Origin: an uncultured candidatus Porisulfidus sp.
GTDB lineage: Bacteria; Pseudomonadota; Gammaproteobacteria; Poriferisulfidales; Poriferisulfidaceae
Assembly: GCA_965204575.1 (NCBI GenBank)
Contig: OZ241993.1
Coordinates: 96,001-160,000 of the forward strand
Length of the DNA stretch: 64,000 nucleotides
Direction of reading: 5' to 3'
Below are positions 1 to 64,000 of this stretch, one piece after another. The position numbers and the translations under genes were made by a program. Under the pieces are notes generated by a model, which had not been told where the DNA came from, did not search any database, and was given only the letters and a program-made list of their open reading frames with translations. Position 1 is the stretch's first letter; each line of letters begins with the position of its first letter.

Positions 1-190
1 CCGCCACGCTGATTACAAGGGCGCCTTGGAGTTCTTCAGTCTGTAGCTCAAACTGGTGGTCAGAAATGATCAGCCTCCAAAATGGTATAGGGTGCCATTA
101 TAACAATTATGCGCTGCTTGTAACAGTCTCAGTCTCAGTTTTGGGCGGGTCGACTCCGGAATTATCTTTGGCGTTATATTGTCCAGAGTG

Positions 191-481
191 CTATATATGT
201 CGTTCTATGTCCATGCGCTGGTGCAAAATACGGACTACCTCCACTGTGTTCCCTTGCATGCGGTAGAAGAGCACGTGTGAACCAACGGTGATCTTGCGGT
301 AACCGGGGCGGATGTCATCGGCCGGTTGACCGACCCGTGAGCCATCGCTTAAAGCCTCGCATGTAGCCTGAATGTTCCGCGTATAACGTTCCGCCTGTAG
401 ATTGCTCCAATGTTTCGCGGTGTAGTGCCAGATATCCTCAACATCGGCTTGAGCCGCTGGAGATAGCGTATAGCTTGACAT
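191..481 (-). CDS. parE: ParE/RelE-family type II toxin
   Basis: YTLSPAAQADVEDIWHYT...W...QAERY...IRPGYRK...SHVLFYR...VVRILHQRMD is the ParE pattern; lies directly downstream of a ParD-like gene. Confidence 0.92.
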   Translation of the reverse strand: MSSYTLSPAAQADVEDIWHYTAKHWSNLQAERYTRNIQATCEALSDGSRVGQPADDIRPGYRKITVGSHVLFYRMQGNTVEVVRILHQRMDIERHI

Positions 482-487
482 GCCCGC

Positions 488-724
488 CTAGGAAGAGGTC
501 TTACCGGCAATGAATGCATCAAAATCAAAGGGAGTTGCAGGACCGGATTGCTCACCTTCGATCAGGGCATTACGTAGGGCCTCGACTTTAGCTTCATGCT
601 CTTCAAGCAATCGCAACCCCGCTCGTAACACCTCGCTGGTCGAACTGTAGCGTCCAGACTCGACTCGATCATCGATGAAGTCCGAGAAGTGCTCGCCGAG
701 AGAAACCGAAGTGTTTTTGATCAT
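488..724 (-). CDS. parD: ParD-family RHH antitoxin
   Basis: MIKNTSVSLGEHF...SGRYSSTSEVLRAGLRLLE...ALIEGEQSG...FDFDAF; start reassigned to the ATG at 724. Confidence 0.9.
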   Translation of the reverse strand: MIKNTSVSLGEHFSDFIDDRVESGRYSSTSEVLRAGLRLLEEHEAKVEALRNALIEGEQSGPATPFDFDAFIAGKTSS

Positions 725-747
725 AAGTGGAACCTCTTGTAGAACTA

Positions 748-762
748 TACCAAAAATTGGTA
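748..762. promoter_or_regulatory. putative ParD operator palindrome TACCAA-N3-TTGGTA
   Basis: perfect 6-bp inverted repeat just upstream of the parD start. Confidence 0.6.
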
Positions 763-1023
763 ATTTTGATAACTGTGACTTTACAAAACTAGAATGCACT
801 AATTGACTTTTTCATTTTCCTCTCCCGTGATGGAAGACACCATGTTGCACAGTATGTACGCAAGTGCCAACGCTTAGTCTCTCGCACAGGTTCGCTGTAT
901 TCCGGCACACGCCTTGCTTTGACGAAGCGTTCCCCGACGTATTCTGGAGGGACCCGGGCCGAGGCTCTCGCGGGGTCGGATCCGGCCGTGGTTGAAGAAG
1001 GTTTCGGGAGACGCCTCGTCGCC

Positions 1024-2436
1024 TCATGGAGGACGGGACGCGAATCTGTTCGCGACCTCTTCGGCTGCGGCGATGCCACTCACCAAGGCGCCATTCACCG
1101 AAGGAATCCGCATGTAATCGCCAGCCAGGGAAAGGTTCTCGATTTTCTGGTGGAGCAGGCGAGGAACTTCTGCCATCGACCTAAACATGCCCGGCGGAGC
1201 CATGCAGACTGCCTCCTTCCAGCGATACACGCGCGTGAACAACCCTTCATGGTCGCCGGGAAGGGAGGAGCCCGGAGGAGGATTTCGACGGGCATCACGG
1301 AGCAACTGGTGCTTGATCTCATCGTCTTCCAGAGGAAACAGTTCTTTGGCGCGTTCGCGACCGACGAGGAGATCCAGTGTGCTCTTGCCCGGAGGCACAC
1401 ATGCGGGAAGGTTGATGGACCGGTCCAGAAGCAACGGCGTTTCGTCTTCGGGGTACAGGGCTCCATTCCAGCCAGGGGGGAGCGGCGGACGATCCAGGCC
1501 CATCACCACCCGGCATCCGCACGAGTATTTCACCGTCTGAAGCACCCGCCGGACTTCCTCCGGCAAGTCGGGGATGAGGCGGGACACTGCCGTGGCAGGG
1601 GTGGCACAGATTACAGCATCCGCCTCGATGATACCGTCGTCCATGACCACGCCAGCCGCAGAACCCCCTTCGACGATGATGCGCCGGACGGGCGACGAGA
1701 CACGAATCATGTCTCCGCAGGCATCGGCCAAAGCGTGAGTCAGGGCGCCGGCACCTTTTTCCGGCACGTAAATCTGGTTTACTTTCAGCATCATTTCCGC
1801 CAGGTAGGTCCGCATGTACGGCGCACAGGCAGTTTCGACATCCCCCATGGTCATCTCCAGAAATCCGGCCACGGTGACCTGAAGAGATTCGGGCACGCCG
1901 ATTCTGTTCAGGAAGTCGCCGAAATTCTCCTCCCCGTCGATTTCGGCTAGCCGGCTGTCGCTGGAGAAACTGTGGCATTTCGGCCGGGTGCCCGAGTGCC
2001 ACATCAACCGAAAGAACGCGGGCGATAAAAACCCTAATTTCCAAGCCGTCGGCAGGCCCCGGACGAAAGAGCCAATGGACCGGGGCGGCCTCGACACCAT
2101 CCACTGCCCATTTCGGTACCAGCCGAGGTTCATGAAGGAACGAATCAGGGGCAGTCCAAGCTCTTCGCACAGATGGAGCGCCGCATCGTAGGAACTGCAG
2201 AAAAAGTCCGCTCCCTCATCTAGGGAAAAACCGTCCACCCTGTCTCCGCCAAGGCGTCCGCCTACGCGTGGGTTGGCTTCCAGCAAAGTGGCATCAATAC
2301 CGTGCTTCTTCAGTGTCCAAGCGGCGGCCAGTCCGGCCCCCCCTCCCCCAACGATTACGACTTTCCTGCTCCCGCGATGCTGCCCCGGCTCTTCTTGGCC
2401 GCGGATTGCAGGACCATTTCCCGTGGGCGACGTCAT
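1024..2436 (-). CDS. FAD-dependent oxidoreductase (flavin amine oxidase/protoporphyrinogen oxidase-like superfamily)
   Basis: VVIVGGGGAGLAAA Rossmann motif, EANPRVGGR, DEGADFF, C-terminal LAGDY; the ATG at 2436 overlaps the MMPL stop (ATGA). Confidence 0.85.
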   Translation of the reverse strand: MTSPTGNGPAIRGQEEPGQHRGSRKVVIVGGGGAGLAAAWTLKKHGIDATLLEANPRVGGRLGGDRVDGFSLDEGADFFCSSYDAALHLCEELGLPLIRSFMNLGWYRNGQWMVSRPPRSIGSFVRGLPTAWKLGFLSPAFFRLMWHSGTRPKCHSFSSDSRLAEIDGEENFGDFLNRIGVPESLQVTVAGFLEMTMGDVETACAPYMRTYLAEMMLKVNQIYVPEKGAGALTHALADACGDMIRVSSPVRRIIVEGGSAAGVVMDDGIIEADAVICATPATAVSRLIPDLPEEVRRVLQTVKYSCGCRVVMGLDRPPLPPGWNGALYPEDETPLLLDRSINLPACVPPGKSTLDLLVGRERAKELFPLEDDEIKHQLLRDARRNPPPGSSLPGDHEGLFTRVYRWKEAVCMAPPGMFRSMAEVPRLLHQKIENLSLAGDYMRIPSVNGALVSGIAAAEEVANRFASRPP

Positions 2437-4721
2437 GATTTCTTTCGGTCCAGGGCCATCAGCAGGGCAGGAAGAAGCAGGAGGTCCGCAATCAGTGCAA
2501 AGATGATCGTGATGGCGACCAAGATGCCAAGCACCCAGTTTGGCTCGTAACCGGATAAAGAGAATATCAGAAACCCAGCCGCCAGGATAGCGGTGGTGAC
2601 CCACAATGCCGGACCCACGGCGCGAAAGGTGGCGCGGATGGCTTCGGGTGACGGCAATCTCTCCCGGCGAGCCTTCAGGTACCGGGCAAGAAAATGAATG
2701 GTATCGTCCACGATGATGCCGATGGCGATTGCGGTCACCACGGAGGCGCCAAGGCCGATGTTGCCGGAAAGATATCCCCACAAACCGAAGGCCATTACCG
2801 CCGGAATAAAATTGGGCACCAGACAGATCAGACCGATACGGATGCTTCGAAAGACCAGGAGCAGAATCAGAGAGATGAGTCCTGTGGCGGTGATGGTGCC
2901 CCACAGCATGCTGCTGATGTTCTCGTCCGACATGTGGGCGGAGATCATGGTGAAGCCGGAGGCCGGCCCTGCGATCTCGGGCGCGTTGGCCTGCAGCCAA
3001 GCCTGGGCGCGCGCATCAATGTCGAGATGATCCTTCGTCGAGGTGTTCTTGAGCACGACGGTCATCCGCGTGGCCGACTTGGCAATATCCATGCGATCGT
3101 TGAGATCGGCGCCAAACGGCAGTGACAATTCGTATAACAGAAGAAATTGGGCGATCAAGTCGGGGTCGTCCGGAATCCGGTAGAACGCCGGGGCGTCCCC
3201 GTGCATGTTCTTGCTCACGCGCTTCACAATGTCTGGAAACGCCTGGACGTGGTGCACTTCGGGCTGGCTGCGGTACCATTCCGCGAAGGACTCGACGGCG
3301 CGCAGGTATCCGGGGTCGACGATGCCGCCTTCCCTCCCGGAATTCAGCGAGTACTCCATCCGGTCGAGCCCGGTCAGATTTTTAACGATGAAATCTGTAT
3401 CGGTGCGGAAGGTGTAGCGGTCGTCGAAGTGGTGCAGCCAGTTGTCGCTGACCTCGCTGCGGGGAATGCCGGTGGCCAGCGCCAAAACCACCAGGGGACC
3501 GGCCCAAAGAAGCAGTTTTCGGCGGGCGGTCACGAAAGCACTCAGGCGTTCGAGGTGGTTTTCCCATCCACCATGCGGGCGGGGGCGGCGCAACGGAAAA
3601 ACGGAAAGCAATGCCGGAAGAAGCGTGACGGAGTAGATGAATGTGAACAACATGCCAAGCGCGACTAGATTGCCGAGGACATGAAACGGCGGTGAACTCG
3701 ATGTGTTCAGACTGAGGAATCCGATTGCGGTAGTGATGGAGGTCAGGAATACCGGATACAGGTTCTCGCGCAGGGATTGCGCCAGTGCCGCATGCCGATC
3801 AAGACCCTGACGCAGGCCAGACAGCGCGATGGTGACAATGTGGATCGCATGGGCCACTCCCACGGCCATGATGATGATCGGCATGCTGGCGCTGACCGGC
3901 GTGAGCCTTGTGCCGAACCAACCCGCGACTCCCACGGTGCTCAGGACGATGAAGGCAATCAGAACCGCGATGGCAAGGGTGGCGTACACCGAACGCAGGA
4001 GGAGGCCCGCGATGGTCAGGATGACAAGGAACACGATCGGGACCAAACCCTCGCCCTCCTTCCCGGCATCGTTGAAGGTTTGGTTGAGGATTACATTGCC
4101 GGTCAGGTAGTAGGAAAGGTCCGGATGGGCGATCCGGGCTTGGTCGAGCAGGTTCCCGAGATGACTCGAAATCTCTGCCCATTGGGGTTCTTCCGGCTCG
4201 GACAGTGCGAAACTGATGATCATCCCGGCCACACGCCCGTCGCCAGAGACCAGTTGCCCGACGATCTCCGGTTCGTTCAAGGCAATGGTCCGGACGCGGT
4301 CCAGTTCCGCATCGCTGAACGATGCCGCGCCGTCCACCAAGGGCGCGACCCTCAGGTCGTCCCCGGTCGCTTCACTATGGAAATAGTTGGTGAGCGAATC
4401 GACCCGGAGCGAGTGCGGGGTCTGCCACGCGGTCTCGGTCAGCTCTTCGATTGCGGCGAGGGTTTCGCGGGTGAACACCGATCCCTCCCGGGGCGTGATG
4501 GCGATCAACGCGGATCTTGATGCGGAATAGGTGTCCTGCAGTTCGTCGAAGGCGAGGAGGTGCGGATTGTCCTTTCCAAACAGTACGCGATAGCTACCGG
4601 AAACCGTGAGTCCGGGCGCTCCCGCCGCCAGCGCCAGCATGACCAGTGCAGCAAGCGCAAGAATCAGCCATCGCTGGCGCAGAATGAAAGTCGGATAGCG
4701 GTCCAGCAGCCTAGCAATCAT
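2433..4721 (-). CDS. MMPL/RND-family inner-membrane lipid transporter
   Basis: two repeats of TM + periplasmic domain + TM bundle; LTSITTAIGFLSL, GIIVDDTIHF; start probably MIARLL at 4721. Confidence 0.9.
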   Translation of the reverse strand: MIARLLDRYPTFILRQRWLILALAALVMLALAAGAPGLTVSGSYRVLFGKDNPHLLAFDELQDTYSASRSALIAITPREGSVFTRETLAAIEELTETAWQTPHSLRVDSLTNYFHSEATGDDLRVAPLVDGAASFSDAELDRVRTIALNEPEIVGQLVSGDGRVAGMIISFALSEPEEPQWAEISSHLGNLLDQARIAHPDLSYYLTGNVILNQTFNDAGKEGEGLVPIVFLVILTIAGLLLRSVYATLAIAVLIAFIVLSTVGVAGWFGTRLTPVSASMPIIIMAVGVAHAIHIVTIALSGLRQGLDRHAALAQSLRENLYPVFLTSITTAIGFLSLNTSSSPPFHVLGNLVALGMLFTFIYSVTLLPALLSVFPLRRPRPHGGWENHLERLSAFVTARRKLLLWAGPLVVLALATGIPRSEVSDNWLHHFDDRYTFRTDTDFIVKNLTGLDRMEYSLNSGREGGIVDPGYLRAVESFAEWYRSQPEVHHVQAFPDIVKRVSKNMHGDAPAFYRIPDDPDLIAQFLLLYELSLPFGADLNDRMDIAKSATRMTVVLKNTSTKDHLDIDARAQAWLQANAPEIAGPASGFTMISAHMSDENISSMLWGTITATGLISLILLLVFRSIRIGLICLVPNFIPAVMAFGLWGYLSGNIGLGASVVTAIAIGIIVDDTIHFLARYLKARRERLPSPEAIRATFRAVGPALWVTTAILAAGFLIFSLSGYEPNWVLGILVAITIIFALIADLLLLPALLMALDRKKS

Positions 4722-5339
4722 CGCTGAATATCCTCGTGGCATAGAGCAACGGATCGTTCCCGGGACTGAACGCAAGCCGCCATTTCCGGGGCAAGCGGTG
4801 AACCCTCTTGCGCCGAGCCGGCACATTGCTGGGTTCCCGCCATCGAATCGGCCTCGTTAATTTTCGTGCCTGACATTCGGCACCAAGCCGCGAAAGCGAT
4901 GGACATCATCACCGCAGATTCAGGACCAAGGCGCATCGCACTCTCACTGCCAAGATTATACTGCCCCAATCAGGCTTGTCGTGCTGCTCTGCCGTGCACA
5001 GAAAGACTGAAAGCCGTCTATGGGGACACGCATTCTTGTAGTGGGAGTTGAATCAGTTGTGTTTCATCTCATCTTACCAACAAACATCATTTTGCATTAT
5101 CCAAATTACCGCTCATGCAGTTGGGGCCTGACCAGTTGGCACTCTTTTTCCTATCAACCTCTCTGGCTTGGAAATCAGGGCATGCGTAAATTCTGCGCAA
5201 GTTCATGTGCATGCATGCATAGGTTCATAAACATTGCTGTGCTAGAATTTCGGTGCCCAGTTCCTTGACGAAATCATTCGGAGGAATCGACAGTGTCAGG
5301 GACGGGCGTGCCGCAAACGAGCCTACCTGCCTTTGTTGA

Positions 5340-5352
5340 CCCCCCCCCCCCC
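5340..5352 (+). repeat. C13 homopolymer directly following TTGA in the divergent promoter region
   Basis: ttgttgaccccccccccccctcaaatt. Confidence 0.85.
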
Positions 5353-5579
5353 TCAAATTGCATTCACTATAAGGAAACAGCCTTTCCAAGGGCTTGGTTG
5401 CCCTTCAGGTCGATTTTCCTTCACATTCTGAACTTACGCAGTCGAGCGGCCGGGAAACCCTCTCGCGACGAAGGGACCTTCGCTACAATCATGCCGAGGG
5501 CGAGACCGGACAGTAAAATAAATACAACTCACCCAGCATCGGAAATGCCATTCTCCAATTTCAAGGTTCGCGAAGTTTC

Positions 5580-6743
5580 ATGAGTATTTCAATGCCTTCC
5601 GCATATGTCGCCCAGTATGCTTCAGCCCAGAAGCATAACAAGGTGGAAGTTGATAATTACATCAGGCATACGACCATAGGCGACCCCGAGTTGGACCCGA
5701 TAATGGAAGAGTTGACTGCCTCAGTATCGCCTGAGGACTTGCATCAATTCATCAAGGCCGGCATAGAAGGCGAGAAGGACGGCCTGCACAAGGCGCCACA
5801 AGCCCTGCGTGATTTTTTCGACAAAATCGAGATTCCTCCCCCTTGGCTTGATTACGACGCTTTTCACTCCGGGGTCCGCAGTTTCAACGTCAATGTGGAT
5901 CTTATGCTTGCCGCATTCGTTGCCGGGGTTCTAGTGGAAGGCTTTGCAACATTAATCGCCAAATCTTTCAACATCACGGGTCGAGTGGCCACCACCACAA
6001 GGCGCCTGCAACAAAACAACCGCCACCTGATGGAAATTTTCTTCCCCGATGGCTTGCAGAGGGACAACGATGGATGGAAACTGTCGGTTCGAATTCGTTT
6101 CATCCATGCCCGCGTCAGATGCCTGTTGGCTCATTCCGAACAGTGGGATCACGAAGCATGGGGCACGCCATTGAGCGCCGCGAACCTGGGTTTTGCCATC
6201 TCCGTCTTTTCCAAGCGCCTACTGGATTATGCGGCACTAGTCGGCGCGAAATTTACCGAGGAGGAAAAAACAAGTGTGATCGACGTGTGGAGATACACCG
6301 GCTACCTGATGGGTATCCCCGAGACCATTCTCTACCGCAACCGGGATGAGGCGGAAGCCATCTACCAGATCGCCCACCTGTGCGAACCCCCCCCGGATGC
6401 CGACTCGGTTCACATGGCAAACACCTTGATTCAGTCCATCCCCGAAGTCGCGGGAATAGAAAAGCCGTCCGAACGGGAAAAAACCACCGTCTTAGCTTAC
6501 CGGATTTCACGCGCACTTATCGGCAACAAGCTCGCGGATTCGTTCGAATATCCAAAATCTTCCACCACGGGGACATTGTTCGCCTTCAGGCTGAAGCAGC
6601 ACCTCCAGAGAGGGCTTCGAGGTTCGCAGTTGATCAGGCTCAACAACTTCACCCAACTTCTGCAGATTTCAATGTACGATAGAGGGGGAGTGAGCTACCG
6701 GATGCCCGACCATGTCCTTCAGTCAAAATCGCACGACTGGTGA
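5580..6743 (+). CDS. oxygenase MpaB/Lcp family protein (DUF2236)
   Basis: GDPELDP, PPWLDY, RRLQQN, VRIRFIHARVR heme-His motif, WDHEAWGTPLS, WRYTGYLMGIPE. Confidence 0.85.
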   Translation: MSISMPSAYVAQYASAQKHNKVEVDNYIRHTTIGDPELDPIMEELTASVSPEDLHQFIKAGIEGEKDGLHKAPQALRDFFDKIEIPPPWLDYDAFHSGVRSFNVNVDLMLAAFVAGVLVEGFATLIAKSFNITGRVATTTRRLQQNNRHLMEIFFPDGLQRDNDGWKLSVRIRFIHARVRCLLAHSEQWDHEAWGTPLSAANLGFAISVFSKRLLDYAALVGAKFTEEEKTSVIDVWRYTGYLMGIPETILYRNRDEAEAIYQIAHLCEPPPDADSVHMANTLIQSIPEVAGIEKPSEREKTTVLAYRISRALIGNKLADSFEYPKSSTTGTLFAFRLKQHLQRGLRGSQLIRLNNFTQLLQISMYDRGGVSYRMPDHVLQSKSHDW

Positions 6744-6875
6744 GGGTTCTCCACGCCTCACCCCCATCCCCCGCCCCCACTCAGTCACACAGAACACGTC
6801 AAGGCGGTAAAATCCCTCTCCAGCCACCCGGTTATTACTTTTCGAGCGTGCAACGCCATCAGCCCCCACCTTCTC

Positions 6876-7703
6876 ATGAAAACGATTGACCACTGCCTCG
6901 GGCGACGTGTATTTTCCCTGCCGCTCGCGTTTTGCATGAGCCTCCTGCTCGGCTGGAGTCTCTCAATACCCGCCCATGCGGAATCCGCCGAAGAAAAAGG
7001 GCTGAGAATTGCGCGTGATGCCGATGCGAGGGACCACGGCTTCGGCAACTACACTGCCCAGCAAACCATGGTGCTGCGCAACAAGCATGGGCAAGAAAGC
7101 CGCCGGAAACTTCGGGCGAAGGTTCTGGAAGTGCCGGAAGACGGCGACAAGAGCCTGTTTGTCTTCGACAATCCGCGAGATGTCCAGGGAACCGCTTTTC
7201 TGGTTCATTCCCACAAAAAGGGCTCCGACGACCAGTGGCTCTATCTGCCCGCCCTGAAGCGAGTCAAGCGCATCAGTTCGTCAAATCGCTCCGGCTCCTT
7301 CATGGGAAGCGAATTCGCCTACGAAGACATGACCGCCCAAGACGTCGACAAATTCACCTACCAGTATCTTCGCGATGAACCTTGCGGCGACCTGACATGC
7401 TTCGTGGTGGAACGCGTCCCCACCGACAAGGACTCGGGCTATCGGCGGCAGCTGGTTTGGTTCGACCAGGACGAATTACGTGCCCAGCAGATACATTTCT
7501 ATGACCGAAAAGACACGCATATGAAGACGCTTACCTTTGAAGAATACGCTCAGTATCTGGACAAGTTCTGGCGCTCCGGCCTGATGACGATGGTCAATCA
7601 CGTCACCGGGAAAAGCACGACCATGATGTGGAAAGATTTTCAGTTCCAAACCAAGCTGAGCGATCGCGATTTTACCAAGACAGGATTGAAACGAGTGCGT
7701 TGA
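6876..7703 (+). CDS. outer-membrane lipoprotein-sorting (LolA-like) periplasmic protein
   Basis: signal peptide; F..PRDVQGTAFL, DDQWLYLPALKRVKRISS, SFMGSEFAYED. Confidence 0.88.
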   Translation: MKTIDHCLGRRVFSLPLAFCMSLLLGWSLSIPAHAESAEEKGLRIARDADARDHGFGNYTAQQTMVLRNKHGQESRRKLRAKVLEVPEDGDKSLFVFDNPRDVQGTAFLVHSHKKGSDDQWLYLPALKRVKRISSSNRSGSFMGSEFAYEDMTAQDVDKFTYQYLRDEPCGDLTCFVVERVPTDKDSGYRRQLVWFDQDELRAQQIHFYDRKDTHMKTLTFEEYAQYLDKFWRSGLMTMVNHVTGKSTTMMWKDFQFQTKLSDRDFTKTGLKRVR

Positions 7704-8962
7704 TGCTGCGCCGCAACGTGCTTTCCCACATCGCGCCTGTTGCGGTTCTGATTTCAGGTATCGTCCTCGGTAGCGGAGTCCGCGCGGAATCCGATATTTA
7801 TTTTGATTTTTCGGGGAAAATCAGCATCGAAAACCGATGGTTCCCGCAAACGAACCTCTATAAAGATCAATCCCGCCATGCAACCGGGTTCGTTTTCGAA
7901 CCCGAATTTTATCTCGAAGGCGCCGAGGGCTGGAGTTTCACCCTGGTCCCCTTCTTTCGCTACGACAGCGCCGATTCACGCCGTACCCACGGCGACCTCC
8001 GGGAAGCCTATTTTCTGTTGTTCGGCGAACTCGGGGAAGACGAGTGGGAGTTGCGCGTCGGCATCGACCGGATATTTTGGGGTGTCATCGAATCGAATCA
8101 TCTGGTCGACATCATCAATCAAGTCGATGTCATCGAGCACCCCGATCAAGAAGTCGAATTGGGGCAGTTGATGGCGCATCTCACCTTGTCGGGGGAGTGG
8201 GGGATCGCAGAGTTGTTCATCCTGCCGCACCACCGGGAGCGCACGTTCCCCGGTCGTGACGGTCGCCTGCGCAGCGGGCTGATCGTGGACGAAGACCACC
8301 CGACTTATGAGAGTTCGGCCGAACAATGGCATACGGACTTCGCACTTCGGTACAGCCATAACTTCGGGCCCTTTGATGTCGGCATCAGCGTGTTCGACGG
8401 CACCAGCCGGGAAGCGCTTCTGCTGCCACGCCTTGGACCGGATGGCACGATAGAGGGGTTGGTTCCGCACTATGAGCAGATCCGCCAATTTGGCCTGGAT
8501 GCGCAAATGACGTTGGAAGACTGGATATGGAAACTGGAAGCCATTCATCGGTCCGGCGCGCAAAACCTCAGTTACGAGGAAGATGACTATGCCGCGCTCG
8601 TCATGGGAGCGGAATACACGTTTTACTCCATATTCGACTCTCCCGCGGACTTCAGCCTAGTCTGGGAATGGAATTACGACGAACGCGGAGAGGATGCGGC
8701 CACCATATTCGACGATGATCTGTTTTTTGCGATCCGCTACGCCCTCAATGACATTCAGGATACGACTTTCTTCTTCAGCATGATGCAAGACAGGGAACAC
8801 GCGACAAATGTTCTTTTCCTTGAATTTAATCGGAGACTGACCGATCAATGGTCGATGGTTGCGGAAGGATTTCATCTGCTCAATTCGGATGAAAAAGATG
8901 TGCAAGCCCATCCGATACGCCGCGACAGCTTTCTGGAGCTGCGGCTAAACTATAATTTTTGA
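7703..8962 (+). CDS. outer-membrane beta-barrel protein associated with MMPL/LolA-like systems
   Basis: signal peptide, DLREAY, RIFWGVIESNHLVDIINQ, terminal LRLNYNF beta-signal; the ATG overlaps the upstream TGA. Confidence 0.75.
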   Translation: MLRRNVLSHIAPVAVLISGIVLGSGVRAESDIYFDFSGKISIENRWFPQTNLYKDQSRHATGFVFEPEFYLEGAEGWSFTLVPFFRYDSADSRRTHGDLREAYFLLFGELGEDEWELRVGIDRIFWGVIESNHLVDIINQVDVIEHPDQEVELGQLMAHLTLSGEWGIAELFILPHHRERTFPGRDGRLRSGLIVDEDHPTYESSAEQWHTDFALRYSHNFGPFDVGISVFDGTSREALLLPRLGPDGTIEGLVPHYEQIRQFGLDAQMTLEDWIWKLEAIHRSGAQNLSYEEDDYAALVMGAEYTFYSIFDSPADFSLVWEWNYDERGEDAATIFDDDLFFAIRYALNDIQDTTFFFSMMQDREHATNVLFLEFNRRLTDQWSMVAEGFHLLNSDEKDVQAHPIRRDSFLELRLNYNF

Positions 8963-8996
8963 TCCCCCTCCCCGAAACCCGTTCCAACGTTCCAAA

Positions 8997-9875
8997 GTGA
9001 CTCTGGCTACAGAACTTGCCCCATTGCGACAACGGATCATCGATCGGTTGGAGGAGGTCCTGCCGGGACCTGAAGTCGCGCCCGAGCATCTGCATGCAGC
9101 CATGCGGCATGGGGCGCTGGTCCCGGGCAAGTGCGTGCGGGGATGCCTTGTTTATGCTTCCGGACGGGCTTTAGGAATAGAAGTCGAGCGTCTCGACCGT
9201 TTTGCCTGTGCCCTGGAACTGGTTCATGCCTACTCTTTGGTGCACGACGACCTGCCGTGCATGGACGACGACGATATCCGGCGGGGGCGCCCCTCCTGCC
9301 ACGCAGCGTATGGTGAAGCAACGGCCCTGCTGGCGGGCAACGCCCTGCTGCTGTGTGCCATTGCCGAAGTGTCAGGCGACAGGGAATCGTCAGGAGAACA
9401 GCGCAGTGCGAGTATCGACCGGTTGTGCCAGGCGGCGGGTTCGTTCGGCATGATGGGAGGCCAGCAGCTGGATATCGAGTTGGAAGACGCTGAAGAGTGC
9501 CAAATCGACTTGCTTAATGAAGTGTATCGGCTCAAGACCGGGTGCCTGTTCCATGCCTCGGTCATGCTGCCGACGGAACTGGTGCAGGCCAGCCCAGGGC
9601 AAAGAGACGCGCTGGACACGTATGCGAGAAAAATTGGCCTGGCCTTTCAAGTGCGCGACGATCTCGAGGATATGGAGCAGGATGCCCAGCTTGCCGGCGA
9701 CGGGACGCGCCCGACTTATCCGGTCCTTCTCGGCGTCGAGGCAAGCCGCGAGAAGCTCTCCGGTCTCGGTGCGGAGGCGCTGGCGGCACTCGACATGTTC
9801 GGAGACCGCGCCGACTTGCTGCGTTCGCTTGGGCGATGGCTGACCTCAGGCTCTGCGGATGAACAGTTGGATTAA
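8997..9875 (+). CDS. ispA: farnesyl diphosphate synthase (polyprenyl synthetase)
   Basis: HAYSLVHDDLPCMDDDDIRRG first aspartate-rich motif, GGQQLD, KTG, LAFQVRDDLED. Confidence 0.88.
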   Translation: MTLATELAPLRQRIIDRLEEVLPGPEVAPEHLHAAMRHGALVPGKCVRGCLVYASGRALGIEVERLDRFACALELVHAYSLVHDDLPCMDDDDIRRGRPSCHAAYGEATALLAGNALLLCAIAEVSGDRESSGEQRSASIDRLCQAAGSFGMMGGQQLDIELEDAEECQIDLLNEVYRLKTGCLFHASVMLPTELVQASPGQRDALDTYARKIGLAFQVRDDLEDMEQDAQLAGDGTRPTYPVLLGVEASREKLSGLGAEALAALDMFGDRADLLRSLGRWLTSGSADEQLD

Positions 9876-11345
9876 GATGAGGTTTCACGGATTTGTTTGG
9901 AATCCGTGCTAGAGTAAATCATCATGCACCGAGCCTCCCGCTACCGTCTGTATCCGAACCAGACGCATGAGCGGCAGTTCACTCGGCTGTGCGGGGCCGG
10001 CCGATTCGTCTACAACGAATTGCTGGCCAGCCAAATCCAAGAGTACAAGCGTTTCGAGGCCGGCGAGAGAGAAAGGCCGGGCACCTCCGAGTTTGACTTC
10101 GGAAGGCGGTATGCACGCCTGAAAGCACAGGAAGGTCACGAGTGGCTGCGGGAGCTGTCAGCCGTGGTCGTGCGCGGCACGGGGGCTTTCCCGCTGGGGT
10201 CGGCGTTCGCGCATTTCTCCCGTCGGATCCGGGAGAGCAAGTGCGGCAAGCAGGCCGGATTCCCCCGCTTCAAGGTCAAGGGCAAGAGCCGGGAGTCGTT
10301 TACGATCCCGGAGGACGTGAAGATCCGGAGCAAGCGGCTTTGGGTACCGAAGGTGGGCTGGATCCGGATGAACCGCAAGGCGCAATCGCGCACGCAGGGA
10401 GCCGACCCTTGGGACAGCGGCGAAGCCAAGACCGCGGTGGTGTACCGGGAGCTGGACAAATGGTACGTGTCGGTGCTGTGGGAGGTGCCAGACCCGGACT
10501 GGCGTTGGCACGGCGGGGTCTGCGGGATCGACCGCAACTCGGAGAACATCGCAGGGGCCTGGAGCGGCGGGCGGAGGCTGATCGAGATTCCGTATGAGCG
10601 AATCGGGAAGTACGAGGCGCGGGCCCGACACTACCAGTGGCGGGCGAGCCACCGGGAGCGGACCGAACTGAAGGATTCTGACGGAGAACCGGTGCGCACG
10701 AAGTCGGGCAAGAAGATCAAGGTGGCCTCGAACCGACGCCAGCGCTTGCAGTTGCGTGCGGCGAAGGCGAAGCGCAAGGCGGCGGAGATCCGCAAGGACT
10801 TCAGCCACCAGGCCTCGGCCGACCTGGCTCGGAACTTCCAGCACCTCGTGCTGGAGGACCTGGACGTGCAGGCGATGCGGCGCTCGGTGCGGGGGACGAA
10901 GGAAAAGCCAGGGCGGCGCGTGAAGGCGAAGACGGCGCTGAACCGGAAGATGGTGCAGTTCTCTTGCATGGGAATGGTGGACCGCTTTCTCCAGTACAAG
11001 GCGGCAGATCTCATCCGGGTGCCGGCGCGGAACACCAGCCAGGCCTGCGCGGAGTGCGGGCACACCGAACAAGGCAACCGGAAGGAGCAGGCGCACTTCA
11101 AGTGCCTGGCCTGCGGGCACACGGACAATGCGGACATCAATGCCGCACGAAACATCCTGGACCTGGGATTGAACAGGCTCCTGGCCGGAGGCGCTCCGGT
11201 GACGGGACGGGGAGGGGACAACGAAGCGGGGGCATTCTTCTATGAGTGCCTAGTGGACACCGCCGATGATCCGTCAACGATGCAGTGGAACTACCGGGGC
11301 TCGCCCCCCGACTTCCACACAGAATCGTGAAGCGCCGTTAAGATG
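9872..11345 (+). mobile_element. non-autonomous tnpB element with 8-bp flanking direct repeat TTAAGATG and imperfect terminal inverted repeats
   Basis: TTAAGATG at 9872-9879 and 11338-11345; 9884-9902 matches the reverse complement of 11313-11331 at 15/19; no transposase gene inside. Confidence 0.7.
9924..11330 (+). CDS. tnpB: RNA-guided endonuclease TnpB
   Basis: YRLYP N-terminus, FPRFK, RuvC motifs GID / LEDL / NADINAARNI all intact, Zn finger CAECG...CLACG. Confidence 0.95.
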   Translation: MHRASRYRLYPNQTHERQFTRLCGAGRFVYNELLASQIQEYKRFEAGERERPGTSEFDFGRRYARLKAQEGHEWLRELSAVVVRGTGAFPLGSAFAHFSRRIRESKCGKQAGFPRFKVKGKSRESFTIPEDVKIRSKRLWVPKVGWIRMNRKAQSRTQGADPWDSGEAKTAVVYRELDKWYVSVLWEVPDPDWRWHGGVCGIDRNSENIAGAWSGGRRLIEIPYERIGKYEARARHYQWRASHRERTELKDSDGEPVRTKSGKKIKVASNRRQRLQLRAAKAKRKAAEIRKDFSHQASADLARNFQHLVLEDLDVQAMRRSVRGTKEKPGRRVKAKTALNRKMVQFSCMGMVDRFLQYKAADLIRVPARNTSQACAECGHTEQGNRKEQAHFKCLACGHTDNADINAARNILDLGLNRLLAGGAPVTGRGGDNEAGAFFYECLVDTADDPSTMQWNYRGSPPDFHTES

Positions 11346-11390
11346 CCGTAAACCGGACGACGGTACACAACGAGCGGGGTTCTGGTTCAC

Positions 11391-12464
11391 ATGCCTACTT
11401 CAATCTCGAAGAGTCTGCAAGACTGTGACAGCGACCTCGCCTATCAGGACGCTATTTTGCAAGGTGTTTCCCGCACCTTTGCTCTCACGATCCCCCGGCT
11501 TCCCGATGCATTGCGCGACGTGGTGGGCAATGCCTATCTCCTGTGCCGGATTACAGACACCATCGAAGATGAACCAAGCCTGCCCTCGGAACAAAAACAA
11601 ATATTCTCGGAGCGCTTCATCGATGTCGTCGCCGGCCGTGAAAGCGTAGAACCCTTCGCACGGGAACTCGGTTCCTCGCTGTCCGCATCGACCACCGAGG
11701 ACGAACATGATCTGATCGCCAATACCGACCGGGTTATCCGGATTACTCATGGATTCCGCCCCAACCAGCGGAAGATCCTTGAGCGTTGCGTGGAAACCAT
11801 GGCGCGGGGAATGTCCGAATTCCAGCGGAACGCAACTTCCGACGGCCTGGAAGACCTGTCCCACCTTGATCGCTATTGCTACTATGTCGCCGGGGTCGTC
11901 GGCGAGATGCTGACGGAACTCTTTTGTGACTACTCCGCAGAGATAAATGAACGGCGCGAGGAGCTTCTCGCGTTGTCGGTCTCGTTCGGGCAAGGGTTGC
12001 AGATGACGAACATCCTCAAGGACATGTGGGAAGACCGACGCCGTGGAGCCTGTTGGTTGCCGCGTGATGTCTTCCAGGCCGCGGGGTACGATTTGAGTGC
12101 CATGTCCGCTGGGGAAACCAATCCCGCTTTCGCCAAGGGATTGTCCGAACTCGTGGCGGTCGCCCGCTGCCACCTGGAAAACGCACTCCGGTTCATTACC
12201 CTTATCCCTCGCCACGAAACCGGCATTCGCCTGCACTGCCTGTGGGCATTGGGAATGGCCGTTCTGACCCTGCGCCGCATTCATGCAACCCCCGCTTTCC
12301 ATAGCGGGCAGGAGGTGAAAATCTCGCGCCGCAGCGTGCGCGCCGTTGTCGCCGTCACCAACGCATCGGTCCGCTCCAACCTGGCTTTGAAGGCACTCTT
12401 CGGGGCACTGGCCTCCAGGCTTCCGCGCAGTCAGGTGGACTGCCTCCCGCAAGCGCAACCGTGA
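11391..12464 (+). CDS. squalene/phytoene synthase family, single-enzyme squalene synthase type
   Basis: [54 protein letters not shown]. Confidence 0.85.
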
Positions 12465-12529
12465 CGAGCTGCCGCGTTTGGTACAAATCTGGCACAATGT
12501 AACTCTGAAAGCGGGGACTCACCACAAAC

Positions 12530-13495
12530 ATGATGAAGGTAATCCTGGCTCAACCACGCGGTTTTTGTGCCGGTGTTGATCGCGCCATCACCATCGTTGA
12601 GAAGGCGCTGGAGCTTCATGCCTCTCCCATTTACGTGCGGCATGAAATTGTCCATAACCGTAGGGTTGTAGAGAATCTGGAGGCGAAAGGCGTCGAGTTC
12701 GTGGACGAAATCGAACAAATCCCGGATGAGGCGGTAGCCGTGTTCAGTGCCCATGGCGTGTCGCAGAAAGTGGAGCAGGATGCCTCGCGGCGGAACCTTC
12801 GATCCATCGACGCCACGTGCCCTCTGGTTTCGAAAGTTCACAAGGAAGGGCAGCGTTATGCTGCGCAAGGCTACGACATCATCCTGATCGGACATGAAAA
12901 CCACCCCGAGGTGGAGGGCACTCTCGGTCGGATCTCGGGACCCGTTTTCTTGGTCAGCACCGTAGAGGATGTCGAAACTCTTGAAGTGCAAAACCCGGAG
13001 AAAGTCGCCTATATCACCCAAACCACTTTGTCGGTCGACGATACGCGGGAGATCATCGAGGCATTGCGCAAACGTTTCCCGGATATTGCCGGGCCGGACG
13101 TCAAGGACATTTGCTACGCCACCCAGAATCGCCAGGCCGCCGTGCGTGCACTTGCCGAGCAGGTGGATCTGATTCTCGTGGTCGGGGCGAAGAACAGTTC
13201 CAATTCCAATCGCTTGTGCGAAGTTGCGTCCGACATCGGGGTCTCCAGTTACCTGATCGAAGATCCCTCGATGATTGATCCTGAATGGCTGCGCGGGAAA
13301 GAGGCGGTCGGGATTACCGCCGGGGCCTCGACCCCCGAGGAGTTGGTGCAAGACGTCATTGAAACGTTGCGGAAACACGCCGAACTGGAAGTCTCCACAA
13401 TGGACGGAATCGAGGAAAACGTACGTTTCCCTCTCCCCCCTTCTTTACATCAGGCAGCCAAGAGAAAAGCAGGTTCGACCGGGAAAGTGACATAA
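12530..13495 (+). CDS. ispH: 4-hydroxy-3-methylbut-2-enyl diphosphate reductase
   Basis: [35 protein letters not shown]. Confidence 0.97.
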
Positions 13496-13602
13496 GGCGG
13501 CAAATACGCCGGCCGGATTTCCCAATATTCCTTCCCCGAATTTTTTATCGGCTTCATGCCGGGCGGGCATTTCATTTTCGGCCTGCGCGGGAGGAATGCC
13601 GG

Positions 13603-14418
13603 TCACCGCTGACATCGCCGGCAGTAAAAACTTGAGCGTTGCCCGATTACCCGGCTGCGCACCGGCTCCCCGCACCGGGGGCATGCCTCGCCGGCCCGCC
13701 CGTATACCTGGAGTTCCTGTGCAAAATAGCCCGGTTCCCCTTCCGCCTTCGTAAAATCCCTCAACGTCGTCCCGCCCGCTTTTATCGCCTGAGTCAGGAC
13801 CGCCCTTGCGGCCTCGGCCAGCCGTCGGTAGCGATTCAGGCCAACCCGTCCGGCAGCGCGAACCGGCGAGATTCCTGCTTCGAACAATGCCTCGCTGGCA
13901 TAGATGTTGCCCAGACCCACCACGATTTTCGAATCCATCAGGAAGTTCTTGACGGCACCGGAACGTCCCCGCGACCGGGCATACAGCCATTCCCCGCTGA
14001 ATTCTTCTCCCAGGGGTTCCGGGCCGAGGTTCCTCAGCAATCGATGCCGCAGCGGATCGGCACGGGTCCAATGCAGGCTGCCAAACCGCCGCGGATCCCG
14101 GAATCGCAACGTGGCGCCCTTCTTCAGGCAGACATCGACATGGTCGTGCGTGCCCGGCGGAGGAGGATTCTTGAGGACCCGAAACGAGCCCGACATTCCC
14201 AAGTGCCAGATCAGGTGTCCGTCGTCCAGTTCAATCAACAAATACTTGGCCCGGCGATCGACTGCATGGACACGCTGGTTTGTTGCCACGCCCGGAAGCG
14301 TCCGACTGATCGGCCAGCGTAACTGCCGTTGCCGGATGACCATCCGGTCGATGACTTCTCCAACCAGGTGCGGCGCAATTCCGCGGCGCACCGTTTCGAC
14401 TTCCGGCAGTTCCGGCAT
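13603..14418 (-). CDS. mutM: formamidopyrimidine-DNA glycosylase
   Basis: MPELPEVE, HLGMSG, GNIYASE, C-terminal Zn finger. Confidence 0.97.
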   Translation of the reverse strand: MPELPEVETVRRGIAPHLVGEVIDRMVIRQRQLRWPISRTLPGVATNQRVHAVDRRAKYLLIELDDGHLIWHLGMSGSFRVLKNPPPPGTHDHVDVCLKKGATLRFRDPRRFGSLHWTRADPLRHRLLRNLGPEPLGEEFSGEWLYARSRGRSGAVKNFLMDSKIVVGLGNIYASEALFEAGISPVRAAGRVGLNRYRRLAEAARAVLTQAIKAGGTTLRDFTKAEGEPGYFAQELQVYGRAGEACPRCGEPVRSRVIGQRSSFYCRRCQR

Positions 14419-15110
14419 CAGCAGCCCACCGGGATCGTCGCGAAGGTGGCCATCAAGTGGCGGGCCTGCTTCTCATTGAGCCATTGTTCGTGCCGGGTCT
14501 GCCAGACCGGCACCTCGCCAAGACGGCTTTCGAGGACGGGGAGATTCCCGAAATCCCCGGTACCCGGTCTTATTTGGTTGAGAATGACGCCCGCCAGCTG
14601 GCAGTGCGACTTCTGCACCGCTTCGCAGGTCAACAGAACCTGATTGATCGCACCCAGCCGATCCTCGGCCACGACCAGGACCGGCAATCCCAGCTCCGAA
14701 GCGAGCGCCTGGACGTCCCCGTCCTCTGCCAAGGGCGTCCTCCATCCCCCTGCCCCCTCGACGACCAGCAGCCCTTCCCGGCGGCAGAAGTCGACCAGGT
14801 CCTGCAACCGATATTCCACCCCCTCCTGCCGTGCCGCCAGCATCGGCGCAATCGGGGTGCGCAACTTGTAACGCACCACCGGCTCCGTCTTCGCCAATCG
14901 CGCTGCCTCGCGCAGAGCCTCTGCATCCTGCGCCCGCAATTCCTCGCCGGAAGCCCCATCGATTGCCACGCACCCGGATTCCACGGGCTTCAGGGGGCGA
15001 ACCTCCGGCACCTGCCCGTGCAAATCCCGGATCAAATGGGCCGCAGCCCATGTTTTCCCCACCCCGGTATCGGTTCCCGTCACGAAAATACCGCGCAAAT
15101 CGGAACACAT
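14418..15110 (-). CDS. bioD: dethiobiotin synthetase
   Basis: FVTGTDTGVGKT, KPVESG, VEGAGG, LGAIN; start estimated at 15110. Confidence 0.93.
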   Translation of the reverse strand: MCSDLRGIFVTGTDTGVGKTWAAAHLIRDLHGQVPEVRPLKPVESGCVAIDGASGEELRAQDAEALREAARLAKTEPVVRYKLRTPIAPMLAARQEGVEYRLQDLVDFCRREGLLVVEGAGGWRTPLAEDGDVQALASELGLPVLVVAEDRLGAINQVLLTCEAVQKSHCQLAGVILNQIRPGTGDFGNLPVLESRLGEVPVWQTRHEQWLNEKQARHLMATFATIPVGC

Positions 15111-15162
15111 CACATATAATTCAAGTTTGACCTGAAGGTCGATCAATTTTACGCCTGTCTTC

Positions 15163-16398
15163 ATGAACGAGCCGGATTCCATGTTCTCCCCCCGCCGAAA
15201 ATCCGTTGCAGTACGGATTGGCTCGGTCACGCTCGGTGCCGGCCATCCCATTGCCGTGCAATCCATGACCGACACTCCCACCGCCGATGTCGCCGCGACG
15301 GTGGCGCAAGTCGAGGCCTTGACGCGTGCGGGCTCCGAACTGGTCCGGTTGACGGTCAATGACCGTGACGCGGCGGCGGCCGTCCCCCAGGTTCGCGAAC
15401 AACTGGACAAGCGTGGGGTTGCCGTCCCCCTGATCGGGGATTTCCACTACAACGGGCACAAGCTCCTGGCAGAATTCCCGGAATGCGCTGAAACCCTGGA
15501 CAAGTACCGCGTAAATCCAGGAAATGTCGGGCGCGGCAGTTCGCGCGACCCGCACTTCACGCAATTCATCGAACTCGCCTGCCGCCATCAGAAACCCGTG
15601 CGGATCGGCGTCAATTGGGGAAGCCTTGATGCAGCATTGCTGACCGAGCTGATGGACGAGAATGCCAAGCTCGATTCCCCTCTGGATGCCGAAGCGGTCC
15701 AGCGCGAGGCGATGGTTCAGTCGGCATTGCGAAGCGCTGCCCGAGCCGAGGAGATCGGCCTGCCGCACGACGCGATCGTGCTGTCCTGCAAGATGAGCCG
15801 GGTCCCCTTGGTGGTCCAGGTGTACACCGAGCTCGCCCAGCGCTGCGACTATCCGTTGCATCTGGGATTGACCGAAGCCGGCATGGGCACTCGCGCGGTC
15901 GTCTCGACCAGCGCGGCACTGGCCCTGCTCCTGCAGCGCGGAATCGGGGACACGCTGCGGGTATCGCTGACGCCGGAACCGGGCGGAGAGAGAACCGCAG
16001 AAGTCCGAGTCGCCTGCGACCTGCTGCAGAGCATGAACCTGCGCCACTTCATGCCGGCCGTGACGGCCTGCCCCGGCTGCGGCCGGACCAGCAGCGACTA
16101 TTTCCAGCGGTTGGCTCAAGACATCGAACGCTACATCGCCAAGCAGATGCCCGTGTGGAAGAAACAGTACCCGGGGGTCGAGAACCTGAACGTGGCGGTG
16201 ATGGGCTGTGTCGTCAACGGTCCAGGCGAAAGCCGCCATGCCGACATCGGAATCAGTCTGCCCGGCTCCAATGAGAACCCCAGTGCGCCCGTTTACATCG
16301 ACGGCGAACGGGTCTGCACCCTGAGCGGAGAGCGCATCGCGGAAGAATTCCAGGAAATGCTTCTGGACTACGTGGAAAAGAGATACGCGTCCGTATAA
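15163..16398 (+). CDS. ispG: (E)-4-hydroxy-3-methylbut-2-enyl-diphosphate synthase
   Basis: [39 protein letters not shown]. Confidence 0.97.
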
Positions 16399-16432
16399 TC
16401 TTGGAAACTGAGCACATACCGCTTGCCCTTTC

Positions 16433-16969
16433 ATGAGCGTCCGAACTTTCGAGGACCACGCGCCCCGCATCGCCAATTCTGCCTACGTGGATGAACACGC
16501 GCTGGTCATCGGCGACGTGCACCTGGGCGAGGACAGCTCGGTCTGGCCGATGTCGGTCGTTCGCGGCGACGTCAACTCGATCCGAATCGGAGCGCGGACC
16601 AACATCCAGGATGGCAGCGTCGTGCATGTCACGCATGACTGCGAATATTCCCCGGGCGGCTATGCCGTCACCATTGGAGACGACGTGACGGTGGGCCACC
16701 GGGTCATCGCCCACGCCTGTGAAATCGGTGATCGCTGCCTGATCGGGATGGGCTCCATAATCCTGGATGGCGCCGTCATCGAGCCCGACAGCATGATCGG
16801 CGCCGGTTGCCTGGTGCCTCCCGGGAAACGCCTTGAAGGCGGCTGCCTCTGGATTGGCAGCCCGGCCCGGAAGCTTCGCGAACTGAGTCCCGAAGAACTT
16901 GAATTCCTGCGATATTCCGCGGCTCACTACGTCGACAACAAGAACCGTCACAAAGCTGAATGCTCCTGA
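16433..16969 (+). CDS. gamma carbonic anhydrase-like protein (YrdA family)
   Basis: hexapeptide repeats, RGDVNSIRIG.RTNIQD, VTVGH...LIGMGS. Confidence 0.9.
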   Translation: MSVRTFEDHAPRIANSAYVDEHALVIGDVHLGEDSSVWPMSVVRGDVNSIRIGARTNIQDGSVVHVTHDCEYSPGGYAVTIGDDVTVGHRVIAHACEIGDRCLIGMGSIILDGAVIEPDSMIGAGCLVPPGKRLEGGCLWIGSPARKLRELSPEELEFLRYSAAHYVDNKNRHKAECS

Positions 16970-16982
16970 AAGGACCTGAAAC

Positions 16983-18278
16983 ATGAGCGAAACCAAGCCT
17001 CAAGGCCTGCACACCCGGGCCATTCATGCCGGCGCCTCGCCGGATCCGACCACCGGTGCCCGGGTCACCCCGATCCACCAGTCCGTCGCTTTCGTCTTTC
17101 GGGATGTCGAGCATGCGGCCAATCTGTTCAACCTGGACGAGGCCGGATTCATTTATTCACGCCTGACCAATCCGACGGTCAATGCCCTGCAGGATCGCAT
17201 GGCCGACCTGGAAGGCGGAGTGGGCGCGGTCTGCACGGCCTCCGGCCACGCGGCGCAGATGCTGGCCTTGTTCGGCCTGATGAAGGCTGGCGACGAATTC
17301 GTCGCCTCCAACAAGCTTTACGGCGGTTCCATCACCCAGTTCGGGCATGCCTTCACCCGCTTCGGCTGGAAAGTCGTGTTCGTCGACCCGGATGATCCGG
17401 ACAACGTGCGCCGGGCCTGCAACGAACGCACCCGCGCCGTGTTCAGCGAGAGCCTGGCCAACCCCGGTGGCACGATGTGCGACGTACAGGGGCTTGCCGA
17501 TGCCGCGCACGAGAACGGCGTCCCGCTCATCATCGACAACACGCTGGCCACGCCCGTGCTGTGCAACCCGATCGAGTACGGTGCCGACCTGGTGGTGCAC
17601 TCCACCACCAAGTTCCTGTCCGGCCACGGCAATGCAATCGGCGGCGTGGTCATTGATTCCGGCAAGTTCGACTGGTCCACCAGCGATCACTACTCTCACC
17701 TGACGGACCCCAACCCGGCCTACCACGGGATGTCGTTCGTCGACAAGTTCGGGGACCTCGCCTATACGGTGTATTCCATCGCCGTCAGCCTGCGCGATCT
17801 TGGCCCGACCATGTCGCCGATGAATGCCTATCTCACGCTGAACGGAATCGAAACCCTGCCGCTTCGGATGCGCCAGCACAGCGACAACTCCCTGGCCGTC
17901 GCCCAGTGGCTGGAACAGAACCCGAAAGTTGAATGGGTGTCCTACGCGGGCCTGCCGTCCAGCCCCTACTACGAATTGGCTCAGCGCTATTGCCCCGAAG
18001 GAGCAGGCTCGGTCTTCACTTTTGGGGTGCGGGGCGGCTACGAAAGCGGCGTGAAAGTGGTCGAGAGCGTGAAACTGTTCTCGCACCTGGCCAACATCGG
18101 CGACACTCGTTCGCTGATTGTGCACCCCGCTTCGACCACACACCGCCAGCTCAGCGACGAACAGAAAGCCGCCGCCAGCGCTGGCCCGGAAGTCATCCGC
18201 CTGTCCATCGGGATCGAAGATGCCGACGACATCATCGCCGACCTGGATCAGGCACTGGAAATCGCAGTTGGAGAATAA
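16983..18278 (+). CDS. metY: O-acetylhomoserine aminocarboxypropyltransferase (sulfhydrylase)
   Basis: YSRLTNPT, LYGG, DNT, HSTTKFLSGHG PLP lysine, HLANIGD...HPASTTH. Confidence 0.9.
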   Translation: MSETKPQGLHTRAIHAGASPDPTTGARVTPIHQSVAFVFRDVEHAANLFNLDEAGFIYSRLTNPTVNALQDRMADLEGGVGAVCTASGHAAQMLALFGLMKAGDEFVASNKLYGGSITQFGHAFTRFGWKVVFVDPDDPDNVRRACNERTRAVFSESLANPGGTMCDVQGLADAAHENGVPLIIDNTLATPVLCNPIEYGADLVVHSTTKFLSGHGNAIGGVVIDSGKFDWSTSDHYSHLTDPNPAYHGMSFVDKFGDLAYTVYSIAVSLRDLGPTMSPMNAYLTLNGIETLPLRMRQHSDNSLAVAQWLEQNPKVEWVSYAGLPSSPYYELAQRYCPEGAGSVFTFGVRGGYESGVKVVESVKLFSHLANIGDTRSLIVHPASTTHRQLSDEQKAAASAGPEVIRLSIGIEDADDIIADLDQALEIAVGE

Positions 18279-18280
18279 AA

Positions 18281-18676
18281 ATGAATCCGAATGAAGTCAT
18301 CGAAGCTTATTTCGCGGCTTGGGACGCGCATGACGGGCAGGCCGTGATCGACCTGTACGCCGAAGACGGCACGTACCAGGATCCGGCCACCGAAGGCCCG
18401 CTTTCAGGACAAGCAATCGGCGATTACGCCGAGGCCCTGTTCGCGGCCTTTCCCGACTTGAAGCTGGAACTGATCTCCCAGACGGATACCAGCATCGGCC
18501 AGATTGCCGTGCCCTGGCTACTGTTCGGCACGCACCAGGGACCGCTCGGCGAAATGGAGGCGACCGGAAAATCCGTGGCGATCCGGGGCTGCGACTACAT
18601 CGTGGTCGAGGACGGCAAGCTGAAGACCGTTTACGGTACGTTCAGCCTTCAGGAACTGATGGAGCAATTGTCCTAG
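18281..18676 (+). CDS. SnoaL-like ester cyclase / NTF2-fold protein
   Basis: YFAAWDAHD, YQDP, FAAFPDL, GTHQGPLG..ATGK. Confidence 0.8.
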   Translation: MNPNEVIEAYFAAWDAHDGQAVIDLYAEDGTYQDPATEGPLSGQAIGDYAEALFAAFPDLKLELISQTDTSIGQIAVPWLLFGTHQGPLGEMEATGKSVAIRGCDYIVVEDGKLKTVYGTFSLQELMEQLS

Positions 18677-18679
18677 TTC

Positions 18680-18877
18680 ATGCGCGTTACCGTCAACGGA
18701 GAAGCCCATACCCTCCCCGATGAGGCGACAGTCGAGGACCTGGCCCGGCATTTGCATGTAGAGGGCCGTATCGCGCTGGAAATCAACCACGAAGTCGTTC
18801 CACGATCCCGCTGGACCGGCCATGCCTTGCGCGAAGGCGACACCGTTGAAATCGTCCGGGCCATCGGAGGGGGCTGA
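18680..18877 (+). CDS. thiS: sulfur carrier protein ThiS
   Basis: VNGE, N.EVVPRS.W, C-terminal GGG. Confidence 0.95.
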
Positions 18878-18878
18878 C

Positions 18879-19664
18879 ATGTCCGACGACGATCCGCTGG
18901 TCATCGCAGGGCGATCCTACACGTCCCGCCTGCTGGTCGGCACCGGGAAATACCGGGATCTGGAGCAGACCCGCGATGCGGTCGCCGCCTCCGGGGCGGA
19001 AATCGTGACCGTGGCCCTGCGCCGCACCAACATCGGCCAAGACCCGGACGCGCCAAACCTTCTGGATGTGTTGCCGCCGGACGAATACACCATCCTGCCG
19101 AACACCGCGGGCTGCTACAACGCCGAGGACGCCATCCGCACCTGCCGCCTGGCCCGCGAACTGCTGGGCGATCACCGGCTGGTCAAGCTGGAGGTGCTGG
19201 GCGACCCGCGCACCCTGTACCCGGATGTCGCGCAAACCATCGTTGCAGCCGAGACGCTGGTCGTGGAAGGCTTCGAGGTGATGGTGTACACCAACGACGA
19301 TCCGGTCGTCGCGCGTCGCCTGGCGGAAATCGGCTGCGTTGCCGTGATGCCTTTGGCGGCACCGATCGGGTCGGGGCAAGGCATCCGCAACCCGGGCAAC
19401 CTGAGGGTCATCCTGGAGGAAGCCACGACGCCCATACTGGTGGATGCCGGCGTCGGCATTGCTTCCGATGCAGCCATCGCGATGGAACTCGGGTGCGACG
19501 GCGTGCTGATGAATACGGCGATTGCCGAAGCCGGAGACCCCGTGCGGATGGCCCAGGCGATGCGCCTGGCCGTGGAAGCGGGCCGGGTCGCCTGGCGGGC
19601 TGGACGCATGCCGGAGCGTCGCTTCGCTTCAAGCTCCAGCCCGACCGAGGGCACCCTGACGTGA
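18879..19664 (+). CDS. thiG: thiazole synthase
   Basis: [39 protein letters not shown]. Confidence 0.97.
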
Positions 19665-20350
19665 GCCGGGCCGCCGCCGAATTGCGGCGTCCGATCCGCT
19701 CCTTCGTCCACCGCGCCCGCAGCCTCACGAAGGCTCGGAAACAGGAATTCGAAGCCCTGTGGGAACGCTACGGAAGGGCGATTCCAGAGCAAGGATTCCA
19801 GCCGGAGGCCCTGTTCTCCCGAACCGGGCCGATTACGCTTGAGATCGGCTTCGGGCATGGCGAAGTGCTGCTGCACGAGGCCCAAACGTTCCCGCAACAC
19901 AACGTGCTCGGTATCGAAGTGTACCGGCCGGTGTTGTTTTCCGTCCTGCGAAAAGCGGAACAACTGGGGATCGACAATGTGCGCGTGCTCTCCGGAGACG
20001 CAGCCCTGTTGCTGCCGAGGTTTCCGGACCACTGCCTGCAACAGATCCGGATCCTGTTTCCGGATCCCTGGCCCAAACGCCGCCACTGGAAGCGCCGCCT
20101 GCTTCAGGATCGATTCATCACCGAATGCGCCCGCTGCCTCGTGCCCGGCGGTCTCCTTCACCTGGCGACCGACTGGCCGGACTACGCAAAACAGATCGAG
20201 CAGGTCGTAGAAAACGCCGGCTGCTGGCACCCTCGACCCGATGTGCCGAACCGACCCGAAACGCATTTCGAGCAGCGCGGCCTGCAGTTAGGGCATAAGG
20301 TCTGGGAGCGCGTCCTGGAACTCAAATCTCCCAATGCCGGGCAGGACTGA
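19661..20350 (+). CDS. trmB: tRNA (guanine-N7)-methyltransferase
   Basis: [29 protein letters not shown]; GTG start overlaps the thiG stop. Confidence 0.93.
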
Positions 20351-20367
20351 AATCTGACCGGGAAGCC

Positions 20368-20535
20368 TTAGGGATTCTCGCGCATCTTGTACCACGCCCA
20401 TCCGGCCAGAGCCATCAGCACCAGCCAGCCCACCGGATAGGTGAGCACACCGGACAGGAACAGCCCGATCGTGGTGCACCATGCCAGCACCAACGCCACG
20501 AATGCGATCCGCCAGTGATTTTTCTGCATCGCCAT
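20368..20535 (-). CDS. small two-TM membrane protein
   Basis: two hydrophobic segments, YPVGW motif. Confidence 0.5.
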   Translation of the reverse strand: MAMQKNHWRIAFVALVLAWCTTIGLFLSGVLTYPVGWLVLMALAGWAWYKMRENP

Positions 20536-20597
20536 ATTCTGCGCTCCCGCCCCGATCATTGCTACAATAGCATGCCGTCTAACCGCAACCTCATGCC

Positions 20598-20801
20598 ATG
20601 AGCACGAAACAGGACAAAATTGAAAAGTTGCTGGAGATGCAACGCCGCTTCATCGCCCTTGACCGTGAAAGGGGCGTCAGCATGGACGAGTATTTTGTGC
20701 CGGACGAAGATTCGGACCTGCACAACTACCGGCAGGACTACATGGAGTGCGCCATGGATGTCGTGAAACTCGCGCACGAAGAAAAAGGTTCCAAGAACTG
20801 A
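20598..20801 (+). CDS. hypothetical 67-aa helical protein
   Basis: clean ORF with typical codon use, MSTKQDKIEKLLEMQRRFI...AHEEKGSKN. Confidence 0.75.
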   Translation: MSTKQDKIEKLLEMQRRFIALDRERGVSMDEYFVPDEDSDLHNYRQDYMECAMDVVKLAHEEKGSKN

Positions 20802-20814
20802 ATCTCCGTAGCCA

Positions 20815-21624
20815 CTACGGCTTCTTCTTTTTCGCCTTGAACTGGTAGGCTGGCGGCGGGCCCGGCGGCAACGGCGGACCTTGATAATCATCCGGCTCGG
20901 AGCCGGGCGGCAATTCCCCCGCCGGGGGCGTCAGATCCTTGTAGTCGAATTCCGACAGCAGGTGGTGGATGCAGTTCAGGCGTGCCAGCTTCTTACTGTT
21001 TCCATCGATCACGGTCCAAGGCGCCCGCTCGGTGTGGCAGTGCGCAAACATCTGGTCTCGTGCACGCGTGTAGTCCGTCCAGCGCGACCGGGCCTCCAGA
21101 TCCATCGAGCTGAGCTTCCAACGTTTGAGCAAATCGTCCCGGCGTGCCTGAAAACGCCGCTCCTGCTCTTCGCGGCTGATCGCGAACCAGTACTTGATCA
21201 GCTTGATCCCGGAGTTGATCAGCATCTCCTCGAATTTCGGGCAACTGATGAAGAATTCCTGCACTTCGGCTTCCGAGCAGAACCCCATCACCGACTCCAC
21301 GCCCGCCCGGTTGTACCAGCTGCGGTCGAACAGCACCATCTCGCCCACTCGGGGCAGGTGCGTAACATAGCGCTGGAAGTACCACTGCCCCCGTTCGCGT
21401 TCGGTCGGCTTCGGCAACGCCACCAGGCGCACGATGCGCGGATTCGTGTATTGCATGATGCGGCGGACCACTCCGCCTTTCCCGGCCGCGTCGCGTCCTT
21501 CGAACAGCACGATCACGCGCAGATTCTGGGATTGAATCCAGTACTGGAGCTTGATCAGTTCGGATTGCAGGCGCAGCAGTTCCCGCTCATAACCCTGTTC
21601 GTCGATCAGCTTCGGTTCAGACAT
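20815..21624 (-). CDS. ppk2: polyphosphate kinase 2
   Basis: FEGRDAAGKGG, FDRSWYNRAGVE, WKLSSMD. Confidence 0.96.
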   Translation of the reverse strand: MSEPKLIDEQGYERELLRLQSELIKLQYWIQSQNLRVIVLFEGRDAAGKGGVVRRIMQYTNPRIVRLVALPKPTERERGQWYFQRYVTHLPRVGEMVLFDRSWYNRAGVESVMGFCSEAEVQEFFISCPKFEEMLINSGIKLIKYWFAISREEQERRFQARRDDLLKRWKLSSMDLEARSRWTDYTRARDQMFAHCHTERAPWTVIDGNSKKLARLNCIHHLLSEFDYKDLTPPAGELPPGSEPDDYQGPPLPPGPPPAYQFKAKKKKP

Positions 21625-22285
21625 CGGCCCACATCCGCAACAGCCGCGAATAAATCCAGTCCAGCCTCTTCAGATCCTCGTCCGCCGGATCCTGTTCCAT
21701 CTTTCGAGATCTCACGGCATCCAGGGCCTGCAGGACTTCACGCTGCTGTTCGTCCCGCACCTGGCTCTGGATCCACAGTACCGCGACCCATCGTTCACCC
21801 GAACCCACTTCATCGACCCGGTGCAGGCGACCCGCGGGATACAGGACCGCATCTCCGGCCGGATATCGCGCAGCCTGTTCGCCACAAGGAGTTTCCACGA
21901 TCAGCGCACCGCCTTCATACTCCGAAGGATCGCTCAGAAATACGGTGACCGCAAGATCCGAGCGGTAACCGCCCTCGCCCATGACGGCGTCATCCGTATG
22001 CCAGCCATAGTGCATCCCGGGCCGGTAACGGGAAAAAATCGGGTGGCTGATCCGCAACGGCAATGCGTAACGCTGCACCAGGGGATGGCGCTGCAGCGCC
22101 TGCGCGACACAGAGTTCCAGAGGCTCGCGCTCGGAGCGGGATGCCTGAAATTCTTCATTCTGCTTGACTTCGCCGGCCAATCGGCCCGCGCTGGCGCGGC
22201 CGTCCGCAAAAGCGCCCTGACGCAGACCCGTGCGGATTTTTTCCAGTTCCTCAGGGGTCAGAACTTCAGGGAGATGGAGCAGCAT
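21617..22285 (-). CDS. PKHD-type Fe(II)/2-oxoglutarate hydroxylase (YbiX/PiuC-like)
   Basis: DGRASAG, YGWHTDD, FLSDPSEYEGG.L, LHRV..V..GER, WIQS.VRD. Confidence 0.9.
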   Translation of the reverse strand: MLLHLPEVLTPEELEKIRTGLRQGAFADGRASAGRLAGEVKQNEEFQASRSEREPLELCVAQALQRHPLVQRYALPLRISHPIFSRYRPGMHYGWHTDDAVMGEGGYRSDLAVTVFLSDPSEYEGGALIVETPCGEQAARYPAGDAVLYPAGRLHRVDEVGSGERWVAVLWIQSQVRDEQQREVLQALDAVRSRKMEQDPADEDLKRLDWIYSRLLRMWADV

Positions 22286-22322
22286 GGCGGGGAAATCCGG
22301 CTTCCCTCATTATAATGAGGCG

Positions 22323-23213
22323 ATGGCACGGATATGCGTCCTGGGGGGAACCGGATTTGTCGGTCAGGCGCTGGTCAGCCGCCTGGTCGCACAAGGCCAT
22401 GAAGTCCGAGTGCTGACCCGGCAGCGCTTTCGCCATCGCTCCCTGCTGGTACTCCCTACACTGGACCTGGTGCAGGCGAACGTTCACAAAGAGCGGTCGC
22501 TGATGCGCCATACCGAAGGCATGGACGTCATCATCAACCTGGTCGGCATCCTCAACGAATCGCGCATGCGCGGACAGTCCTTCAAGAAAACGCATGTCCG
22601 ACTGGCACAGAAACTGGTGTCTGCCTGCCACACGCACAAGATTCCGAGATTGCTGCAGATGAGCGCGCTCGGCGCCAACCGCAATACGCGCAGCCAATAC
22701 CTGCGAAGCAAGGCCGAGGCGGAAGCGGCATTGCTCCAGTTCAGCGGAGTGACCCAGGTCACGTGTTTTCGCCCTTCCCTGATCTTCGGCCCCGGCGACC
22801 ATCTCATTGGCCGTTTTACCGCACTGCTGCGTCTTTCGCCGTATTTCTTCCCCCTCGGCTGCCCCGACACCCGCTTCGCCCCGGTTTATGTCGGCGATGT
22901 CGCCACCCGGATGTGCGATTCCCTGGATGATCGGCAGACCTATTCGCAGTCGATCAGCCTGTGCGGCCCGGACATCTATACCCTGCAGGAACTGGTGGAA
23001 CTGATTGCGAAAACGGCCGGCCTGAAACGCCGGGTCGCTCGTTTGTCTCCAGGCCTGTTCCGGATGCAGGCGCGTATCCTGGGGCACGTGCCCGGCAAAC
23101 CCATCACCATGGACAATTACTACAGCCTGCAGGTCGACAGCGTGTGCCCCGATGCGGACCCCTGCCCCACCCATCTGGAGCCGGTCATGCGGGAGATCCT
23201 TGCGGGAAACTGA
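22323..23213 (+). CDS. NAD-dependent epimerase, complex I NDUFA9-like family
   Basis: GGTGFVG, INLVGIL, MSALGA, YLRSK, RPSLIFG. Confidence 0.88.
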   Translation: MARICVLGGTGFVGQALVSRLVAQGHEVRVLTRQRFRHRSLLVLPTLDLVQANVHKERSLMRHTEGMDVIINLVGILNESRMRGQSFKKTHVRLAQKLVSACHTHKIPRLLQMSALGANRNTRSQYLRSKAEAEAALLQFSGVTQVTCFRPSLIFGPGDHLIGRFTALLRLSPYFFPLGCPDTRFAPVYVGDVATRMCDSLDDRQTYSQSISLCGPDIYTLQELVELIAKTAGLKRRVARLSPGLFRMQARILGHVPGKPITMDNYYSLQVDSVCPDADPCPTHLEPVMREILAGN

Positions 23214-23222
23214 CTTTCTCCG

Positions 23223-23801
23223 CTATCGGAAAACTTTTTTCAACTGCGTCTCCTGCGCACCTTCCCATGCCTGTGGCAAGTCATCGTTGGCTTCCAATGC
23301 TTGGTAAATCTCCCTGATCTTTTCAGAATCAATCATTTTGGCTGCTCGCATCTTGTGCAACAGTTCGTAACCGTGCCACACCGATATCTCAAATTCTTCC
23401 GCCAATTGGTGCATTCCCAAGTCATCCGTCACCACTACCGCCTCCCGGACTTGACCGAAGGCCAGCATTCGACAATCTGTTTTGGAGGGTGGTGAGCGTC
23501 TGTTCTCTATAAACCGGGCTGCATGAATTTGCACATATTCGTGTAAGGCTTCAGTAATGTCGCTCAACTTCTTCTTTTCTTCGGGAGACATTCTCACTCC
23601 TTTGGAAACTCGCTCTTGAGTGAGATTCGGATTATCAAACCATGGGTAATGGAAACGCAATCGGCGACTCTTGTGAACTTCTCTTTCTACATCCCTTAGT
23701 ACGGTTAGACAATATTGCTTATGCCCGAACTTAACTCCCAACATCGGTTTGATGCGCTTCGCCAGACGGAGATATGCATTGGTATCAAGCAAAACCAGCA
23801 T
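23223..23801 (-). CDS. PIN-domain-like protein (putative toxin/nuclease)
   Basis: LLDTNAY, E..., PSKTD, VVTDD acidic PIN motif; lower GC; overlaps the upstream gene. Confidence 0.7.
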   Translation of the reverse strand: MLVLLDTNAYLRLAKRIKPMLGVKFGHKQYCLTVLRDVEREVHKSRRLRFHYPWFDNPNLTQERVSKGVRMSPEEKKKLSDITEALHEYVQIHAARFIENRRSPPSKTDCRMLAFGQVREAVVVTDDLGMHQLAEEFEISVWHGYELLHKMRAAKMIDSEKIREIYQALEANDDLPQAWEGAQETQLKKVFR

Positions 23802-24921
23802 TCGCGATCAATCCTTCATGAAGCGCCCTCGCATCATGGACGGAACTATCGATTACCTGCTGGATATATGCATATCCCGTACCATGCTCTTGAATCATGC
23901 GCTTTAAACCCTTGAAGAAATCTGATCGGAAAACATCTTCACAAAGCTTGACATATTCCTCCGGACCGGGTGTCCCGGATCCGAAAAGGAGGCGGCTAAC
24001 CAATTCTCCGGAATCCCGGTTTCGCAAGGCATGGATATCTTTCTCTTTGATCGGAATTCCAGACTGTTTCTCTAGTTCAGCATAGATTTGGACTTGTTTG
24101 AAAACCGTGTACGGAGAAATATCGTGTTGTTTGGCATGACTCTGCAGAACACGCAACTTGCCGCGATCGTGAGCCTGCATTGTCTCCGCATATACCGTCT
24201 CAGCGCAAACCCTGGGAAACAGCAAGGCTCCCGCAAAAGCATCAGCAAAATCTTCCCCTTGCTCAGTTCCAGCCCACTGTGGCGTGTAAATATGCGCAAG
24301 TTCATGCGCCATCCAGAATCCGAAATCCTCAATTCGAGTATCCAGATTCAGGAAGACAAATGTCACATTTTCTTTAGGCAGCCCGATGTGCAGCGCATTT
24401 TCATGCCTTTTCTTCTCTCCCCAAAGCACTGGCACCAGTATGGTCCCTGACCTTTTGAACTCTTTTATCAAGTCCTCATAGCGCAAAGGCTTCTGTTGGC
24501 CGACACCCAATCGCTTGCGAGCCTCTGTCGCATATGCTTGTACTTTCACAGGGTCGGTTGAGGGCGATGCGATCTGCGTGCGCAACTCTGGCACCGCTTT
24601 CAAATACGGAACTAGCGGCCTCAGAAGCCTACCGATGCCAACAGCTTTGCGGATGTGTGCCTCGACTGTCTTGGCGCCCCCTTTCCTGCGAAAGGCTATC
24701 ACCGGCTCTATTTCTTCTTCATCGACAACGAGTTTCTCATACCGCAACCCCAGGACTGCAACCAGTTTAAGAATGACGGCAGGACGCGGAAAATTTTCAC
24801 CTCGAAGCCAGTGAGTCACCGCCTGGCTGGTCACGCCGACCTCTTCGGCCAGGCGTGCTTGAGTCCACCCCCGCTCCCGAAGGGATTCTTTTATAATTTG
24901 AGAATTGATGGCCTGCCCCAT
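23785..24921 (-). CDS. XRE HTH + ImmA/IrrE (M78) metallopeptidase fusion
   Basis: N-terminal HTH (TQARLAEEVGVTSQAVTHW), MAHELAH HExxH, EDFADAFAGALL. Confidence 0.85.
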   Translation of the reverse strand: MGQAINSQIIKESLRERGWTQARLAEEVGVTSQAVTHWLRGENFPRPAVILKLVAVLGLRYEKLVVDEEEIEPVIAFRRKGGAKTVEAHIRKAVGIGRLLRPLVPYLKAVPELRTQIASPSTDPVKVQAYATEARKRLGVGQQKPLRYEDLIKEFKRSGTILVPVLWGEKKRHENALHIGLPKENVTFVFLNLDTRIEDFGFWMAHELAHIYTPQWAGTEQGEDFADAFAGALLFPRVCAETVYAETMQAHDRGKLRVLQSHAKQHDISPYTVFKQVQIYAELEKQSGIPIKEKDIHALRNRDSGELVSRLLFGSGTPGPEEYVKLCEDVFRSDFFKGLKRMIQEHGTGYAYIQQVIDSSVHDARALHEGLIANAGFA

Positions 24922-25010
24922 GCCGATTTTTAATGTATCTTAAGCCGCCAAAAAAATCAAGTTTTGCAGCTGATAATGGCTGTGGGAATCTATAAAAAAT
25001 ATTATTTCTA

Positions 25011-25448
25011 TCAAATAGTTAGTGAGAAAGTAACCGGGCCGTCGTTGATCAGGTGAACCTGCATGTCGGCTCCGAATTCCCCGGTTTCCACCGAGCCATG
25101 CCGTTCCCGGCATTCTGCGCACAGTTTTTCAAAAAGCATGCGTCCGGTCTCCGGCGGCGCGGCAGAACTGAAACTTGCGCGCATTCCCCGGTCGGTCTCG
25201 GCTGCAAGGGTGAATTGCGGCACCAGCAGCAGCGCGCCGTCCGTATCCACCAAGGAACGGTTCATTCTCCCTTCTTCATCAGCGAACAAGCGATAGCCCA
25301 GGATTCGCTCCGCCATGCGCTCGATCCGTGCCGGCGCATCATCCTTGTGGAAACCGACCAAAGCCAGGATTCCGGGGCCAATGGCCGCCACGGTGCGCCC
25401 ATCGATATCGACGCGGGCTTCAATTGCACGTTGGAGCAGAGCGATCAT
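25011..25448 (-). CDS. dtd: D-aminoacyl-tRNA deacylase
   Basis: LLQR, VPQFTL, FGADMQV.L.NDGPVT. Confidence 0.95.
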   Translation of the reverse strand: MIALLQRAIEARVDIDGRTVAAIGPGILALVGFHKDDAPARIERMAERILGYRLFADEEGRMNRSLVDTDGALLLVPQFTLAAETDRGMRASFSSAAPPETGRMLFEKLCAECRERHGSVETGEFGADMQVHLINDGPVTFSLTI

Positions 25449-25498
25449 GGTAGCTAATTTGGTCGAGTCATGGCGAAAGCACTATAATCCAATTCTAC

Positions 25499-25574
<76 letters not shown>

Positions 25575-25658
25575 ATTCGTTGTTTTTTGATAATTTCAAA
25601 CCCGCATCGAACATAGTAAAATGACCGGGCCAGCAGTGGCTCCACCCCGTTCCCTCCC

Positions 25659-26249
25659 ATGAGCGCCCGCACCGCCTGTATCCAGCGCGATACCCGTGAA
25701 ACCCAGATCGAGGTCGAAGTTGACCTCGACGGCAAGGGTTGCGCGGAACTCGAGACCGGCCTGCCCTTTCTGGAGCACATGCTGGACCAGGTCGCACGGC
25801 ACGGCATGCTGGACCTCCGCGTGAAGGCCACAGGAGACCTTTCCGTCGACGCGCATCACACCGTCGAAGACATCGGCATCGTTCTGGGCCAGGCCATACG
25901 CCAGGCGCTGGGCGACAAAAAGGCGATCCGCCGCTATGGCCACGCCTACGTCCCGCTGGACGAGGCACTATCGCGGGTCGTCATCGACTTCTCCGGCCGC
26001 CCCGGCCTGGATTACCAGGTCGAGTACCCGCGCGCCCGGATACAGGATTTCGACGTTGACCTGGTGAATGAATTTTTCCAGGGCTTTGTCAACCACGCCA
26101 TGGCCACGTTGCACATCGACGGCTTGCGCGGAAACAATGCCCACCATATCGCCGAGACGGTGTTCAAGGCTTTCGGCCGTGCCGTTCGCATGGCCGTGGA
26201 GCAGGATCCGCGGGAGACCGGCACCCCTTCAACTAAAGGCGTTCTATAG
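25659..26249 (+). CDS. hisB: imidazoleglycerol-phosphate dehydratase
   Basis: [26 protein letters not shown]. Confidence 0.97.
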
Positions 26250-26271
26250 CTCCATTCCATTCTGCTTCGCG

Positions 26272-26910
26272 ATGCAGACCGTCGCCATTGTTGACTTCAG
26301 TTTCGGCAACCTGCGTTCCGTGCACAATGCCTTGCGCAGCCTGGCGGAGCCTGGGACCGACATTCGGATTGCAACCGAGCCTGCGGACATAGAACAGGCA
26401 GACCGGATCGTATTTCCGGGCCAAGGTGCGGCACGCCACTGCATGCTCGCTCTGCGCCAGAAAAGCCTGGCCGACGCGGTCCTCGATGCAGCCCGAAGCC
26501 GGCCCTTCCTCGGAATCTGCATGGGCATGCAGGTCCTGATGGAATACAGCGAAGAGAACGACGGGGTCGATTGCCTGGGGCTATTCTCCGGGAAAGTCCG
26601 GGCTTTCGCACCGCATGTCGAGCGCGGCAGCGGATTCAAGATCCCGCACATGGGCTGGAGCCGCATTGAACAGACAGCTCATCCATTGTGGGAGAATATC
26701 CCGGATCAAAGTCGTTTTTATTTCGTGCACAGTTACTACACGGCTCCTCGTGACGAGGAGGCCATCGCCGGACGCACCGATTACGTCCTGCCTTTCGCTT
26801 CGGTCATTGCGAAGGATCAGGTATTCGCCATGCAGAGCCACCCCGAGAAGAGCGGAGAGCACGGCTTGACGCTATTGCGGAATTTCCTGAACTGGGACGG
26901 ACAGTGTTGA
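26272..26910 (+). CDS. hisH: imidazole glycerol phosphate synthase, amidotransferase subunit
   Basis: GNLRSV, PGQG, GICMGMQ, PHMGW, YFVHSY, HPEKS. Confidence 0.95.
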
Positions 26911-26929
26911 GCCGGGAGCCTGCCCTATC

Positions 26930-27658
26930 ATGCTGATTATTCCTGCCATCGACATCAAGGACGGGCGGTGCGTGCGCCTGCGCCAGGGCCGGATGGACGA
27001 CGAAACCGTTTTTTCGGATGATCCGGTCAGCGTGGCCCAGCGCTGGATCGACCAAGGCGCGCAACGACTGCACATCGTGGATCTGGATGGCGCCCGCACG
27101 GGCAAGCCGGCCAACCTTTTGATCATCGAGCAGATCACGCAAAATCACCCGAAAATTCCAATCCAGGTCGGCGGCGGTATCCGAAGCGAGGAAACCATCC
27201 AGACCTACCTGGACGTCGGGGTGCGCTACACCGTCATCGGCACCCGCGCCGTGCGCGAGCCGCACTTCGTGGAGGAACTGTGTCTGGAATTCCCCGGCCA
27301 CATCATCGTCGGCCTGGATGCCAAGGACGGCAAGGTGGCGACCGACGGGTGGTCCAAGCTGTCCCACCACGACGCCATCGACCTGGCCCAACACTTTGTC
27401 CAGGAAGGGGTCGCCTCCATCATCTTTACCGACATCAGCCGCGACGGCATGATGCAGGGCGTCAACGTGGACTCGACGGTCGAGTTGGCTCAGGCATTGC
27501 CCATCCCCATCATCGCCTCCGGCGGCGTCAGTACGCTGGAAGACATCAAGGCCCTTCAAGCCGTTGCCGACGAAGGCATCAGCGGCGCCATCATCGGGCG
27601 AGCCCTGTACGAAGGCAGTATCGACCTCCAGCAGGCCCTGGCGCTGACTTCTGACTGA
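26930..27658 (+). CDS. hisA: ProFAR isomerase
   Basis: [31 protein letters not shown]. Confidence 0.97.
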
Positions 27659-28431
27659 TGGGCCTCGCCAAACGCATCATCCCGTGCCTGGATGTTGACG
27701 GGGGCCGGGTTGTCAAAGGCGTGAAGTTCGTTGATATCCGGGATGCCGGGGACCCGGTCGAAATCGCCCATCGTTACGATCAGGAGGGCGCGGACGAAAT
27801 CACGTTCCTGGACATCACGGCAAGCCACCACGACCGCGACACCACGGTCCACATGGTAGAAGCCGTGGCGGAGCAGGTCTTCATTCCCTTGACTGTCGGC
27901 GGAGGCATCCGGACCGTCGAGAACATCCGGACCCTGCTGTGTGCCGGTGCCGACAAGGTCGGCATCAACACGGCCGCCGTCACCAATCCGGAATTCGTAC
28001 GGAAAGCCAGTGACACGGTCGGCAACCAGTGCATCGTCGTCGCCATCGACGCCAAGCGGGTCAGTGCGCCAGACGAACCGCCGCGCTGGGACATCTTCAC
28101 CCACGGCGGGCGCAAGGACACGGATATCGACGCTCTAGAATGGGCACAAAAGATGGAAGCCTACGGAGCCGGCGAAATTCTCCTCACCAGCATGGACCGG
28201 GACGGGACCCGCGAGGGGTTCGATCTGGAACTGACCCGGGCCATGAGCGATGCGGTCGGCATCCCCGTCATCGCATCGGGCGGAGTCGGGAACCTGCAGC
28301 ACCTGGTGGACGGCGTGACCGAAGGCGGGGCCGACGCGGTGCTCGCGGCCAGCATCTTTCACTTCCAGGAGTACACGATTGGCGAAGCCAAGCAGTACAT
28401 GCAGCAGAATGGGATCGAGGTCCGCTTATAA
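27658..28431 (+). CDS. hisF: imidazole glycerol phosphate synthase, cyclase subunit
   Basis: [29 protein letters not shown]. Confidence 0.97.
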
Positions 28432-28435
28432 CCCC

Positions 28436-28759
28436 ATGGACGAGAACACGCGCATCCTTGAACAACTGATGGACGTACTCCGGCAGCGCCGGGACGCCGA
28501 TCCGGACCGTTCCTACGTCGCCTCGCTGTACCGCGACGGGATTCCCGCCATTACGGCCAAGATTGCCGAAGAAGCGGCCGAAACGGTGGAAGCGGCAGAG
28601 GACGATCCCGAGCACCTGGTGCACGAAGTCGCGGACCTGTGGTTCCACAGCCTGGTTCTTCTGGCACTGCGCGATCTCGATGCCCGCGACGTCCTTGAAG
28701 AGTTGCGGCGCCGATTCGGGACTTCGGGACTGGAAGAAAAAGCTAACCGAAAATCATGA
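28436..28759 (+). CDS. hisE: phosphoribosyl-ATP pyrophosphatase
   Basis: SYVASL, KIAEEAAE, EVADLWFH, RFGTSGLEEK. Confidence 0.93.
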   Translation: MDENTRILEQLMDVLRQRRDADPDRSYVASLYRDGIPAITAKIAEEAAETVEAAEDDPEHLVHEVADLWFHSLVLLALRDLDARDVLEELRRRFGTSGLEEKANRKS

Positions 28760-29691
28760 CGCCATCCGCACTGCGGAATCTGGCCGGCGGCCTCGCCGTC
28801 CTGGTTCTGGGATTGGCCGGCACGATGCCGCCAGCAACCGCATCCGCCGCCCAGGACGATATTCCCCGCATTGCCGTCGTGTCCGCCTACACGCCGGAAA
28901 TGGTAGTTCTGAAAGGCGAACTTGAGAACGCCGCCGTACACTCGCTGAACGGCGTTGATTTCTCTACCGGCCAGTTGCAAGGGCATGAAGTCGTACTGTT
29001 TCTGAGCGGCATCAGTATCGTCAATGCGGCGATGACCGTGCAACTCGCCTTGGATTACTTCAATATCAAGCAGATCGTGTTCTCCGGCATTGCCGGCGGG
29101 GTCGATCCGGAACTGAACCTCGGCGATGTCGTGATTGCCGACCGTTGGGGGCAATACCTGGAATCGCTTTACGCCCGAAAAACCGAGGATGGCTGGGACA
29201 AGCCGGGATTTTTCGAATACCCGTATTCGAACTTCGGCATGATGTTCCCGAGATCCGTCACCGTGCAGCGAGCCGGAGCCGACGCACCGGAGACCCGGTT
29301 CTGGTTCGAGGTCGATGAATCCCTGCTCGCTTACGCCCGCCAAGCGGTTGCAGACGTGTCACTCAAACACTGCACGGTGGAAAATACCTGCCTGGAGCAG
29401 GCGCCGAAAATCGTCATCGGCGGATCCGGGGTGTCGGGCGGTGCTTTCATCGACAACGCGGAATTTCGCGATTACACCTTCAAGACCTTCGACGCACGCG
29501 TCCTGGACATGGAAAGTGCGGCCGTCGCCCATGTCGCTTACGCGAACGATGTCCCGTTCATCGCCATCCGAAGCCTGTCCGACCTGGCGGGCGGCGGCAA
29601 AGGCAAGAACGAGGCAGACATCTTCTACGCCCTCGCGGCGGACAATGCGGCCGAAGTCGTCAAGGCGCTGCTGCGAGCCATCCCCGAATAG
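28756..29691 (+). CDS. 5'-methylthioadenosine/S-adenosylhomocysteine nucleosidase-like protein with signal peptide
   Basis: SAYTPE, SGISIVNAA, FSGIAGG, DMESAA, IRSLSDLAGG; N-terminal signal peptide ending ASA. Confidence 0.85.
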   Translation: MTPSALRNLAGGLAVLVLGLAGTMPPATASAAQDDIPRIAVVSAYTPEMVVLKGELENAAVHSLNGVDFSTGQLQGHEVVLFLSGISIVNAAMTVQLALDYFNIKQIVFSGIAGGVDPELNLGDVVIADRWGQYLESLYARKTEDGWDKPGFFEYPYSNFGMMFPRSVTVQRAGADAPETRFWFEVDESLLAYARQAVADVSLKHCTVENTCLEQAPKIVIGGSGVSGGAFIDNAEFRDYTFKTFDARVLDMESAAVAHVAYANDVPFIAIRSLSDLAGGGKGKNEADIFYALAADNAAEVVKALLRAIPE

Positions 29692-29799
29692 CCGAACGAT
29701 CGGCCGGACGCGTTTGTCCGGCGATTTCGACCGCGGAGCCTGCGATAATAGGCGTGAAGCGATCTGGGTCGCTGATTCCGTAATTCCGGGCCCTCGGCC

Positions 29800-30153
29800 A
29801 TGTTTGATTTTGGATTCTGGGAACTGATTCTGATCATGATCGTCGGCTTGGTCGTGATCGGGCCGAAGCGCCTGCCGAAGGTCGCTGCCCAAGTCGGCGG
29901 ATGGGTGGGACACATGCGCCACCTGGTCCACCAGTTCCGCCAAAGCGTCCAACAGGAGCTGCAGGCCGAAGAACTCAAGGAAATCCTGCACCAGCAGCAA
30001 AACGAGATTCAAGAACTGCGCGACATCGTCCAAGATCAGGTCGATCCCGATGCCCCCCTTGTCGAAGCCATAGAAAAGCAACTTGAAGAACGCCCGGACG
30101 CCGAACCGGACGCTCCCGCTGGCGAACCCACCCAAAAACGTGAACAGAGTTGA
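29800..30153 (+). CDS. tatB: Tat translocase subunit
   Basis: MFDFGFWEL...GPKRLP. Confidence 0.92.
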   Translation: MFDFGFWELILIMIVGLVVIGPKRLPKVAAQVGGWVGHMRHLVHQFRQSVQQELQAEELKEILHQQQNEIQELRDIVQDQVDPDAPLVEAIEKQLEERPDAEPDAPAGEPTQKREQS

Positions 30154-30994
30154 CCCGGAACGCCCGTTCCTCAGTCACTTGGTCGAGTTACGCGACCGGC
30201 TGTTGCGTGTTCTTATCGTCGTCGGCATCGTCCTGGTCGCGCTTCTGCCGTTCGCCAATACGCTGTACACCTTACTGGCTACTCCCCTGTTGAACAGCCT
30301 TCCGGAAGGTCACTCGATGGTCGCCATCGACGTGGCTTCGCCTTTTCTGGCCCCGTTCAAGCTGACCCTGCTCCTGGCACTGACGATCACAGTGCCGTAT
30401 ACCCTGTACCAGGCTTGGTCTTTCGCTGCACCGGGTCTGTACGGGCACGAAAAACGCCTGGCCGGGCCGGTACTCCTGTCCAGCGTAGTCCTGTTCTATC
30501 TCGGCATGGTATTCGCCTACTTCGTGGTGTTTCCGCTGGTATTCGGGTTCTTCGTCAGTACGGCACCGGAAGGTGTGGCGGTCATGACCGACATCAACCG
30601 TTTTCTGGACTTCGTGGTGAAGATCTTCCTGGCTTTCGGAGTGGCATTCGAGGTTCCAATCGTCACGGTCGCCATGGTCTCTATGGGAGTTACGACGCCT
30701 GCCCGTCTGCGCGAAATCCGTCCTTACGTGATCGTGGCTGCGTTCATCGTCGGCATGCTGCTGACACCGCCGGATGTTATTTCCCAGACCCTGCTCGCCG
30801 TTCCGGTCTGGCTGCTGTACGAGATCGGCATTCTTTTCTCCAAGATGGTGACCCCGAAACAGGACGAGGCAGAGGAAACGAAAGAAACCCGGTTCCGCCC
30901 CATGAGCGAAGAGGAGATGGACGCCGAACTCGACGCGATGGAGTCCACAGAAACCCCGGAGCCGGCTTCTCCCGACAAGAAGACCGATGAGTGA
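30140..30994 (+). CDS. tatC: Tat translocase subunit
   Basis: HLVELRDRL, APGLY, FEVP, TPPDVISQ. Confidence 0.96.
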   Translation: MNRVDPERPFLSHLVELRDRLLRVLIVVGIVLVALLPFANTLYTLLATPLLNSLPEGHSMVAIDVASPFLAPFKLTLLLALTITVPYTLYQAWSFAAPGLYGHEKRLAGPVLLSSVVLFYLGMVFAYFVVFPLVFGFFVSTAPEGVAVMTDINRFLDFVVKIFLAFGVAFEVPIVTVAMVSMGVTTPARLREIRPYVIVAAFIVGMLLTPPDVISQTLLAVPVWLLYEIGILFSKMVTPKQDEAEETKETRFRPMSEEEMDAELDAMESTETPEPASPDKKTDE

Positions 30995-31595
30995 GGGTCG
31001 GCTGTTCATCGTGACGGCGCCATCCGGGGCCGGAAAGACTTCCCTGCTCCGGGAACTCCTGGGCCGGGAGGAGCGCCTTGCGGTCAGCATCTCGCACACG
31101 ACGCGACCGATGCGCAAGGGCGAAGAAGACGGTGTGGACTATTACTTTGTTTCTCCTGAAGAATTTGAGCAAATTAATGGGCAGGACGGGTTTCTGGAAC
31201 GTGCGGAAGTGTTCGGCAACCTGTACGGTACTTCGCGTGCGGAGGTGAAACGATTGCAGAGCGAAGGGCTCGACGTAATCCTGGAGATTGACTGGCAGGG
31301 CGCACAACTGGTGCGACAGAAAATACCGGAAGTGGTCGGGATTTTCATCCTTCCACCTTCGCTTGCCGTGCTGGAAGCGCGTCTGCGAGACCGCGGCACG
31401 GACAATGACGATGTGATCTCGCAACGACTGGATCAAGCCCGATCAGACATTCTGCACTGTGAAGATTTCGAACATTGCGTAATCAACGACGACTTTGAAG
31501 AAGCGGTAAAGCAGTTGTGCTCCCTGATTCAGAATCCGGATCAGGCCGATGAAGACCCCCGACCCTGTTACGAACGGGTACTGGGAGCATCCTGA
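30987..31595 (+). CDS. gmk: guanylate kinase
   Basis: APSGAGKT, SHTTR, E.DGVDYYF, EIDWQGA. Confidence 0.97.
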   Translation: MSEGRLFIVTAPSGAGKTSLLRELLGREERLAVSISHTTRPMRKGEEDGVDYYFVSPEEFEQINGQDGFLERAEVFGNLYGTSRAEVKRLQSEGLDVILEIDWQGAQLVRQKIPEVVGIFILPPSLAVLEARLRDRGTDNDDVISQRLDQARSDILHCEDFEHCVINDDFEEAVKQLCSLIQNPDQADEDPRPCYERVLGAS

Positions 31596-31651
31596 CCCCA
31601 AAACCACCTCACTCAAGACATTCCGGGTATGGGTCGGCCTGCTAAAGAAAA

Positions 31652-32008
31652 TTAGATCCGCATATCCAGAGTGATTTCGGAATACAGGGTGCGCGGCGCA
31701 ACTCTACCCTTCTGGCCCTTCTCCAGACGCACGAGACCGTACTGCTCCAAGGTATGCAGTGTTCTTGAAAGATTTGATTTGGCGCGTCCCGAGATTTCGG
31801 CAAGCTCGGCAAGTGATTCCGGTTGTTCCTCCGCAATCTCTTTCAAGAGCCTTCGGTTTCTATCAGACAAAATCTTGGCAAAACTCTCGATGGAAGTGAA
31901 CCACACTTTCGGTTCGCCACGTTTTGGTTTGTATTCACCGCGAGCAATAGCGAGGCTACGAGCCTTCATTTCCTCGTAACTGGCAATTCCTACTTTCAGA
32001 GTCTTCAT
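31652..32008 (-). CDS. wHTH (MarR-like) antitoxin/transcriptional regulator
   Basis: MKTLKVGIAS...VWFTSIESFAKILS...SLAELAE.SGR.KSNLSRTL; typical partner of DUF6516. Confidence 0.8.
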   Translation of the reverse strand: MKTLKVGIASYEEMKARSLAIARGEYKPKRGEPKVWFTSIESFAKILSDRNRRLLKEIAEEQPESLAELAEISGRAKSNLSRTLHTLEQYGLVRLEKGQKGRVAPRTLYSEITLDMRI

Positions 32009-32379
32009 GGTATTACTCCTCTCTCTTTGAGTGTGGCATCGACTTCGGCCCAAAAATCTACAAGCAATGTAGCAGCATCCTGATATTCATAAGGTCGAAT
32101 CGTGCGGTGGCGATGCTTATGGTCATACGACTTTTGGCGCCGGCCACTTGGCCCCGACTTAAGGCGGACAGGATGGGCATTGTCAAAGCCGACAAGCCGA
32201 GTGCCTTCGTCTCCATGCAGTGTCAGAGAATATTCGATCCCATGCGGCTTTTCCTGAGTTGGAGGCACACGCTTTACGCGAAATCGTACCCAATGCTGTC
32301 CTGCTCGGTCAACCACAAAAGTCTCCCCATCCAAATCCAGCAATGCGTCTAAGCTTGGATCGCGTAGTGGTTGCGCCAT
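32005..32379 (-). CDS. DUF6516/TumE-family toxin
   Basis: LLDLDG, PHGIEYSLTLH, RLVGFDNAH, DHKH. Confidence 0.78.
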   Translation of the reverse strand: MAQPLRDPSLDALLDLDGETFVVDRAGQHWVRFRVKRVPPTQEKPHGIEYSLTLHGDEGTRLVGFDNAHPVRLKSGPSGRRQKSYDHKHRHRTIRPYEYQDAATLLVDFWAEVDATLKERGVIP

Positions 32380-32387
32380 CAGTTTAT

Positions 32388-32406
32388 GTTATCACACGGT
32401 GATAAC
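32388..32406. promoter_or_regulatory. perfect palindrome GTTATCAC-ACG-GTGATAAC, putative TA operator
   Basis: 8-bp perfect inverted repeat between the rluB stop and the toxin start. Confidence 0.7.
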
Positions 32407-32410
32407 TATA

Positions 32411-33142
32411 TCAACTTGCCACCTTTAATGCCTGAATCTCCTTCCCGGACAGCCAGCGGACCTTTCCCGCTGGGTGGCCCCGATCCAATGAAATCGGCCC
32501 GTAACCGATCCGAATCAATCGGCTGACCTCCAGACCGACAGCTTGCCATATCCTCCGCACTTCGCGATTGCGTCCTTCGCGCAACGCGACTTCGTACCAG
32601 CGATTGCTTCCCTTGCCTCGCTTCTCGCGTATGTACTCGAACTTCGCCATCCCGTCTTCCAAATCCACTCCTGCTGTCAAGCGTTCCAACTGCTCCCGGT
32701 TCGGCGTGCCGCGAATCCGCGCCATATAGCGGCGTTGCACCTGCCCGCTCGGATGCATCAGGCGGTTCGCCAACTGTCCATCCGTAGTCAGCAGCAATAA
32801 GCCTGAAGTTTGGAAATCCAGCCGTCCGACCGCGATCCAACGCCCGTGCGAGAGTTCCGGCAGGTTATCGAAAACCGTCGGGCGCCCCTGTTCGTCCGAG
32901 CGGCTGGTAATCTGCCCCGCGGGCTTGTGATAGGCCACAACCTGACAGACTTCTGCGCTTTCCGGGAGGGGGCGTCCGTCGACCGTGACGACATCGTCCG
33001 GAGCCGCCCGATCCCCAAGCTTGGCGGGTTGGCCATTGACCTGGACCCGCCCCGCCTCGATCCATGTCTCGGCCTGGCGGCGCGAAGCAAGGCCCGCTTG
33101 GGCGATCAGTTTCTGGAGGCGTTGCGGCGTGTCGTCCGCCAT
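32411..33142 (-). CDS. rluB: 23S rRNA pseudouridine synthase B
   Basis: S4 domain RLQKLIAQAG.ASRR, GRLD, EGRNREVR; follows scpB. Confidence 0.9.
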   Translation of the reverse strand: MADDTPQRLQKLIAQAGLASRRQAETWIEAGRVQVNGQPAKLGDRAAPDDVVTVDGRPLPESAEVCQVVAYHKPAGQITSRSDEQGRPTVFDNLPELSHGRWIAVGRLDFQTSGLLLLTTDGQLANRLMHPSGQVQRRYMARIRGTPNREQLERLTAGVDLEDGMAKFEYIREKRGKGSNRWYEVALREGRNREVRRIWQAVGLEVSRLIRIGYGPISLDRGHPAGKVRWLSGKEIQALKVAS

Positions 33143-33802
33143 TCAGACTGCTTCTTCCGGCAAGTCGGGCGGCATCTCTTCTTCTGAAGGCCCGGGGGCC
33201 TCGGCATCGGCGGCCGGCCTCGCAAGCGATTCGGGTTCGGACATGCCTTGGATCTTCAACTGCGGGTCCACTTCTTCCTGGGCGCGCGGTTCGGGAAGCG
33301 GCGGCAATTCCTTCAGGCTCTTCAACCCGAAATAATCCAGGAACTCCTTCGTCGTTCCGTACAGTGCCGGGCGACCCGGGACCTGCTTGTAGCCCAGCAC
33401 GCGCACCCAGTTGCGCTCGGTCAGCGTCTGCATGATGCTGGTACTGGGTGCGACGCCGCGCACCTGTTCGATCTCGCCCCGCGTGATCGGCTGGCGGTAG
33501 ACGATCAATGCCAGTGTCTCCAGCAAAGCCTGAGAATAACGCGGCGGGCGTTGCTCCCAGAGGCGCCCGATGACCGCGGCGTAGTCCTGATCGATCTGGT
33601 AGCGCCAGCCGCTGGCCACCCGGACCAGCGAGAAACTCCTCCCCTCACATTCCTCCGCGAGCCCCGCCAGGATATCCGACACTTCCTTGCGCGACGGACG
33701 GTCACTGGCGCCAAACAGCTTCAACAAGGCATCCACGGACAACGGGTCCTCTGCAGCCATCAACGCGGCCTGAACCGTATCCCGGATTGCATTCTCAGGC
33801 AT
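33143..33802 (-). CDS. scpB: SMC-Scp complex subunit
   Basis: ALLETLALIVYRQPITR.EIE.VRGV, PGRPALYGTT.EFL. Confidence 0.95.
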   Translation of the reverse strand: MPENAIRDTVQAALMAAEDPLSVDALLKLFGASDRPSRKEVSDILAGLAEECEGRSFSLVRVASGWRYQIDQDYAAVIGRLWEQRPPRYSQALLETLALIVYRQPITRGEIEQVRGVAPSTSIMQTLTERNWVRVLGYKQVPGRPALYGTTKEFLDYFGLKSLKELPPLPEPRAQEEVDPQLKIQGMSEPESLARPAADAEAPGPSEEEMPPDLPEEAV

Positions 33803-34631
33803 GGGCCGGCTCCTCGTCCGTTCCGTGGACACGCCGGAAGATCGTGATCGGGCCGGCGAATTCTTCCTGGCGGCAGTCGATCATGCCGAGTTTGAGCAGC
33901 TCCAGGATGGCCAGCATGGAAACCGCCATGCCCTGGCGCCCTTCCTGTGACGTAAACAAGTCGGTGAACAGGCAGCTCTCCTTGGAGACGATCCGGTCCA
34001 GGATGTCGGACATTCGGTCCTGTACCGACAGCGATTCGGTTTCAATCTCGTGCGCCAGATTGTATTGAGCCCGCAGCAACATGGCCTCCAGGGCCATCAT
34101 GAGATCCTGCATGCCGACCTTGGGCAGCGGGCGGGGCACCGACAGGTCTCGGGTATCCAAGGCGAATTCGAATACATCCCGCTCCAGCCTCGGCAGGCCG
34201 TTGAGATCTTCCGCGGCAACCTTGAAACGTTCGTATTCCTGCAAGCGTCGCACCAGTTCGGCGCGCGGATCCTCCTCATCGCCCTCTTCTTCTTGCGCAG
34301 GAAGAAGCAAACGGGACTTGATCTCGGCCAGCATCGCCGCCATCACCAGGTATTCGGAAGCCAATTCCAGCTGCAACTCCTCCATCAGGGAAATGTGGTG
34401 CAGGTACTGGTTGGTGATCTCCACCAGCGGCAGGTCGAGAATGTCGAGGTTCTGTCGGCGGATCAGGTAGAGCAGCAGGTCCAAGGGGCCTTCGAAGGCA
34501 TCCAGGTAGATTTCCAGGGCCTCGGGGGGGATGTACAGGTCTTCCGGCAAGTCGACCATCGGCTCGCCATGCAGCATGGCCAGCGGCATTTCACGCTGCA
34601 CCGGAGGAGGGGTGCGCCTCGGGTCAGGCAT
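33795..34631 (-). CDS. scpA: segregation and condensation protein A
   Basis: FEGPLDLLLYLI, EYLVMAA.L.EIKSR.LLP. Confidence 0.95.
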   Translation of the reverse strand: MPDPRRTPPPVQREMPLAMLHGEPMVDLPEDLYIPPEALEIYLDAFEGPLDLLLYLIRRQNLDILDLPLVEITNQYLHHISLMEELQLELASEYLVMAAMLAEIKSRLLLPAQEEEGDEEDPRAELVRRLQEYERFKVAAEDLNGLPRLERDVFEFALDTRDLSVPRPLPKVGMQDLMMALEAMLLRAQYNLAHEIETESLSVQDRMSDILDRIVSKESCLFTDLFTSQEGRQGMAVSMLAILELLKLGMIDCRQEEFAGPITIFRRVHGTDEEPAHA

Positions 34632-35838
34632 AGTCGAGCCCCATGGCCTCGCTGACATCTTCCAGCGTGTCGCGGGCGACATCGCGGGCGGCTTCGCAGC
34701 CCTCGTGAATCAGGGCGTTCACTCCCGCCCGGTCCGACAGGTATTCGGCCGCACTGGCACGGACCGGGTCCAGTTCCGCCACCATGGCATCCAGCAGCCG
34801 GCGTTTGCAGTCCGTGCAGCCGATGCCGGCACTCCGGCAACCTTCTTCCACCCATTCGAGCGTTTTGGGGTCGGAATAGATCTTGTGCAGGTCCCAGACC
34901 GGGCATTTTTCGGGGTCGCCCGGGTCGCTGCGCCGCTTGCGGGCCGGATCCGTCATCATGCCCATCAGTTTTTTCTGGATGACGTCCGGCTCCTCGCGCA
35001 AACCCAGAGTGTTGTTGTAGGACTTGGACATCTTGCGCCCGTCCACGCCAGGCACCTTGGGCGCGGTCGTCAGGTATTCCGCCGGTTCCGGGAGGATCAT
35101 GCGCCATTCCCCTTCCAGGTAACCGTCCAAACGCTGCAAATCGCCCAGCGAAATGCTCTGCTGGCCGCGAAGCATCTCGCGCGCCACTTCCAGGGCCTGC
35201 GAGTCGCCCTGCTCCTGAAAGCGGCGGCGGTATTCCCGGTACAGGCGCGCCTCGTTCCGTCCCAAACGGTCGACCAGGCTCTCTGCCCGCTTCGCGAAAC
35301 CTTCCTCTTGTCCGTACAGATGATTGAAGCGGCGGGCAACCTCCCGCGTGAACTCGACGTGCGCCGCCTGGTCCTCGCCCACCGGAACCAGTTGCGCCTT
35401 GTACATCAGGATGTCGGCAGCCTGCAGCAAGGGATAGCCCAGAAAACCGTAGGTTGCCAGATCGCGATCCGTCTGCTCCTGCATCTCCTTGTAACTCGGC
35501 ACCCGCTCAAGCCAACTCAACGGCGTGAACATGGACAGCAGCAGGTGCAACTCCGCATGTTCCGGGACCTGCGACTGCACGAACAGGGTCGAGGCGCCCG
35601 GGCTGACGCCGCAGGCCAGCCAGTCCACCACCATCTCCCAGACATGGTCTTCCAGTCCGTCCGTCTCGCTGTAGTGGGTCGTCAGCGCATGCCAGTCGGC
35701 CACGAAAAAAAAGCATTCCTGGCTGTGCTGGAGTTTCACCCAGTTCTTGATGACGCCGTGGTAGTGACCCAGGTGCAACCGCCCGGTCGGGCGCATGCCG
35801 GACACCACCCGTTGACCGGCGGGTATGTCGCTTTCCAT
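34624..35838 (-). CDS. trpS: tryptophan--tRNA ligase (long form)
   Basis: SGMRPTG.LHLGH, YPLLQAADIL, VPVGEDQ, KMSKS. Confidence 0.97.
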   Translation of the reverse strand: MESDIPAGQRVVSGMRPTGRLHLGHYHGVIKNWVKLQHSQECFFFVADWHALTTHYSETDGLEDHVWEMVVDWLACGVSPGASTLFVQSQVPEHAELHLLLSMFTPLSWLERVPSYKEMQEQTDRDLATYGFLGYPLLQAADILMYKAQLVPVGEDQAAHVEFTREVARRFNHLYGQEEGFAKRAESLVDRLGRNEARLYREYRRRFQEQGDSQALEVAREMLRGQQSISLGDLQRLDGYLEGEWRMILPEPAEYLTTAPKVPGVDGRKMSKSYNNTLGLREEPDVIQKKLMGMMTDPARKRRSDPGDPEKCPVWDLHKIYSDPKTLEWVEEGCRSAGIGCTDCKRRLLDAMVAELDPVRASAAEYLSDRAGVNALIHEGCEAARDVARDTLEDVSEAMGLDYA

Positions 35839-36488
35839 TAAGAGATCGTCCAGGGAAGTCCGAAGAATTGATGCGCGGCGCCGATGAATGCGAGCAGCGG
35901 TATTCCGATTAATCCGTACATGGACCCGAGCAGGAACAAGGCCAAGACCACGATCAGGCCGTAACGTCCGAATTCCATCCATTTCCGGGCTAATTCCGGC
36001 GGCATCCACCGGGCGACCACGACCGATCCGTCCAAGGGAGGGATGGGAAGCAGGTTGAGCAGCATCAGGACCGAGTTGATCACAATTCCGGCCTGTCCCA
36101 CGACAAACAGGATGACGCCGAATTCAGACTCCAGTGCCACGCCCAGTCGGGCAATCAAGGCCCAGGCAACCAGCATCAGCACGTTGGCGGCAGGGCCGGC
36201 CGCCGCTACCCAAGCCATTTGCTCGCGAGGCCGGCGCAACCGGGAAGCATCAACCGGGACCGGCTTGGCCCAGCCCATCGCCACGCCAAGAGAGGCGACC
36301 ATGGCCAAGGGCAACACAAGCGTCCCCAGCCAATCGACATGCGGGAAAGGGTTGAGCGTCAGGCGGCCGGCTTCGGCGGCCGTCGGGTCTCCAAGGCGAT
36401 ACGCAACCCAACCGTGCGCGACTTCATGCACGGTGATGGCCAGCAGGACGGGAACCGCCCAGATTGCTAACGTCTGCGCTAATGACAT
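35838..36488 (-). CDS. site-2 protease (M50) family
   Basis: HEVAHG, AGPAAN, NLLPIPPLDG. Confidence 0.93.
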   Translation of the reverse strand: MSLAQTLAIWAVPVLLAITVHEVAHGWVAYRLGDPTAAEAGRLTLNPFPHVDWLGTLVLPLAMVASLGVAMGWAKPVPVDASRLRRPREQMAWVAAAGPAANVLMLVAWALIARLGVALESEFGVILFVVGQAGIVINSVLMLLNLLPIPPLDGSVVVARWMPPELARKWMEFGRYGLIVVLALFLLGSMYGLIGIPLLAFIGAAHQFFGLPWTIS

Positions 36489-36545
36489 GGTAGGCAGAAC
36501 AGGCGCCAACCGGCGGGAATCGGGAGGTTGGACACGATGCCCGAA

Positions 36546-37163
36546 TTATAGCAAGGGGAAGCTTCCACCGCCTTGGCGCACCACCTCCGGCACCTCGCCC
36601 ATCAGATCGACCACGGTGGTCGGAATGCTGGGGCAAAACCCGCTGTCGATGATCAGCGAAACCTGGCCCTTCAGGCGGTCGTACAGGTCGCCGGGCTCCA
36701 CCGGCGGGTCTTCCAGATCCGGCAGCATCAGGGTGCAACTCATCAGGGGGGCGTCGTATATTTCCAGCAAAGCCTGGACAACCCGGTGGTCGGGGATGCG
36801 CAACCCGATGGTGCGGCGCTTCGGCTCCATCAGGCGTCGCGGGACTTCGCGGGTCGCCTCCAGGAGGAACGTGTAGGGCCCCGGGGTATGGGCCTTCAGG
36901 ATCCGGTATGCCGTATTGTCGATCCGCGCGTACGAGGCCAGTTCCGAAAGGTCCCGGCACACCAGGGTGAACGGGTGCTTTTCGTCCAGGTCGCGCAGGC
37001 GTCTGATCTGTTCCATCGACGCCTTGTCCCCGACCGCGCAACCGAACGCATAGCAGGAATCGGTCGGGTAGACGAGCAGGCCGCCGGCGTGGAGCATTTC
37101 CGCGGCCTGGCGGACCAGGCGCGGCTGGGGGTTGTCCGGGTGGATCGAAAAACGCTGGGTCAT
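36546..37163 (-). CDS. yciO: Sua5/YciO/YrdC family protein
   Basis: IHPDNPQPR, YPTDSCY, TPGPYTF, IGLRIP. Confidence 0.88.
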   Translation of the reverse strand: MTQRFSIHPDNPQPRLVRQAAEMLHAGGLLVYPTDSCYAFGCAVGDKASMEQIRRLRDLDEKHPFTLVCRDLSELASYARIDNTAYRILKAHTPGPYTFLLEATREVPRRLMEPKRRTIGLRIPDHRVVQALLEIYDAPLMSCTLMLPDLEDPPVEPGDLYDRLKGQVSLIIDSGFCPSIPTTVVDLMGEVPEVVRQGGGSFPLL

Positions 37164-37184
37164 GTCTCTTTATAATTTAACCGC

Positions 37185-37793
37185 ATGAAATTGTTCATTG
37201 AATTGTTGCCCATCACGATCTTCGTGGTGGCGTATTTCTTTTATCCCGACCTGCCCGCCGCATGGGTCGTTGCGTTCTCCGACGCGACCTACCTGGAATT
37301 GACCGCAGGGGAGTCTGGAGACCGAATCTACTTTGCCACATTCGTACTGATTGTGGCCATGGTGATTCAGTGCGGGATTCTGTGGATGATACGGGAACTG
37401 GGCGGCACGCATCTTGCCGCGCTGGCCGTGGTCTTGGTCGCCGGCGGGCTGACCCTGCTCCTGAAGGATCCCCTGTTCATCAAATGGAAGCCGACCGTGT
37501 TTTACTGGGCGTTGGCGATAGCGTTCTTGGGATCCAGCCTGATTGGCTCCCGTACGCTGGTGGAGCGGATGTTCAGCAAGGCCTTCTCCCTGAATGATGC
37601 GCGGCTATGGCGCCAGTTGAACATCGCATGGGTCGGGTTTTTCCTGGTTTGCGGCGCACTTAATCTCTACGTCGCATATGGATTTTCGGAAGAGTTCTGG
37701 GTGCAGTTCAAACTGTTCGGCCTTGCCTTGGGACTGCCTGTTCTGTTCCTGCTGGCCCAGGGAATCTACCTCGCACCCCGGTTGAAAGACTGA
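37185..37793 (+). CDS. yciB: inner membrane-spanning protein YciB (IspZ)
   Basis: FIKWKPT, W..LN.AW, WVQFKLFG. Confidence 0.9.
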   Translation: MKLFIELLPITIFVVAYFFYPDLPAAWVVAFSDATYLELTAGESGDRIYFATFVLIVAMVIQCGILWMIRELGGTHLAALAVVLVAGGLTLLLKDPLFIKWKPTVFYWALAIAFLGSSLIGSRTLVERMFSKAFSLNDARLWRQLNIAWVGFFLVCGALNLYVAYGFSEEFWVQFKLFGLALGLPVLFLLAQGIYLAPRLKD

Positions 37794-37917
37794 CCTTCGC
37801 AAGACGAAAAAACCGGATTCTGCCGTCCCGTTGTCGCCCGCTGCCTCTTCGTTGCATCGGGCATAAAAAAATATTTCCTTATTTATCAATGGTATAGACG
37901 GGTGCTAGATTTGGGGC

Positions 37918-37947
37918 TTGACTTATATAAAAATATCCTTATATTAT
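37918..37947 (+). promoter_or_regulatory. sigma70-like promoter (TTGACT ... TATATT/TATTAT) with an internal ATATAA-N8-TTATAT palindrome
   Basis: ttgacttatataaaaatatccttatattat in an AT-rich patch. Confidence 0.65.
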
Positions 37948-38001
37948 GAAGTACTGGATGGCTGCGGATTTGGCCGTCGCGAAACACTACCGGAGATACT
38001 C

Positions 38002-38088
38002 ATGGACATTATCGCTCTTGATCTCATTGCCGCCCTGGTGATTTGGACTGCGGTTTTCGCCGTAGCTCGCCTGGGTTACCTGGACTAA
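38002..38088 (+). CDS. 28-aa single-TM small protein MDIIALDLIAALVIWTAVFAVARLGYLD
   Basis: GGAG RBS 6 nt upstream; hydrophobic; below the ORF-track cutoff. Confidence 0.6.
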   Translation: MDIIALDLIAALVIWTAVFAVARLGYLD

Positions 38089-38169
38089 AAATCTTCCTCC
38101 AGTGAGGCTAGTGCCGGGCTGGATGTCCGGCCCAAGGTCGACACGGATGTCGGCCGCTCACACTACAAC

Positions 38170-38206
38170 ACCCGGCCGCACCCCTCCTTCGTGGCCGGGT
38201 TTTTTT
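38170..38206 (+). terminator. Rho-independent terminator
   Basis: ACCCGGCCGC-loop-GTGGCCGGGT followed by a T tract. Confidence 0.8.
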
Positions 38207-39573
38207 CAGAACTCAATTGCCACGATGCTGACGGTGCCGGCCTTTTCGTTGGCCGTCGCCACGTAGCGCGCCCCATCCTGCTCGAACGTCACGACTCCTT
38301 CCGGCGCCAGCTTGCCATCCCCCTCGCGGCGCAGGGGCAATAGCGCCCGCACCTGCGGCGCGCCTGGATCCTCAAGATCGACCAGCACCAACGCATCCGC
38401 GCGCTCCAGCGCCACGACAGCCCAGGCCTTGCCTTCCGCTTCGAACGCGACCACGCCTTCCGGCTCCGAACCCTTGTTGTCGCTTCGCCCGTCCGGGTAG
38501 ATCCCCGCGGCGTGGGCCGCTTCATCCAGCTGGTTGGCCGTATCGCCAATCACTTTCCCGGTTTCCAGATCCACGACGCTGAGCGTGCGGCCGCCACCCG
38601 CCGGGCCGTTCCGGGATTTCGAGGCTTTCGGGTCGGTATCCCCTTCATCTGCCGTCACCAGGTACCGTCCGTCCGGCGTCACCGCGACCTGATCCGGTTC
38701 CCGAAAAGCCAGTAACATGTCAGTAAACGAAACCCGGTCGTCGTCTTCGAGGTCCGCTGCATGCTCGGTTGTCCCGAGGGCAATGATGCCGCGGACGGCC
38801 GCGCTCGCCACGTCGATGACCGCGACTCCATTGTTTTCCTGCAAGCTGACGTAAGCCGTTGTCCCATCCGGGGCGAAAACCGCGTATTCCGGCTCCAAGT
38901 GGATCGGATCGCTGGAATCCAGCGGAATCTCCACTTCCTCGCCATCCACCTCGCGCTCCAGGAATCGGCCTGCCTCCAAGGCGGTCAGCCCGTGCCCCCC
39001 GGGGAGCGCCTCGAGACGGACTTGCCGCACGACGCCCTCCAGCAACCCCGCGGTCAGGTCGACCAGCGTCACGCTGCCTGGATTCGAGCGCCATTGCCCA
39101 TTTTCAACCCAGTACTCTTCAGCCTCGTTCGCTGCCACCAGACGGTCCCCGGACGGGCTGAAATGAACGTCGTCCGGGCCGTATCCGGCCGCATAGTGCG
39201 CCAGCGTCTTCCCGTGCAGATCGATCAGCCGGATCTCACCGGTCTCCCTGGCCGGCCCAGTGACGGCCACCGCCAGCACCTCCCGGTCCGGATGAAAAGC
39301 GATCGAATTGATGGCATGCCCGTCCGGCAGCGCCAGGTCCAGCGTGCGGAGGTTCATCGGGAGGTTCGGCCTTAGCAAAGACACCAGATCGATTTTACCG
39401 GTTTCGCTGTTGCTCACCGCGAGCATGCGGGTGCTGGGTTGGTAGGAAAGGATTTCCGTGCCTTCCGGCTCGCTTGAGACCCAAGTCGCGACTAAAGACA
39501 GTTGCGGCTGGGCTGCATGGGCAGCAGTGGATATTGCGAGCCATAGAGCCGGAATTAAAATTCGGGAGGTCAT
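38206..39573 (-). CDS. secreted beta-propeller, choice-of-anchor I / alkaline phosphatase-associated family
   Basis: signal peptide; ANEAE, LEPEY, VSLQENN, PD...VTADEGD, RSDNKGSEPEG, LERAD, APEG. Confidence 0.75.
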   Translation of the reverse strand: MTSRILIPALWLAISTAAHAAQPQLSLVATWVSSEPEGTEILSYQPSTRMLAVSNSETGKIDLVSLLRPNLPMNLRTLDLALPDGHAINSIAFHPDREVLAVAVTGPARETGEIRLIDLHGKTLAHYAAGYGPDDVHFSPSGDRLVAANEAEEYWVENGQWRSNPGSVTLVDLTAGLLEGVVRQVRLEALPGGHGLTALEAGRFLEREVDGEEVEIPLDSSDPIHLEPEYAVFAPDGTTAYVSLQENNGVAVIDVASAAVRGIIALGTTEHAADLEDDDRVSFTDMLLAFREPDQVAVTPDGRYLVTADEGDTDPKASKSRNGPAGGGRTLSVVDLETGKVIGDTANQLDEAAHAAGIYPDGRSDNKGSEPEGVVAFEAEGKAWAVVALERADALVLVDLEDPGAPQVRALLPLRREGDGKLAPEGVVTFEQDGARYVATANEKAGTVSIVAIEF

Positions 39574-39685
39574 GGTGGAAAAATATAATGGAGCGTTAGG
39601 GACAAGCTAACAATATTGTCCTTTTTTGTAGGAATTATGAATTACGCTTAAAATTCTTCACATAAGTTGACCGAAGAAGGCAGAC

Positions 39686-39893
39686 ATGGAAAAACCCCTG
39701 ATTATCCGAAGAGGTCAGTCCATTGCCGACCGGGTCCCCCGCACTGTTGACAAGTCGGGCAATCCCGACTGGGCAGCAGGCTACCAGAAAATGATGGACC
39801 GATTGGAGAAAGGTGCTTCGCTTGGGGGTCTGAGAATCAAACGAGAAGAACTCTATGACGGGTAAAAACCGTTTTCCACTTGATGGCAATTAA
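39686..39893 (+). pseudogene. remnant Phd/YefM-like antitoxin (39686-39865) plus 12-codon stub of a PIN toxin (39855-39893)
   Basis: IIRRGQSIA..VP...W.AGYQKMMDRLEKGASLGGLRIKREELYD; overlapping MTGKNRFPLDGN* resembles a VapC start. Confidence 0.55.
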
Positions 39894-40981
39894 AACGAAA
39901 GAGTGCCGCGAAGGGTCAGGCCGCCGTCATTGAGCGCCCGAAAGTCTTCCCCGTTGCCTTCCACGTAATCCAGTTCCAGAGCCAGCGTGGAATCCGCACG
40001 CCAGTGGATTCCGAGCAGCATGGAATCCGAACTCTTCGCCAGGCTTTCGGCCCGGTTGTCGAGGTTCGCGTAGCGCACCACCAACTCCCAGATCCCTTCC
40101 TCGTCGCGCGGTTCGATGTGTGCCAGCAATCCGGGCGCGTAACGGCTTTGCGTCTGTTCGCCCGTAATTCTCCAGGCCCCGCGAATGTGGAAGCCATCCA
40201 CGTTCGACTTGGCGCGGTCATGAAATGCCTGACTTTCCCTCCGGTCTCTGGATTTCAGGTATTGGGCCTGGATCGCGTAGGACTCCTGCGAATAGCCGAT
40301 GTCGAAGGCCAGATACCGGCCGGAACCCTGCGATTCCCTCTCCTCGCCTGCCAGCATGTCGAGGCCCGCATCCTCTCCCCAATTGCTGAACGACTGGAAC
40401 GACAGTCCGACGTGCAGGAAGCTCCCGTCCTCGAAGCGCGGCGCCACCATCAACTTCGCCTGCACTTCCGTAGAATCCGCCAAGGCTGCATTTTCATCGT
40501 ATCCCCGGACTTGAAATGAGCCATACCAGGGAATTTCCTCTCCGTGCACGAATCCGACCACCACGGGGATTTGGGCATCCGAGTCGTCTCCATTCGGAGA
40601 TGTGGCAAAACGGCCCAATACGCCTTGTTCAATGGTCCGGAACCAGCGCTCGCGCAATGAGCCGCCCAGCATGGCCGAGGTCGAGGCCCATGAAGAAGGA
40701 TTGGCCAAACCACCACCGCTGCTTTGACCTGGAGTTTCTGATACGCCGCTTTCCGGCAACCCGGACTGATGCAGCTGGCTCTGCATGCGCATCATCAGTT
40801 CCTTCATGCGCGACCCTTCGTCCACCAGGCTGTCGATCTCGTTCTCCGACAATGCCTGCGCCGGAGCGGCCAACAGCAAACTCAGGCTCACGCAAGTGAG
40901 CTGAAAGGCAAAGCGCGGGGAAAGGCAAGCGGGCCAGCGGCTTTCCTTGGCCAAGCAACCCGGCGAGACTGGGGAATGCAA
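39890..40981 (-). CDS. divergent OprO/OprP-like porin
   Basis: signal peptide; FLHVGLS, QAQY, GFHIRGAWRITGE, G.WELVVRY, LGIHW, terminal F. Confidence 0.65.
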   Translation of the reverse strand: MHSPVSPGCLAKESRWPACLSPRFAFQLTCVSLSLLLAAPAQALSENEIDSLVDEGSRMKELMMRMQSQLHQSGLPESGVSETPGQSSGGGLANPSSWASTSAMLGGSLRERWFRTIEQGVLGRFATSPNGDDSDAQIPVVVGFVHGEEIPWYGSFQVRGYDENAALADSTEVQAKLMVAPRFEDGSFLHVGLSFQSFSNWGEDAGLDMLAGEERESQGSGRYLAFDIGYSQESYAIQAQYLKSRDRRESQAFHDRAKSNVDGFHIRGAWRITGEQTQSRYAPGLLAHIEPRDEEGIWELVVRYANLDNRAESLAKSSDSMLLGIHWRADSTLALELDYVEGNGEDFRALNDGGLTLRGTLSF

Positions 40982-41114
40982 TTTGTCCAGAACCCACCTC
41001 CTGATCTGGAGTCCGTCCGAAAACGGATGCTTCTCGCGATGGATTCGAGTTTATCACACAAAACTGATTTGGCGACAGGATCTGGATCGTTTTGACAACA
41101 GAAGACAAGCCCAT

Positions 41115-41151
41115 AAAAAATCCGCCGCCCGGTTTCCCAGGCGGCGGATTT
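41115..41151 (-). terminator. Rho-independent terminator of the large porin gene
   Basis: aaaaaatccgccgcc...ggcggcggattt. Confidence 0.8.
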
Positions 41152-41197
41152 CAAGGAGTCCCGTCAGGATTCTAGGAACCCTAACATCGGAGACTGA

Positions 41198-43063
41198 TCA
41201 GAACACGTACTGGCCTCGCAGCGAGAATGCCTGACCATCGTCTTCTTTGCACGCCCCACCGTCACTGAAGCTGTACGTGCCATCCTGCACTGTCGTCTCC
41301 CCGTCCGTGTATTCCTTGGGCGCTCCAGAGCAACCATCGATTTCCGAATCCACGTAGTTCAGCATGAACTTGACGTTCTTGTTGACGTACCAGTTCACAC
41401 CTAGAACCATGCGTTCCAGATCGGCACTCAGGCTTCTGCCGGGAATTTCCACTTCCGCGTCTTCGTAACGCGCAACCACTTCCCAGGCACCGCCTTCGTT
41501 TTTCGGCTTGATCGCGGCAAATGCGCCAGAGCCGGCCTTGTAACCGCGGGTCTCGCCCGTGAGGGTGTATGCAGCCTGCACGTAGAAGCCGTCCATCTCA
41601 ATATCGCAAGTATCCGAGAATTCATCTTCAAATGCTTCTTTCACTGCATCTTTTGCTGCAATCACCCGCGTGATTTCTCGCTCCCGGACAATGAAGTCTC
41701 CTTCAACAGTCGAATCCACAGTCGAACCAGCATCTACGGTTCCATCATTGTCAGTATCAGTAACAGCGCCAAATGACTGCCCGGCCTCATAACCGGCCAG
41801 ATCTTCCTGCGATACCCCTAAGTCAACTTCCACTTCCATGACAGACTGATCTGTGGCTGTTTCGTCTTCATCCGTAGCGGGATCGTCTGTCTCGATATTC
41901 GGATTACCCGTAGCGACCTCCATCACCAAGTATTTCTCCATTCCGAGGGGATCGCCATCCTCGCCCACCGTCACTGTCTGTTCTGGAACTGCAGCCTTAC
42001 TAGGCGTATACTCACCAGTTGCACTACAAGCAGCGTTGTCGGTCCCGTCAGACTCCACGTTCATGAATTCGCCCTGAAGCGAGAACGGACCATTGACGTA
42101 TGCAAGCTCAACACCAAACTGGTCGACGTCGTCGGACGCATGACTGTCGGAATTGAACGGACGTCCCGTAGTATGTACGCCCATGCGGGTGCGCATGCGA
42201 TGGTTGTTACCCTTGTAGTCTACGGTGTAGAACGAAGCACCTGCGTGTATGAAAGAGTTGTCGCCTAACTTCGGCATGATGGAGAAGCGGGCACCGATGC
42301 CATAGACATCACCGCCGTCATCTTCCTCAACCTCGTCATCGTAGACGCCAATCGCACCACTCATCGGCATGTCGCCCTTGGTCGCAAAACCGACCGAGAT
42401 ACCGCCGAAATCAGGTTTGCCGATAACAGCACCCGACAGTTCATTGACGATTGACCGCTCAATCGTTGAGATCCACTTGGAACTGGTGCGCTCTTCGAGC
42501 ATGCCCGGACGCTTGTATTTACCCAGCATCGCGTACATCGGCTTGCTGGAGTATTTCAGATAGCCGGTATCAACGTTCGCCTCGGAATCCTCGTGGTCGA
42601 TGTTGGTCGTGAACTTGTAGGACCAGTGCTTGCCGGACTTACCGCTCAAGGTGATGCGCGACCGACGAATCTCGTTTTCTTCCGCGTCTTCGCCATCCCA
42701 GAATTCATCATAGGAATCAAAGTCATACATCAGCCGGCCACCAATCTTGAACTGGTTGCCTTTGCTGGACTTGACCTTGATACCCCCACCGGTCGTGGAA
42801 ATAGTAATGTCTTCCTTCTTGGACTTGACCATGCCGCCTTTTTTCTGGTCGGCGCCTTCAGCCGCCTTTCTGGCCTGCTGCTCCATGGCATTGATCTTCA
42901 TCATGACTTCCTGCAACTGCTCCTGCATCTGCATCAGCATCTGCTTCATCTCGGCATTCTCCTGTTTGAGGTGGTTGATTTCCCCATCCGATGCCAAAAC
43001 AGATGCCGGCAATGCAATGGCCAGCGTTAGCGCAGCAGGAACTGCGAATTTTGATTTCCACAT
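41198..43063 (-). CDS. phosphate-selective porin OprO/OprP family with large insertion
   Basis: GGRLMYD, EIRRSR, LEERTSSK...IERS, GPFSLQGEF, GFYVQAAYTLTGE.RGY, GAWEVVARY, LGVNWY, QYVF. Confidence 0.9.
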   Translation of the reverse strand: MWKSKFAVPAALTLAIALPASVLASDGEINHLKQENAEMKQMLMQMQEQLQEVMMKINAMEQQARKAAEGADQKKGGMVKSKKEDITISTTGGGIKVKSSKGNQFKIGGRLMYDFDSYDEFWDGEDAEENEIRRSRITLSGKSGKHWSYKFTTNIDHEDSEANVDTGYLKYSSKPMYAMLGKYKRPGMLEERTSSKWISTIERSIVNELSGAVIGKPDFGGISVGFATKGDMPMSGAIGVYDDEVEEDDGGDVYGIGARFSIMPKLGDNSFIHAGASFYTVDYKGNNHRMRTRMGVHTTGRPFNSDSHASDDVDQFGVELAYVNGPFSLQGEFMNVESDGTDNAACSATGEYTPSKAAVPEQTVTVGEDGDPLGMEKYLVMEVATGNPNIETDDPATDEDETATDQSVMEVEVDLGVSQEDLAGYEAGQSFGAVTDTDNDGTVDAGSTVDSTVEGDFIVREREITRVIAAKDAVKEAFEDEFSDTCDIEMDGFYVQAAYTLTGETRGYKAGSGAFAAIKPKNEGGAWEVVARYEDAEVEIPGRSLSADLERMVLGVNWYVNKNVKFMLNYVDSEIDGCSGAPKEYTDGETTVQDGTYSFSDGGACKEDDGQAFSLRGQYVF

Positions 43064-43285
43064 AACGTGGGAGCCTCCTGAGTGTTAAGGTTTGGGCAAA
43101 CCTCGCAATTACGTTGATGCGTACTCTAGGCAAAAAATATGACAAAAATATTGGCGAAAAACCCACAGTTTGTTGTTTTTCCTTGCCAAACCGCCCCTGC
43201 CTTCGCTCATGTCCGTGGTGCCCGCCACTGCAGAAATTCAGCGCAAGGATTAACGTGTAACCTGACAAATCAACTACTTATACAT

Positions 43286-43975
43286 TTACTCCGGCTCGCT
43301 GTTTTCCTGGTCCGTCGCCGATGTCCGGCTCCCCCAGCCATGCTCGACCGCAAGCACCGCCGCCGCGACCCGGGAAGTCACCCCCAGTTTTCGCAGAATC
43401 GCCTTGACATGGACCTTGACCGTGCCCTCGGAAATGCCCAGGTTGTCTCCAATTCCACGATTGCTCAGGCCTTCGGCAAGCAAGGCCAGAATCTCTTTCT
43501 CCCGAGGAGTCAAGACATCAAACGGACTCTCATCGCTTTCCGGGGGTTCCGGCTCCCGGCCCTGGACCACGCGGGCCAGCGCCGGTGTCAGGCTCGGCGC
43601 CACCACGGTCTCGCCCGCCTCGATGGAGCGCAATGCCACCACCAAGGCGTCCGGCTCCATGTCTTTCAGCAAATACCCGCTGGCTCCGGAACGTAGCGCT
43701 TCGACCAGATCCTTCTCCTCGTCACTCGTGGTCAGCATCACCACCGGCGGGCATTCCTCGCTTTCACGCAACTTCCGGAGGATTTCGAGCCCGTCGGTCT
43801 GCGGCAAGCGCAAGTCCAGCAACACGATGTCCGGACGGCGCCTGGCGATCGCCGCATAACCGGACTCGGCATCCCCCACCGAATCCAACACTTTCAACCC
43901 GTGACGCTCCAGCAAGCCCTGCAGGCCTTCCCGAAACAGGGTATGGTCATCGATGACGGTAACAGTTAACGTCAT
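43286..43975 (-). CDS. NarL/FixJ-family response regulator
   Basis: DDHTLFREG, LLD, GYLLK, LTPREKEIL...GTVKVHVK. Confidence 0.95.
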   Translation of the reverse strand: MTLTVTVIDDHTLFREGLQGLLERHGLKVLDSVGDAESGYAAIARRRPDIVLLDLRLPQTDGLEILRKLRESEECPPVVMLTTSDEEKDLVEALRSGASGYLLKDMEPDALVVALRSIEAGETVVAPSLTPALARVVQGREPEPPESDESPFDVLTPREKEILALLAEGLSNRGIGDNLGISEGTVKVHVKAILRKLGVTSRVAAAVLAVEHGWGSRTSATDQENSEPE

Positions 43976-44892
43976 GCCGCCTTGGCCCTCTCCGGCATCG
44001 CCTTGAACTCAAGCAATATTCGCACACCCTCCTCCGGCTCGCTCTCCACCCGCAGCCTTCCTCCCAGGCGCATCGCCCGGTCCTGCAACAGGCTCAACCC
44101 GATATGGGTTCCCTGCCCTTCCCGCGGCGGGTCCGCGAACCCCACCCCGTCGTCTTCCACCAACACCCGGCAGTTCCCGCCCTCCGCATCGCCTGAAATC
44201 AGGACGCGCACCGTGCTGGCCTGCGCATGCTTGCGCGCATTGGCCAGGGCTTCCTGCACAATGCGCACGATTTGCAACTCGTGCTCGGCCGGCAGTTTCA
44301 AATCCTCCCACCGAGTCTGCAGCAGCACGCGAACGTCTGGACAATCCCGCCGAAAGCGCTCCACCGTCCTCTCAATGGCCGGCAACAGCCCCGCTTCGCT
44401 GATCGGCACACGGAAATGCGCGATCAGTTCTCGCAACTCGATGTTGGCTTCCTCCAGGCTCTCCTCGATCCTTTCGAGTTCCTCCCAGGTTCGTTCTTCG
44501 TCTCCTTGATGCAAGGTTTCGTCCAGCACTCGCACTTGCATCTTGATTCCGGCCAGAGTCTGCGCCAAGGAATCATGCAACTCCCCGGACAACCGGGTGC
44601 GTTCCTTCATGGCGGTATAGTTGCTGAATTCCTGCAACTGCTCTTCCGTGTCCCGCGACAGGGTCTGAACCATTTCGGCAAGCACGTTCAGGTCGGTCGC
44701 AAGTTCTGCGAAATCGCCTTTCGGCGGCACCGGTACTCTCGCCGACAGTTCACCCCCGCGCATGCGGAATACCCATTGCCGGATGGCTTCGTAAGGAGCC
44801 ATCCTTTGCCGGTACACCCAAATCAAGAATGCGGCGGCGGCTCCCAGAAGCAGACCGAATACGATAAATCCTGGCGTACCCAATCCAAGCAT
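43972..44892 (-). CDS. NarX/LiaS-type (HisKA_3) sensor kinase with one TM + HAMP
   Basis: ERTRLSGELHDSLAQ, QEALANARKHA, DDGVGF, HIGL. Confidence 0.9.
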   Translation of the reverse strand: MLGLGTPGFIVFGLLLGAAAAFLIWVYRQRMAPYEAIRQWVFRMRGGELSARVPVPPKGDFAELATDLNVLAEMVQTLSRDTEEQLQEFSNYTAMKERTRLSGELHDSLAQTLAGIKMQVRVLDETLHQGDEERTWEELERIEESLEEANIELRELIAHFRVPISEAGLLPAIERTVERFRRDCPDVRVLLQTRWEDLKLPAEHELQIVRIVQEALANARKHAQASTVRVLISGDAEGGNCRVLVEDDGVGFADPPREGQGTHIGLSLLQDRAMRLGGRLRVESEPEEGVRILLEFKAMPERAKAA

Positions 44893-45227
44893 TACTCTTT
44901 CGGCGGCACGTAAGCGGGATCATTCGGGTTGAGAAAGATGAACTGCTTCTGGCCCGGCTCAAGTTCCACGAAATCCACGGTCAGCCCCCGCGTCAAGGCC
45001 AGACTGTCGGCTCCAACCACCACCGGGATCTTGCGCAGGCTGAACCTTTGATCACCCTCGTGGCTCTCCACGTCAAACCCCATCGCATACTGGAAACTGC
45101 CGTCTTCAAGCTTGCGCACGGCCAAACGCAAGGCCACGCCTTCCTCGTTTTCCGGCAATTGCTCACGGATTTGGTCTGCCGCCGGTTCCGTCAAGGTCAA
45201 AAAGTCGGGCACATCGCTCTCCAGCAC
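44892..45227 (-). CDS. dsrR: Cys-free HesB/IscA-like protein, DsrR-like
   Basis: LRLA...DGSFQYAMGFD...DFVELEPG...FIFLNPNDPAY.PP resembles my recollection of Allochromatium DsrR; no cysteines. Confidence 0.7.
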   Translation of the reverse strand: MLESDVPDFLTLTEPAADQIREQLPENEEGVALRLAVRKLEDGSFQYAMGFDVESHEGDQRFSLRKIPVVVGADSLALTRGLTVDFVELEPGQKQFIFLNPNDPAYVPPKE

Positions 45228-45341
45228 CTATATAGAGCCTTCATGATACAAGGGAATCGCTTTCCTAATCCAACCGCATCGCATCACTACTTGTTTCCAG
45301 CACCCGGGCAACTGGCAATTCGGGAAGTTGACTCTACAAAC

Positions 45342-45369
45342 TTGACGCACGGCAGGATTCGTCCATAAT
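45342..45369 (+). promoter_or_regulatory. sigma70-like promoter of mtoX (TTGACG-N16-CATAAT)
   Basis: near-consensus hexamers ~80 nt upstream of the start. Confidence 0.6.
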
Positions 45370-45447
45370 TGGAGTCGGCGATTGAGGCGGCCGCTGTCTA
45401 GGTGTGGCGGCGTGGTCCTGATGGCCAGCGAATATAACTAAAAATCC

Positions 45448-46803
45448 ATGAGGAAACTTATGAGAAAAACTACTTTTTGCACGGGGCTGGCAATGGCAGC
45501 TGCGATGGCGTGGACCGTTCCGGCACTTGCGGATGAAACCTGCATGTCGCCGTACATTGCCAAGATTCAAGGCCAGGAAGATTACGTCTATGTCTGGACC
45601 TTGGGCGTGGAAGGCATGGGGGACGAGCAGGACAAGCTGGTCACCATCGACACCAACCCCGAATCCAAAACCTATGGCCAAGTGGTCAGCGTACTGTCCG
45701 TCGGTGGGCGCAACGAAGCGCACCATTCCGGACTGTCTGACGATCGCCATTACCTGTGGGCCGGCGGACTGGACTCCAGCAAGGTCTTCGTGTTCGACAT
45801 CCACAGCAACCCGCGGCAGCCTAAACTGCACAAGGTCATCACCGACTTCGTCGAGAAGTCCGGCGGACTGGTTGGCCCGCACACCTTCTATGCCCTACCC
45901 GGGCGGATGATGATTACGGCGCTGTCCAACAACGCCGATCACGGCGGACGCACCGGCGTGGCTGAATACAACAACGATGGCGAATTCGTGGCGTCCCACT
46001 GGATGCCGACGGACGAAGACCTTCGCGGCGCGGTCAAGACCGGCCAGCACGCCGACGGCTACGGCTACGACCTTCGGGTCAAGGCTGAAAGCAACGTGAT
46101 GCTGACCTCGTCCTTCACCGGCTGGTCCAACTACATGATGGACTTCGGCCAGATGCTGCAGGACAGTGCTGCCATGCAGCGCTTCGGCAACACCATGGTG
46201 GTGTGGGACATGCATGCCCGCAAGCCGCTCAAGGTGCTGGACGTGCCGGGGGCTCCACTGGAGATCCGCTGCGCCTGGGACCCGGATCACCGCTACTGCT
46301 TCACCACGACGGCGCTGACCTCCCAGGTCTGGCTCCTGTACGAGGATGAAGCCGGCGAATGGCACGGCAAGGCCGTCGCCGATGTCGGGGTTCCTTCCGA
46401 AATCCCCCTGCCGGTGGACATTTCCATCACGGCCGACGACACGGGATTGTGGATCAACACCTTCATGGACGGCAAGACCCGCTACTTCGACATTTCCGAC
46501 CCGAATGCGCCCAAGCAGGTCTTCGAGGAAGTGATCGGAAGCCAGGTCAACATGGTCTCCCAGAGCTGGGACGGCGACCGCGTTTACTTCTCCAGTTCCC
46601 TGCTGAACAACTGGGACAAGACGGGTGAAGCAGACGAGCAGTACGTCAAGCTCTACCACTGGGATGGCGAAGCACTCGCACACCAGTGGACGGTTGATTT
46701 CTATGCCGAGCAGTTGGGCCGTTCGCACCAGATGCGTTTCGGCGCCTATGCCCTGTACGGCAAGCGCCCAGATGCTGACACCCGGACCGCGATGGCCGAA
46801 TAA
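45448..46803 (+). CDS. mtoX: methanethiol oxidase (SBP56 family)
   Basis: signal peptide then DETCMSPY, EAHHSG, GPHT, SFTGW and LLNNWDK (TTQ Trp positions), followed by SCO and mauG. Confidence 0.92.
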   Translation: MRKLMRKTTFCTGLAMAAAMAWTVPALADETCMSPYIAKIQGQEDYVYVWTLGVEGMGDEQDKLVTIDTNPESKTYGQVVSVLSVGGRNEAHHSGLSDDRHYLWAGGLDSSKVFVFDIHSNPRQPKLHKVITDFVEKSGGLVGPHTFYALPGRMMITALSNNADHGGRTGVAEYNNDGEFVASHWMPTDEDLRGAVKTGQHADGYGYDLRVKAESNVMLTSSFTGWSNYMMDFGQMLQDSAAMQRFGNTMVVWDMHARKPLKVLDVPGAPLEIRCAWDPDHRYCFTTTALTSQVWLLYEDEAGEWHGKAVADVGVPSEIPLPVDISITADDTGLWINTFMDGKTRYFDISDPNAPKQVFEEVIGSQVNMVSQSWDGDRVYFSSSLLNNWDKTGEADEQYVKLYHWDGEALAHQWTVDFYAEQLGRSHQMRFGAYALYGKRPDADTRTAMAE

Positions 46804-46836
46804 CCTGTCACGGCCTTCGGGCCAAGCGCAAGTGGA

Positions 46837-46867
46837 AAGCCGCCCTGCCTGTCAGGGCGGTTTTTTT
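46837..46867 (+). terminator. Rho-independent terminator after mtoX
   Basis: aaagccgccctg-cctgt-cagggcggttttttt. Confidence 0.8.
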
Positions 46868-46919
46868 AGCAGAAAAGCCGAACTTTTGAACTTTAGAACA
46901 CTCTTATAGAATACCGATT

Positions 46920-47612
46920 ATGAATCGTTTGAACCGTATCCGTACCCTAGCCGGGTTGGCTGCCCTGAGCCTGATCTCAGGGGGATTCGAGGCTGTCGCA
47001 GAAGATGAAATTCTCGCGCCCGGATGGAAAAACCTGAGCTACGAACCGCCTGCTGTAGGCAGTTACCAACTGCCTCCCATCACCCACGCCTCCGACGGGG
47101 CCGTACTCCTCGAAGACGGCCAGGAGTCTCAGCTGTTCGACCTGATGGGTGACCGTCTCGTGCTGTTCAGCTTCATCTACACTCGATGCAACGACATCAA
47201 CGGCTGCCCTCTCGCCAACGCGGTCTTTCACAAGCTCCAGGCGAAACTGCAGGAGCGCCCGGATGTCGCCCAGGCCACACGGCTTCTATCGATATCGTTC
47301 GACCCGGAGCGCGACACCCCCGAAGTCATGCGGGAATTCGGGCAGGGGCTTGGCGGCGACGGAGTGGACTGGCAGTTCCTCACCACGCAGGACCGCGGAA
47401 CCCTGGAGCCGATCCTCGACGATTACGGCCAGTACACCATACGCGAATACGATGAAAGCGGAGAATACACCGGCGATTTCGCTCATATGCTGCGGGTGTT
47501 CCTGATCGACCGAGAGTTGCGCGTCCGCAACATCTACAGCGTCGCATTCCTGCATGCCGACATCCTGATCAACGACCTGGAGACTCTCCTCCTGGAGTCT
47601 CCCCCTAGCTGA
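46920..47612 (+). CDS. SCO1/SenC copper chaperone
   Basis: FIYTRCNDINGCP, SFDPERDTPE, H.LRVFLID. Confidence 0.88.
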   Translation: MNRLNRIRTLAGLAALSLISGGFEAVAEDEILAPGWKNLSYEPPAVGSYQLPPITHASDGAVLLEDGQESQLFDLMGDRLVLFSFIYTRCNDINGCPLANAVFHKLQAKLQERPDVAQATRLLSISFDPERDTPEVMREFGQGLGGDGVDWQFLTTQDRGTLEPILDDYGQYTIREYDESGEYTGDFAHMLRVFLIDRELRVRNIYSVAFLHADILINDLETLLLESPPS

Positions 47613-47620
47613 TTCCCGTC

Positions 47621-48985
47621 ATGTACAACCCGGCACGGATGCGTTTTCGCACCCTTGCCGTAGCCCTTGCCGTTACGAGTCTTTGCGTTGCGGCCTTTGC
47701 CGAGACCAGCGGCGAACTGGATGCCCCGGAGAAGTTCGACACCAGCCAAACGCAAGGACCCGGAGACGTCAAGGAAGGCTATGAAAGCAGGGACTACGAG
47801 ACTCGCTCGCGAAGCCTGCTGAAGCGCCGTGGCGTCAAGAAAGACCTGATTCGTTTCGCGCAAAACCCGCCGTTGGGCCTGCCGCCCGTACCCATCCCGG
47901 CTGAAAACCCGCTGACCCGCGCCAAGATCGATCTCGGCCGAAAACTGTTCTTCGACCGTCGCCTGTCGATCAACGACACCTTCGCCTGCGCGACTTGCCA
48001 CATCCCGGAACAGGGCTTCACCAACAACGAAATGCGCACCGCAGTCGGCGTGGAGGGCCGCTCGGTACTGCGCAACTCCCCCACCCTCTACAACGTTGCC
48101 TACCTGGCACGGCTGTTCTTGGACGGCCGCGAAATCAGCCTGGAAAACCAGATCTGGCAGCCGATGACCGCACACAACGAGATGGCGGCACCCTCGATCG
48201 GCTGGATCATCAACAAGATCCGCCGCATGCGCGACTACGACGGGTTGTTCGAGAAGGCCTTCGGCGGCTCAGGCCCGGACATCCTCACGGTCGGCCAGGC
48301 GCTGGCCAGCTATCAACGCACCCTGCTGGCGGCCAACTCGCCATTCGACCGATGGTATTTCGGGAATCAGACCGATGCGGTCGATGAGTCCGTCAAGCGG
48401 GGCTTCGGGGTCTTCTCCGGAAAGGGCCAGTGCATCGTGTGCCACACCATGCAGAAGGAACACGCCCTGTTCACCGACCAGAAATTCCACAACACGGGAC
48501 TGGGCTACATGATCTCGTTCAGCAAGGGCTCCAAGGACGCACCCAAGACCACCCGCGTCCAACTCGCGCCTGGCGTGTTCGTGGACGTGTCGAACGAGAA
48601 AATCGAAGCGGTCTCGCAACAGAAACTGCCAAACGATCTCGGCCTCTACCGGGTCACCGAAAACCCGAACGACCGCTGGCGGTTCCGGACCCAGAGCCTG
48701 CGCAATGTCGAGTTGACCGCGCCCTACATGCACAACGGCAAATTCGACACCCTTCGCGAAGTGATCGACTTCTACGACCAGGGCGGCATCCCAAATGAGC
48801 TGTTGTCCCCCTTTATCTCTCCCCTCAACCTCAGCGAACAGGAAAAACAGGACTTGGAAGCGTTCCTGCTTTCCTTGACCGGCAGCACCATCCCGGAAAT
48901 CGTGGCCGATGCCTTTGCCGCACCGATCGGCGACCTGAGCCTGGAAGACCCCAACTGGGCACACGAAGAAACGCTGGGATACTGA
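47621..48985 (+). CDS. mauG: MauG-like di-heme cytochrome c (TTQ maturation)
   Basis: CATCH and CIVCH, RNSPT, LRNV.LTAPYMHNG; position in the mto cluster. Confidence 0.82.
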   Translation: MYNPARMRFRTLAVALAVTSLCVAAFAETSGELDAPEKFDTSQTQGPGDVKEGYESRDYETRSRSLLKRRGVKKDLIRFAQNPPLGLPPVPIPAENPLTRAKIDLGRKLFFDRRLSINDTFACATCHIPEQGFTNNEMRTAVGVEGRSVLRNSPTLYNVAYLARLFLDGREISLENQIWQPMTAHNEMAAPSIGWIINKIRRMRDYDGLFEKAFGGSGPDILTVGQALASYQRTLLAANSPFDRWYFGNQTDAVDESVKRGFGVFSGKGQCIVCHTMQKEHALFTDQKFHNTGLGYMISFSKGSKDAPKTTRVQLAPGVFVDVSNEKIEAVSQQKLPNDLGLYRVTENPNDRWRFRTQSLRNVELTAPYMHNGKFDTLREVIDFYDQGGIPNELLSPFISPLNLSEQEKQDLEAFLLSLTGSTIPEIVADAFAAPIGDLSLEDPNWAHEETLGY

Positions 48986-48986
48986 C

Positions 48987-49490
48987 ATGAGCCGTTTCAT
49001 CGCCCTGCTGCTCGGCGGCGCGCTTGCCCTGGGCACGATCAGTTGCAGCGACGAACCCGAATTGATGGAGCAGGCATCCGGGAAGCAAGCCCCCGACTTC
49101 GTGCTTCCAGATCTGGACGGCCAATCCTGGCAACTGAGCCAGGCTCGCGGCCAGACCCTGCTAATCAACTTCTGGGCCACCTGGTGTGAACCATGCCGGC
49201 TCGAGATGCCCGCGTTGAGCCGACTCCATGAGGCCATGGCCGGCAAAGACTTCCAGGTCATCGGCATCCATGTCGGCCCCAGCAAGGAAATCGACCGTTT
49301 CCTCGAAGAAGCCCCCGTCGGTTTTCCGATCCTGATCGATGCGGAGCTGGCTCTGGCGGACTGGAACGTTCCGGTGCTGCCCGCAACCTTCCTGATTGAT
49401 GCAGAAGGATATGCCCGCTACTGGGCGTTTGGAGAACGAGAATGGGATTCGCCGGAAGCTGTGGAATTCTTCACCGCGGTTCTGGACTGA
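48987..49490 (+). CDS. TlpA-family thiol-disulfide oxidoreductase (lipoprotein)
   Basis: lipobox ISC, NFWATWCEPC. Confidence 0.9.
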   Translation: MSRFIALLLGGALALGTISCSDEPELMEQASGKQAPDFVLPDLDGQSWQLSQARGQTLLINFWATWCEPCRLEMPALSRLHEAMAGKDFQVIGIHVGPSKEIDRFLEEAPVGFPILIDAELALADWNVPVLPATFLIDAEGYARYWAFGEREWDSPEAVEFFTAVLD

Positions 49491-49522
49491 ACCGCAATAC
49501 TGCCTGCAAATCCACGCGACGG

Positions 49523-50350
49523 TCAGTCGCCCTCTTCTGCCAACAAGGCCTGCGTCAGATCCAAAGCCTGCCGGTTCTGCCACACGTCGTGTACCCGGAA
49601 GATGCGCGCTCCCGCGCAGAGCCCCCAGCCCGTCGTCACCACGGTCGCCGGGACCCTCTGGCCCGGATCGGAAGCACCGGAGATTTCGCCCATGAACCGC
49701 TTGCGTGAAGTGCCGAGCAGCACCGGGTAACCCAACTCGACGATCTTGTCCAACTGCGCGATCAGTTGCAGGTTGTGTTCCGTCCGCTTCCCGAACCCGA
49801 TGCCCGGGTCGACGATGATCTTTCCGGATTCCACGCCCGCCTGTTGCGCCGCCTCGGCTCGTTCCGCCAAAAATTCCCGCACTTCCTTGACGACATCGGA
49901 GTACTGGGGATCATCCTGCATCGTCTTGGGCGTCCCCTGCATGTGCATCAGGCAGTACGGCACGCCCCGCTCGGCCACCAGCGAAAGTATTTCCGGGTCG
50001 TCGCGCCCAGCGGAGACATCGTTGACCATGCCGGCCCCCGCATCAAGCGCTGCACCGGCGACTTCACTCAGCGTGGTATCCACGCTGACGAGCACTTCCT
50101 CCGAAACCGCCTTGCCCACCTGCTCCACGACATCCAGAATGCGTCGCTTCTGTTCGGCTGCATCCACTCGGTCTGCGCCCGGCCGGGTGGACTCGCCACC
50201 GATATCGATCAGCGTCGCGCCCTCCTCCACCATCTCCAGCGCCCGCGCCAAGGCCCGGTCGGTGGAAGGATAGGCCCCGCCATCGGAGAAACTGTCCGGC
50301 GTCACGTTGAGAATCCCCATGATTCGGGGGGTCTGAAAGAAATCACTCAT
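49523..50350 (-). CDS. folP: dihydropteroate synthase
   Basis: MGILNVTPDSFSDGG, GGESTRPGA, DPGIGFGK, SRKRF, RVHDV. Confidence 0.97.
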   Translation of the reverse strand: MSDFFQTPRIMGILNVTPDSFSDGGAYPSTDRALARALEMVEEGATLIDIGGESTRPGADRVDAAEQKRRILDVVEQVGKAVSEEVLVSVDTTLSEVAGAALDAGAGMVNDVSAGRDDPEILSLVAERGVPYCLMHMQGTPKTMQDDPQYSDVVKEVREFLAERAEAAQQAGVESGKIIVDPGIGFGKRTEHNLQLIAQLDKIVELGYPVLLGTSRKRFMGEISGASDPGQRVPATVVTTGWGLCAGARIFRVHDVWQNRQALDLTQALLAEEGD

Positions 50351-50413
50351 CAGTCGATATTACCGTTCGCGTGCGTGTGGCGTAGTATCGCAAAACATCT
50401 CACTCGCAGGAAA

Positions 50414-50818
50414 TCAACCCTCAATCTCTATGCGCGACCGAAACCAACTGGCCAGTTCGCTTTCGCTGATTCCGCCTCCCACAACCTCTTCCATAGTCCT
50501 GACAGCGTCGAAAGGATCGAATTCGAGGTTCTGGTCATTGTCAGCCAGAAACACGCACGCCGTAACCCAGGCCGTGCGCTTTTTCCCGTCGGCAACGCCA
50601 TGATTCCGGGCCAAGCCGAAAGCGTAAGCCGCAGCCAGTTCGGCAATGTCGGGATCACCATTTGCGGAAAGATTCGTCGGATGCGCTAACGCGGATTTGA
50701 GCATACCCAAGTCGCGGACATCGGATGTGCCGCCATGCTCCGCGACTTGGCGGTCATGGACCGCGAGAACGACGGGCAGGGCAACCCAACGCCATGGACT
50801 GGAAATCTCTGCGCTCAC
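50414..50818 (-). CDS. doc: Doc/Fic-family toxin
   Basis: HGG...VRD.G.L.SAL..P, NHGVADGKKRTA (degenerate HxFxDGNKR). Confidence 0.85.
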   Translation of the reverse strand: MSAEISSPWRWVALPVVLAVHDRQVAEHGGTSDVRDLGMLKSALAHPTNLSANGDPDIAELAAAYAFGLARNHGVADGKKRTAWVTACVFLADNDQNLEFDPFDAVRTMEEVVGGGISESELASWFRSRIEIEG

Positions 50819-51042
50819 TTGGCCAAAGCCCGCAATACCTCTCGGTCATCATGCATCACTTTCTCCGCATGAACCATCTGGCGTTCAAACTCAGGGTCGT
50901 ACGGAGTCAACCGATAGCTGCCATCCGGCGCCTCGGTCATGTATAGCGTGTCACCCTTCTCGACCCCGAGACGTGCCATCGCCTCTTTGGTCAAAATGAT
51001 ACCGGCGGAAGAACCCACCGTGGTTACTTTGAAAGACAGCAT
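50815..51042 (-). CDS. AbrB/MazE-type antitoxin
   Basis: KVTTVGSSAGIIL.KE..ARLGV.KGD.L...LTPYDPEF...VLRALAK. Confidence 0.88.
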   Translation of the reverse strand: MLSFKVTTVGSSAGIILTKEAMARLGVEKGDTLYMTEAPDGSYRLTPYDPEFERQMVHAEKVMHDDREVLRALAK

Positions 51043-51297
51043 AATAAAACCCCCGATCTTTATTATAATGAATATTATATAGAAAAAGCAGGCTTATTTT
51101 GTGCTATTGTGAGCAAGTAGGCTAATTGTTTTGCGGGGGCGGTTGCGTGTCCGAGTTTTATCCTCCCTAAATCGGTATCTTCCGTCCCCGCCTACTACAC
51201 ACCTGAAACACATGACCGGGATCACGGCATCGCAGGCGTGCCGGTGCCCGCAATGCTCATACGATATTGTTGATCCCCCGCTTTTCCGGTCGGGCGG

Positions 51298-51373
51298 TGG
51301 TGGGCCATCAGGGACTCGAACCCCGAACCTGCTGATTAAGAGTCAGTTGCTCTACCAATTGAGCTAATGGCCC
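51298..51373 (-). tRNA. tRNA-Lys(CTT)
   Basis: reverse complement GGGCCATTAGCTCAATTGGTAGAGC...CTCTTAA...CCA. Confidence 0.96.
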
Positions 51374-51382
51374 ATCCTAGGA

Positions 51383-51459
51383 TGGGGTGAGCGACGGGAT
51401 TTGAACCCGCGACCTCAGGAGCCACAATCCTGTGCTCTACCGACTGAGCTACGCTCACC
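51383..51459 (-). tRNA. tRNA-His(GTG)
   Basis: reverse complement GGTGAGCGTAGCTCAG...TTGTGGC...CACCCCA, includes G-1. Confidence 0.96.
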
Positions 51460-51469
51460 GCCGATCGAC

Positions 51470-51546
51470 TGGCGCGCCCGGCAGGACTCGAACCTGCGAC
51501 CCTCGGTTTAGAAGACCGATGCTCTAATCCACTGAGCTACGGGCGC
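51470..51546 (-). tRNA. tRNA-Arg(TCT)
   Basis: anticodon arm TCGGT-CTTCTAA-ACCGA, CCA end. Confidence 0.96.
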
Positions 51547-51583
51547 GATTCATCCTTGAGTCGAGACTCCGGACACCGTCTGC

Positions 51584-51660
<77 letters not shown>

Positions 51661-51763
51661 CCGTGCGCAGTTTATCAGATGGAGGCCCCGTGCAGCACCT
51701 AAAAGAGTGGCAAGATTTCCTCGGCACAGGCACCACGTTTGTTGGTCAAGTTGCTTGGGAGGA

Positions 51764-52154
51764 CTATAGCCAATTATCGACAACGAGGTCGGGTACGCGC
51801 GAGAATTCGCGTACGTTGTTGGTCACGAGGGGCAGCCCCAAGGCGAAGAATGTGCGGCGACCCAAGTGTCGTGATGCCTTATTCTCTGCCGCTGGTTTTC
51901 AGGTGCGCACGCACATGGGCATAAGTCTCTACGATGTGCTCGTCAATGGGGGCGACCCGCACCATACTCAAAAAATCGACCAAAGCTTGTCGGTTCCGGT
52001 CGCGGTTCGATTCATGAGACTTGGCCACGCCAGTGTGCAATTCGCCCGCGACTATCGCAGAGATCATGCAGTCGTTCATGGGTGCCTTGGGGACGACTTG
52101 CGACGAGCCCTTGATGAGGTACACGCAGTGGTCCGTGTCGAGCATGCACTGCAT
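51764..52154 (-). pseudogene. vapC: frameshifted VapC PIN toxin
   Basis: MLDTDHC...ISAIVAGEL.TG stops at 51879; HDTWVAAH and LVTNNVREFSRVPDLVVDNWL continue in other frames. Confidence 0.85.
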
Positions 52155-52422
52155 CAGTCAAAACTTTCGCGCTCTTCAACGGGCAGGTCATTGGCGCGAA
52201 GTGCCAGCACCGTCTCCGCAAAATCCTTTTCAGGCCGGGCCGAGTTCGCCCAGTAGTCTCCCAATCGGCGAAACGAGGACTCAAAATCAAATGCCGCCCC
52301 ACCTAGCGAATCGCCACCTCATCGCATCCTTCGGGAAAGCGAAACCTTTTGGGTAACCGTACGGCTTGGGAGCGCCCGGACATGAAAACCTTTGCGCTGT
52401 CTTGTTGCGTTGATGCGGCCAT
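52154..52422 (-). pseudogene. vapB: disrupted VapB (AbrB-type) antitoxin
   Basis: AKVFMSGRSQAVRLPK / FRFPEGCDEVAIR* / LILSP / ...ERESFD; two frameshifts and a stop. Confidence 0.8.
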
Positions 52423-52600
52423 GACAGGGCCTCCAGAATCTGAATGACCTTATTATGCCGTAAAGATATATCAAAAAGATATTCTTAGTGGCGGTGCCGG
52501 CTTGGGACACACGGGAGCCCGTTGATTCCGGTCACGCCTTTCTCAAGCGCCAGCCGTACATCGCCCGCCCGTAAAGGTTGGACACGAGGGAACAAAAGGG

Positions 52601-52614
52601 TGACAATGCTGTCA
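52601..52614. promoter_or_regulatory. CusR/CopR-like copper box TGACA-N4-TGTCA
   Basis: perfect palindrome ~50 nt upstream of the DUF2282 start. Confidence 0.55.
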
Positions 52615-52662
52615 ATAGTCCAAGGGATTTATCCCCCCTCTGTTAATCAACCTAAGGCAAAC

Positions 52663-52947
52663 ATGAAAAAATCACACTCTCTGGCATCCAGCCTGATCGT
52701 GCTGGCACTCGGCTCCGGCCTGGCTTCTACTTCCGCGCTGGCGGTTCCCGATGCCCCCAAGAACTGGGAGAAATGCACGGGCATCTCCAAGGCCGGAATG
52801 AACGACTGCGGCGCGACGGATGGCGCGCACCGATGTGCTGGCGCAGCTCCGGAAGACGGCATGGAAACCGAATGGATCTATGTTCCGGAAGGCACCTGCG
52901 AGAAGATCGTGGGCGGGGCCATATACGCAGTCAAGCCGGCAAAATAA
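52663..52947 (+). CDS. bufferin precursor (DUF2282, BufA1-like)
   Basis: signal peptide; EKC.GI.KAG.NDC...H.CAG...EWIYVP.GTCEKI.GG. Confidence 0.88.
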
Positions 52948-52954
52948 CCCTTCG

Positions 52955-53791
52955 ATGCCTGCCGCCGATACGGCGACTCCACTCACGGGAATGGGGGTCG
53001 GTTTACGCGGCCCCCACGTCCCGGACATCCTGCAGCAGAGCCCTGCGGTTCCCTGGTTCGAGCTTCTGACCGACAACCATTTGTGCGCAGGAGGCGCCCT
53101 CAGGTTCCAGGCCGAAGCCATCGCCGAGCAATATCCGGTGGCCCTGCACGGCGTCAACCTTTCTCTCGGCGGCGTTGACCCGCTGGATCGCGAATATCTT
53201 GGCCGGGTTCGGGCTCTCGCCAAAAACACCGCAGCCCGCCATGTCTCGGAACATCTTGCTTTCACGGCCTGCAACGGCATCCACAGCCATGACCTCCTTC
53301 CATTGCCATGGACCGAGGAAGCCCTGCGACACGTCGCCGGCCGGATCTCCGAGGTCCAGGATTTTCTCGGCCATGACATCCTGGTCGAGAACATTTCCAC
53401 TTACCTGGAATACGAACATTCCACTCTGAGCGAAGGCGATTTCCTGCTGGAACTCTGCACACGGACCGGTTGCAAACTTCTCCTGGACATCAACAATGTC
53501 TACGTCAACTCGGTCAACCACAGCCACGATCCACACGACCTGTTGGACGCCATGCCCTGGGCACATGTGCGCGAGGTTCATCTGGCGGGTCACGAGGAAC
53601 GCGATGGGCTTTTGATCGATACGCACGGGGGATGCGTCTGTGATGAGGTTCTGAACCTTTTCCTGGACGTGGTGCCACGCATCCCGGAGGTTCCGGTCCT
53701 GTTCGAGTGGGACACTTCGCTGCCTCCATGGCCTGTCGTCTGGCAGGAAACCCAGCGGCTTGACAAGGCCTATCAGGCCGCGTGCGCATGA
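52955..53791 (+). CDS. multinuclear non-heme iron oxidative enzyme (DUF692/BufB)
   Basis: GVGLR.PH, HGVNLSLG, SEHL, DLLPLP, ENISTY, LLDINNVYVNS.NH, HLAGH, IDTHG, EWD. Confidence 0.92.
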   Translation: MPAADTATPLTGMGVGLRGPHVPDILQQSPAVPWFELLTDNHLCAGGALRFQAEAIAEQYPVALHGVNLSLGGVDPLDREYLGRVRALAKNTAARHVSEHLAFTACNGIHSHDLLPLPWTEEALRHVAGRISEVQDFLGHDILVENISTYLEYEHSTLSEGDFLLELCTRTGCKLLLDINNVYVNSVNHSHDPHDLLDAMPWAHVREVHLAGHEERDGLLIDTHGGCVCDEVLNLFLDVVPRIPEVPVLFEWDTSLPPWPVVWQETQRLDKAYQAACA

Positions 53792-54570
53792 ATCTTTCGG
53801 AACTCCAGACCAAGATGCTGGAAGCGGTAACCCGAACGGGAAGCGCAGACCCCGGGCTCGACTCCTTGATCCCCCCGGCCCGCGGCATCCGCCCGGAAAT
53901 GCGGCTGGACGCCTACCGGACCAACGTCAGAGGAGCGCACTTGGAAGCACTGGATGCCGCTTATCCGGTGACCCGGGAGGTCTTGGGGCCCCGGTACTGG
54001 CGGCAACTTCTAACGCAGGAAATCCCGGCATTCGGATCCCGGTCTCCCGATCTGCATGAATACGGCGATTTCCTACCCGAACTGCTCGGCCGGGTGCAGG
54101 AAAGTCGCAAGGAATTGGCCGATCTCGATTATCTCGGTGAACTCGCGCAACTCGAATGGCAAGTCCACCTGGCACAATTCAAGGCACCGGATCCGGATTT
54201 TGACTGGGTCGCCTTTCAAGCCCTGGAATCGGATCACCAGATGCGGGTTCAGTTCACTCTGAGCCATGCATTGCACTTGATGCGGTTCTCCCAGCCCGTC
54301 GACGCGCTCTGGCATTCTCATCAGGAAAACGGCCTGGTTCTCCCACCCCAGTCTCCGGTAACCTGCTGCGTGCACAGGCAAAAATCGTTCGATGTGACCG
54401 TCACCCGGCTATCCGACAGCGATCAAAAGTTGCTGGAAGCGCTGGGCGAAGGTCAGTGTCTCGAAGCCTTGCCTGCCGGCGATTCGCAAACAACAGTCCA
54501 GGTATTGTTCGACTGGATTCAACTCGGGTGGATCAGCGGCTTCTCGCAGGGGCCGGGTCACCTGTCGTAA
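53788..54570 (+). CDS. DUF2063 (BufC/HvfC-like) partner protein
   Basis: LSELQ, RLDAYRTN, L...YPV....LG, DL.EYG, L.ELA.LEW. Confidence 0.85.
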   Translation: MNLSELQTKMLEAVTRTGSADPGLDSLIPPARGIRPEMRLDAYRTNVRGAHLEALDAAYPVTREVLGPRYWRQLLTQEIPAFGSRSPDLHEYGDFLPELLGRVQESRKELADLDYLGELAQLEWQVHLAQFKAPDPDFDWVAFQALESDHQMRVQFTLSHALHLMRFSQPVDALWHSHQENGLVLPPQSPVTCCVHRQKSFDVTVTRLSDSDQKLLEALGEGQCLEALPAGDSQTTVQVLFDWIQLGWISGFSQGPGHLS

Positions 54571-54576
54571 CGCGAC

Positions 54577-54840
54577 TCAAGACGCCAATTTCTTGTAGAG
54601 CGAGCCAAACCGAGCGTGACTCGTCCGATAGGCGCGCACTGCCTGAGGCCGCACTTTCCCCTGATGCCGGTCTTCAAGAAGATGCTCAAAGGCTTCTTCG
54701 GTAATCGCCTGGATCTGACGCCCTTCCCCTTTCGCCAAAGCACGCACTTTGTCGAGCAGCTTGCGATCTATTTGCGTTGTGAAATTGACGCGAGAGGGCG
54801 ACAGGGGTTTCTCCGGAACTTTCGTTTGGATTCGTGTCAT
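54577..54840 (-). CDS. RHH-like antitoxin of the type usually paired with Doc/Fic
   Basis: FTTQID..LL..VR.LA..EGRQIQA..EEA...R.QAV.AY..SH..FG.LYKKLA. Confidence 0.65.
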   Translation of the reverse strand: MTRIQTKVPEKPLSPSRVNFTTQIDRKLLDKVRALAKGEGRQIQAITEEAFEHLLEDRHQGKVRPQAVRAYRTSHARFGSLYKKLAS

Positions 54841-55472
54841 TTTCCTCTGTAGGTTTCGATCTGGGGCCGGTACATCCTGGATGCCCAGTCGGGGATGGGG
54901 TCCGCCAGTCGGGTGATCCTTCCCTTGGCCAGAGTCATCACGGACTGGTACGTTATACCTGAGTGGCAGGATTGGCGGGAGTTGTCCCAAACATAGGTGA
55001 AATCAGCGACCATGCTCGCTTTTTGGATGTGGGTCACGGTGCGGCTGTAACGCGAGAGGATCTTGTCTTTGTGCACGTCGTGGCCACCGGAGCCGACTCG
55101 ATCCCGAACCCGCTTGTAAGCCAGTTCTGCGGGATAGACATGGATGTGGTTCAGCACGACTTCGAACCCGGCGTGTTGGGCATCTTCAACCAGCTGGTTC
55201 TTCGACTCATGCGAGAAAACCGTTTCAGTGACGAAAGACTGTCTCACCTTTATATACTGGGCACGAATTCCAGCAGCCAGCTTGCCCATTTCGAGACTAT
55301 GTTTTCCGACCTCGTTGGGAAATCTGGCTTGCTCCATTTCGTCAGCATTGACGAATGGGTACTCGCACCCGGACTTGTCCAGGAGGGGCTTGGCCCGTTG
55401 ATAGTAAAACGTGGTTTTTCCAGCGCCATTGATGCCGCAGATAAGGATTAAGACGGGCTTCTCAATCGCCAT
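54837..55472 (-). CDS. zeta toxin-like P-loop kinase/ATPase
   Basis: GINGAGKTT, FVNAD, ETVFSH.SK, RV..RV..GGHDV, DNS. Confidence 0.85.
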   Translation of the reverse strand: MAIEKPVLILICGINGAGKTTFYYQRAKPLLDKSGCEYPFVNADEMEQARFPNEVGKHSLEMGKLAAGIRAQYIKVRQSFVTETVFSHESKNQLVEDAQHAGFEVVLNHIHVYPAELAYKRVRDRVGSGGHDVHKDKILSRYSRTVTHIQKASMVADFTYVWDNSRQSCHSGITYQSVMTLAKGRITRLADPIPDWASRMYRPQIETYRGK

Positions 55473-55548
55473 GATTGGTTGGCTGTCCCGAGCACGGCCA
55501 GCAATTACGACCGGCCGTAGCCGCAGAGATGTGTTGCGCCCGGAAAAG

Positions 55549-55902
55549 TCATGGTTTACTCAAGACGTTGCCATCAACATCGCAGCGGGTACCATCGGCC
55601 AGTACGCCGATAATCTTGCCGCCTTCTTCGCCCCAGCTAATGCGGCCGGCGGCAGAGAATTCTTTCGCGTCCTGAATCGCAGTCTCCGTGACAATTCCAG
55701 CTTCCGCATCTTCGACAAGGGTATCCATGACATTGCCGACAAGTTCCTGATCCATCAGTTTCGCCGGGTTTGCTCGAAACACAGCATCGATCAAAACGCC
55801 CAGTTGGGCAGGCTGGCTGCGCTTCTCCCGGTCCGCAAGCATTCGGAGCTTGGCGAGAGAGTCACGGTCGATTTTGACTGTCGTCATGTTGGTCGAAGCC
55901 AT
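55549..55902 (-). CDS. hypothetical RHH-like protein (putative antitoxin)
   Basis: TVKID...L..LA.RE.RS..AQL N-terminus; upstream of the zeta-like gene. Confidence 0.6.
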   Translation of the reverse strand: MASTNMTTVKIDRDSLAKLRMLADREKRSQPAQLGVLIDAVFRANPAKLMDQELVGNVMDTLVEDAEAGIVTETAIQDAKEFSAAGRISWGEEGGKIIGVLADGTRCDVDGNVLSKP

Positions 55903-56143
55903 AGAAAAATCTCCTGAATGATCCAGAATCCATCCGTGAGTATACCAAAGGTAGACAGGAGTGTCTACGAAAGGTAGCCGAAAGGCTGGGATTATTCAAT
56001 GGCCCATGAGAAAAACAACCTGAAACCGGGCTGCCGAACGTTAATCCGGCTTGGAAAACGCCTGGAAACGCGACGCTTACCCAGAGTGGCATGTAATGGA
56101 GGGAGTTGCCACTTGAAGTAACAAGTCTTAGAAACTTACCGGG

Positions 56144-57337
56144 CTAACTTTTAGTCAAGCTCACCCGCGCCACGCGTCGGCGTCCGACCTGCAATACAAC
56201 CGGGTCGTCAAAAGGCAACTCGCATTTGGGATCACTGATTTTCTCCCCATCCATCCGAACCGCACCCGCCTCCATCATTCGCCGCGCATCCGAAGTCGAG
56301 GGGCACAGCCCTGCCTGTTGAAGGGCATTCGGCAGCGGCAGCGCCTCTTTCGCCTTCAGCTTGATCTCTTCCATGTCTTCCGGCAACTGGTGGTCGCGGA
56401 AGCGCGCCGTAAAATCTTCCTGCGCCCGTTCGGCCGTCGCCTCGTCATGGAATCGGGCAACGAGTTCCCGCGCCAATTCCAGTTTTGCATCGCGCGGATT
56501 CGCGCCATCCTCGACCTGTTGCCGCAAATCTTCGAGTTCCGAATCCGGCCGCAAACTCAGCAGATCGAAATACCGCCACATCATCGGATCCGACAGCGAC
56601 ATCAACTTGCCGAACATCTGTTCGGGCTCTTCCTGAATCCCGATGGCATTGTCGTAGGTCTTGGACATTTTCCTCACCCCGTCGGTCCCTTCCAGAAGCG
56701 GCAGGGTCATCACAACCTGCGGCGGTTGTCCTCGCCGTTTCTGCAATTCCCGCCCGACCAGCAGGTTGAACGTCTGGTCCGTCCCGCCCAGCTCCACATC
56801 CGCCTCCAGCATGACCGAGTCATAGCCCTGGATCAGGGGATACAGGAATTCGTGGATCGAAATCGGCTGGTTCTCGCCGTGACGCTTGGCGAAATCGTCC
56901 CGCTCCAACATGCGCGCCACCGTGTGTTCGGAAGCCAGACGGATCAGGTCGTCCGGCGTCATCTGGTCCATCCACTCCGAATTGAAGCGCACCTCGGTCT
57001 TCTCGCGGTCCAGTACCTTGAACGCCTGCTCCAGATAGGTCTTCTGGTTGTCCTGCAACTCCTTCGCGGTCAGGATCGGGCGCGTGGCATTGCGGCCGGA
57101 CGGATCCCCGATGCGCCCCGTGAAGTCCCCGACCAGGAAAATCACCTGGTGCCCAAGATCTTGAAACTGCCGCATTTTATGCATCAGCACCGTGTGGCCC
57201 AGATGCAGGTCCGGTGCGGTGGGGTCAAACCCGACCTTGACCCGGAGCGGCCGTCCGCCTTCCAGACGTTCAGCCAAATCCTCCTTGTGGAGAACCTGTT
57301 CAGTTCCACGGAGAAGTGCGGTGAGTTCGGTGTTCAA
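56144..57337 (-). CDS. tyrS: tyrosine--tRNA ligase
   Basis: [31 protein letters not shown]4 domain. Confidence 0.97.
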
Positions 57338-57601
57338 AAGCGGAGAAAACAGGTGGATAATTTGGGGAATGGAACGGCTGGCCTAACCTGAACGCCGCCT
57401 CCAAAACCTTCCAGGACAAAGCTTCGCATGCAGCAAACGGGCTTCACGCATTATAAATGTTCGTCTCGACATTCCCATGCCTTATATACTGACACTTCTC
57501 GGTCAGGCTCAAACACGAAATCCCGGTTTTCGGAAGGTTGACGAAATACAATAAATTCGATAGAGTTCCTGCTAACTTTCCCAATACTTGCCTGTTTCGG
57601 C

Positions 57602-58975
57602 ATGTTTTCACTGTCATTTTTCTGGGCCAGTTTTTCGCCAAGGCCAAGTTGGCGGCATGCGTGGGCGATCTTTATCTCCCTGGGCCTGCTCGCGGTCGTT
57701 CTATCCTTTGTCCCGAAGCCCAACGCAACCCACGCCTCCATCACGGCGGCGCCACAGCAACCACCTCCGCATGCGGTCGCTCAACCCGCCTCACACGCCA
57801 AACAAACCAGCCTGCCCGCCGCTTCCCTAAGACAAGACATCAAGATCCCGAATTCTCTCCCCGCCCCACGTAAATGGGATGCGGAAGTCACGATCCGTTC
57901 CGGCGATACCTTGAGCGGGATCTTCAAGCGACTGGGCTTGAGCCGCTCTATCCCCGCCCTGCTGCGGCTCAACAACGCTGGCAAGTCACTGCATCGGCTG
58001 CGTCCCGGCCAAACCCTGCATCTCAACCAGGACGACCAGGGACTGCGCCGTCTGATGTACCGGACAGCCCTCAACAAAGAAGCCCACTATTGGCGCATGC
58101 CGGGCGGCACTTACACCGTGGGCGAGATCAGCCTGCCGATGAAACTCAAGCGCCGAACGGTCAGCGGCATGATCGACCGCACCCTGTTCGATGCTGGAAA
58201 CGATGCGGGCCTCAGCCACGCCATGATCCTGGAACTTGCATACATCTTCGGCTGGGATATCGATTTCGCCCTGGAAATCCGAAAAGGCGACCGGTTCAAG
58301 TTGGTCTGGGACGAACACTGGATTGAAGGTCAACATGCTAAAGACGGCCCGATCCTTGCTGCTGAATTCGTCAACCAAGGCCGAACGTATCGGGCACTGC
58401 GCTACATCGGGAAGGATGGTCGCGCCGATTACTACACGCCGGACGGGAAGTACCTGCGCAAGCAGTTCTTGCGCACCCCCGTGGACTTCACCCGCATCAG
58501 TTCCCATTTCAACCCGCGCCGATTGCATCCGATACTCAAACGAGTCCGGCCACACCGCGGCGTCGACTACGCCGCACCCACAGGGACTCCCGTTTATGCG
58601 GCCGGCGACGGAAAGGTCATACACCGCGGCTGGAAAGGCGGCTACGGCCGAGCAATCTTCATTCGGCACGGCACCCGTTACACCACCGTCTATGCGCACC
58701 TCTCAAGGTATGCCCGCGGTCTCCGGGTCGGCAGCAAGGTAACCCAGGGACAGATCATCGGCCGGGTCGGAAGATCCGGCATGGCCACCGGCCCCCACCT
58801 GCATTATGAATTCCGGGTCGACGGCGTTCACCGCAACCCCGTCAAGGTCAAACTTCCTCCTCTCAGACCTCTGCTGTATGTTGAACAGGCCGACTTCCGC
58901 CAGCAGACATGGCCCATGCTGGTTGCCCTGAGGGTGCCTGACGATCTCCAGACGGCCGACATCCATGCCCGATGA
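57602..58975 (+). CDS. M23 peptidoglycan DD-endopeptidase (MepM-like)
   Basis: HRGVDYAAP.GTP, YAHL, TGPHLHYE; tyrS-M23-anmK synteny. Confidence 0.9.
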   Translation: MFSLSFFWASFSPRPSWRHAWAIFISLGLLAVVLSFVPKPNATHASITAAPQQPPPHAVAQPASHAKQTSLPAASLRQDIKIPNSLPAPRKWDAEVTIRSGDTLSGIFKRLGLSRSIPALLRLNNAGKSLHRLRPGQTLHLNQDDQGLRRLMYRTALNKEAHYWRMPGGTYTVGEISLPMKLKRRTVSGMIDRTLFDAGNDAGLSHAMILELAYIFGWDIDFALEIRKGDRFKLVWDEHWIEGQHAKDGPILAAEFVNQGRTYRALRYIGKDGRADYYTPDGKYLRKQFLRTPVDFTRISSHFNPRRLHPILKRVRPHRGVDYAAPTGTPVYAAGDGKVIHRGWKGGYGRAIFIRHGTRYTTVYAHLSRYARGLRVGSKVTQGQIIGRVGRSGMATGPHLHYEFRVDGVHRNPVKVKLPPLRPLLYVEQADFRQQTWPMLVALRVPDDLQTADIHAR

Positions 58976-60066
58976 GTACGCTGTATCTGGGTGCCTTGTC
59001 CGGCACCAGCATGAATTCCATTGACGCCGCACTCTTTGACTTCGCCTCCGAACAGCCAAAACCTCTCGCCCGTCACGCCGCGTCTTTCCCCGACCTCCTC
59101 CGGGAAAAACTGCAACACCTGATCCTCAACCCGCACTCCCTTCAAGAGTACGCGTTGGCCGAATATGCGCTCAGCCAGAGTTTCGCCCAATGTATCCAGG
59201 CCCTGCTCGAAAGCAGCAACGTAACGCCAGACCAAATCGCGGCAGCCGGCATCCATGGTCAGACCCTTCTCCACCAGTCCGGCGCCGAACCTCTGCTGAC
59301 CCTGCAACTCCTCAATCCAAACCAGATCAGCGCGCAATGCGGAATTCCGGTCATCAGCGACTTTCGCCGGCGTGACCAGGCCGAAGGCGGGGAAGGGGCC
59401 CCTCTTGCGCCACTCGCTCATCAGCGCCTGTTTCATTCCGTGACCGAAAACCGGGCCGTCGTCAACATTGGTGGCATCGCCAACATCACTTGGCTGCCGG
59501 CCGATGGGACGGCGCAGGGTCATGACAGCGGACCGGGAGGCGGCCTGCTGGATGAATGGAGCCAGTTGCACCTGAGCGAAGACTACGATCAGGATGGCCA
59601 GTGGGGAAGAACCGGAACGGTACAGGAAGAACTGCTGGAGACGATGTTGCGCGACCCTTACTTTGCGCAACCTCCACCCAAGAGCACGAGCCGCGAGTAT
59701 TTCTGCCGTTCTTGGCTTGAGGGTCTGATTACGGACCATCCGGCCAGCCCCGAAGATGTCCAAGCCACTCTGACTGAACTCACCGCCCGCAGCATTGCCA
59801 TGGCGCTACAAGCCGGCTCGCCGGCGGCGCAGAGAATCCTGCTATGCGGCGGCGGGGCTCGGAACACCTATCTCAGGGAACGCCTCGCGACCCTATTGCC
59901 CGTGCCCGTCGAACTCACCGACGAATACGGCCTGGAAGCCGAATGGGTGGAATGCTTTCTGTTCGCGCTGCTCGCTTGCCTGCACGATCGCAAGGAGGCC
60001 GTCGACCTGACGGCAATTACGGGCAGCCGAAAAGCTGCCGTGCTGGGTGCGGCCTGGCCGGCCTAA
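58972..60066 (+). CDS. anmK: anhydro-N-acetylmuramic acid kinase
   Basis: SGTSM, HGQT, DFRRRD..GGEGAPL, NIGGIAN, CGGG. Confidence 0.95.
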   Translation: MSTLYLGALSGTSMNSIDAALFDFASEQPKPLARHAASFPDLLREKLQHLILNPHSLQEYALAEYALSQSFAQCIQALLESSNVTPDQIAAAGIHGQTLLHQSGAEPLLTLQLLNPNQISAQCGIPVISDFRRRDQAEGGEGAPLAPLAHQRLFHSVTENRAVVNIGGIANITWLPADGTAQGHDSGPGGGLLDEWSQLHLSEDYDQDGQWGRTGTVQEELLETMLRDPYFAQPPPKSTSREYFCRSWLEGLITDHPASPEDVQATLTELTARSIAMALQAGSPAAQRILLCGGGARNTYLRERLATLLPVPVELTDEYGLEAEWVECFLFALLACLHDRKEAVDLTAITGSRKAAVLGAAWPA

Positions 60067-60075
60067 GGATCCGTT

Positions 60076-60441
60076 TTACGGGGAAAACGAGGAACCGCAG
60101 CCACAGGTGGTCGTGGCGTTGGGATTCCGGATTACGAACTGCGCACCTTCCAGGCCCTCGGTGTAGTCGATCTCAGACCCAACCAGGTACTGGAAACTCA
60201 TCGGATCAATCAGAAGGGTCACCCCGTCATTCTCGACCTGGGTGTCGCCGTCCTGGATCTCCTCATCGAACGTGAATCCATACTGAAACCCGGAACAACC
60301 GCCGCCACTGACGAAGACACGCAGCTTCAGCGCGTCGTTCCTCTCTTCCTCGATCAACTGCTTCACTTTCTGCGCAGCCGAATCGGTAAAAATCAAGGGC
60401 GCAGCCGAATCCATCTCGGGGGCGGGCATTGCTTCGCTCAT
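60076..60441 (-). CDS. erpA: iron-sulfur cluster insertion protein
   Basis: [23 protein letters not shown]. Confidence 0.95.
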
Positions 60442-60552
60442 GCAACTGTCCTCGAAGTCCGTTGTCAGCCTTTAATCATAGCATAAAATTCAGACTCGGC
60501 CTAGCCCAAATCAAGATAACTGATTGTCTTTGCTAGGAATTTTATGCATCTC

Positions 60553-61248
60553 TCAGCCGGGATTCGACATCGCCCCGCGCCAGCTGAAGCTTTTGTTGAT
60601 CGCCCCCAGTTTTTTGTCGTTCGGAGACACCTCGACCTCAACCCGTTCGACTTCAAACCTTTCGGGCAGTTGGAACTCCCCGTTCAGGGCGACGAAGTGG
60701 CGGAACGAGAAAGACTGCTGATCCCCGTTCTCACCAAGTTTCGAGAGCCGGTACTGCCCCGGGCTTCCCTCCACGTGGCCATGCAGGACAAGGTCGTAAC
60801 GGCCTTCCGCGATTTTGGAGAAATCGCCCTGGTAAAGAACCAACCGGTAGCCCCAGTGCCCGCCTTCACCGACGATAAACATCTTGAGCGTATGAATGGA
60901 GAGTTTTTCCTCCCGGTTCGGCCCCGTGATCTTGCGGAACAACTCAAGCTCTTCGCCCGTCTTCCTCAATTCGGCCTCGCTGGTCTGCAGCATGTCCCGA
61001 AGATAGTCCAGCGTCTGGTTGCTGACTTTCAGGCGCCGCTCTGCCATGGTCCGGTCCACCATCAGCACCTCGTTGCGCCGCATTAATTCCTGGATCTCTG
61101 CTTCTTGCCGTGCATTCACGATTTCCAGTTCTTGTGCGGATGTCCCCAAGACATAGACGCCAACGAAATAGGTCAAGGCGCCGGACAGCACCATCAGGAG
61201 AACGATCAGCGGCCAAGCGTCTGTTGACGGCAAACGAAAAAACTTCAT
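60553..61248 (-). CDS. DUF6776-like TM + coiled-coil protein
   Basis: TM, coiled coil, [20 protein letters not shown]...G.F.LP; argC-erpA position. Confidence 0.7.
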
Positions 61249-62273
61249 GCCGGCAGTGCGATCTGCGGCAGGCCGGCCTGCTCCGACAAACCGAACATCA
61301 GGTTCATGTTCTGGATCGCCTGCCCCGCTGCCCCCTTGATCAGGTTGTCGATAGCGGAAAGAACGACCAGCGGCTCCCCCTCGCCGGGATGCAGGGCGAT
61401 CCGGCAAACATTCGATCCGCGCACGTTCTTGGTCTGCGGCAGGCTTTCCGGCGGCATCACGTCCACGAAGGGCTCGGCGTCATAGCGTTGTTCATACAGT
61501 TCTTGAATCGCCTCCCCGGACAGTTCGGTCCATGCGTACAGGGTCGCCAGGATCCCCCGAATCATCGGTGCCACGTGCGGCGTGAACGTCAACCGCACCG
61601 CTTCTCCGGCCATCTGGCCCAAGGCTTGGGCAATCTCCGGTCCATGCCGATGCCGATGGACGCCGTATGCCCGGAAGTTCTCCATCGCCTCGCTCATCAG
61701 CAGGGGCGTACTGGCTTGACGCCCGGCTCCGCTGATGCCGGACTTGGCATCCGCGACCAGGTGATCCAAGTCGACGGCAGCCGACTCCAACAGCGGCAGG
61801 AGCCCCAGAACCACCGCTGTCGGGTAGCAACCCGGGTTCGCCACCAGCCGCGCTTGACTCACCTGCGCCCGGTTCAGTTCCGGCAACCCGTAAACCGCTT
61901 CCTCCAGCAGTTCCGGGCAAGCATGCGGCATCTGGTAGTACGACTCCCAGACCTGAGGATCCCGCAGCCGGAAATCCGCCGCGAGATCAATCACCCGCCG
62001 ACCCTGCTCCAGGAGTGCCGGGACCTGCTGCATCGCGGTACCGTTCGGCGCCGCGAAGAACACCACCGCACATTCGGTTTCGTACAGCTGCTGATGGGGA
62101 ATGTAGGCAAGATCCACCCCGGCCCGCAGGTGCGGGTGCACGTCGGCCACGGGCCGGCCGGCCTCGGAATCCGAACTGACCGCGACCACCTCGACTTCGG
62201 GATGGCCGCTGAGCAAGCGCAGCAATTCCACGCCGGTATAGCCGGTCGCCCCTACGATGCCTGCCTGGATCAT
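61245..62273 (-). CDS. argC: N-acetyl-gamma-glutamyl-phosphate reductase
   Basis: [31 protein letters not shown]. Confidence 0.97.
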
Positions 62274-62337
62274 TTGTACGCCTCTATCATGCGAGCGTTC
62301 ATCATATCTGATTGGCGGCCTGTTCTATACTTGCGCC

Positions 62338-62763
62338 ATGCTCTGGCTCAAGGCCCTGCACCTGATTTTCATGGTGACCTGGTTCGCCGGCCTGTTCTAT
62401 CTGCCCCGCCTGTTCGTCTATCACGCGATGAGCGACGACGAGATCAGCCGCCAGCGTTTTTGCGTCATGGAGCGAAAACTGCTGTGGGGCATCGCCACCC
62501 CGGGCGGCGTATTGACTCTCTTGTTCGGGTTCTGGCTCCTAGCCTACCGGCCCGACCTGCTCTTCGTCGGCTGGATGCAACTCAAACTGGCCTTGATCGG
62601 CATCCTGATCGGCTACCACGCATGGTGCATCGTCCTGCAACGCCGGTTCGCGTGCGGAGACAACCGCCACGGTCATGTCTGGTACCGGTGGTTCAACGAA
62701 GCCCCTGTCGTGATCCTGATCGCTGTCGTCGTTCTGGCCGTGTTGCGCCCGGAGGTGTTCTAG
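62338..62763 (+). CDS. hemJ: protoporphyrinogen oxidase HemJ
   Basis: WLKALH...WFAGLFYLPRLFVYH, MERKL, RWFNE.P. Confidence 0.9.
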   Translation: MLWLKALHLIFMVTWFAGLFYLPRLFVYHAMSDDEISRQRFCVMERKLLWGIATPGGVLTLLFGFWLLAYRPDLLFVGWMQLKLALIGILIGYHAWCIVLQRRFACGDNRHGHVWYRWFNEAPVVILIAVVVLAVLRPEVF

Positions 62764-62769
62764 GCCCGC

Positions 62770-63096
62770 TCATTCCCCGCTTTTTCCGGCGAGTTTCATG
62801 TAGTACGGGTGGTTCCGCAGGAAATGGGCAAATTCGTAATATCCGACCCTTCCGTCGCCGTTCTGATCAACCTGGTGAAAGACTTTGTGCAACCCCTTTG
62901 CCGTGGGCGCCTTCGCTTCCTTCTCGGAAATGAACTCGTTGCGATCCAGGTCCGTCCCCCAGAAAGCCCCTGCCAGATAGCCTTTTCCGGCTCCACCTCC
63001 GCCGTCCAGCGCCAGAGCCGCGCCCCCCATCCAGAAGACGGCACCAATCAGGCATAATGTTCGCGCCATCCGGATGCGAAATCGTCTCCTCATCAT
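62770..63096 (-). CDS. exported EF-hand protein
   Basis: signal peptide; DLDRNEFISEKE and DQNGDGRVGYYE loops. Confidence 0.7.
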   Translation of the reverse strand: MMRRRFRIRMARTLCLIGAVFWMGGAALALDGGGGAGKGYLAGAFWGTDLDRNEFISEKEAKAPTAKGLHKVFHQVDQNGDGRVGYYEFAHFLRNHPYYMKLAGKSGE

Positions 63097-63144
63097 TCTC
63101 GCAACCTCCCGGCTCCCATCCTATCGCATCCCACCGCCCGCCAC

Positions 63145-63819
63145 ATGAACGCGACCGTTCTCTACGATCTGGATCATACGCTGATCGGCTGTGACAGCGA
63201 CTACGAATGGGGCCAATTCCTGGCGGACTCGGGGGACATCGACGGCGACGCCTACCGTGCCCGCAACCAAGCTTTCTATGACGACTACCGCCATGGGAGA
63301 TTGGACCCGGTCGCGTACCTGGAGTTCGTCTTGGCCCCTCTCGGGCAAATCAACGGGCAGAGGCTGGAAGAACTTCGCGCGCAGTTCCTGGAGACCCGGA
63401 TCCTTCCGGTCCTGCGCCCCCGCGCCCGGCAATTGATCTCGGAACACCGGCAGCGCGGGCTGCGGCAGGTGGTCGTGACCTCGACCAATGCCTTTATCGC
63501 CGAACCCATCGTGCAGGCATTGGGAATCCCCACCCTGATCGCGCCCCGGCCCGAGATGCAGGCGGGACGGTACACCGGAAAACTGCTGGATTCCTCCTGT
63601 TTCGCCGCCGACAAGCCGGAGCGAGTCCGAGCCTGGGCAGAACAGGAAGGAATACGGCTCGGCGAGACCTGGGGGTACTCCGATTCGTTCAACGACATTC
63701 CGCTTCTGGAATTCGTCGATCACCCGGTGGCGGTAGACCCGGACCCGGCCCTGCGCGCCCATGCGCAGGAACGAGGCTGGGAAATCATCAGCTTGTGCGA
63801 GGACTACTCCGGGGAATAG
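63145..63819 (+). CDS. HAD-IB family hydrolase (SerB/histidinol phosphatase-like)
   Basis: DLDHTL..DSD..W, YSDSFND.PLL, V.PD. Confidence 0.88.
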   Translation: MNATVLYDLDHTLIGCDSDYEWGQFLADSGDIDGDAYRARNQAFYDDYRHGRLDPVAYLEFVLAPLGQINGQRLEELRAQFLETRILPVLRPRARQLISEHRQRGLRQVVVTSTNAFIAEPIVQALGIPTLIAPRPEMQAGRYTGKLLDSSCFAADKPERVRAWAEQEGIRLGETWGYSDSFNDIPLLEFVDHPVAVDPDPALRAHAQERGWEIISLCEDYSGE

Positions 63820-64000
63820 CCAAACTCTTCCCTGAAACGTTCCGTCAGTTCGGCCAGGGTCATGGTGTGGTTTTGCGCACCCTGATGCTTGATCTTGCAG
63901 GCCCCCATCAGCGAGCCGAGACGCCCACAGGTCTCCCAATCCATGTCGTTCAGGATGCCGTACAGAAGCCCGGCCCGATAAGCGTCGCCGCATCCGGTCG
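63804..64000 (-). CDS. PfkB carbohydrate/adenosine kinase, C-terminal part (truncated by the window edge)
   Basis: TGCGDAYRAGLLYG...GAQNH...FGYSPE*. Confidence 0.85.
   Translation of the reverse strand, partial: TGCGDAYRAGLLYGILNDMDWETCGRLGSLMGACKIKHQGAQNHTMTLAELTERFREEFGYSPE

Follow-up and report, generated by a model that had tools for sequence, protein, structure and literature searches.

At the core of the locus described here is a mobile four-gene cassette encoding a putative heme oxygenase of the MpaB family, an RND pump of the MMPL/HAE3 type, a LolA-like carrier, and a DUF1302-like outer-membrane protein; its link to squalene, joining squalene synthesis, the oxygenase, and the transporter, is well supported by neighborhood counts over 80 loci. 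Our preferred reading, to which we give a probability of roughly 0.55, is that the cassette works on squalene made next door, with the heme enzyme tailoring it and the pump, carrier, and outer-membrane protein transferring it. The locus was recognized in a 64,000-nucleotide stretch of DNA from an uncultured candidatus Porisulfidus sp. (the window; Table 1), in which all nine genes named in a first-pass annotation are present as open reading frames.

Table 1. Features of the window, with positions counted from its first letter
Feature	Position	Strand	Family evidence or remark
ParE	191-481	-	PF05016 (Pfam search)
ParD	488-799	-	PF03693 (Pfam search)
FAD amine-oxidase family oxidoreductase, 470 aa	1024-2436	-	PF01593, 155 bits
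MMPL/HAE3-type RND pump, inner membrane, 762 aa	2433-4721 (ORF open to 4826)	-	PF03176, 138 bits
Divergent intergenic region	4722-5579		Between pump arm and MpaB arm
MpaB/Lcp-family (DUF2236) putative heme oxygenase, 387 aa	5580-6743	+	PF09995, 75.9 bits (cut-off 23)
LolA-like periplasmic carrier, 275 aa, signal peptide	6876-7703	+	PF17131, 210 bits; DUF1329, 36.9 bits
Outer-membrane protein, short DUF1302-like putative beta-barrel, 419 aa	7703-8962 (ORF from 7628)	+	
Polyprenyl synthase, IspA-like FPP synthase	8997-9875	+	Best NCBIfam model FPPsyn, 243 bits (cut-off 275)
TnpB-only mobile element	9880-11337	+	Sits between ispA and SQS
TnpB gene	9924-11330	+	NCBIfam guided_TnpB, 185 bits
Single-enzyme squalene synthase (SQS), 357 aa	11391-12464	+	PF00494 SQS_PSY, 197 bits
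IspH, last MEP pathway enzyme	12530-13495	+	NCBIfam, 488 bits (cut-off 420)
IspG, penultimate MEP enzyme	15163-16398	+	NCBIfam, 452 bits (cut-off 345)

The survey covered the best 80 of at least 587 public MpaB relatives, at 61-92% identity to the window's oxygenase; relatives at 46-49% identity lie outside it. By the submitters' record titles, the loci fall in 10 named phyla, and 53 are on contigs longer than 1 Mb. The oxygenase gene anchors the cassette. An MMPL pump accompanies it in 67/80 loci, a LolA-like protein in 63/80, and a DUF1302-like outer-membrane protein in 58/80, while 12 loci have MpaB without pump, carrier, or barrel. The commonest order is MpaB>MMPL>LolA>barrel on one strand. 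Since the grouping is found again in other phyla and in many arrangements, it exceeds chance. The first-pass annotation had tied its idea to the co-occurrence of the transport genes with SQS in other genomes, and the idea survives: all three transporter genes are together in 57/80 MpaB loci, and genes for squalene synthesis are found no more than 10 kb away in 30/80 (single SQS in 19, HpnC/D/E in 11), the other 50 having none in that radius. In 27/80 loci their distance to a core gene is at most 1.5 kb. This adjacency is seen in nine of the 10 named phyla, in many different arrangements; the Nitrospirota loci possess the cassette, with a squalene gene within 10 kb in 0/11. The Hpn genes exceed the curated NCBIfam cut-offs (HpnE 397 bits against 283, HpnD 305 against 278.6, HpnC 259 against 250). 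In one locus (L041), SQS is placed between the carrier and barrel genes on the same strand; in another (L044), the order is HpnC>HpnD>HpnE>MpaB>MMPL>LolA>barrel, all in one direction; and in two more (L007, L033), MpaB adjoins squalene genes despite having no transport genes. On the partly unresolved MpaB tree, squalene adjacency needs at least 17 changes and is therefore not one inherited accident. Moreover, SQS and HpnC/D/E are unrelated routes to the same product found beside the same cassette, which points to squalene itself. The window's SQS has DTIED and DMWED motifs; among NCBIfam models it scores highest with squal_synth, though short of the cut-off, and the solved proteins closest to it are squalene synthases of the eukaryote type.

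Isoprenoid-supply genes also recur near the cassette, with IspH adjoining it in 35/80 loci and DXS near it in 10/80. The IspH copies fall into two groups, SQS-linked and HpnCDE-linked, each present in several phyla; IspH thus travels with the squalene genes, and its type tracks the squalene route. In the window, IspG follows IspH at a distance of 1.7 kb, with a housekeeping-like GC3 of 0.77 as against 0.65 for IspH. The first-pass annotation had described one locus that makes, modifies, and moves a terpenoid. This finds support in the cassette and its co-occurrence with squalene genes but not in three further elements that proved not to be general. The IspA-like protein carries the motifs DDLPCMD and DDLED, the former preceded at a distance of five positions by an aromatic residue; outside the close relatives of the window, it accompanies the cassette at a single locus (5/80 in all). 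The flavin oxidoreductase joins the cassette only occasionally, with homologs at 60-67% identity between pump and carrier in 5/80 loci; no signal peptide was found in the window's copy, and its location is the cytoplasm. An identification of this enzyme as HpnE was rejected (81 bits to the HpnE model, cut-off 283; 25% identity to true HpnE). Finally, the divergent MMPL-oxidoreductase arm is of foreign origin and, together with ParDE, has taken the place of the pump gene native to the lineage. Positions 109-5591 have no collinear match in the relatives L002-L004, and ParDE, a toxin-antitoxin pair outside the pathway, sits at the left edge of the replacing segment. Loss of the native pump gene in this lineage, with gain of a foreign one, suggests selection for a pump.

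At the junctions, the predicted ATGA overlap of the pump stop and oxidoreductase start was confirmed at 2433-2436, as was the 34-bp gap from the barrel stop to the GTG start of ispA. A TnpB insertion between ispA and SQS had been proposed, with about 49 bp remaining upon its removal; the insertion is borne out, and the TnpB-free relative L002 has 48 bp from the ispA stop to the SQS ATG. An 8-bp direct repeat (9872-9879, 11338-11345) borders the element, which is absent from the relatives L002-L004 and lies outside the pathway; its protein has three copies on the window's own 1.8-Mb contig. For the pump, the start at 4721 is more likely than that at 4826, and the exact 762-aa protein is found in a public collection. 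For the barrel, the ATG at 7703 is more likely than 7628; it overlaps the stop of the LolA-like gene by one base (TGATG). Within the divergent intergenic region, 13 consecutive C occupy 5340-5352, and a single promoter-like sequence on the minus strand (4982-4955) was noted for the pump arm, with promoter counts no higher than the shuffled expectation. Its two small ORFs have no family match in Pfam or NCBIfam, and conservation of the region is absent in L001-L004.

The oxygenase shares the PF09995 domain with Lcp K30 and the fungal MpaB/MpaB'; the characterized members of this family cleave C=C bonds in isoprenoid chains, a role that for MpaB is indicated by the Pfam name. The genes that accompany those enzymes differ from those in the window. 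A profile match joins the MpaB-type protein to Lcp K30 (E 1e-6, about 30 bits), with the proximal heme ligand His198 and the structural and active-site residues Arg195, Arg202, and Arg164 of Lcp aligning to H176, R173, R180, and R142, which are conserved among relatives down to 24% identity. In contrast, Lys167, Thr168, and Glu148 of Lcp are replaced by Gln, Asn, and Ser, and the reaction may accordingly be something other than C=C cleavage. No signal peptide was found in the window oxygenase and its location is the cytoplasm, whereas Lcp is extracellular (PMC5522427). The oxygenase would act on squalene, and its reaction may be a cleavage.

In the cassette, signal peptides are confined to the carrier and the barrel. 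The pump has Pfam matches to PF03176, Sterol-sensing, and Patched, and its hydrophobic segments, about 11 in number, form two blocks; HAE3 is its best NCBIfam model (145 bits, below cut-off), and among solved proteins it comes closest to HpnN and MmpL4/5. The LolA-like carrier, with a hydrophobic segment at its N-terminus, matches PDB 3bk5 (E 1e-85). The barrel, which ends in ...YNF, has a weak, below-cut-off match to DUF1302 (E 0.003), and among its aligned relatives, 24/27 match DUF1302 at E<=0.01 and two match Porin_4; no solved relative was found by sequence. The three proteins would contact one another, with transport probably directed outward.

Several known systems resemble parts of this assembly, and AmeABCD, HpnN, and BstABC come nearest among those studied. 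AmeABCD of Castellaniella defragrans (PMC6394551) likewise combines an HAE3 RND pump, a DUF1329 LolA-superfamily periplasmic protein, and a DUF1302 outer-membrane protein beside terpene metabolism genes, and has been proposed to move hydrophobic terpenes across the envelope. However, it includes a fourth periplasmic protein, AmeC, of which none is seen at the window locus; AmeA and AmeB have 605 and 451 aa as against 419 and 275; and its genes lie in an island for monoterpene degradation and provide tolerance, whereas the window has squalene-making neighbors and an operon headed by a heme oxygenase. BstABC and HpnN are further precedents (PMC10942540). HpnN of Rhodopseudomonas and Burkholderia is, like the window pump, of the MMPL/HAE3 type, handles a squalene-derived lipid, and has squalene/hopanoid genes nearby, but the two are only distantly similar (30 bits in PDB; HpnN model 110 bits, cut-off 752), dedicated periplasmic or outer-membrane partners are not part of HpnN as described, and the window locus has no cyclase. 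In BstABC of Methylococcus capsulatus, too, genes for triterpenoid synthesis and tailoring adjoin those of an inner-membrane protein of the MMPL family, a periplasmic binder, and a protein associated with the outer membrane (PMC10942540). Yet BstB is of the phosphonate-binding type, BstC is of another family, the substrates are cyclase-made C-4 methyl sterols, and the BstA model gives the window pump 22 bits (cut-off 1400). In Pseudomonas, DUF1302, DUF1329, BNR, and RND genes (PP_0765, PP_0766, PP_2018, PP_2019) show co-fitness, indicating a barrel, LolA-like protein, and pump that act together, and, according to published AlphaFold co-folds, the carrier may form complexes with the barrel and with the pump (bioRxiv 2020.07.04.188060, PMC10866462). 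This set differs in occupying two loci, in including a BNR protein, and in its phenotype of growth on fatty esters, for which these sources give no squalene or heme-oxygenase link; its role is debated as export of envelope components, esterase activity, or uptake.

An unlikely explanation is that the cassette serves membrane homeostasis by carrying to the outer membrane either unmodified squalene or a hopanoid whose genes lie elsewhere in the genome, with the MpaB-like protein as a heme-based gas or redox sensor or regulator. That the hopanoid transporter HpnN is the pump's nearest solved relative, that the distal catalytic residues of Lcp are not kept, that partner-switching regulators adjoin the cassette in 25/80 loci, and that the Lcp globin fold resembles globin-coupled sensors (PMC5522427) agree with it. 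Nevertheless, the MpaB protein has a single Pfam domain with no output domain, usually heads the transport operon, and joins squalene genes in L007 and L033 even in the absence of transporters; nor is there a squalene-hopene cyclase in the 64-kb window or among the recurrent neighbors. More doubtful still is the import of host or environmental terpenoids or sterols, the oxygenase opening the isoprenoid chain for catabolism. Rubber catabolism begins with Lcp-type enzymes (PMC5522427), growth on Tween 20 and fatty esters is poor in Pseudomonas mutants of the DUF1302/DUF1329/RND set, and a few record titles indicate sponge-associated bacteria; against this, RND/MMPL pumps studied to date act outward, and the oxygenase lacks an export signal, whereas Lcp is extracellular. 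Import is weakened because the recurrent neighbors are biosynthetic (SQS, HpnCDE, IspH, DXS), with no beta-oxidation or other catabolic genes among the recurrent neighbor clusters.

In aryl-polyene clusters, an MMPL and LolA-like pair is proposed to place the product in the outer membrane. A comparable, and lower-ranked, reading is of a C30 polyene resembling a pigment as the product, desaturated by the flavin enzyme in a CrtN-like manner, trimmed by the heme enzyme, and placed in the outer membrane by the MMPL and LolA-like proteins. The oxidoreductase weakly matches CrtI/CrtD and HpnE models at its N-terminus, and MMPL and LolA-like pairs also accompany genes that make other lipids, one example being a type I PKS encoded on a Sulfitobacter plasmid; but all carotenoid desaturase models in NCBIfam are far under their cut-offs, other carotenoid genes are not recurrent, and the oxidoreductase is present in just 5/80 loci. 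Least probable of all is that the adjacency has no functional meaning and merely reflects shared mobile islands. Transposases and integrases are common around the 80 loci, ParDE and TnpB are present in the window, and the cassette genes have a GC3 of 0.64-0.69, below the 0.75-0.81 of housekeeping genes. Passive sharing, however, fits poorly with two non-homologous squalene routes in many orders and orientations over nine phyla, with an SQS gene inside the operon in L041, and with the fact that no other metabolic function recurs likewise across phyla.

Under the preferred reading of tailoring and transfer of locally made squalene, IspH, in some genomes with IspG or DXS, would boost the supply of C5 units, IspA would form farnesyl diphosphate, and SQS (HpnC/D/E in other genomes) would form squalene in the inner membrane. 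The cytoplasmic heme enzyme would then oxygenate or cleave it, and the flavin oxidoreductase may modify it further in some genomes. The proton-driven pump would extract the lipid from the inner membrane and pass it to the LolA-like carrier. From there it would reach the outer-membrane protein, to be inserted into the outer membrane or released. In the literature searched, no description was found of squalene genes combined with a heme oxygenase and a three-part transporter. More generally, the presence of this gene set in many bacterial phyla suggests an undescribed route by which squalene is modified and moved to the cell surface.

The oxygenase of the window belongs to a family with thousands of relatives. 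When one genome per species was scanned, 613 stretches matched and 587 of them were confirmed as relatives, the more distant ones at 46-49% identity. The best 80 (L001-L080) were surveyed together with flanks of up to 10 kb. Their MpaB proteins are 61-92% identical to that of the window and, by record titles, represent 10 named phyla, with three of the genomes providing two loci apiece. Around this oxygenase, a cassette recurs that adds an MMPL pump, a LolA-like carrier, and a DUF1302-like outer-membrane protein (the barrel), most commonly in the order MpaB>MMPL>LolA>barrel on one strand. The first-pass annotation had read window 1024-13495 as a single locus for making, modifying or cleaving, and moving an acyclic terpenoid and had proposed a co-occurrence check; the survey supports this functional core of squalene synthesis, oxygenase, and transporter, with the full transport set at 57 and squalene genes at 30 of the 80 loci. 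Its finer details fared less well: IspA and the flavin oxidoreductase, each at five loci, are not general partners, and the pump arm it had included in the locus is foreign.

Genes within 10 kb of MpaB in 80 surveyed loci (TBLASTN, E<=1e-8, at least half of each query covered); 11 loci end early at contig ends, so the counts are lower bounds
Neighbour	Loci
MMPL pump	67/80
LolA-like carrier	63/80
Outer-membrane protein	58/80
All three transport genes	57/80
None of the three transport genes	12/80
Single squalene synthase (SQS)	19/80
HpnC, HpnD or HpnE	11/80
SQS or HpnC/D/E	30/80 (27 within 1.5 kb of a core gene)
IspH	35/80
DXS	10/80
IspA	5/80
Any isoprenoid gene	41/80
Oxidoreductase at >=50% identity	5/80
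Partner-switching regulators (STAS, RsbW-like kinase, PP2C phosphatase)	25/80
Histidine kinase	13/80
Periplasmic binding protein	17/80

Squalene is made either by a single enzyme, SQS, or in three steps by HpnC, HpnD, and HpnE. Both routes are seen beside the same cassette in many orders and orientations, and representative Hpn genes exceed the NCBIfam curated cut-offs. In L041, the carrier and barrel genes flank SQS, with all three on one strand; HpnC, HpnD, HpnE, MpaB, pump, carrier, and barrel all run in one direction in L044; and MpaB adjoins squalene genes with no transporter nearby in L007 and L033. Squalene genes adjoin the cassette in nine of the 10 named phyla, and none of the 11 Nitrospirota loci has one within 10 kb. 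The IspH copies fall into two groups, one SQS-linked and the other HpnCDE-linked, each spanning several phyla. On the MpaB tree, squalene adjacency requires at least 17 changes (the three-state version has a shuffled mean of 27.9), counts that are inflated by the 26 of 76 branches left unresolved. Lineage-specific neighbours, aconitase or Na/H exchangers for example, are confined to one phylum. Because SQS and the Hpn enzymes both recur beside the cassette in such varied arrangements, gene context supports a functional link between squalene synthesis and the cassette. Beyond this link, we infer that the oxygenase would act on squalene, as we do its reaction and product, the contacts among the proteins, and the direction of transport.

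A regulatory set also recurs, comprising a response-regulator-PP2C phosphatase, an RsbW-like kinase, STAS proteins, a HAMP histidine kinase, and a periplasmic binding protein. It lies beside the cassette in L002 (850-7260), a close relative without the TnpB insertion, and in 24 other loci. Window positions 1-108 match the spot in L002 that adjoins the STAS genes, and therefore this genome's own regulatory copy probably sits immediately beyond the left end of the window. In some genomes the oxygenase or the pump-carrier pair is present twice (L062/L073, L063/L065, L023/L025, L074).

Features of the window
Feature	Position	Strand	Basis
ParD/ParE toxin-antitoxin pair	191-799		
FAD amine-oxidase-family oxidoreductase	1024-2436	-	Pfam, NCBIfam
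MMPL/RND pump	ORF 2433-4826, likely start 4721 (762 aa)	-	Pfam, NCBIfam
13-C run	5340-5352		
MpaB/Lcp-domain protein (oxygenase)	5580-6743	+	Pfam
LolA_like protein (carrier)	6876-7703	+	Pfam; signal peptide
Outer-membrane protein (barrel)	likely 7703-8962	+	signal peptide
Farnesyl-diphosphate-synthase-like gene (ispA)	8997-9875	+	NCBIfam
TnpB gene	in insertion 9880-11337	+	NCBIfam
Squalene-synthase-like gene (SQS)	11391-12464	+	Pfam, NCBIfam
IspH	12530-13495	+	NCBIfam
Terminator-like site 3' of IspH	13556-13570		
IspG	1.7 kb past IspH		NCBIfam
Longest ORF, antisense to IspG	15121-16476	-	no family match
NAD-epimerase ORF	22230-23213		
Methanethiol oxidase MtoX and the three ORFs after it	45448-49490		MtoX 747 bits vs cut-off 650
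MNIO-family bufferin-type RiPP maturase and HvfC-like partner	52820-54570		maturase 324 bits vs cut-off 310

In the window itself, the ORF list, Pfam, and NCBIfam recover every gene that had been named from the sequence. The ATGA overlap of the pump stop with the oxidoreductase start and the 34-bp spacing from barrel to ispA are as noted earlier, and without the TnpB element ispA and SQS lie 48 bp apart at the empty site, so that the earlier estimate of ~49 bp holds. The barrel ATG shares one base with the carrier stop. Since only the LolA-like and outer-membrane proteins carry signal peptides, the oxygenase, the oxidoreductase, and the synthases would be cytoplasmic. A search for squalene-hopene cyclase and hpn tailoring genes found no cyclase among the window ORFs (>=100 aa; beyond 13.4 kb, NCBIfam at E<=1e-10) or the recurrent neighbours of the 80 loci. 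No Rfam family was detected in window 1-17 kb, and a repeat search of 1-14 kb gave just short, chance-like matches. Promoter and terminator scans (5 sites versus 4.0 expected and 22 versus 12.9, respectively) are too weak to define transcription units. The 13-C run is located between the two divergent arms, with the oxygenase start ~230 bp downstream, and could be slippage-prone or an assembly artefact. The ORF antisense to IspG is a shadow ORF in GC-rich DNA; in some loci, the simple ORF calling used here likewise picked the antisense strand of SQS and of the carrier. The remainder of the window consists of housekeeping genes. The NAD-epimerase ORF has just 30% identity to a gene near MpaB in Paracoccaceae loci and is unrelated. 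After MtoX come an unassigned ORF and genes for a MauG/MbnH-like di-haem enzyme and a thiol-disulfide oxidoreductase, and the RiPP maturase adjoins an HvfC-like partner.

BLASTN against the four closest loci shows window 5592-9879 plus 11338-17541 to be collinear with L002 at ~93% identity, with the TnpB segment as an insertion that has an 8-bp direct repeat at either end. The 1.8-Mb contig that includes the window encodes the protein of this TnpB-only element three times. In L001 (1-397), the closest named relative, a 3' part of the element with 90% identity occupies the contig end, just upstream of MpaB. These observations suggest an element that is active in the lineage and interrupts assemblies. 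To the left of the collinear segments, window 3-108 matches L002 just upstream of the L002 pump gene, which is oriented as the oxygenase, and everything in between (109-5591: ParDE, oxidoreductase, pump, and intergenic region) has no collinear match. The window pump lies opposite in orientation to the lineage's own pump, which might be explained by simple inversion of the native gene; however, the two share only 68% DNA and 58% protein identity as against 93% in the flanks, and in the pump tree (FastTree) the window protein stands alone on a long branch, apart from the clade that its relatives form, a placement that carries a long-branch warning. An inverted copy is thus rejected. Over its full length, the pump-oxidoreductase block can be aligned at ~67% DNA identity to loci from Nitrospirales and Opitutia with the order pump>oxidoreductase>carrier. 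Lost collinearity, pump divergence, the lone branch, and this match together argue that the divergent arm is, to judge from these comparisons, a foreign two-gene block replacing the lineage's own pump. Several nearly identical assemblies share the block (90%-identity clusters of 8 and 11 members). The ParD/ParE pair sits at the outer edge of the segment and may have entered together with it. The order pump>FAD oxidoreductase>carrier is seen in L012, L006, L010, L046, and L068, whose pumps form one clade; L006 has a second oxidoreductase, 38% identical, after the carrier.

Such exchange extends to the cassette at large. The MpaB tree mixes phyla (18 label changes versus a minimum of 9), with several well-supported cross-phylum sister groups, and so does the pump tree (16 versus a minimum of 8). 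Mis-binning cannot explain this phylum spread, as 53 of the 80 loci are on contigs >1 Mb. Because cassette proteins remain ~50-70% identical across ten phyla while their gene trees mix those phyla, these comparisons show exchange of the cassette as an adaptive unit. Transposases are common around the surveyed loci. In the window, GC3 is 0.64-0.69 for the cassette, squalene, and IspH genes versus 0.75-0.81 for housekeeping genes and 0.77 for IspG; the IspH gene, too, looks acquired.

The oxygenase contains PF09995 (DUF2236) at residues 108-337, above the gathering score (75.9 bits versus 23), and its family profile matches the rubber oxygenase Lcp K30 (5o1l) with E 1e-6. In the profile alignment, Lcp His198, Arg164, Arg195, and Arg202 correspond to H176, R142, R173, and R180, which are invariant or nearly so in both oxygenase alignments (A1 and A4) and are retained in relatives down to 24% identity. 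The Lcp report (PMC5522427) describes His198 as the proximal haem ligand and gives roles for the three arginines; it places Lys167 and Thr168 distally and Glu148 at the channel base. These last three align, weakly (~30 bits), with Gln145, Asn146, and Ser129, and the oxygenase lacks a signal peptide, in contrast to the secreted Lcp. Given the replaced distal and channel residues and the missing signal peptide, we reject an orthologous relationship with Lcp. Haem b binding and isoprenoid oxygenation are putative functions of the MpaB protein, and its different pocket means that the reaction may differ as well.

The synthase matches PF00494 (197 bits) and carries DTIED at residue 56 and DMWED at 211. 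Its best model is the equivalog TIGR01559, ahead of HpnD, HpnC, and CrtB, at a score below the cut-off (121 bits versus 287), and its best solved relatives are squalene synthases. Its product is probably squalene, a reading supported by the replacement of the SQS gene by HpnCDE in other loci. The oxidoreductase could be mistaken for HpnE, which its NCBIfam score and comparison with true HpnE rule out; it belongs to a separate, well-conserved family, with >100 relatives in the 60-70% identity range. The pump shows PF03176 in two stretches (138 bits) and ~11 hydrophobic segments (19-37, 249-420, 602-748) in the RND-type two-block topology. It stays below the cut-offs of the HpnN models TIGR03480 and NF052374 (110 bits versus 752 and 57.5 versus 1100) and of the HAE3 subfamily model (145 versus 352), and its best solved relatives, at low scores, are HpnN and MmpL4/5. 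The carrier matches PF17131 (210 bits) and DUF1329 (36.9 versus 23.1) and is close to PDB 3bk5 (E 1e-85). The barrel scores 17.3 bits against the DUF1302 cut-off of 23.2, and 24 of 27 relatives match DUF1302 at E<=0.01 (best 9e-8); by these scores it is apparently a short member or neighbour of DUF1302. Its profile found no relative by sequence in PDB.

Several systems resemble this arrangement. The transport part would work like AmeABCD of Castellaniella, which is tied to monoterpenes and combines an HAE3 pump with DUF1302 and DUF1329 proteins; unlike it, the cassette lacks a fourth protein and has smaller parts, the barrel being ~190 aa shorter than AmeA. No AmeC-type second periplasmic protein (COG4447/BNR-like) was found in window 1-17 kb or the recurrent neighbour clusters. 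The Pseudomonas DUF1302/DUF1329/RND set, whose role is still debated, is similar, and BstABC and HpnN, movers of sterols and hopanoids, follow the same logic. In the plasmid collection, the best MpaB matches reach <=33% identity and the cassette is absent; LolA-like matches at 44-52% identity are MMPL and carrier pairs in other contexts. Such pairs occur without MpaB in L081 (a Pseudoalteromonas plasmid) and L082 (a Sulfitobacter dubius plasmid), one on a 24-kb plasmid with gamma-mobile-trio recombinase genes next to it. The second, on the Sulfitobacter plasmid, directly follows a type I PKS, and for this reason the MMPL and LolA-like pair seems to be a general accessory of lipid export. In the literature available outside subscription, no report was found that brings MpaB/DUF2236 together with squalene and MMPL/LolA.

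The cassette may be common to bacteria of one habitat type. Record titles name a sponge (L001) and Poriferihabitaceae (L017), and Porisulfidus and Poriferihabitaceae are named in the abstracts of sponge metagenome notes; these few titles and the two abstracts point tentatively to a sponge association for many of the carriers. We assign a probability of roughly one in five to the reading that the cassette is a habitat-shared module, passed between unrelated phyla living within marine invertebrates such as sponges, that turns squalene into an oxygenated or shortened lipid delivered to the bacterial surface or the host.

How triterpenoid lipids cross from the bacterial inner membrane to the outer one is poorly understood, and to our knowledge studies have been confined to HpnN and the Bst proteins. 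The cassette offers a compact, testable system of one enzyme and three transport parts, tied by context to one precursor, and addresses the fate of bacterial squalene where no cyclase gene is nearby. A 1.8-Mb genome still keeps it, with a re-acquired pump gene. Cleavage or oxygenation of squalene by this oxygenase, if real, would widen Lcp/MpaB chemistry and could yield defined isoprenoid aldehydes or ketones. If the habitat-shared module is real, it would mean a new class of exported squalene-derived lipid and would give a bacterial cytoplasmic MpaB-type haem oxygenase its first physiological role; the exported lipid could be a recognition signal, offer protection, or supply a precursor of host triterpenoids.

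Follow-up and report, generated by a model that had tools for sequence, protein, structure and literature searches.

The stretch between positions 9879 and 11336 of the window (the whole 64,000 nucleotides of DNA analyzed here, from an uncultured candidatus Porisulfidus sp.) is probably, at about 80%, an ISL3-type non-autonomous element that carries tnpB and is moved in trans. We favor a borrowed transposase because the ends and the 8-bp duplications are those of an ISL3 element in the same genome. A G was located just 5' of the left duplication in 25 of 26 tnpB copies, compared with 0 of 6 ISL3-type copies, and this observation is new. The occurrence of TnpB in DDE transposons bounded by terminal inverted repeats (TIRs), including solo copies moved in trans, is already known from passages of a 2023 study (PMC10691335). 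The coordinates of all features are given in Table 1.

Table 1. Features of the tnpB element and of its surroundings, with positions in the window
Feature	Position	Strand	Remarks
Polyprenyl synthetase gene (ispA-like), upstream neighbor	8997..9875	+	PF00348, E = 7e-41; stop codon within the left duplication
TAM-like flank, TGG	9868..9870	+	G at 9870 adjoins the 5' side of the left duplication; putative TAM
Left target duplication, ATTAAGAT	9871..9878	+	Contains the ispA stop codon; single copy in empty sites
Whole element, probably non-autonomous	9879..11336	+	1458 bp, bounded by base 1 of the left inverted repeat (IRL) and the final base of the right one (IRR)
IRL, ISL3 type	9879..9905	+	From the alignment with other copies and with ISL3 ends
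tnpB ORF	9924..11330	+	468 aa; RuvC D/E/D residues and CxxC..CxxC zinc ribbon intact
Omega-RNA-like scaffold	11180..11336	+	Near-invariant nucleotide block that reaches the last IRR base; 5' end putative
IRR	11310..11336	+	tnpB stop codon (11328-11330) inside
Right target duplication, GTTAAGAT	11337..11344	+	7/8 identical to the left copy
Predicted guide-encoding stretch (right duplication plus flank)	11337..11356	+	Predicted as a 3' extension of the RNA
Squalene/phytoene synthase family gene, downstream neighbor	11391..12464	+	PF00494, E = 6.5e-58

The limits of the element were set by comparison with other copies, six in the same genome and 20 in relatives. The similarity between copies begins at 9879 and ends at 11336, stopping at the ...GCGCC of the IRR end. 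TIRs of about 27 bp, in inverted orientation, were found at the ends of all tnpB copies. The only ORF of the element is tnpB, and none of the 26 copies contained a transposase gene; the DDE_Tnp_ISL3 transposase is absent from the element and is encoded elsewhere in the same genome. A scan of positions 9780 to 11480 found no promoter-like site in the element. The product of tnpB matched Cas12f1-like_TNB, HTH_OrfB_IS605 and OrfB_IS605 (PF07282, PF12323 and PF01385), and a phmmer search against the PDB retrieved the ISDra2 TnpB (E = 4e-19). The original prediction had described an element without TnpA and with an intact RuvC D/E/D triad, and indeed the motifs GIDRN, LVLEDL and NADI were all found. 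They were retained in 6/6 copies of the genome when conservative variants were allowed, and all six tnpB ORFs were intact. The hairpin predicted for the left end (9886-9908) was also present, CACGGATT at 9886-9893 pairing 8/8 with 9901-9908. It was perfect in the copy of the window only; the other copies had it in partial form or not at all.

An identical TTAAGATG had been reported at 9872-9879 and at 11338-11345, together with a 15/19 match between 9884-9902 and the reverse complement of 11313-11331. Both could be reproduced. An 8-mer shared between the two end windows arose by chance in 357 of 20,000 shuffles. In that register, as had been said, there are 4 and 6 nt between the direct repeats and the more internal inverted repeats; in the register of the family, which gives the window copy the boundaries and the 7/8 duplication listed in Table 1, the inverted repeats directly abut the duplication. 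The final G common to the two 8-mers is base 1 of the IRL on the left and belongs to the flank on the right. The caveat that had been attached to these offsets is resolved because the inverted repeats adjoin the duplication directly in other copies.

We then surveyed the target duplications of the 25 copies of this family (family A) that had both ends readable, from nine genomes of one genus; those of L068 and L039+L040 were read by eye. The flanking 8-mers matched at 7/8 or better in 19 copies (8/8 in 11 and 7/8 in 8), at 6/8 in 2, and at 4/8 or less in 4; four of the 25 copies were without a target duplication. The duplicated 8-mers were all different from one another and had an AT content of 72%, compared with a GC content of 60% for the genome. 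No fixed motif common to the flanking repeats was found within the 8-mers. The sister copies of tnpB were inserted at other sites next to other 8-mers, so that, as anticipated, copies with the same ends had different 8-bp direct repeats.

The empty site in relatives, ...GGATTAAGATGCCGTAAACC..., was present in five related genomes. In all five of the relatives with an anchorable flank, only the element and one 8-mer were missing, and the 8-mer was single; this count leaves out seven more distant flank-matching relatives (L087-L093), in which the anchor pattern did not match. In the genomes without the insertion, the squalene/phytoene synthase family gene comes directly after ispA. The occupied locus was found in three DNA runs of one study and in no RNA run. 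No empty allele was seen in these three DNA runs, where contigs bridged both junctions and none joined across the element. A metagenome scan yielded three loci, which correspond to the same two sites as those of L064 and L068. When 400 further genomes sampled from the class were searched with the 412-aa protein, with up to four candidates scored per genome, there was no match at an E value of 1e-40 or lower.

The same genome also proved to have the autonomous element that had been expected, which shares the TIRs of the tnpB copies. It is an ISL3 element that occurs three times in identical form, and every copy is flanked by an 8-bp duplication (AAATGTTC, CCTAAAGT and AATCTATT); the duplication in L116 is TCCAAAAC. 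The transposase of this element, at G000:C1:36857-38317, matched DDE_Tnp_ISL3 with 215.7 bits, as well as Zn_ribbon_ISL3 and HTH_Tnp_ISL3. The inverted repeats of ISL3 elements typically begin with GGCTCTT, and 8 bp is reportedly given in ISfinder as the norm for the duplications of this family. The ends of the tnpB elements were identical to the IRL or IRR of the co-resident ISL3 at 16 to 22 of 24 positions, and the two ends of ISL3 itself were identical to each other at 19/24. For the copy in the window, the IRL scored 18/24 against the ISL3 IRL and 19/24 against the ISL3 IRR, and the reverse complement of the IRR scored 21/24 against the ISL3 IRL; the IRL of the L063 copy reached 22/24 against the ISL3 IRL. 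The resemblance to ISL3 thus includes the type of TIR, the 8-bp duplication and the AT-rich targets. However, the tnpB element has no transposase gene, and its interior of tnpB and a putative omega-RNA has no similarity to ISL3 beyond the ends of about 27 bp. These results support the proposal of a non-autonomous tnpB element mobilized in trans by a DDE transposase, with ISL3, one of the three families that had been named, as the partner. According to this model, the ISL3 DDE transposase would bind the TIRs of the tnpB element, make staggered cuts 8 bp apart in the target, and move the element in trans. The element of the window entered an AT-rich 8-mer located between ispA and the squalene/phytoene synthase gene, and this 8-mer was duplicated.

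Judging from its codons, TnpB is maintained. Its dN/dS was 0.14 to 0.27 at a dS of 0.27 to 0.74 over aa 1 to 412, the only part over which the paralogues can be aligned; the position of the stop codon varies among copies. The last 56 or so codons overlap the putative RNA block, and dS is depressed there. This block had invariant columns across 22 copies, including those of a subfamily with 69% identity, and it ended exactly at the terminus of the IRR. RNAalifold predicted 40 pairs, and compensatory changes were seen in 5 of these. In the predicted structure, the last 6 nt of the block pair with a GGCGCU further upstream, and the pairs at the IRR terminus hardly vary, with little covariation support. 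An E-value search of positions 9700 to 11500 against Rfam gave no match. That TnpB is under purifying selection and that the RNA block hardly varies both point to a function. A guide lying in the right TIR, with which TnpB would cut the ends of its own element, was rejected, for both the block and the terminal pairing extend to the very end of the IRR, and the flank bias is external to the element.

This flank bias concerns the base 5' of the left duplication in family A (position -1), whose G has a binomial P value of 1.6e-12 for an expected G frequency of 0.30. Position -2 was T or G in 22/26 copies and position -3 was C in 14/26, so that the flank often read CTG. The G at -1 was already there in the empty sites of the relatives. 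It looks like a TAM, a short motif that TnpB requires next to its target, and as such it hints at an RNA-guided retention that would act at the unoccupied site. A TnpB TAM usually has 4 to 5 nt, and with only one base strongly conserved the present motif is thin by comparison. A Fanzor1-like TAM located within the duplication was rejected, as the last base varies across the 26 left 8-mers.

TnpB might instead be a hitch-hiker in an ISL3-type non-autonomous element, retained for another reason and without influence on the fate of the copies, with the G at -1 arising from a target or orientation bias or from sampling. ISL3 alone accounts for the TIRs and the duplications, and a 2026 review argues in the passages drawn on here that an OMEGA module brings little gain to DDE transposons (PMC13565253). 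However, the bias is one-sided, position +1 on the right being unbiased (8 G, 5 A, 8 C and 3 T), and it is absent from the six transposase-carrying elements with the same TIRs (Fisher P = 7.7e-6), although this control is small (n = 6), consists of ISL3-type ends only and includes three identical elements. The bias recurred in a second family, family B, which has different TIRs and a related TnpB (G in 6 of the 7 readable copies), and it was not found in family C, a third TnpB family (4 G, 3 A and 1 C at eight sites with a duplication of at least 7/8). The constraint on TnpB and on the RNA block also speaks against an idle passenger, and we consider a hitch-hiking TnpB unlikely.

The other reading, that TnpB is not idle cargo and that a putative TAM lets it cut the unoccupied allele in a homing type of retention or spread, has in our estimate a chance slightly short of even. 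As the predicted RNA scaffold reaches the last base of the right repeat, the guide would consist of the right duplication and its flank. On a chromosome copy without the insertion, the sequence matching this guide would be preceded by the left flank, where the G (often CTG) would serve as the TAM. TnpB could then cut the unoccupied allele, which would be repaired from the occupied one, and the ISL3 insertions that landed beside the motif would be the ones that persist. Somewhat more tentatively, we propose a transfer of TnpB-guided homing to a DDE (ISL3) transposon whose 8-bp duplications vary. In such an arrangement, the omega-RNA scaffold would have absorbed the right TIR, the guide would start with the duplicated 8-mer, and the TAM (G, preferably CTG) would be situated in the left flank, outside the duplication. 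Since the transposase would not select the motif, only insertions beside it would be driven to persistence. A separate point, made in PMC13565253 in its passages on this subject, is that a benefit from homing is not obvious if ISL3 is a copy-out-paste-in element or leaves a double-strand break.

It is improbable that the element is moved by something other than the co-resident ISL3, such as a DDE transposase of a different family with 8-bp duplications (IS1595 or IS256) or TnpB itself. The tnpB element occurs in 9 of the 16 genomes of the genus and ISL3 DNA in 5 of the 16, a patchy co-occurrence. Two closed genomes (G011 and G013) have tnpB copies and no intact ISL3 transposase, their matches to PF01610 being only partial, and yet G013 has five near-identical tnpB copies; families B and C, with other TIRs, are without a partner found in this genome. 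However, the ends are as similar to ISL3 as the ends of ISL3 are to each other, and the two agree in the length of the duplication and in the AT-rich target. The transposases in the repeat inventory of the genome were those of ISL3, IS110 and DDE_Tnp_1_4 only. Furthermore, draft genomes often lack multi-copy insertion sequences, and in G003 the left ends of ISL3 were found at three contig ends.

Still less credible, to the point that we give it almost no weight, is an ordinary IS200/IS605 element of the IS1341 group, with a fixed 4- to 5-nt left target, a right cleavage site and a Y1 TnpA as the mover: the two share a single tnpB without a transposase, a predicted RNA block over its 3' end, a homologue of the ISDra2 TnpB and, in the window copy, a left hairpin, but the present element has inverted repeats at its ends instead of conserved hairpins, flanking repeats that vary by copy instead of a fixed motif, a full 8-mer that occurs once in the empty site, and no Y1 TnpA in the genome, in cis or in trans (0 Y1_Tnp, PF01797, and 0 serine Resolvase, PF00239, in the single-contig genome, which is 98.75% complete, by the same searches that were positive in 6/14 and 12/14 control genomes, respectively).

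The original prediction had called the pairing of TnpB with such a transposon unusual. The pairing holds; it is less unusual in kind than had been assumed because DDE-borne and solo TnpBs have already been reported, as described in passages of PMC10691335. According to the same passages (Altae-Tran et al., PNAS 2023), the TnpB branches DDE-1 to DDE-6 are associated with DDE transposases, solo TnpBs with the same ends are presumed to be mobilized in trans, and the partner named is IS630. The review PMC13565253, in the part used here, lists ISL2, IS630 and IS1031 as partners and describes prokaryotic DDE-TnpB cases as rare and uncharacterized. ISL3 is not named as a TnpB partner in the text of PMC10691335 drawn on here, its supplementary lists aside, or in that of PMC13565253, and a TnpB-ISL3 association was not found in the literature by title or abstract. 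The present element resembles the DDE-associated TnpBs of PMC10691335, as far as they are described in those passages, in having TnpB within an inverted-repeat transposon with its 3' end near the transposon end, and it resembles the solo TnpBs in its presumed mobilization in trans. It differs from them in its ISL3 partner, in a transposase that is never inside the element (26 copies), and in the duplications, empty site and TAM-like flank bias documented for it.

TnpB is the ancestor of Cas12. To our knowledge, only for IS605/IS607 transposons, whose excision leaves no scar, has its natural role been established. Fanzor1 was reportedly found in eukaryotic DDE transposons by Bao and Jurka in 2013. 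The present case is likewise a TnpB-family nuclease in a DDE-type transposon with TIRs and a target site duplication (TSD), and it is bacterial. In Fanzor1, the TAM includes the 5' TSD and the scaffold contains the 3' TSD, as stated in the passages of PMC13565253 drawn on here; in the present element, in contrast, the final base of the duplication varies, and the G that is conserved is found beyond the duplication. With the G outside the duplication, the implied target would be a never-occupied site.

The element provides a clean natural example for TnpB in DDE transposons: its insertions are many and independent, its autonomous partner has been identified and an empty site is available. It yields predictions of the TAM and of the guide start that can be tested. 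It also indicates that another insertion sequence family can be the mechanistic home of tnpB-only elements that are assigned to IS1341 by default. Compact TnpB variants, possibly with a short TAM, may be of interest for genome editing. If the homing reading is true, the contrast between 25/26 and 0/6 would be a population-genomic footprint of an RNA-guided drive and would offer a natural way of reading the function of TnpB in symbionts that are uncultured, in a mode distinct from that of Fanzor1, whose TAM includes the TSD.

According to a phmmer search of the PDB, the product of the tnpB gene in the window matched ISDra2 TnpB (E = 4e-19). The original prediction placed this gene in an element with identical flanking 8-mers, inverted repeats and a left hairpin, and all three features were found as stated: TTAAGATG occurred twice, the right-hand stretch matched the left in reverse complement at 15/19 positions, and CACGGATT paired perfectly with its partner. 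Because 357 of 20,000 shuffles also gave an 8-mer common to both end windows, the shared 8-mer, taken alone, was suggestive and not decisive.

Coordinates of the features discussed (window positions unless prefixed; G000:C1, contig of the genome holding the window; L-numbers, fetched loci)
Feature	Position	Remarks
Polyprenyl synthetase gene	8997-9875	left neighbour of tnpB
TTAAGATG	9872-9879 and 11338-11345	
IRL (left inverted repeat)	9879-9905	family register
Duplication		family register; ATTAAGAT left, GTTAAGAT right; 7/8
Inverted match	9884-9902 and 11313-11331	
Left hairpin	9886-9893 and 9901-9908	
tnpB ORF	9924-11330	468 aa; Pfam Cas12f1-like_TNB, HTH_OrfB_IS605, OrfB_IS605
Conserved 3' block	about 11180-11336	
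IRR (right inverted repeat)	end at 11336	family register
Squalene/phytoene synthase family gene	11391-12464	right neighbour of tnpB
ISL3 copies	G000:C1:36846-38197, 236196-237543, 396974-398323	100% identical
L004	G000:C1:1158419-1159872	family A
IRL-IRR palindrome	G000:C1:about 624985-625025(-)	40 bp
L057	G000:C1:793174-794496(-)	441-aa frame
Family B	G000:C1:226531-227948(-), 266612-268029(-), 362141-363555(-)	loci L101-L114
Family C	G000:C1:65583-66797(-), 435815-437025(+), 1618193-1619509(-) and others	loci L121-L138
Stand-alone block-like stretches	G000:C1:1479682-1479784, 1028845-1028925, 775985-776059	75-103 nt; no tnpB

The genome, a single contig of 1.82 Mb, contained 16 TnpB loci in all (tblastn) and six near-full copies of the element (DNA identity of 81 to 100%). 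Within the genus, 9 of 16 genomes carried copies related to it (family A, with the same end type); in public records, the copy-bearing genomes are sponge-associated gammaproteobacterial MAGs, some of them Candidatus Porisulfidus. In all copies compared, similarity started and stopped at the same bases, and directly outside each copy stood an 8-mer that was alike on both sides and differed from copy to copy, as had been predicted. Among the 25 copies with both ends readable, the two 8-mers agreed at 8/8 positions in 11 copies (9 scored by script; L068 and L039+L040, the latter being one copy on two contig ends, read by eye), at 7/8 in 8, at 6/8 in 2, and at 4/8 or less in 4. The duplicated 8-mers had an A+T content of 72%, and the genome had a G+C content of 60%. 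The element ended on both sides in inverted repeats (about 27 bp) directly adjoining the 8-mers, so the earlier caveat that these repeats lay 4 and 6 nt inside the duplications no longer applied; the extra shared G of the 8-mer first described belongs to the IRL at the left end (as its base 1) and to the flank at the right end. The genome also held a palindrome in which an IRL and an IRR of this type stood back to back, directly joined and with no duplication evident around them.

The left flank of the window element was detected in 13 of the 16 genomes. The predicted empty site was found in all five genomes that could be placed by the anchor pattern (G009, G003, G008, G005, and G001; flanks 90 to 95% identical), the seven other flank-matched relatives having no anchor match and being left out of this count. 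In these five, ispA was followed at once by ...GTTGGATTAAGATGCCGTA... and then by the downstream gene, with the 8-mer single and the element absent.

In a search of the genome with the Pfam profile DDE_Tnp_ISL3, three full matches were identical (218 bits) and also carried the ISL3 zinc ribbon and HTH, and a fourth was a remnant (35 bits). Each of the three copies had its own 8-bp duplication (AAATGTTC, CCTAAAGT, and AATCTATT) and inverted repeats at both bounds, which supplied the autonomous element with the same ends that had been anticipated. The ends of the tnpB element were identical to those of ISL3 at 16 to 22 of 24 positions (19/24 between ISL3's own left and right ends), with no likeness inward of the repeats. 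Neither Y1_Tnp nor Resolvase had a match in this genome, and the same searches were positive in 6 and 12 of 14 control genomes, respectively; only ISL3, IS110-type, and DDE_Tnp_1_4 transposases were present in its repeat inventory. The window element differs from IS200/IS605 by its inverted repeats, its target duplication, and the lack of a Y1 partner; it resembles ISL3 in its ends and duplication but lacks the transposase. These features make it a non-autonomous element of ISL3 type that carries a putative OMEGA module. Because of the similar ends, the 8-bp duplications, and the lack of Y1_Tnp and Resolvase, the best-supported view is that it would be moved in trans by the ISL3 transposase, in line with the DDE transposase originally proposed.

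ISL3 DNA turned up in no more than 5 of the 16 genomes, and the closed genomes G011 and G013 had tnpB copies with only partial ISL3 matches; in G013, the copies of a 69% subfamily numbered five and were nearly identical. This patchiness would be explained if the autonomous element disappeared after a burst or was supplied from outside. Multi-copy IS elements get lost from draft genomes, and in G003, ISL3 left ends lay at three contig ends. The DNA of the six tnpB copies in the window genome diverged by 11 to 19% from the window copy, versus 100% identity among the three ISL3 copies, which indicates recent ISL3 activity; this divergence, together with the vacancy of the window copy's site in relatives with flanks only 5 to 10% diverged, suggests that the tnpB copies were turned over or imported. 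At L080/L038 (G005:C16), a tnpB element and an ISL3-type left end lay in tandem, the latter starting 1 base past the former's right duplication; the arrangement could move as a composite with both transposase and tnpB. L057 combined a fatty-acid desaturase domain with an ISL3 DDE piece of about 105 residues (34 bits); one weak match each to the same PF01610 region (positions ~92-196, 31 to 35 bits) in G001, G003, G009, G011, and G013 may be its orthologous remnant.

Inverted repeats plus a duplication seem to be the general build of all 16 TnpB loci in this genome, where neither a Y1 nor a serine TnpA was found. Family B (39% aa identity to the window TnpB) had inverted repeats of about 26 bp, of another sequence than those of family A, and 8-bp duplications (8/8 in L112 and L104, 7/8 in L113 and L102); no matching transposase turned up in the genome. 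Family C was abundant and heterogeneous (about 30% identity to the window TnpB), with a conserved interior, several repeat types, and duplications of 7/8 or better at 8 sites.

All six copies in the genome had intact ORFs and RuvC motifs, and pairwise dN/dS over residues 1 to 412, the limit of the paralogue alignment, was 0.14 to 0.27 at a dS of 0.27 to 0.74. Over its final ~160 nt, the element was nearly invariant at nucleotide level in 22 copies, the 69% subfamily included, with conservation ending exactly where the right repeat ends. In codons overlapping this block, dS was lowered to 0.03 to 0.31. The tnpB stop was not fixed, lying within the repeat in the window copy and in the flank in another. 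RNAalifold predicted 40 pairs in the block, 5 with compensatory changes; one stem was built partly from the inner right repeat, and the last six bases were predicted to pair with an upstream GGCGCU, with little covariation support because these pairs hardly vary and the rare changes are G-U compatible. Rfam gave no match for the block. We read it as a putative omega-RNA (the TnpB guide RNA), whose scaffold would have absorbed the right repeat and whose guide would run from the flank onward. Three stand-alone stretches, 78 to 85% identical to the core of the block, may be remnants or RNA-only derivatives; the one at 1479682 was followed by an IRR-like end resembling that of family B.

The base directly 5' of the left duplication (-1) was G in 25 of 26 family A copies (binomial p = 1.6e-12; background G frequency, 0.30). 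At position -2, 15 copies had T and 7 had G, and at position -3, 14 of the 26 had C, giving a CTG-like context; the first base past the right duplication was unbiased (G8 A5 C8 T3), and the last base of the duplication varied. The empty sites of relatives already carried the G, so it is a target base and not an insertion product. Such a one-sided preference is not what the target consensus of a symmetric transposase complex would be expected to show, and the transposase-bearing ISL3-type elements were without it: their six left ends had T, T, C, A, C, and A (8/8 duplication verified in 4 of 6; Fisher p = 7.7e-6 against the tnpB copies). Family B had G in 6 of 7 readable left ends (14 loci fetched), and family C had G4 A3 C1 at its 8 duplicated sites (17 loci). 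The G sits where one would expect a TAM, the short motif TnpB needs beside its target, because in the unoccupied site it lies directly 5' of the would-be guide sequence (duplication plus right flank). The four family A copies without a matching duplication (L004, L067, L071, and L074) all kept it; therefore, the right flank, guide-encoding if this reading holds, was the side that changed. TnpB may cut unoccupied alleles bearing the G/CTG-like motif, repair from the occupied copy would keep or spread the insertion, and insertions adjoining the motif would be the survivors. We give this reading of the flanks slightly less than even odds (about 0.45), its weak points being the small number of ISL3 controls, a motif in which one base dominates, and the unsettled chemistry of ISL3 transposition.

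The accessible text of PMC10691335 describes six TnpB branches tied to DDE transposases, all with inverted terminal repeats, names IS630 for one of them, and takes solo TnpBs with nearly identical ends as mobilised in trans. That of a 2026 review (PMC13565253) lists ISL2, IS630, and IS1031 as partners, calls prokaryotic DDE-TnpB cases rare, and places the 5' duplication of Fanzor1 within the TAM and the 3' one in the scaffold. The pairing, first put forward as unusual, is thus of a kind already described; what is added here is ISL3 as the likely specific partner, a family unnamed in the accessible text of either source, although the supplementary lists of PMC10691335 may include it. A literature search for TnpB and ISL3 returned no paper on this association by title or abstract, and no description of the G footprint was found in the literature searched. 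The main value of the finding is a testable prediction of TAM and guide in a DDE context.

Follow-up and report, generated by a model that had tools for sequence, protein, structure and literature searches.

A conserved, unannotated mini-gene of sponge-symbiont bacteria combines a 28-residue peptide with a conserved, folded RNA tail that is probably regulatory

Introduction

The spacer at 37794-38205 of the DNA analyzed here (a stretch of 64,000 nt, referred to as the window) lies between yciB/ispZ (37185-37793; Pfam IspA, E = 2e-50) and a convergent choice-of-anchor I gene on the minus strand (38206-39573), and raises the question of whether it holds a gene of its own and, if so, whether this gene acts through a small protein, a regulatory RNA, or both. 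Transcripts of the last kind are already known: SgrS, VcdRP and AzuCR are dual-function RNAs, in which a small ORF and a riboregulator are combined on one short transcript. A sequence-only reading of the spacer had proposed an mRNA that encodes a small protein and also sponges CsrA or base-pairs with targets, and had named a type I toxin mRNA as the alternative. All features that it listed were recovered in place.

Here, we describe a real, unannotated mini-gene from sponge-symbiont bacteria, which encodes a 28-residue peptide and carries a conserved, folded RNA tail. On the plus strand, to which all features below refer unless indicated otherwise, a promoter (37918-37945) is followed by a 28-codon ORF (38002-38088) and a folded 3' domain of 118 nt (38089-38206). 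This arrangement is best explained as a predicted, independent transcription unit of ~255 nt in a sponge-associated, sulfur-oxidizer-like gammaproteobacterium. The composition of the peptide suggests a membrane location, and the folded RNA tail is probably a regulator.

Results

Relatives of the locus

A protein search with the 56-aa TTG-start reading of the ORF as query yielded 3 proteins, in which conservation is limited to the 28 C-terminal residues. When 1.84 billion representative proteins were searched with a profile, only 4 were obtained at E ≤ 0.001, 3 of them new (P0004-P0006); these are more divergent and share the core of the 28-aa peptide. Scanning genome contigs with the peptide alignment produced 61 pattern-matching stretches, 5 of which passed tblastn. 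Four of these 5 loci are true relatives, all from sponge-associated Gammaproteobacteria genome bins (one being Candidatus Porisulfidus sp. TsSOB), and are collinear with 32423-38246 at an identity of 90.7-92.5%. The fifth locus, L005, comes from a Phycisphaerae bin and matches over 16 residues with 69% identity; it was regarded as a false positive and omitted from all alignments. The five-genome comparisons reported below comprise the source DNA and the 4 relatives, which are close sequences (~92% identity).

The whole unit is conserved in the 4 other genomes, and each of the five has a single copy of it at the same syntenic position. A covariance model search found no second copy of the 3' domain in the window or the loci, and no match was obtained on plasmids or phages with the peptide as tblastn query, or on plasmids with the unit as blastn query.

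Promoter, upstream repeat and leader

The near-consensus promoter that had been noticed is a sigma-70-type element, TTGACT-16-TATATT (37918-37945), with 10 of 12 consensus matches; two overlapping promoter-like matches are found here, compared to 0.4 expected. It is located just upstream of 37950, where the sequence-only reading had placed the start of the feature. Across the five genomes, 36 of the 39 columns at 37913-37951 are invariant, and the pairwise distance of the promoter is 0.043, compared to a dS of ~0.3. The spacer at 37794-37865 behaves neutrally (47/72 columns invariant, p = 0.53).

Upstream of the promoter we find an AT-rich imperfect palindrome (I1) at 37864-37882, a candidate regulator-binding site, which forms copy 1 of a 19-nt direct repeat (D1) and is centered at about -80 from the predicted start. 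The second copy (37924-37942), 60 nt apart and with 79% identity, occupies the promoter spacer. The block at 37866-37895 is invariant in 25 of 30 columns in the five genomes. As both AT-rich palindrome copies are conserved, a DNA-binding regulator probably controls the unit, with the two copies probably serving as its operator.

Transcription is predicted to start near 37952, as placed from the -10 box, resulting in a 5' leader of 37952-38001 in which 37 of 50 columns are invariant. The leader contains a hairpin of 7 bp (37957-37978), the outer G-C pair of which is A-C in 2 of 5 sequences, and the previously recognized Shine-Dalgarno sequence GGAG (37992-37995), 6 nt ahead of the ATG.

The small ORF is conserved as a protein

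The small ORF (38002-38088; ATG at 38002, TAA at 38086-38088) encodes the 28-aa peptide MDIIALDLIAALVIWTAVFAVARLGYLD, and its frame, start and stop are intact in 5/5 genomes. Over these genomes dN is 0.047 and dS 0.314 (dN/dS 0.15); the latter is similar to the dS of the flanking genes (0.26-0.50), for which dN/dS ranges from 0.03 to 0.10. Variable columns are distributed 4/3/10 over codon positions 1/2/3, with 10 of 17 at position 3 (p = 0.027), and the peptide replacements are hydrophobic for hydrophobic. Six further peptide variants all carry a C-terminal RLGYLD, which together with the tryptophan is invariant in 11 of 11 peptides examined. As judged from this pattern of substitution, the ORF is a true gene for a small protein and is subject to purifying selection. 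The proposal of an mRNA encoding a small protein is in agreement with the dN/dS value, the position-3 bias and the distant homologs, as well as with the 4 true relatives obtained by tblastn.

The peptide has a run of ~20 mostly hydrophobic residues and is predicted to form a single hydrophobic helix (MDII...W...RLGYLD), which contains D7 and is flanked by D2, R23 and D28. Since only the C-terminal 28 residues are conserved among homologs, the true start is the ATG at 38002; the 56-aa reading from a TTG (37918-38088) was rejected, its N-terminal half being different or absent in the homologs. Pfam and NCBIfam returned nothing at threshold for either the 28-aa or the 56-aa reading, and DUF6408 was rejected at 18.1 bits, against a cut-off of 25. 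The best ESM Atlas score, 0.80, was likewise rejected as a lead, because shuffled proteins reach it a third of the time. None of the sources holding the protein gives the peptide a name, a literature search found no papers on RLGYLD, and nothing on this mini-gene was found in the literature on Porisulfidus.

A short hydrophobic peptide on a strongly structured mRNA, in a window with many type II toxin-antitoxin modules, would also suit a type I toxin, i.e., a membrane-damaging hydrophobic peptide that is silenced by an RNA antitoxin or by the folded 3' end. The setting of the gene argues against this. A consensus scan of 37500-38700, which a weak promoter could escape, identified no promoter-like sites on the minus strand; the unit is a single, syntenic copy in 5/5 genomes, was not found on plasmids or phages, and was retained while its neighboring gene decayed (see below). 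Moreover, a near-consensus promoter and a well-spaced Shine-Dalgarno sequence are combined with a short leader of 50 nt, and the peptide is net acidic (D2, D7 and D28 versus R23), whereas known type I toxins mostly have basic ends. The alternative of a type I toxin mRNA is therefore very unlikely.

The 3' domain contains conserved anti-Shine-Dalgarno motifs, a three-way junction and a terminator

The 3' domain starts with an AU-rich linker and a first CU-rich anti-Shine-Dalgarno motif, CUUCCUCC (38093-38100), which together (38089-38101) form a candidate seed and processing site. This motif is the second occurrence of CTTCCTCC that had been pointed out earlier. It is predicted to be unpaired or weakly paired, and its core UCCUCCAG is invariant in 5/5 sequences; in two relatives (L001 and L002) the linker and motif region has one U deleted and one A replaced by G.

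Downstream, a three-way junction (38102-38162) is closed by the helix GUGAG/CUCAC (38102-38106 with 38158-38162), and holds the two GGA-presenting stem-loops of the sequence-only reading. Hairpin 1, GCCGGGC-TGGAT-GTCCGGC (38113-38131), has the loop UGGAU, and hairpin 2, GGTCGACA-CGGA-TGTCGGCC (38136-38155), the loop YGGA within ACA-N-GGA-N-GU. Both loop GGAs are invariant in the five genomes, and the variation in the 10-nt motif of hairpin 2 is confined to its two N positions.

The terminator with a C-rich loop was also identified, as an intrinsic terminator (38170-38206) with a stem of 10 bp (38170-38200), an 11-nt loop, ACCCCUCCUUC, and a U run up to 38206. It was missed by our terminator scan because this allowed loops of 3-8 nt only. 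In the stem, 8 of 10 pairs never vary and the other 2 show wobble changes only. The loop is invariant except for a CUU duplication in L003 and L004, and its CCCCUCCUUC, the second anti-Shine-Dalgarno motif, is invariant. The convergent choice-of-anchor I gene has been lost in all 4 relatives, where 24-44 nt of its 3' end are left, with L004 additionally retaining a 33-residue relic. As the terminator is unchanged in these 4 relatives without the convergent gene, it belongs to the mini-gene unit. The short transcript is delimited by its own predicted promoter and predicted terminator, both of which are conserved.

Folding of the 3' 121 nt gave -54.2 kcal/mol, compared to -38.4 ± 3.3 kcal/mol for shuffled sequences (z = -4.85, 0/200 as good), and the full 255 nt folds modestly better than shuffles (z = -2.18, 6/200 as good). 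In the region 38089-38206, 101 of 118 columns are invariant, compared to 634 of 1044 third codon positions in five neighboring genes (Fisher p = 2.9e-8). The mean pairwise distance is 0.063 against a dS of ~0.3, i.e., the domain evolves ~5x slower than synonymous sites. The consensus fold has 30 pairs, 23 of which never vary and 6 of which show one-sided changes with the pair kept through G-U; for the 20 pairs of the junction these numbers are 15 and 4, respectively. The lone broken pair is the A-U that closes the loop of hairpin 2, which is A-C in 2/5 sequences. Overall, 98.7% of cells are paired in the consensus fold, compared to 26-43% when the partners are slid. Double-sided compensatory changes are absent from these five close sequences, and the pair-shuffle control is uninformative (500/500); the fold is therefore compatible with the data, though unproven by covariation.

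Conservation is as high in unpaired columns (48 of 58 invariant) as in paired ones (53 of 60), which suggests that the sequences of the loops and linker are themselves important. The pattern of substitution indicates that the 3' domain is constrained as RNA far beyond neutral sites, and in a manner compatible with the fold. Both the ORF and the hairpins are thus kept across the five genomes, and neither lacks the conservation on which the earlier proposal depended.

These data also bear on whether the transcript is an ordinary small-protein mRNA, of which the 3' domain acts in cis only, for example on mRNA stability, on termination and possibly, by way of a bound protein, on peptide translation. 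The clear selection on the ORF and the lack of matches to known sRNA families agree with this, structured 3' UTRs and terminators are common, and a scan in the window did not reveal a target in trans: when the CU motifs and linker were compared with 63 start regions, the duplex energies were no better than those of shuffled seeds. Yet a stabilizing structure needs stems and not loops, whereas here the invariant unpaired columns include the CU motifs and the GGA loops. In addition, the terminator loop of 11-14 nt is unusually large and conserved, and the ~5x stronger constraint relative to synonymous sites applies to the domain at large. We consider an exclusive role in cis possible, but rather improbable.

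The number and density of GGA motifs do not support a CsrA sponge

The count of eight GGAs was reproduced (37956, 37966, 37992, 38004, 38045, 38082, 38121 and 38145), and is ordinary for 255 nt: segments of this length average 5.3 ± 2.7 across the window, and 20% of them have at least 8. Three of the eight are dictated by codons of the ORF, and those in the leader (37956 and 37966) are not conserved in the relatives, with the loop GGA at 37966 lost in 2/5 genomes. Hairpins with a GGA loop and a stem of at least 6 bp number 56 on both strands of the window, compared to a mean of 43 in shuffles, and ACANGGATGT occurs twice in the window. Individually, the GGA count, the GGA-loop hairpins and ACANGGATGT are not rare, as would be expected from a chance arrangement of motifs in a functionless intergenic spacer. 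Such an arrangement is, however, scarcely credible for a locus of which the promoter, ORF and 3' domain are conserved far beyond neutral sites, and which has a coding signature and distant peptide homologs.

The sequence-only reading had suggested that the RNA sponges CsrA, i.e., that it is a CsrB/RsmY/RsmZ-type RNA sequestering CsrA/RsmA that also encodes a peptide. Two invariant GGA hairpins, 24 nt apart, are consistent with protein binding of this type. The RsmE consensus has the form A/UCANGGANGU/A. The ACA-N-GGA-N-GU of hairpin 2 fits the SELEX CsrA consensus RUACARGGAUGU, as quoted in PMC7652899. According to the same review, most SELEX-selected CsrA ligands have stems of at most 4 pairs (PMC7652899); the stems found here, with 7-8 GC-rich pairs, are longer.

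Five sequence criteria for CsrA-sequestering sRNAs are described in PMC1488887. Two of these, an intergenic location and a Rho-independent terminator, apply to our RNA. The third, repeated GGA in loops, applies at most weakly, as the two conserved loop GGAs are far below the number in known sponges. The remaining two do not apply: the density of AGGA/ARGGA is not high (2 A-N-GGA in 255 nt, with GGA not enriched relative to the window), and GacA/UvrY-type boxes, searched with the consensus TGTAAG-N6-CTTACA and at most 3 mismatches, occur at chance level (10 in the window, compared to 8.05 expected), with the local match (37926-37943) located inside the promoter spacer. Infernal searches against Rfam identified 5 tRNAs only at gathering score on the whole window, and 6 sub-threshold matches at E ≤ 10 on 37750-38300, the best being ar14 at 19.2 bits; the Rsm/Csr families that the sequence-only reading had led one to expect were not matched, even at this permissive threshold. 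No csrA was identified with a short signature motif in six-frame translations of the window and of L001-L005.

Thus, the part of the proposal that combines coding with a conserved RNA is supported, whereas the CsrB/Rsm-type sponge is not, with 2 conserved loop GGAs, no Rfam match and no upstream box above chance level. The RNA, which is itself coding and would have a capacity of ~1 dimer, is unlikely to act as a sponge. It is conceivable, and we put it forward tentatively, that the two GGA hairpins could hold one CsrA-type dimer at their spacing of 24 nt; in that case the RNA would not be a sponge, but a regulator or target to which CsrA binds.

Discussion

The selected ORF and the conserved, folded 3' RNA with invariant GGA loops and CU motifs make a function at both the coding and the RNA level the best reading of the mini-gene. 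We consider it probable, if only just, that the transcript is a dual-function RNA of the VcdRP or ccaF1-CcsR kind, which produces a small protein as well as a regulatory RNA. The conservation of the ORF as a protein supports the first of these functions, and the action of the RNA is modeled as follows.

A sigma-70 promoter, set amid two copies of an AT-rich palindrome, would drive an mRNA of which the middle region encodes a 28-residue, single-helix membrane peptide. The last 118 nt, comprising the U/C-rich single strand UCUUCCUCCA, the three-way junction with two GGA loops and the terminator loop CCCCUCCUUC, would act as a riboregulator, either within the uncleaved transcript or once released by a cut in the AU-rich region at the stop codon. 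The anti-Shine-Dalgarno motifs, located at the 5' edge of the domain and in the terminator loop, may pair with the ribosome-binding sites of target mRNAs, and the two GGA hairpins might be bound by one CsrA/RsmA-type dimer or by a different RNA-binding protein.

In its most extended form, this model would describe a three-in-one regulator confined to one lineage of uncultured sponge symbionts, in which a single RNA of 255 nt combines a membrane peptide, silencing of mRNAs through two 16S-rRNA-like anti-Shine-Dalgarno motifs, and a two-hairpin platform for one CsrA/RsmA dimer. Though we regard this form as improbable, it would link the Csr network to membrane physiology and to the control of translation, and the RNA would represent a minimal type of CsrA decoy that is invisible to searches by motif density.

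The dual-function reading has implications that do not depend on this extension. In uncultured symbionts, hardly any small proteins and regulatory RNAs have been annotated, and both the peptide family and the RNA domain described here are absent from Pfam, NCBIfam and Rfam as searched. The unit has remained nearly unchanged while the neighboring gene decayed in 4/4 relatives, which suggests that these bacteria depend on it in some way. Should the 3' domain indeed be a riboregulator, the mini-gene would be a sequence-defined dual-function RNA beyond the few model organisms known for such RNAs. Its modular layout (ORF, seed, GGA platform and terminator-loop seed) could be dissected in a heterologous host, and the mini-gene is valuable as a clean and testable candidate that comes from uncultured symbionts.

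Comparison with known systems

The mRNAs of the type I toxins tisB, hok, ldr and zor combine a hydrophobic peptide of less than 30 aa with a structured mRNA. In contrast to these, no antisense or neighboring antitoxin RNA is predicted for our unit, which is single-copy, syntenic and not located on mobile elements. The acidic peptide and the short leader also differ from type I toxin mRNAs.

Like CsrB, CsrC, RsmX/Y/Z and McaS, the RNA has loop GGAs upstream of an intrinsic terminator, and hairpin 2 fits the high-affinity consensus. RsmY and RsmZ contain more than two GGAs. The two conserved loop GGAs found here also contrast with the 16 single-stranded motifs given for CsrB in PMC1488887. Unlike the Csr/Rsm sRNAs, our RNA is coding, and shows no motif enrichment, upstream activating site or Rfam match.

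AzuCR of E. coli is likewise a short RNA with a small protein of 28 aa, and also base-pairs with mRNAs (PMC8915982). In AzuCR, as described in the same work, the sequences for coding and for base-pairing overlap and AzuC is amphipathic (PMC8915982). In contrast, the ORF and the RNA domain are separate in our unit and the peptide resembles a transmembrane helix; the two systems have no sequence similarity.

In ccaF1-CcsR1-4, the 3' UTR of an mRNA for a small protein gives rise by cleavage to sRNAs with anti-Shine-Dalgarno loops (PMC8034643); the Rhodobacter CcsR sRNAs are reported to be freed from this UTR by RNase E, which cuts next to U residues (PMC8034643, PMC4615179). As in the ccaF1-CcsR and cuckoo arrangement, a small-protein gene is followed here by an RNA with CCUCC-type anti-Shine-Dalgarno motifs. 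The cuckoo RNAs of alphaproteobacteria are described as having 2-4 hairpins next to one another, with CCUCCUCCC in every loop (PMC8034643, PMC4615179), whereas in our RNA the motif occurs in a loop only at the terminator (CCCCUCCUUC), its other copy being unpaired and outside a hairpin. The score for the cuckoo family ar14 (RF02344), 19.2 bits (E = 0.22), is below the gathering score of 58.8, and unlike the protein of ccaF1-CcsR, the peptide is not a DUF1127 protein.

VcdRP of Vibrio cholerae is described as a transcript in which a 5' small ORF precedes a C-rich seed in the 3' part and a terminator, with isoforms due to RNase E (PMC8672173), and both VcdRP and ccaF1-CcsR1-4 are processed in the manner proposed here (PMC8672173, PMC8034643). 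VcdP binds citrate synthase according to PMC8672173, whereas the peptide reported here is a predicted hydrophobic helix, and neither the peptide nor the RNA has sequence similarity to its counterpart. The candidate seed of our RNA also differs in being CU-rich (CCUCC) and present twice, next to two GGA hairpins. In its overall organization, the mini-gene nevertheless resembles VcdRP: both have their own promoter and a transcript of a few hundred nt, an ORF of similar length (29 aa in VcdRP, 28 aa here), and a conserved 3' region in which a C-rich motif, aimed at translation-initiation sites in VcdRP and putatively so here, is combined with a Rho-independent terminator.

Decay of the gene adjoining the element

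The element, a unit of about 255 nt with a 28-aa ORF and a folded, terminator-bearing 3' domain, is adjoined in the window by an intact choice-of-anchor I beta-propeller gene on the minus strand (38206-39573). In all four related sponge-symbiont genome bins this gene has been reduced to a leftover of 24-44 nt of its 3' end, located at positions 5823-5852 of the collinear locus L001, 6201-6224 of L002 and 6197-6240 of both L003 and L004, the last of which additionally keeps a 33-aa relic of the gene. In the relatives, the choice-of-anchor I gene has decayed at a fixed site.

Other genes of the window

Also on the minus strand lie two homologs of the phosphate-selective porin O/P (39890-40981 and 41198-43063), followed by a two-component pair (43286-44892) whose response regulator is of the NarL/LuxR type and whose kinase is of the HisKA_3 type.

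The plus-strand ORF at 9924-11330, whose third-position GC (0.84) is the highest among the listed ORFs, encodes a protein of the IS605 OrfB/TnpB type in which the TNB domain is Cas12f-like. Toxin-antitoxin-like modules are dense within these 64 kb (191-799, 31652-32379, 50414-51042, 51879-52154 and 54837-55472), and comprise ParE/ParD, TumE with an HTH partner, Fic/Doc preceded by a small ORF, a PIN domain, and a zeta-toxin-like kinase. Four tRNA genes, for Pro-UGG, Arg-UCU, His-GUG and Lys-CUU, are clustered on the minus strand (51298-51660) and adjoin toxin-antitoxin-like ORFs.

Resemblance to known gene clusters

Consecutive plus-strand genes at 52522-54570 encode a small DUF2282 protein, then a RiPP-modifying enzyme of the MbnB/TglH/ChrH type (E = 2e-97) and lastly a DUF2063 protein, an arrangement that resembles copper-related 'bufferin' peptide clusters. 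Co-directional plus-strand genes at 45448-49490 encode a homolog of the selenium-binding protein SBP56, SCO1/SenC, a di-haem MauG-type peroxidase and AhpC/redoxin; this set resembles methanethiol-oxidase gene clusters, and such a cluster would be of interest in the context of a sponge symbiont.
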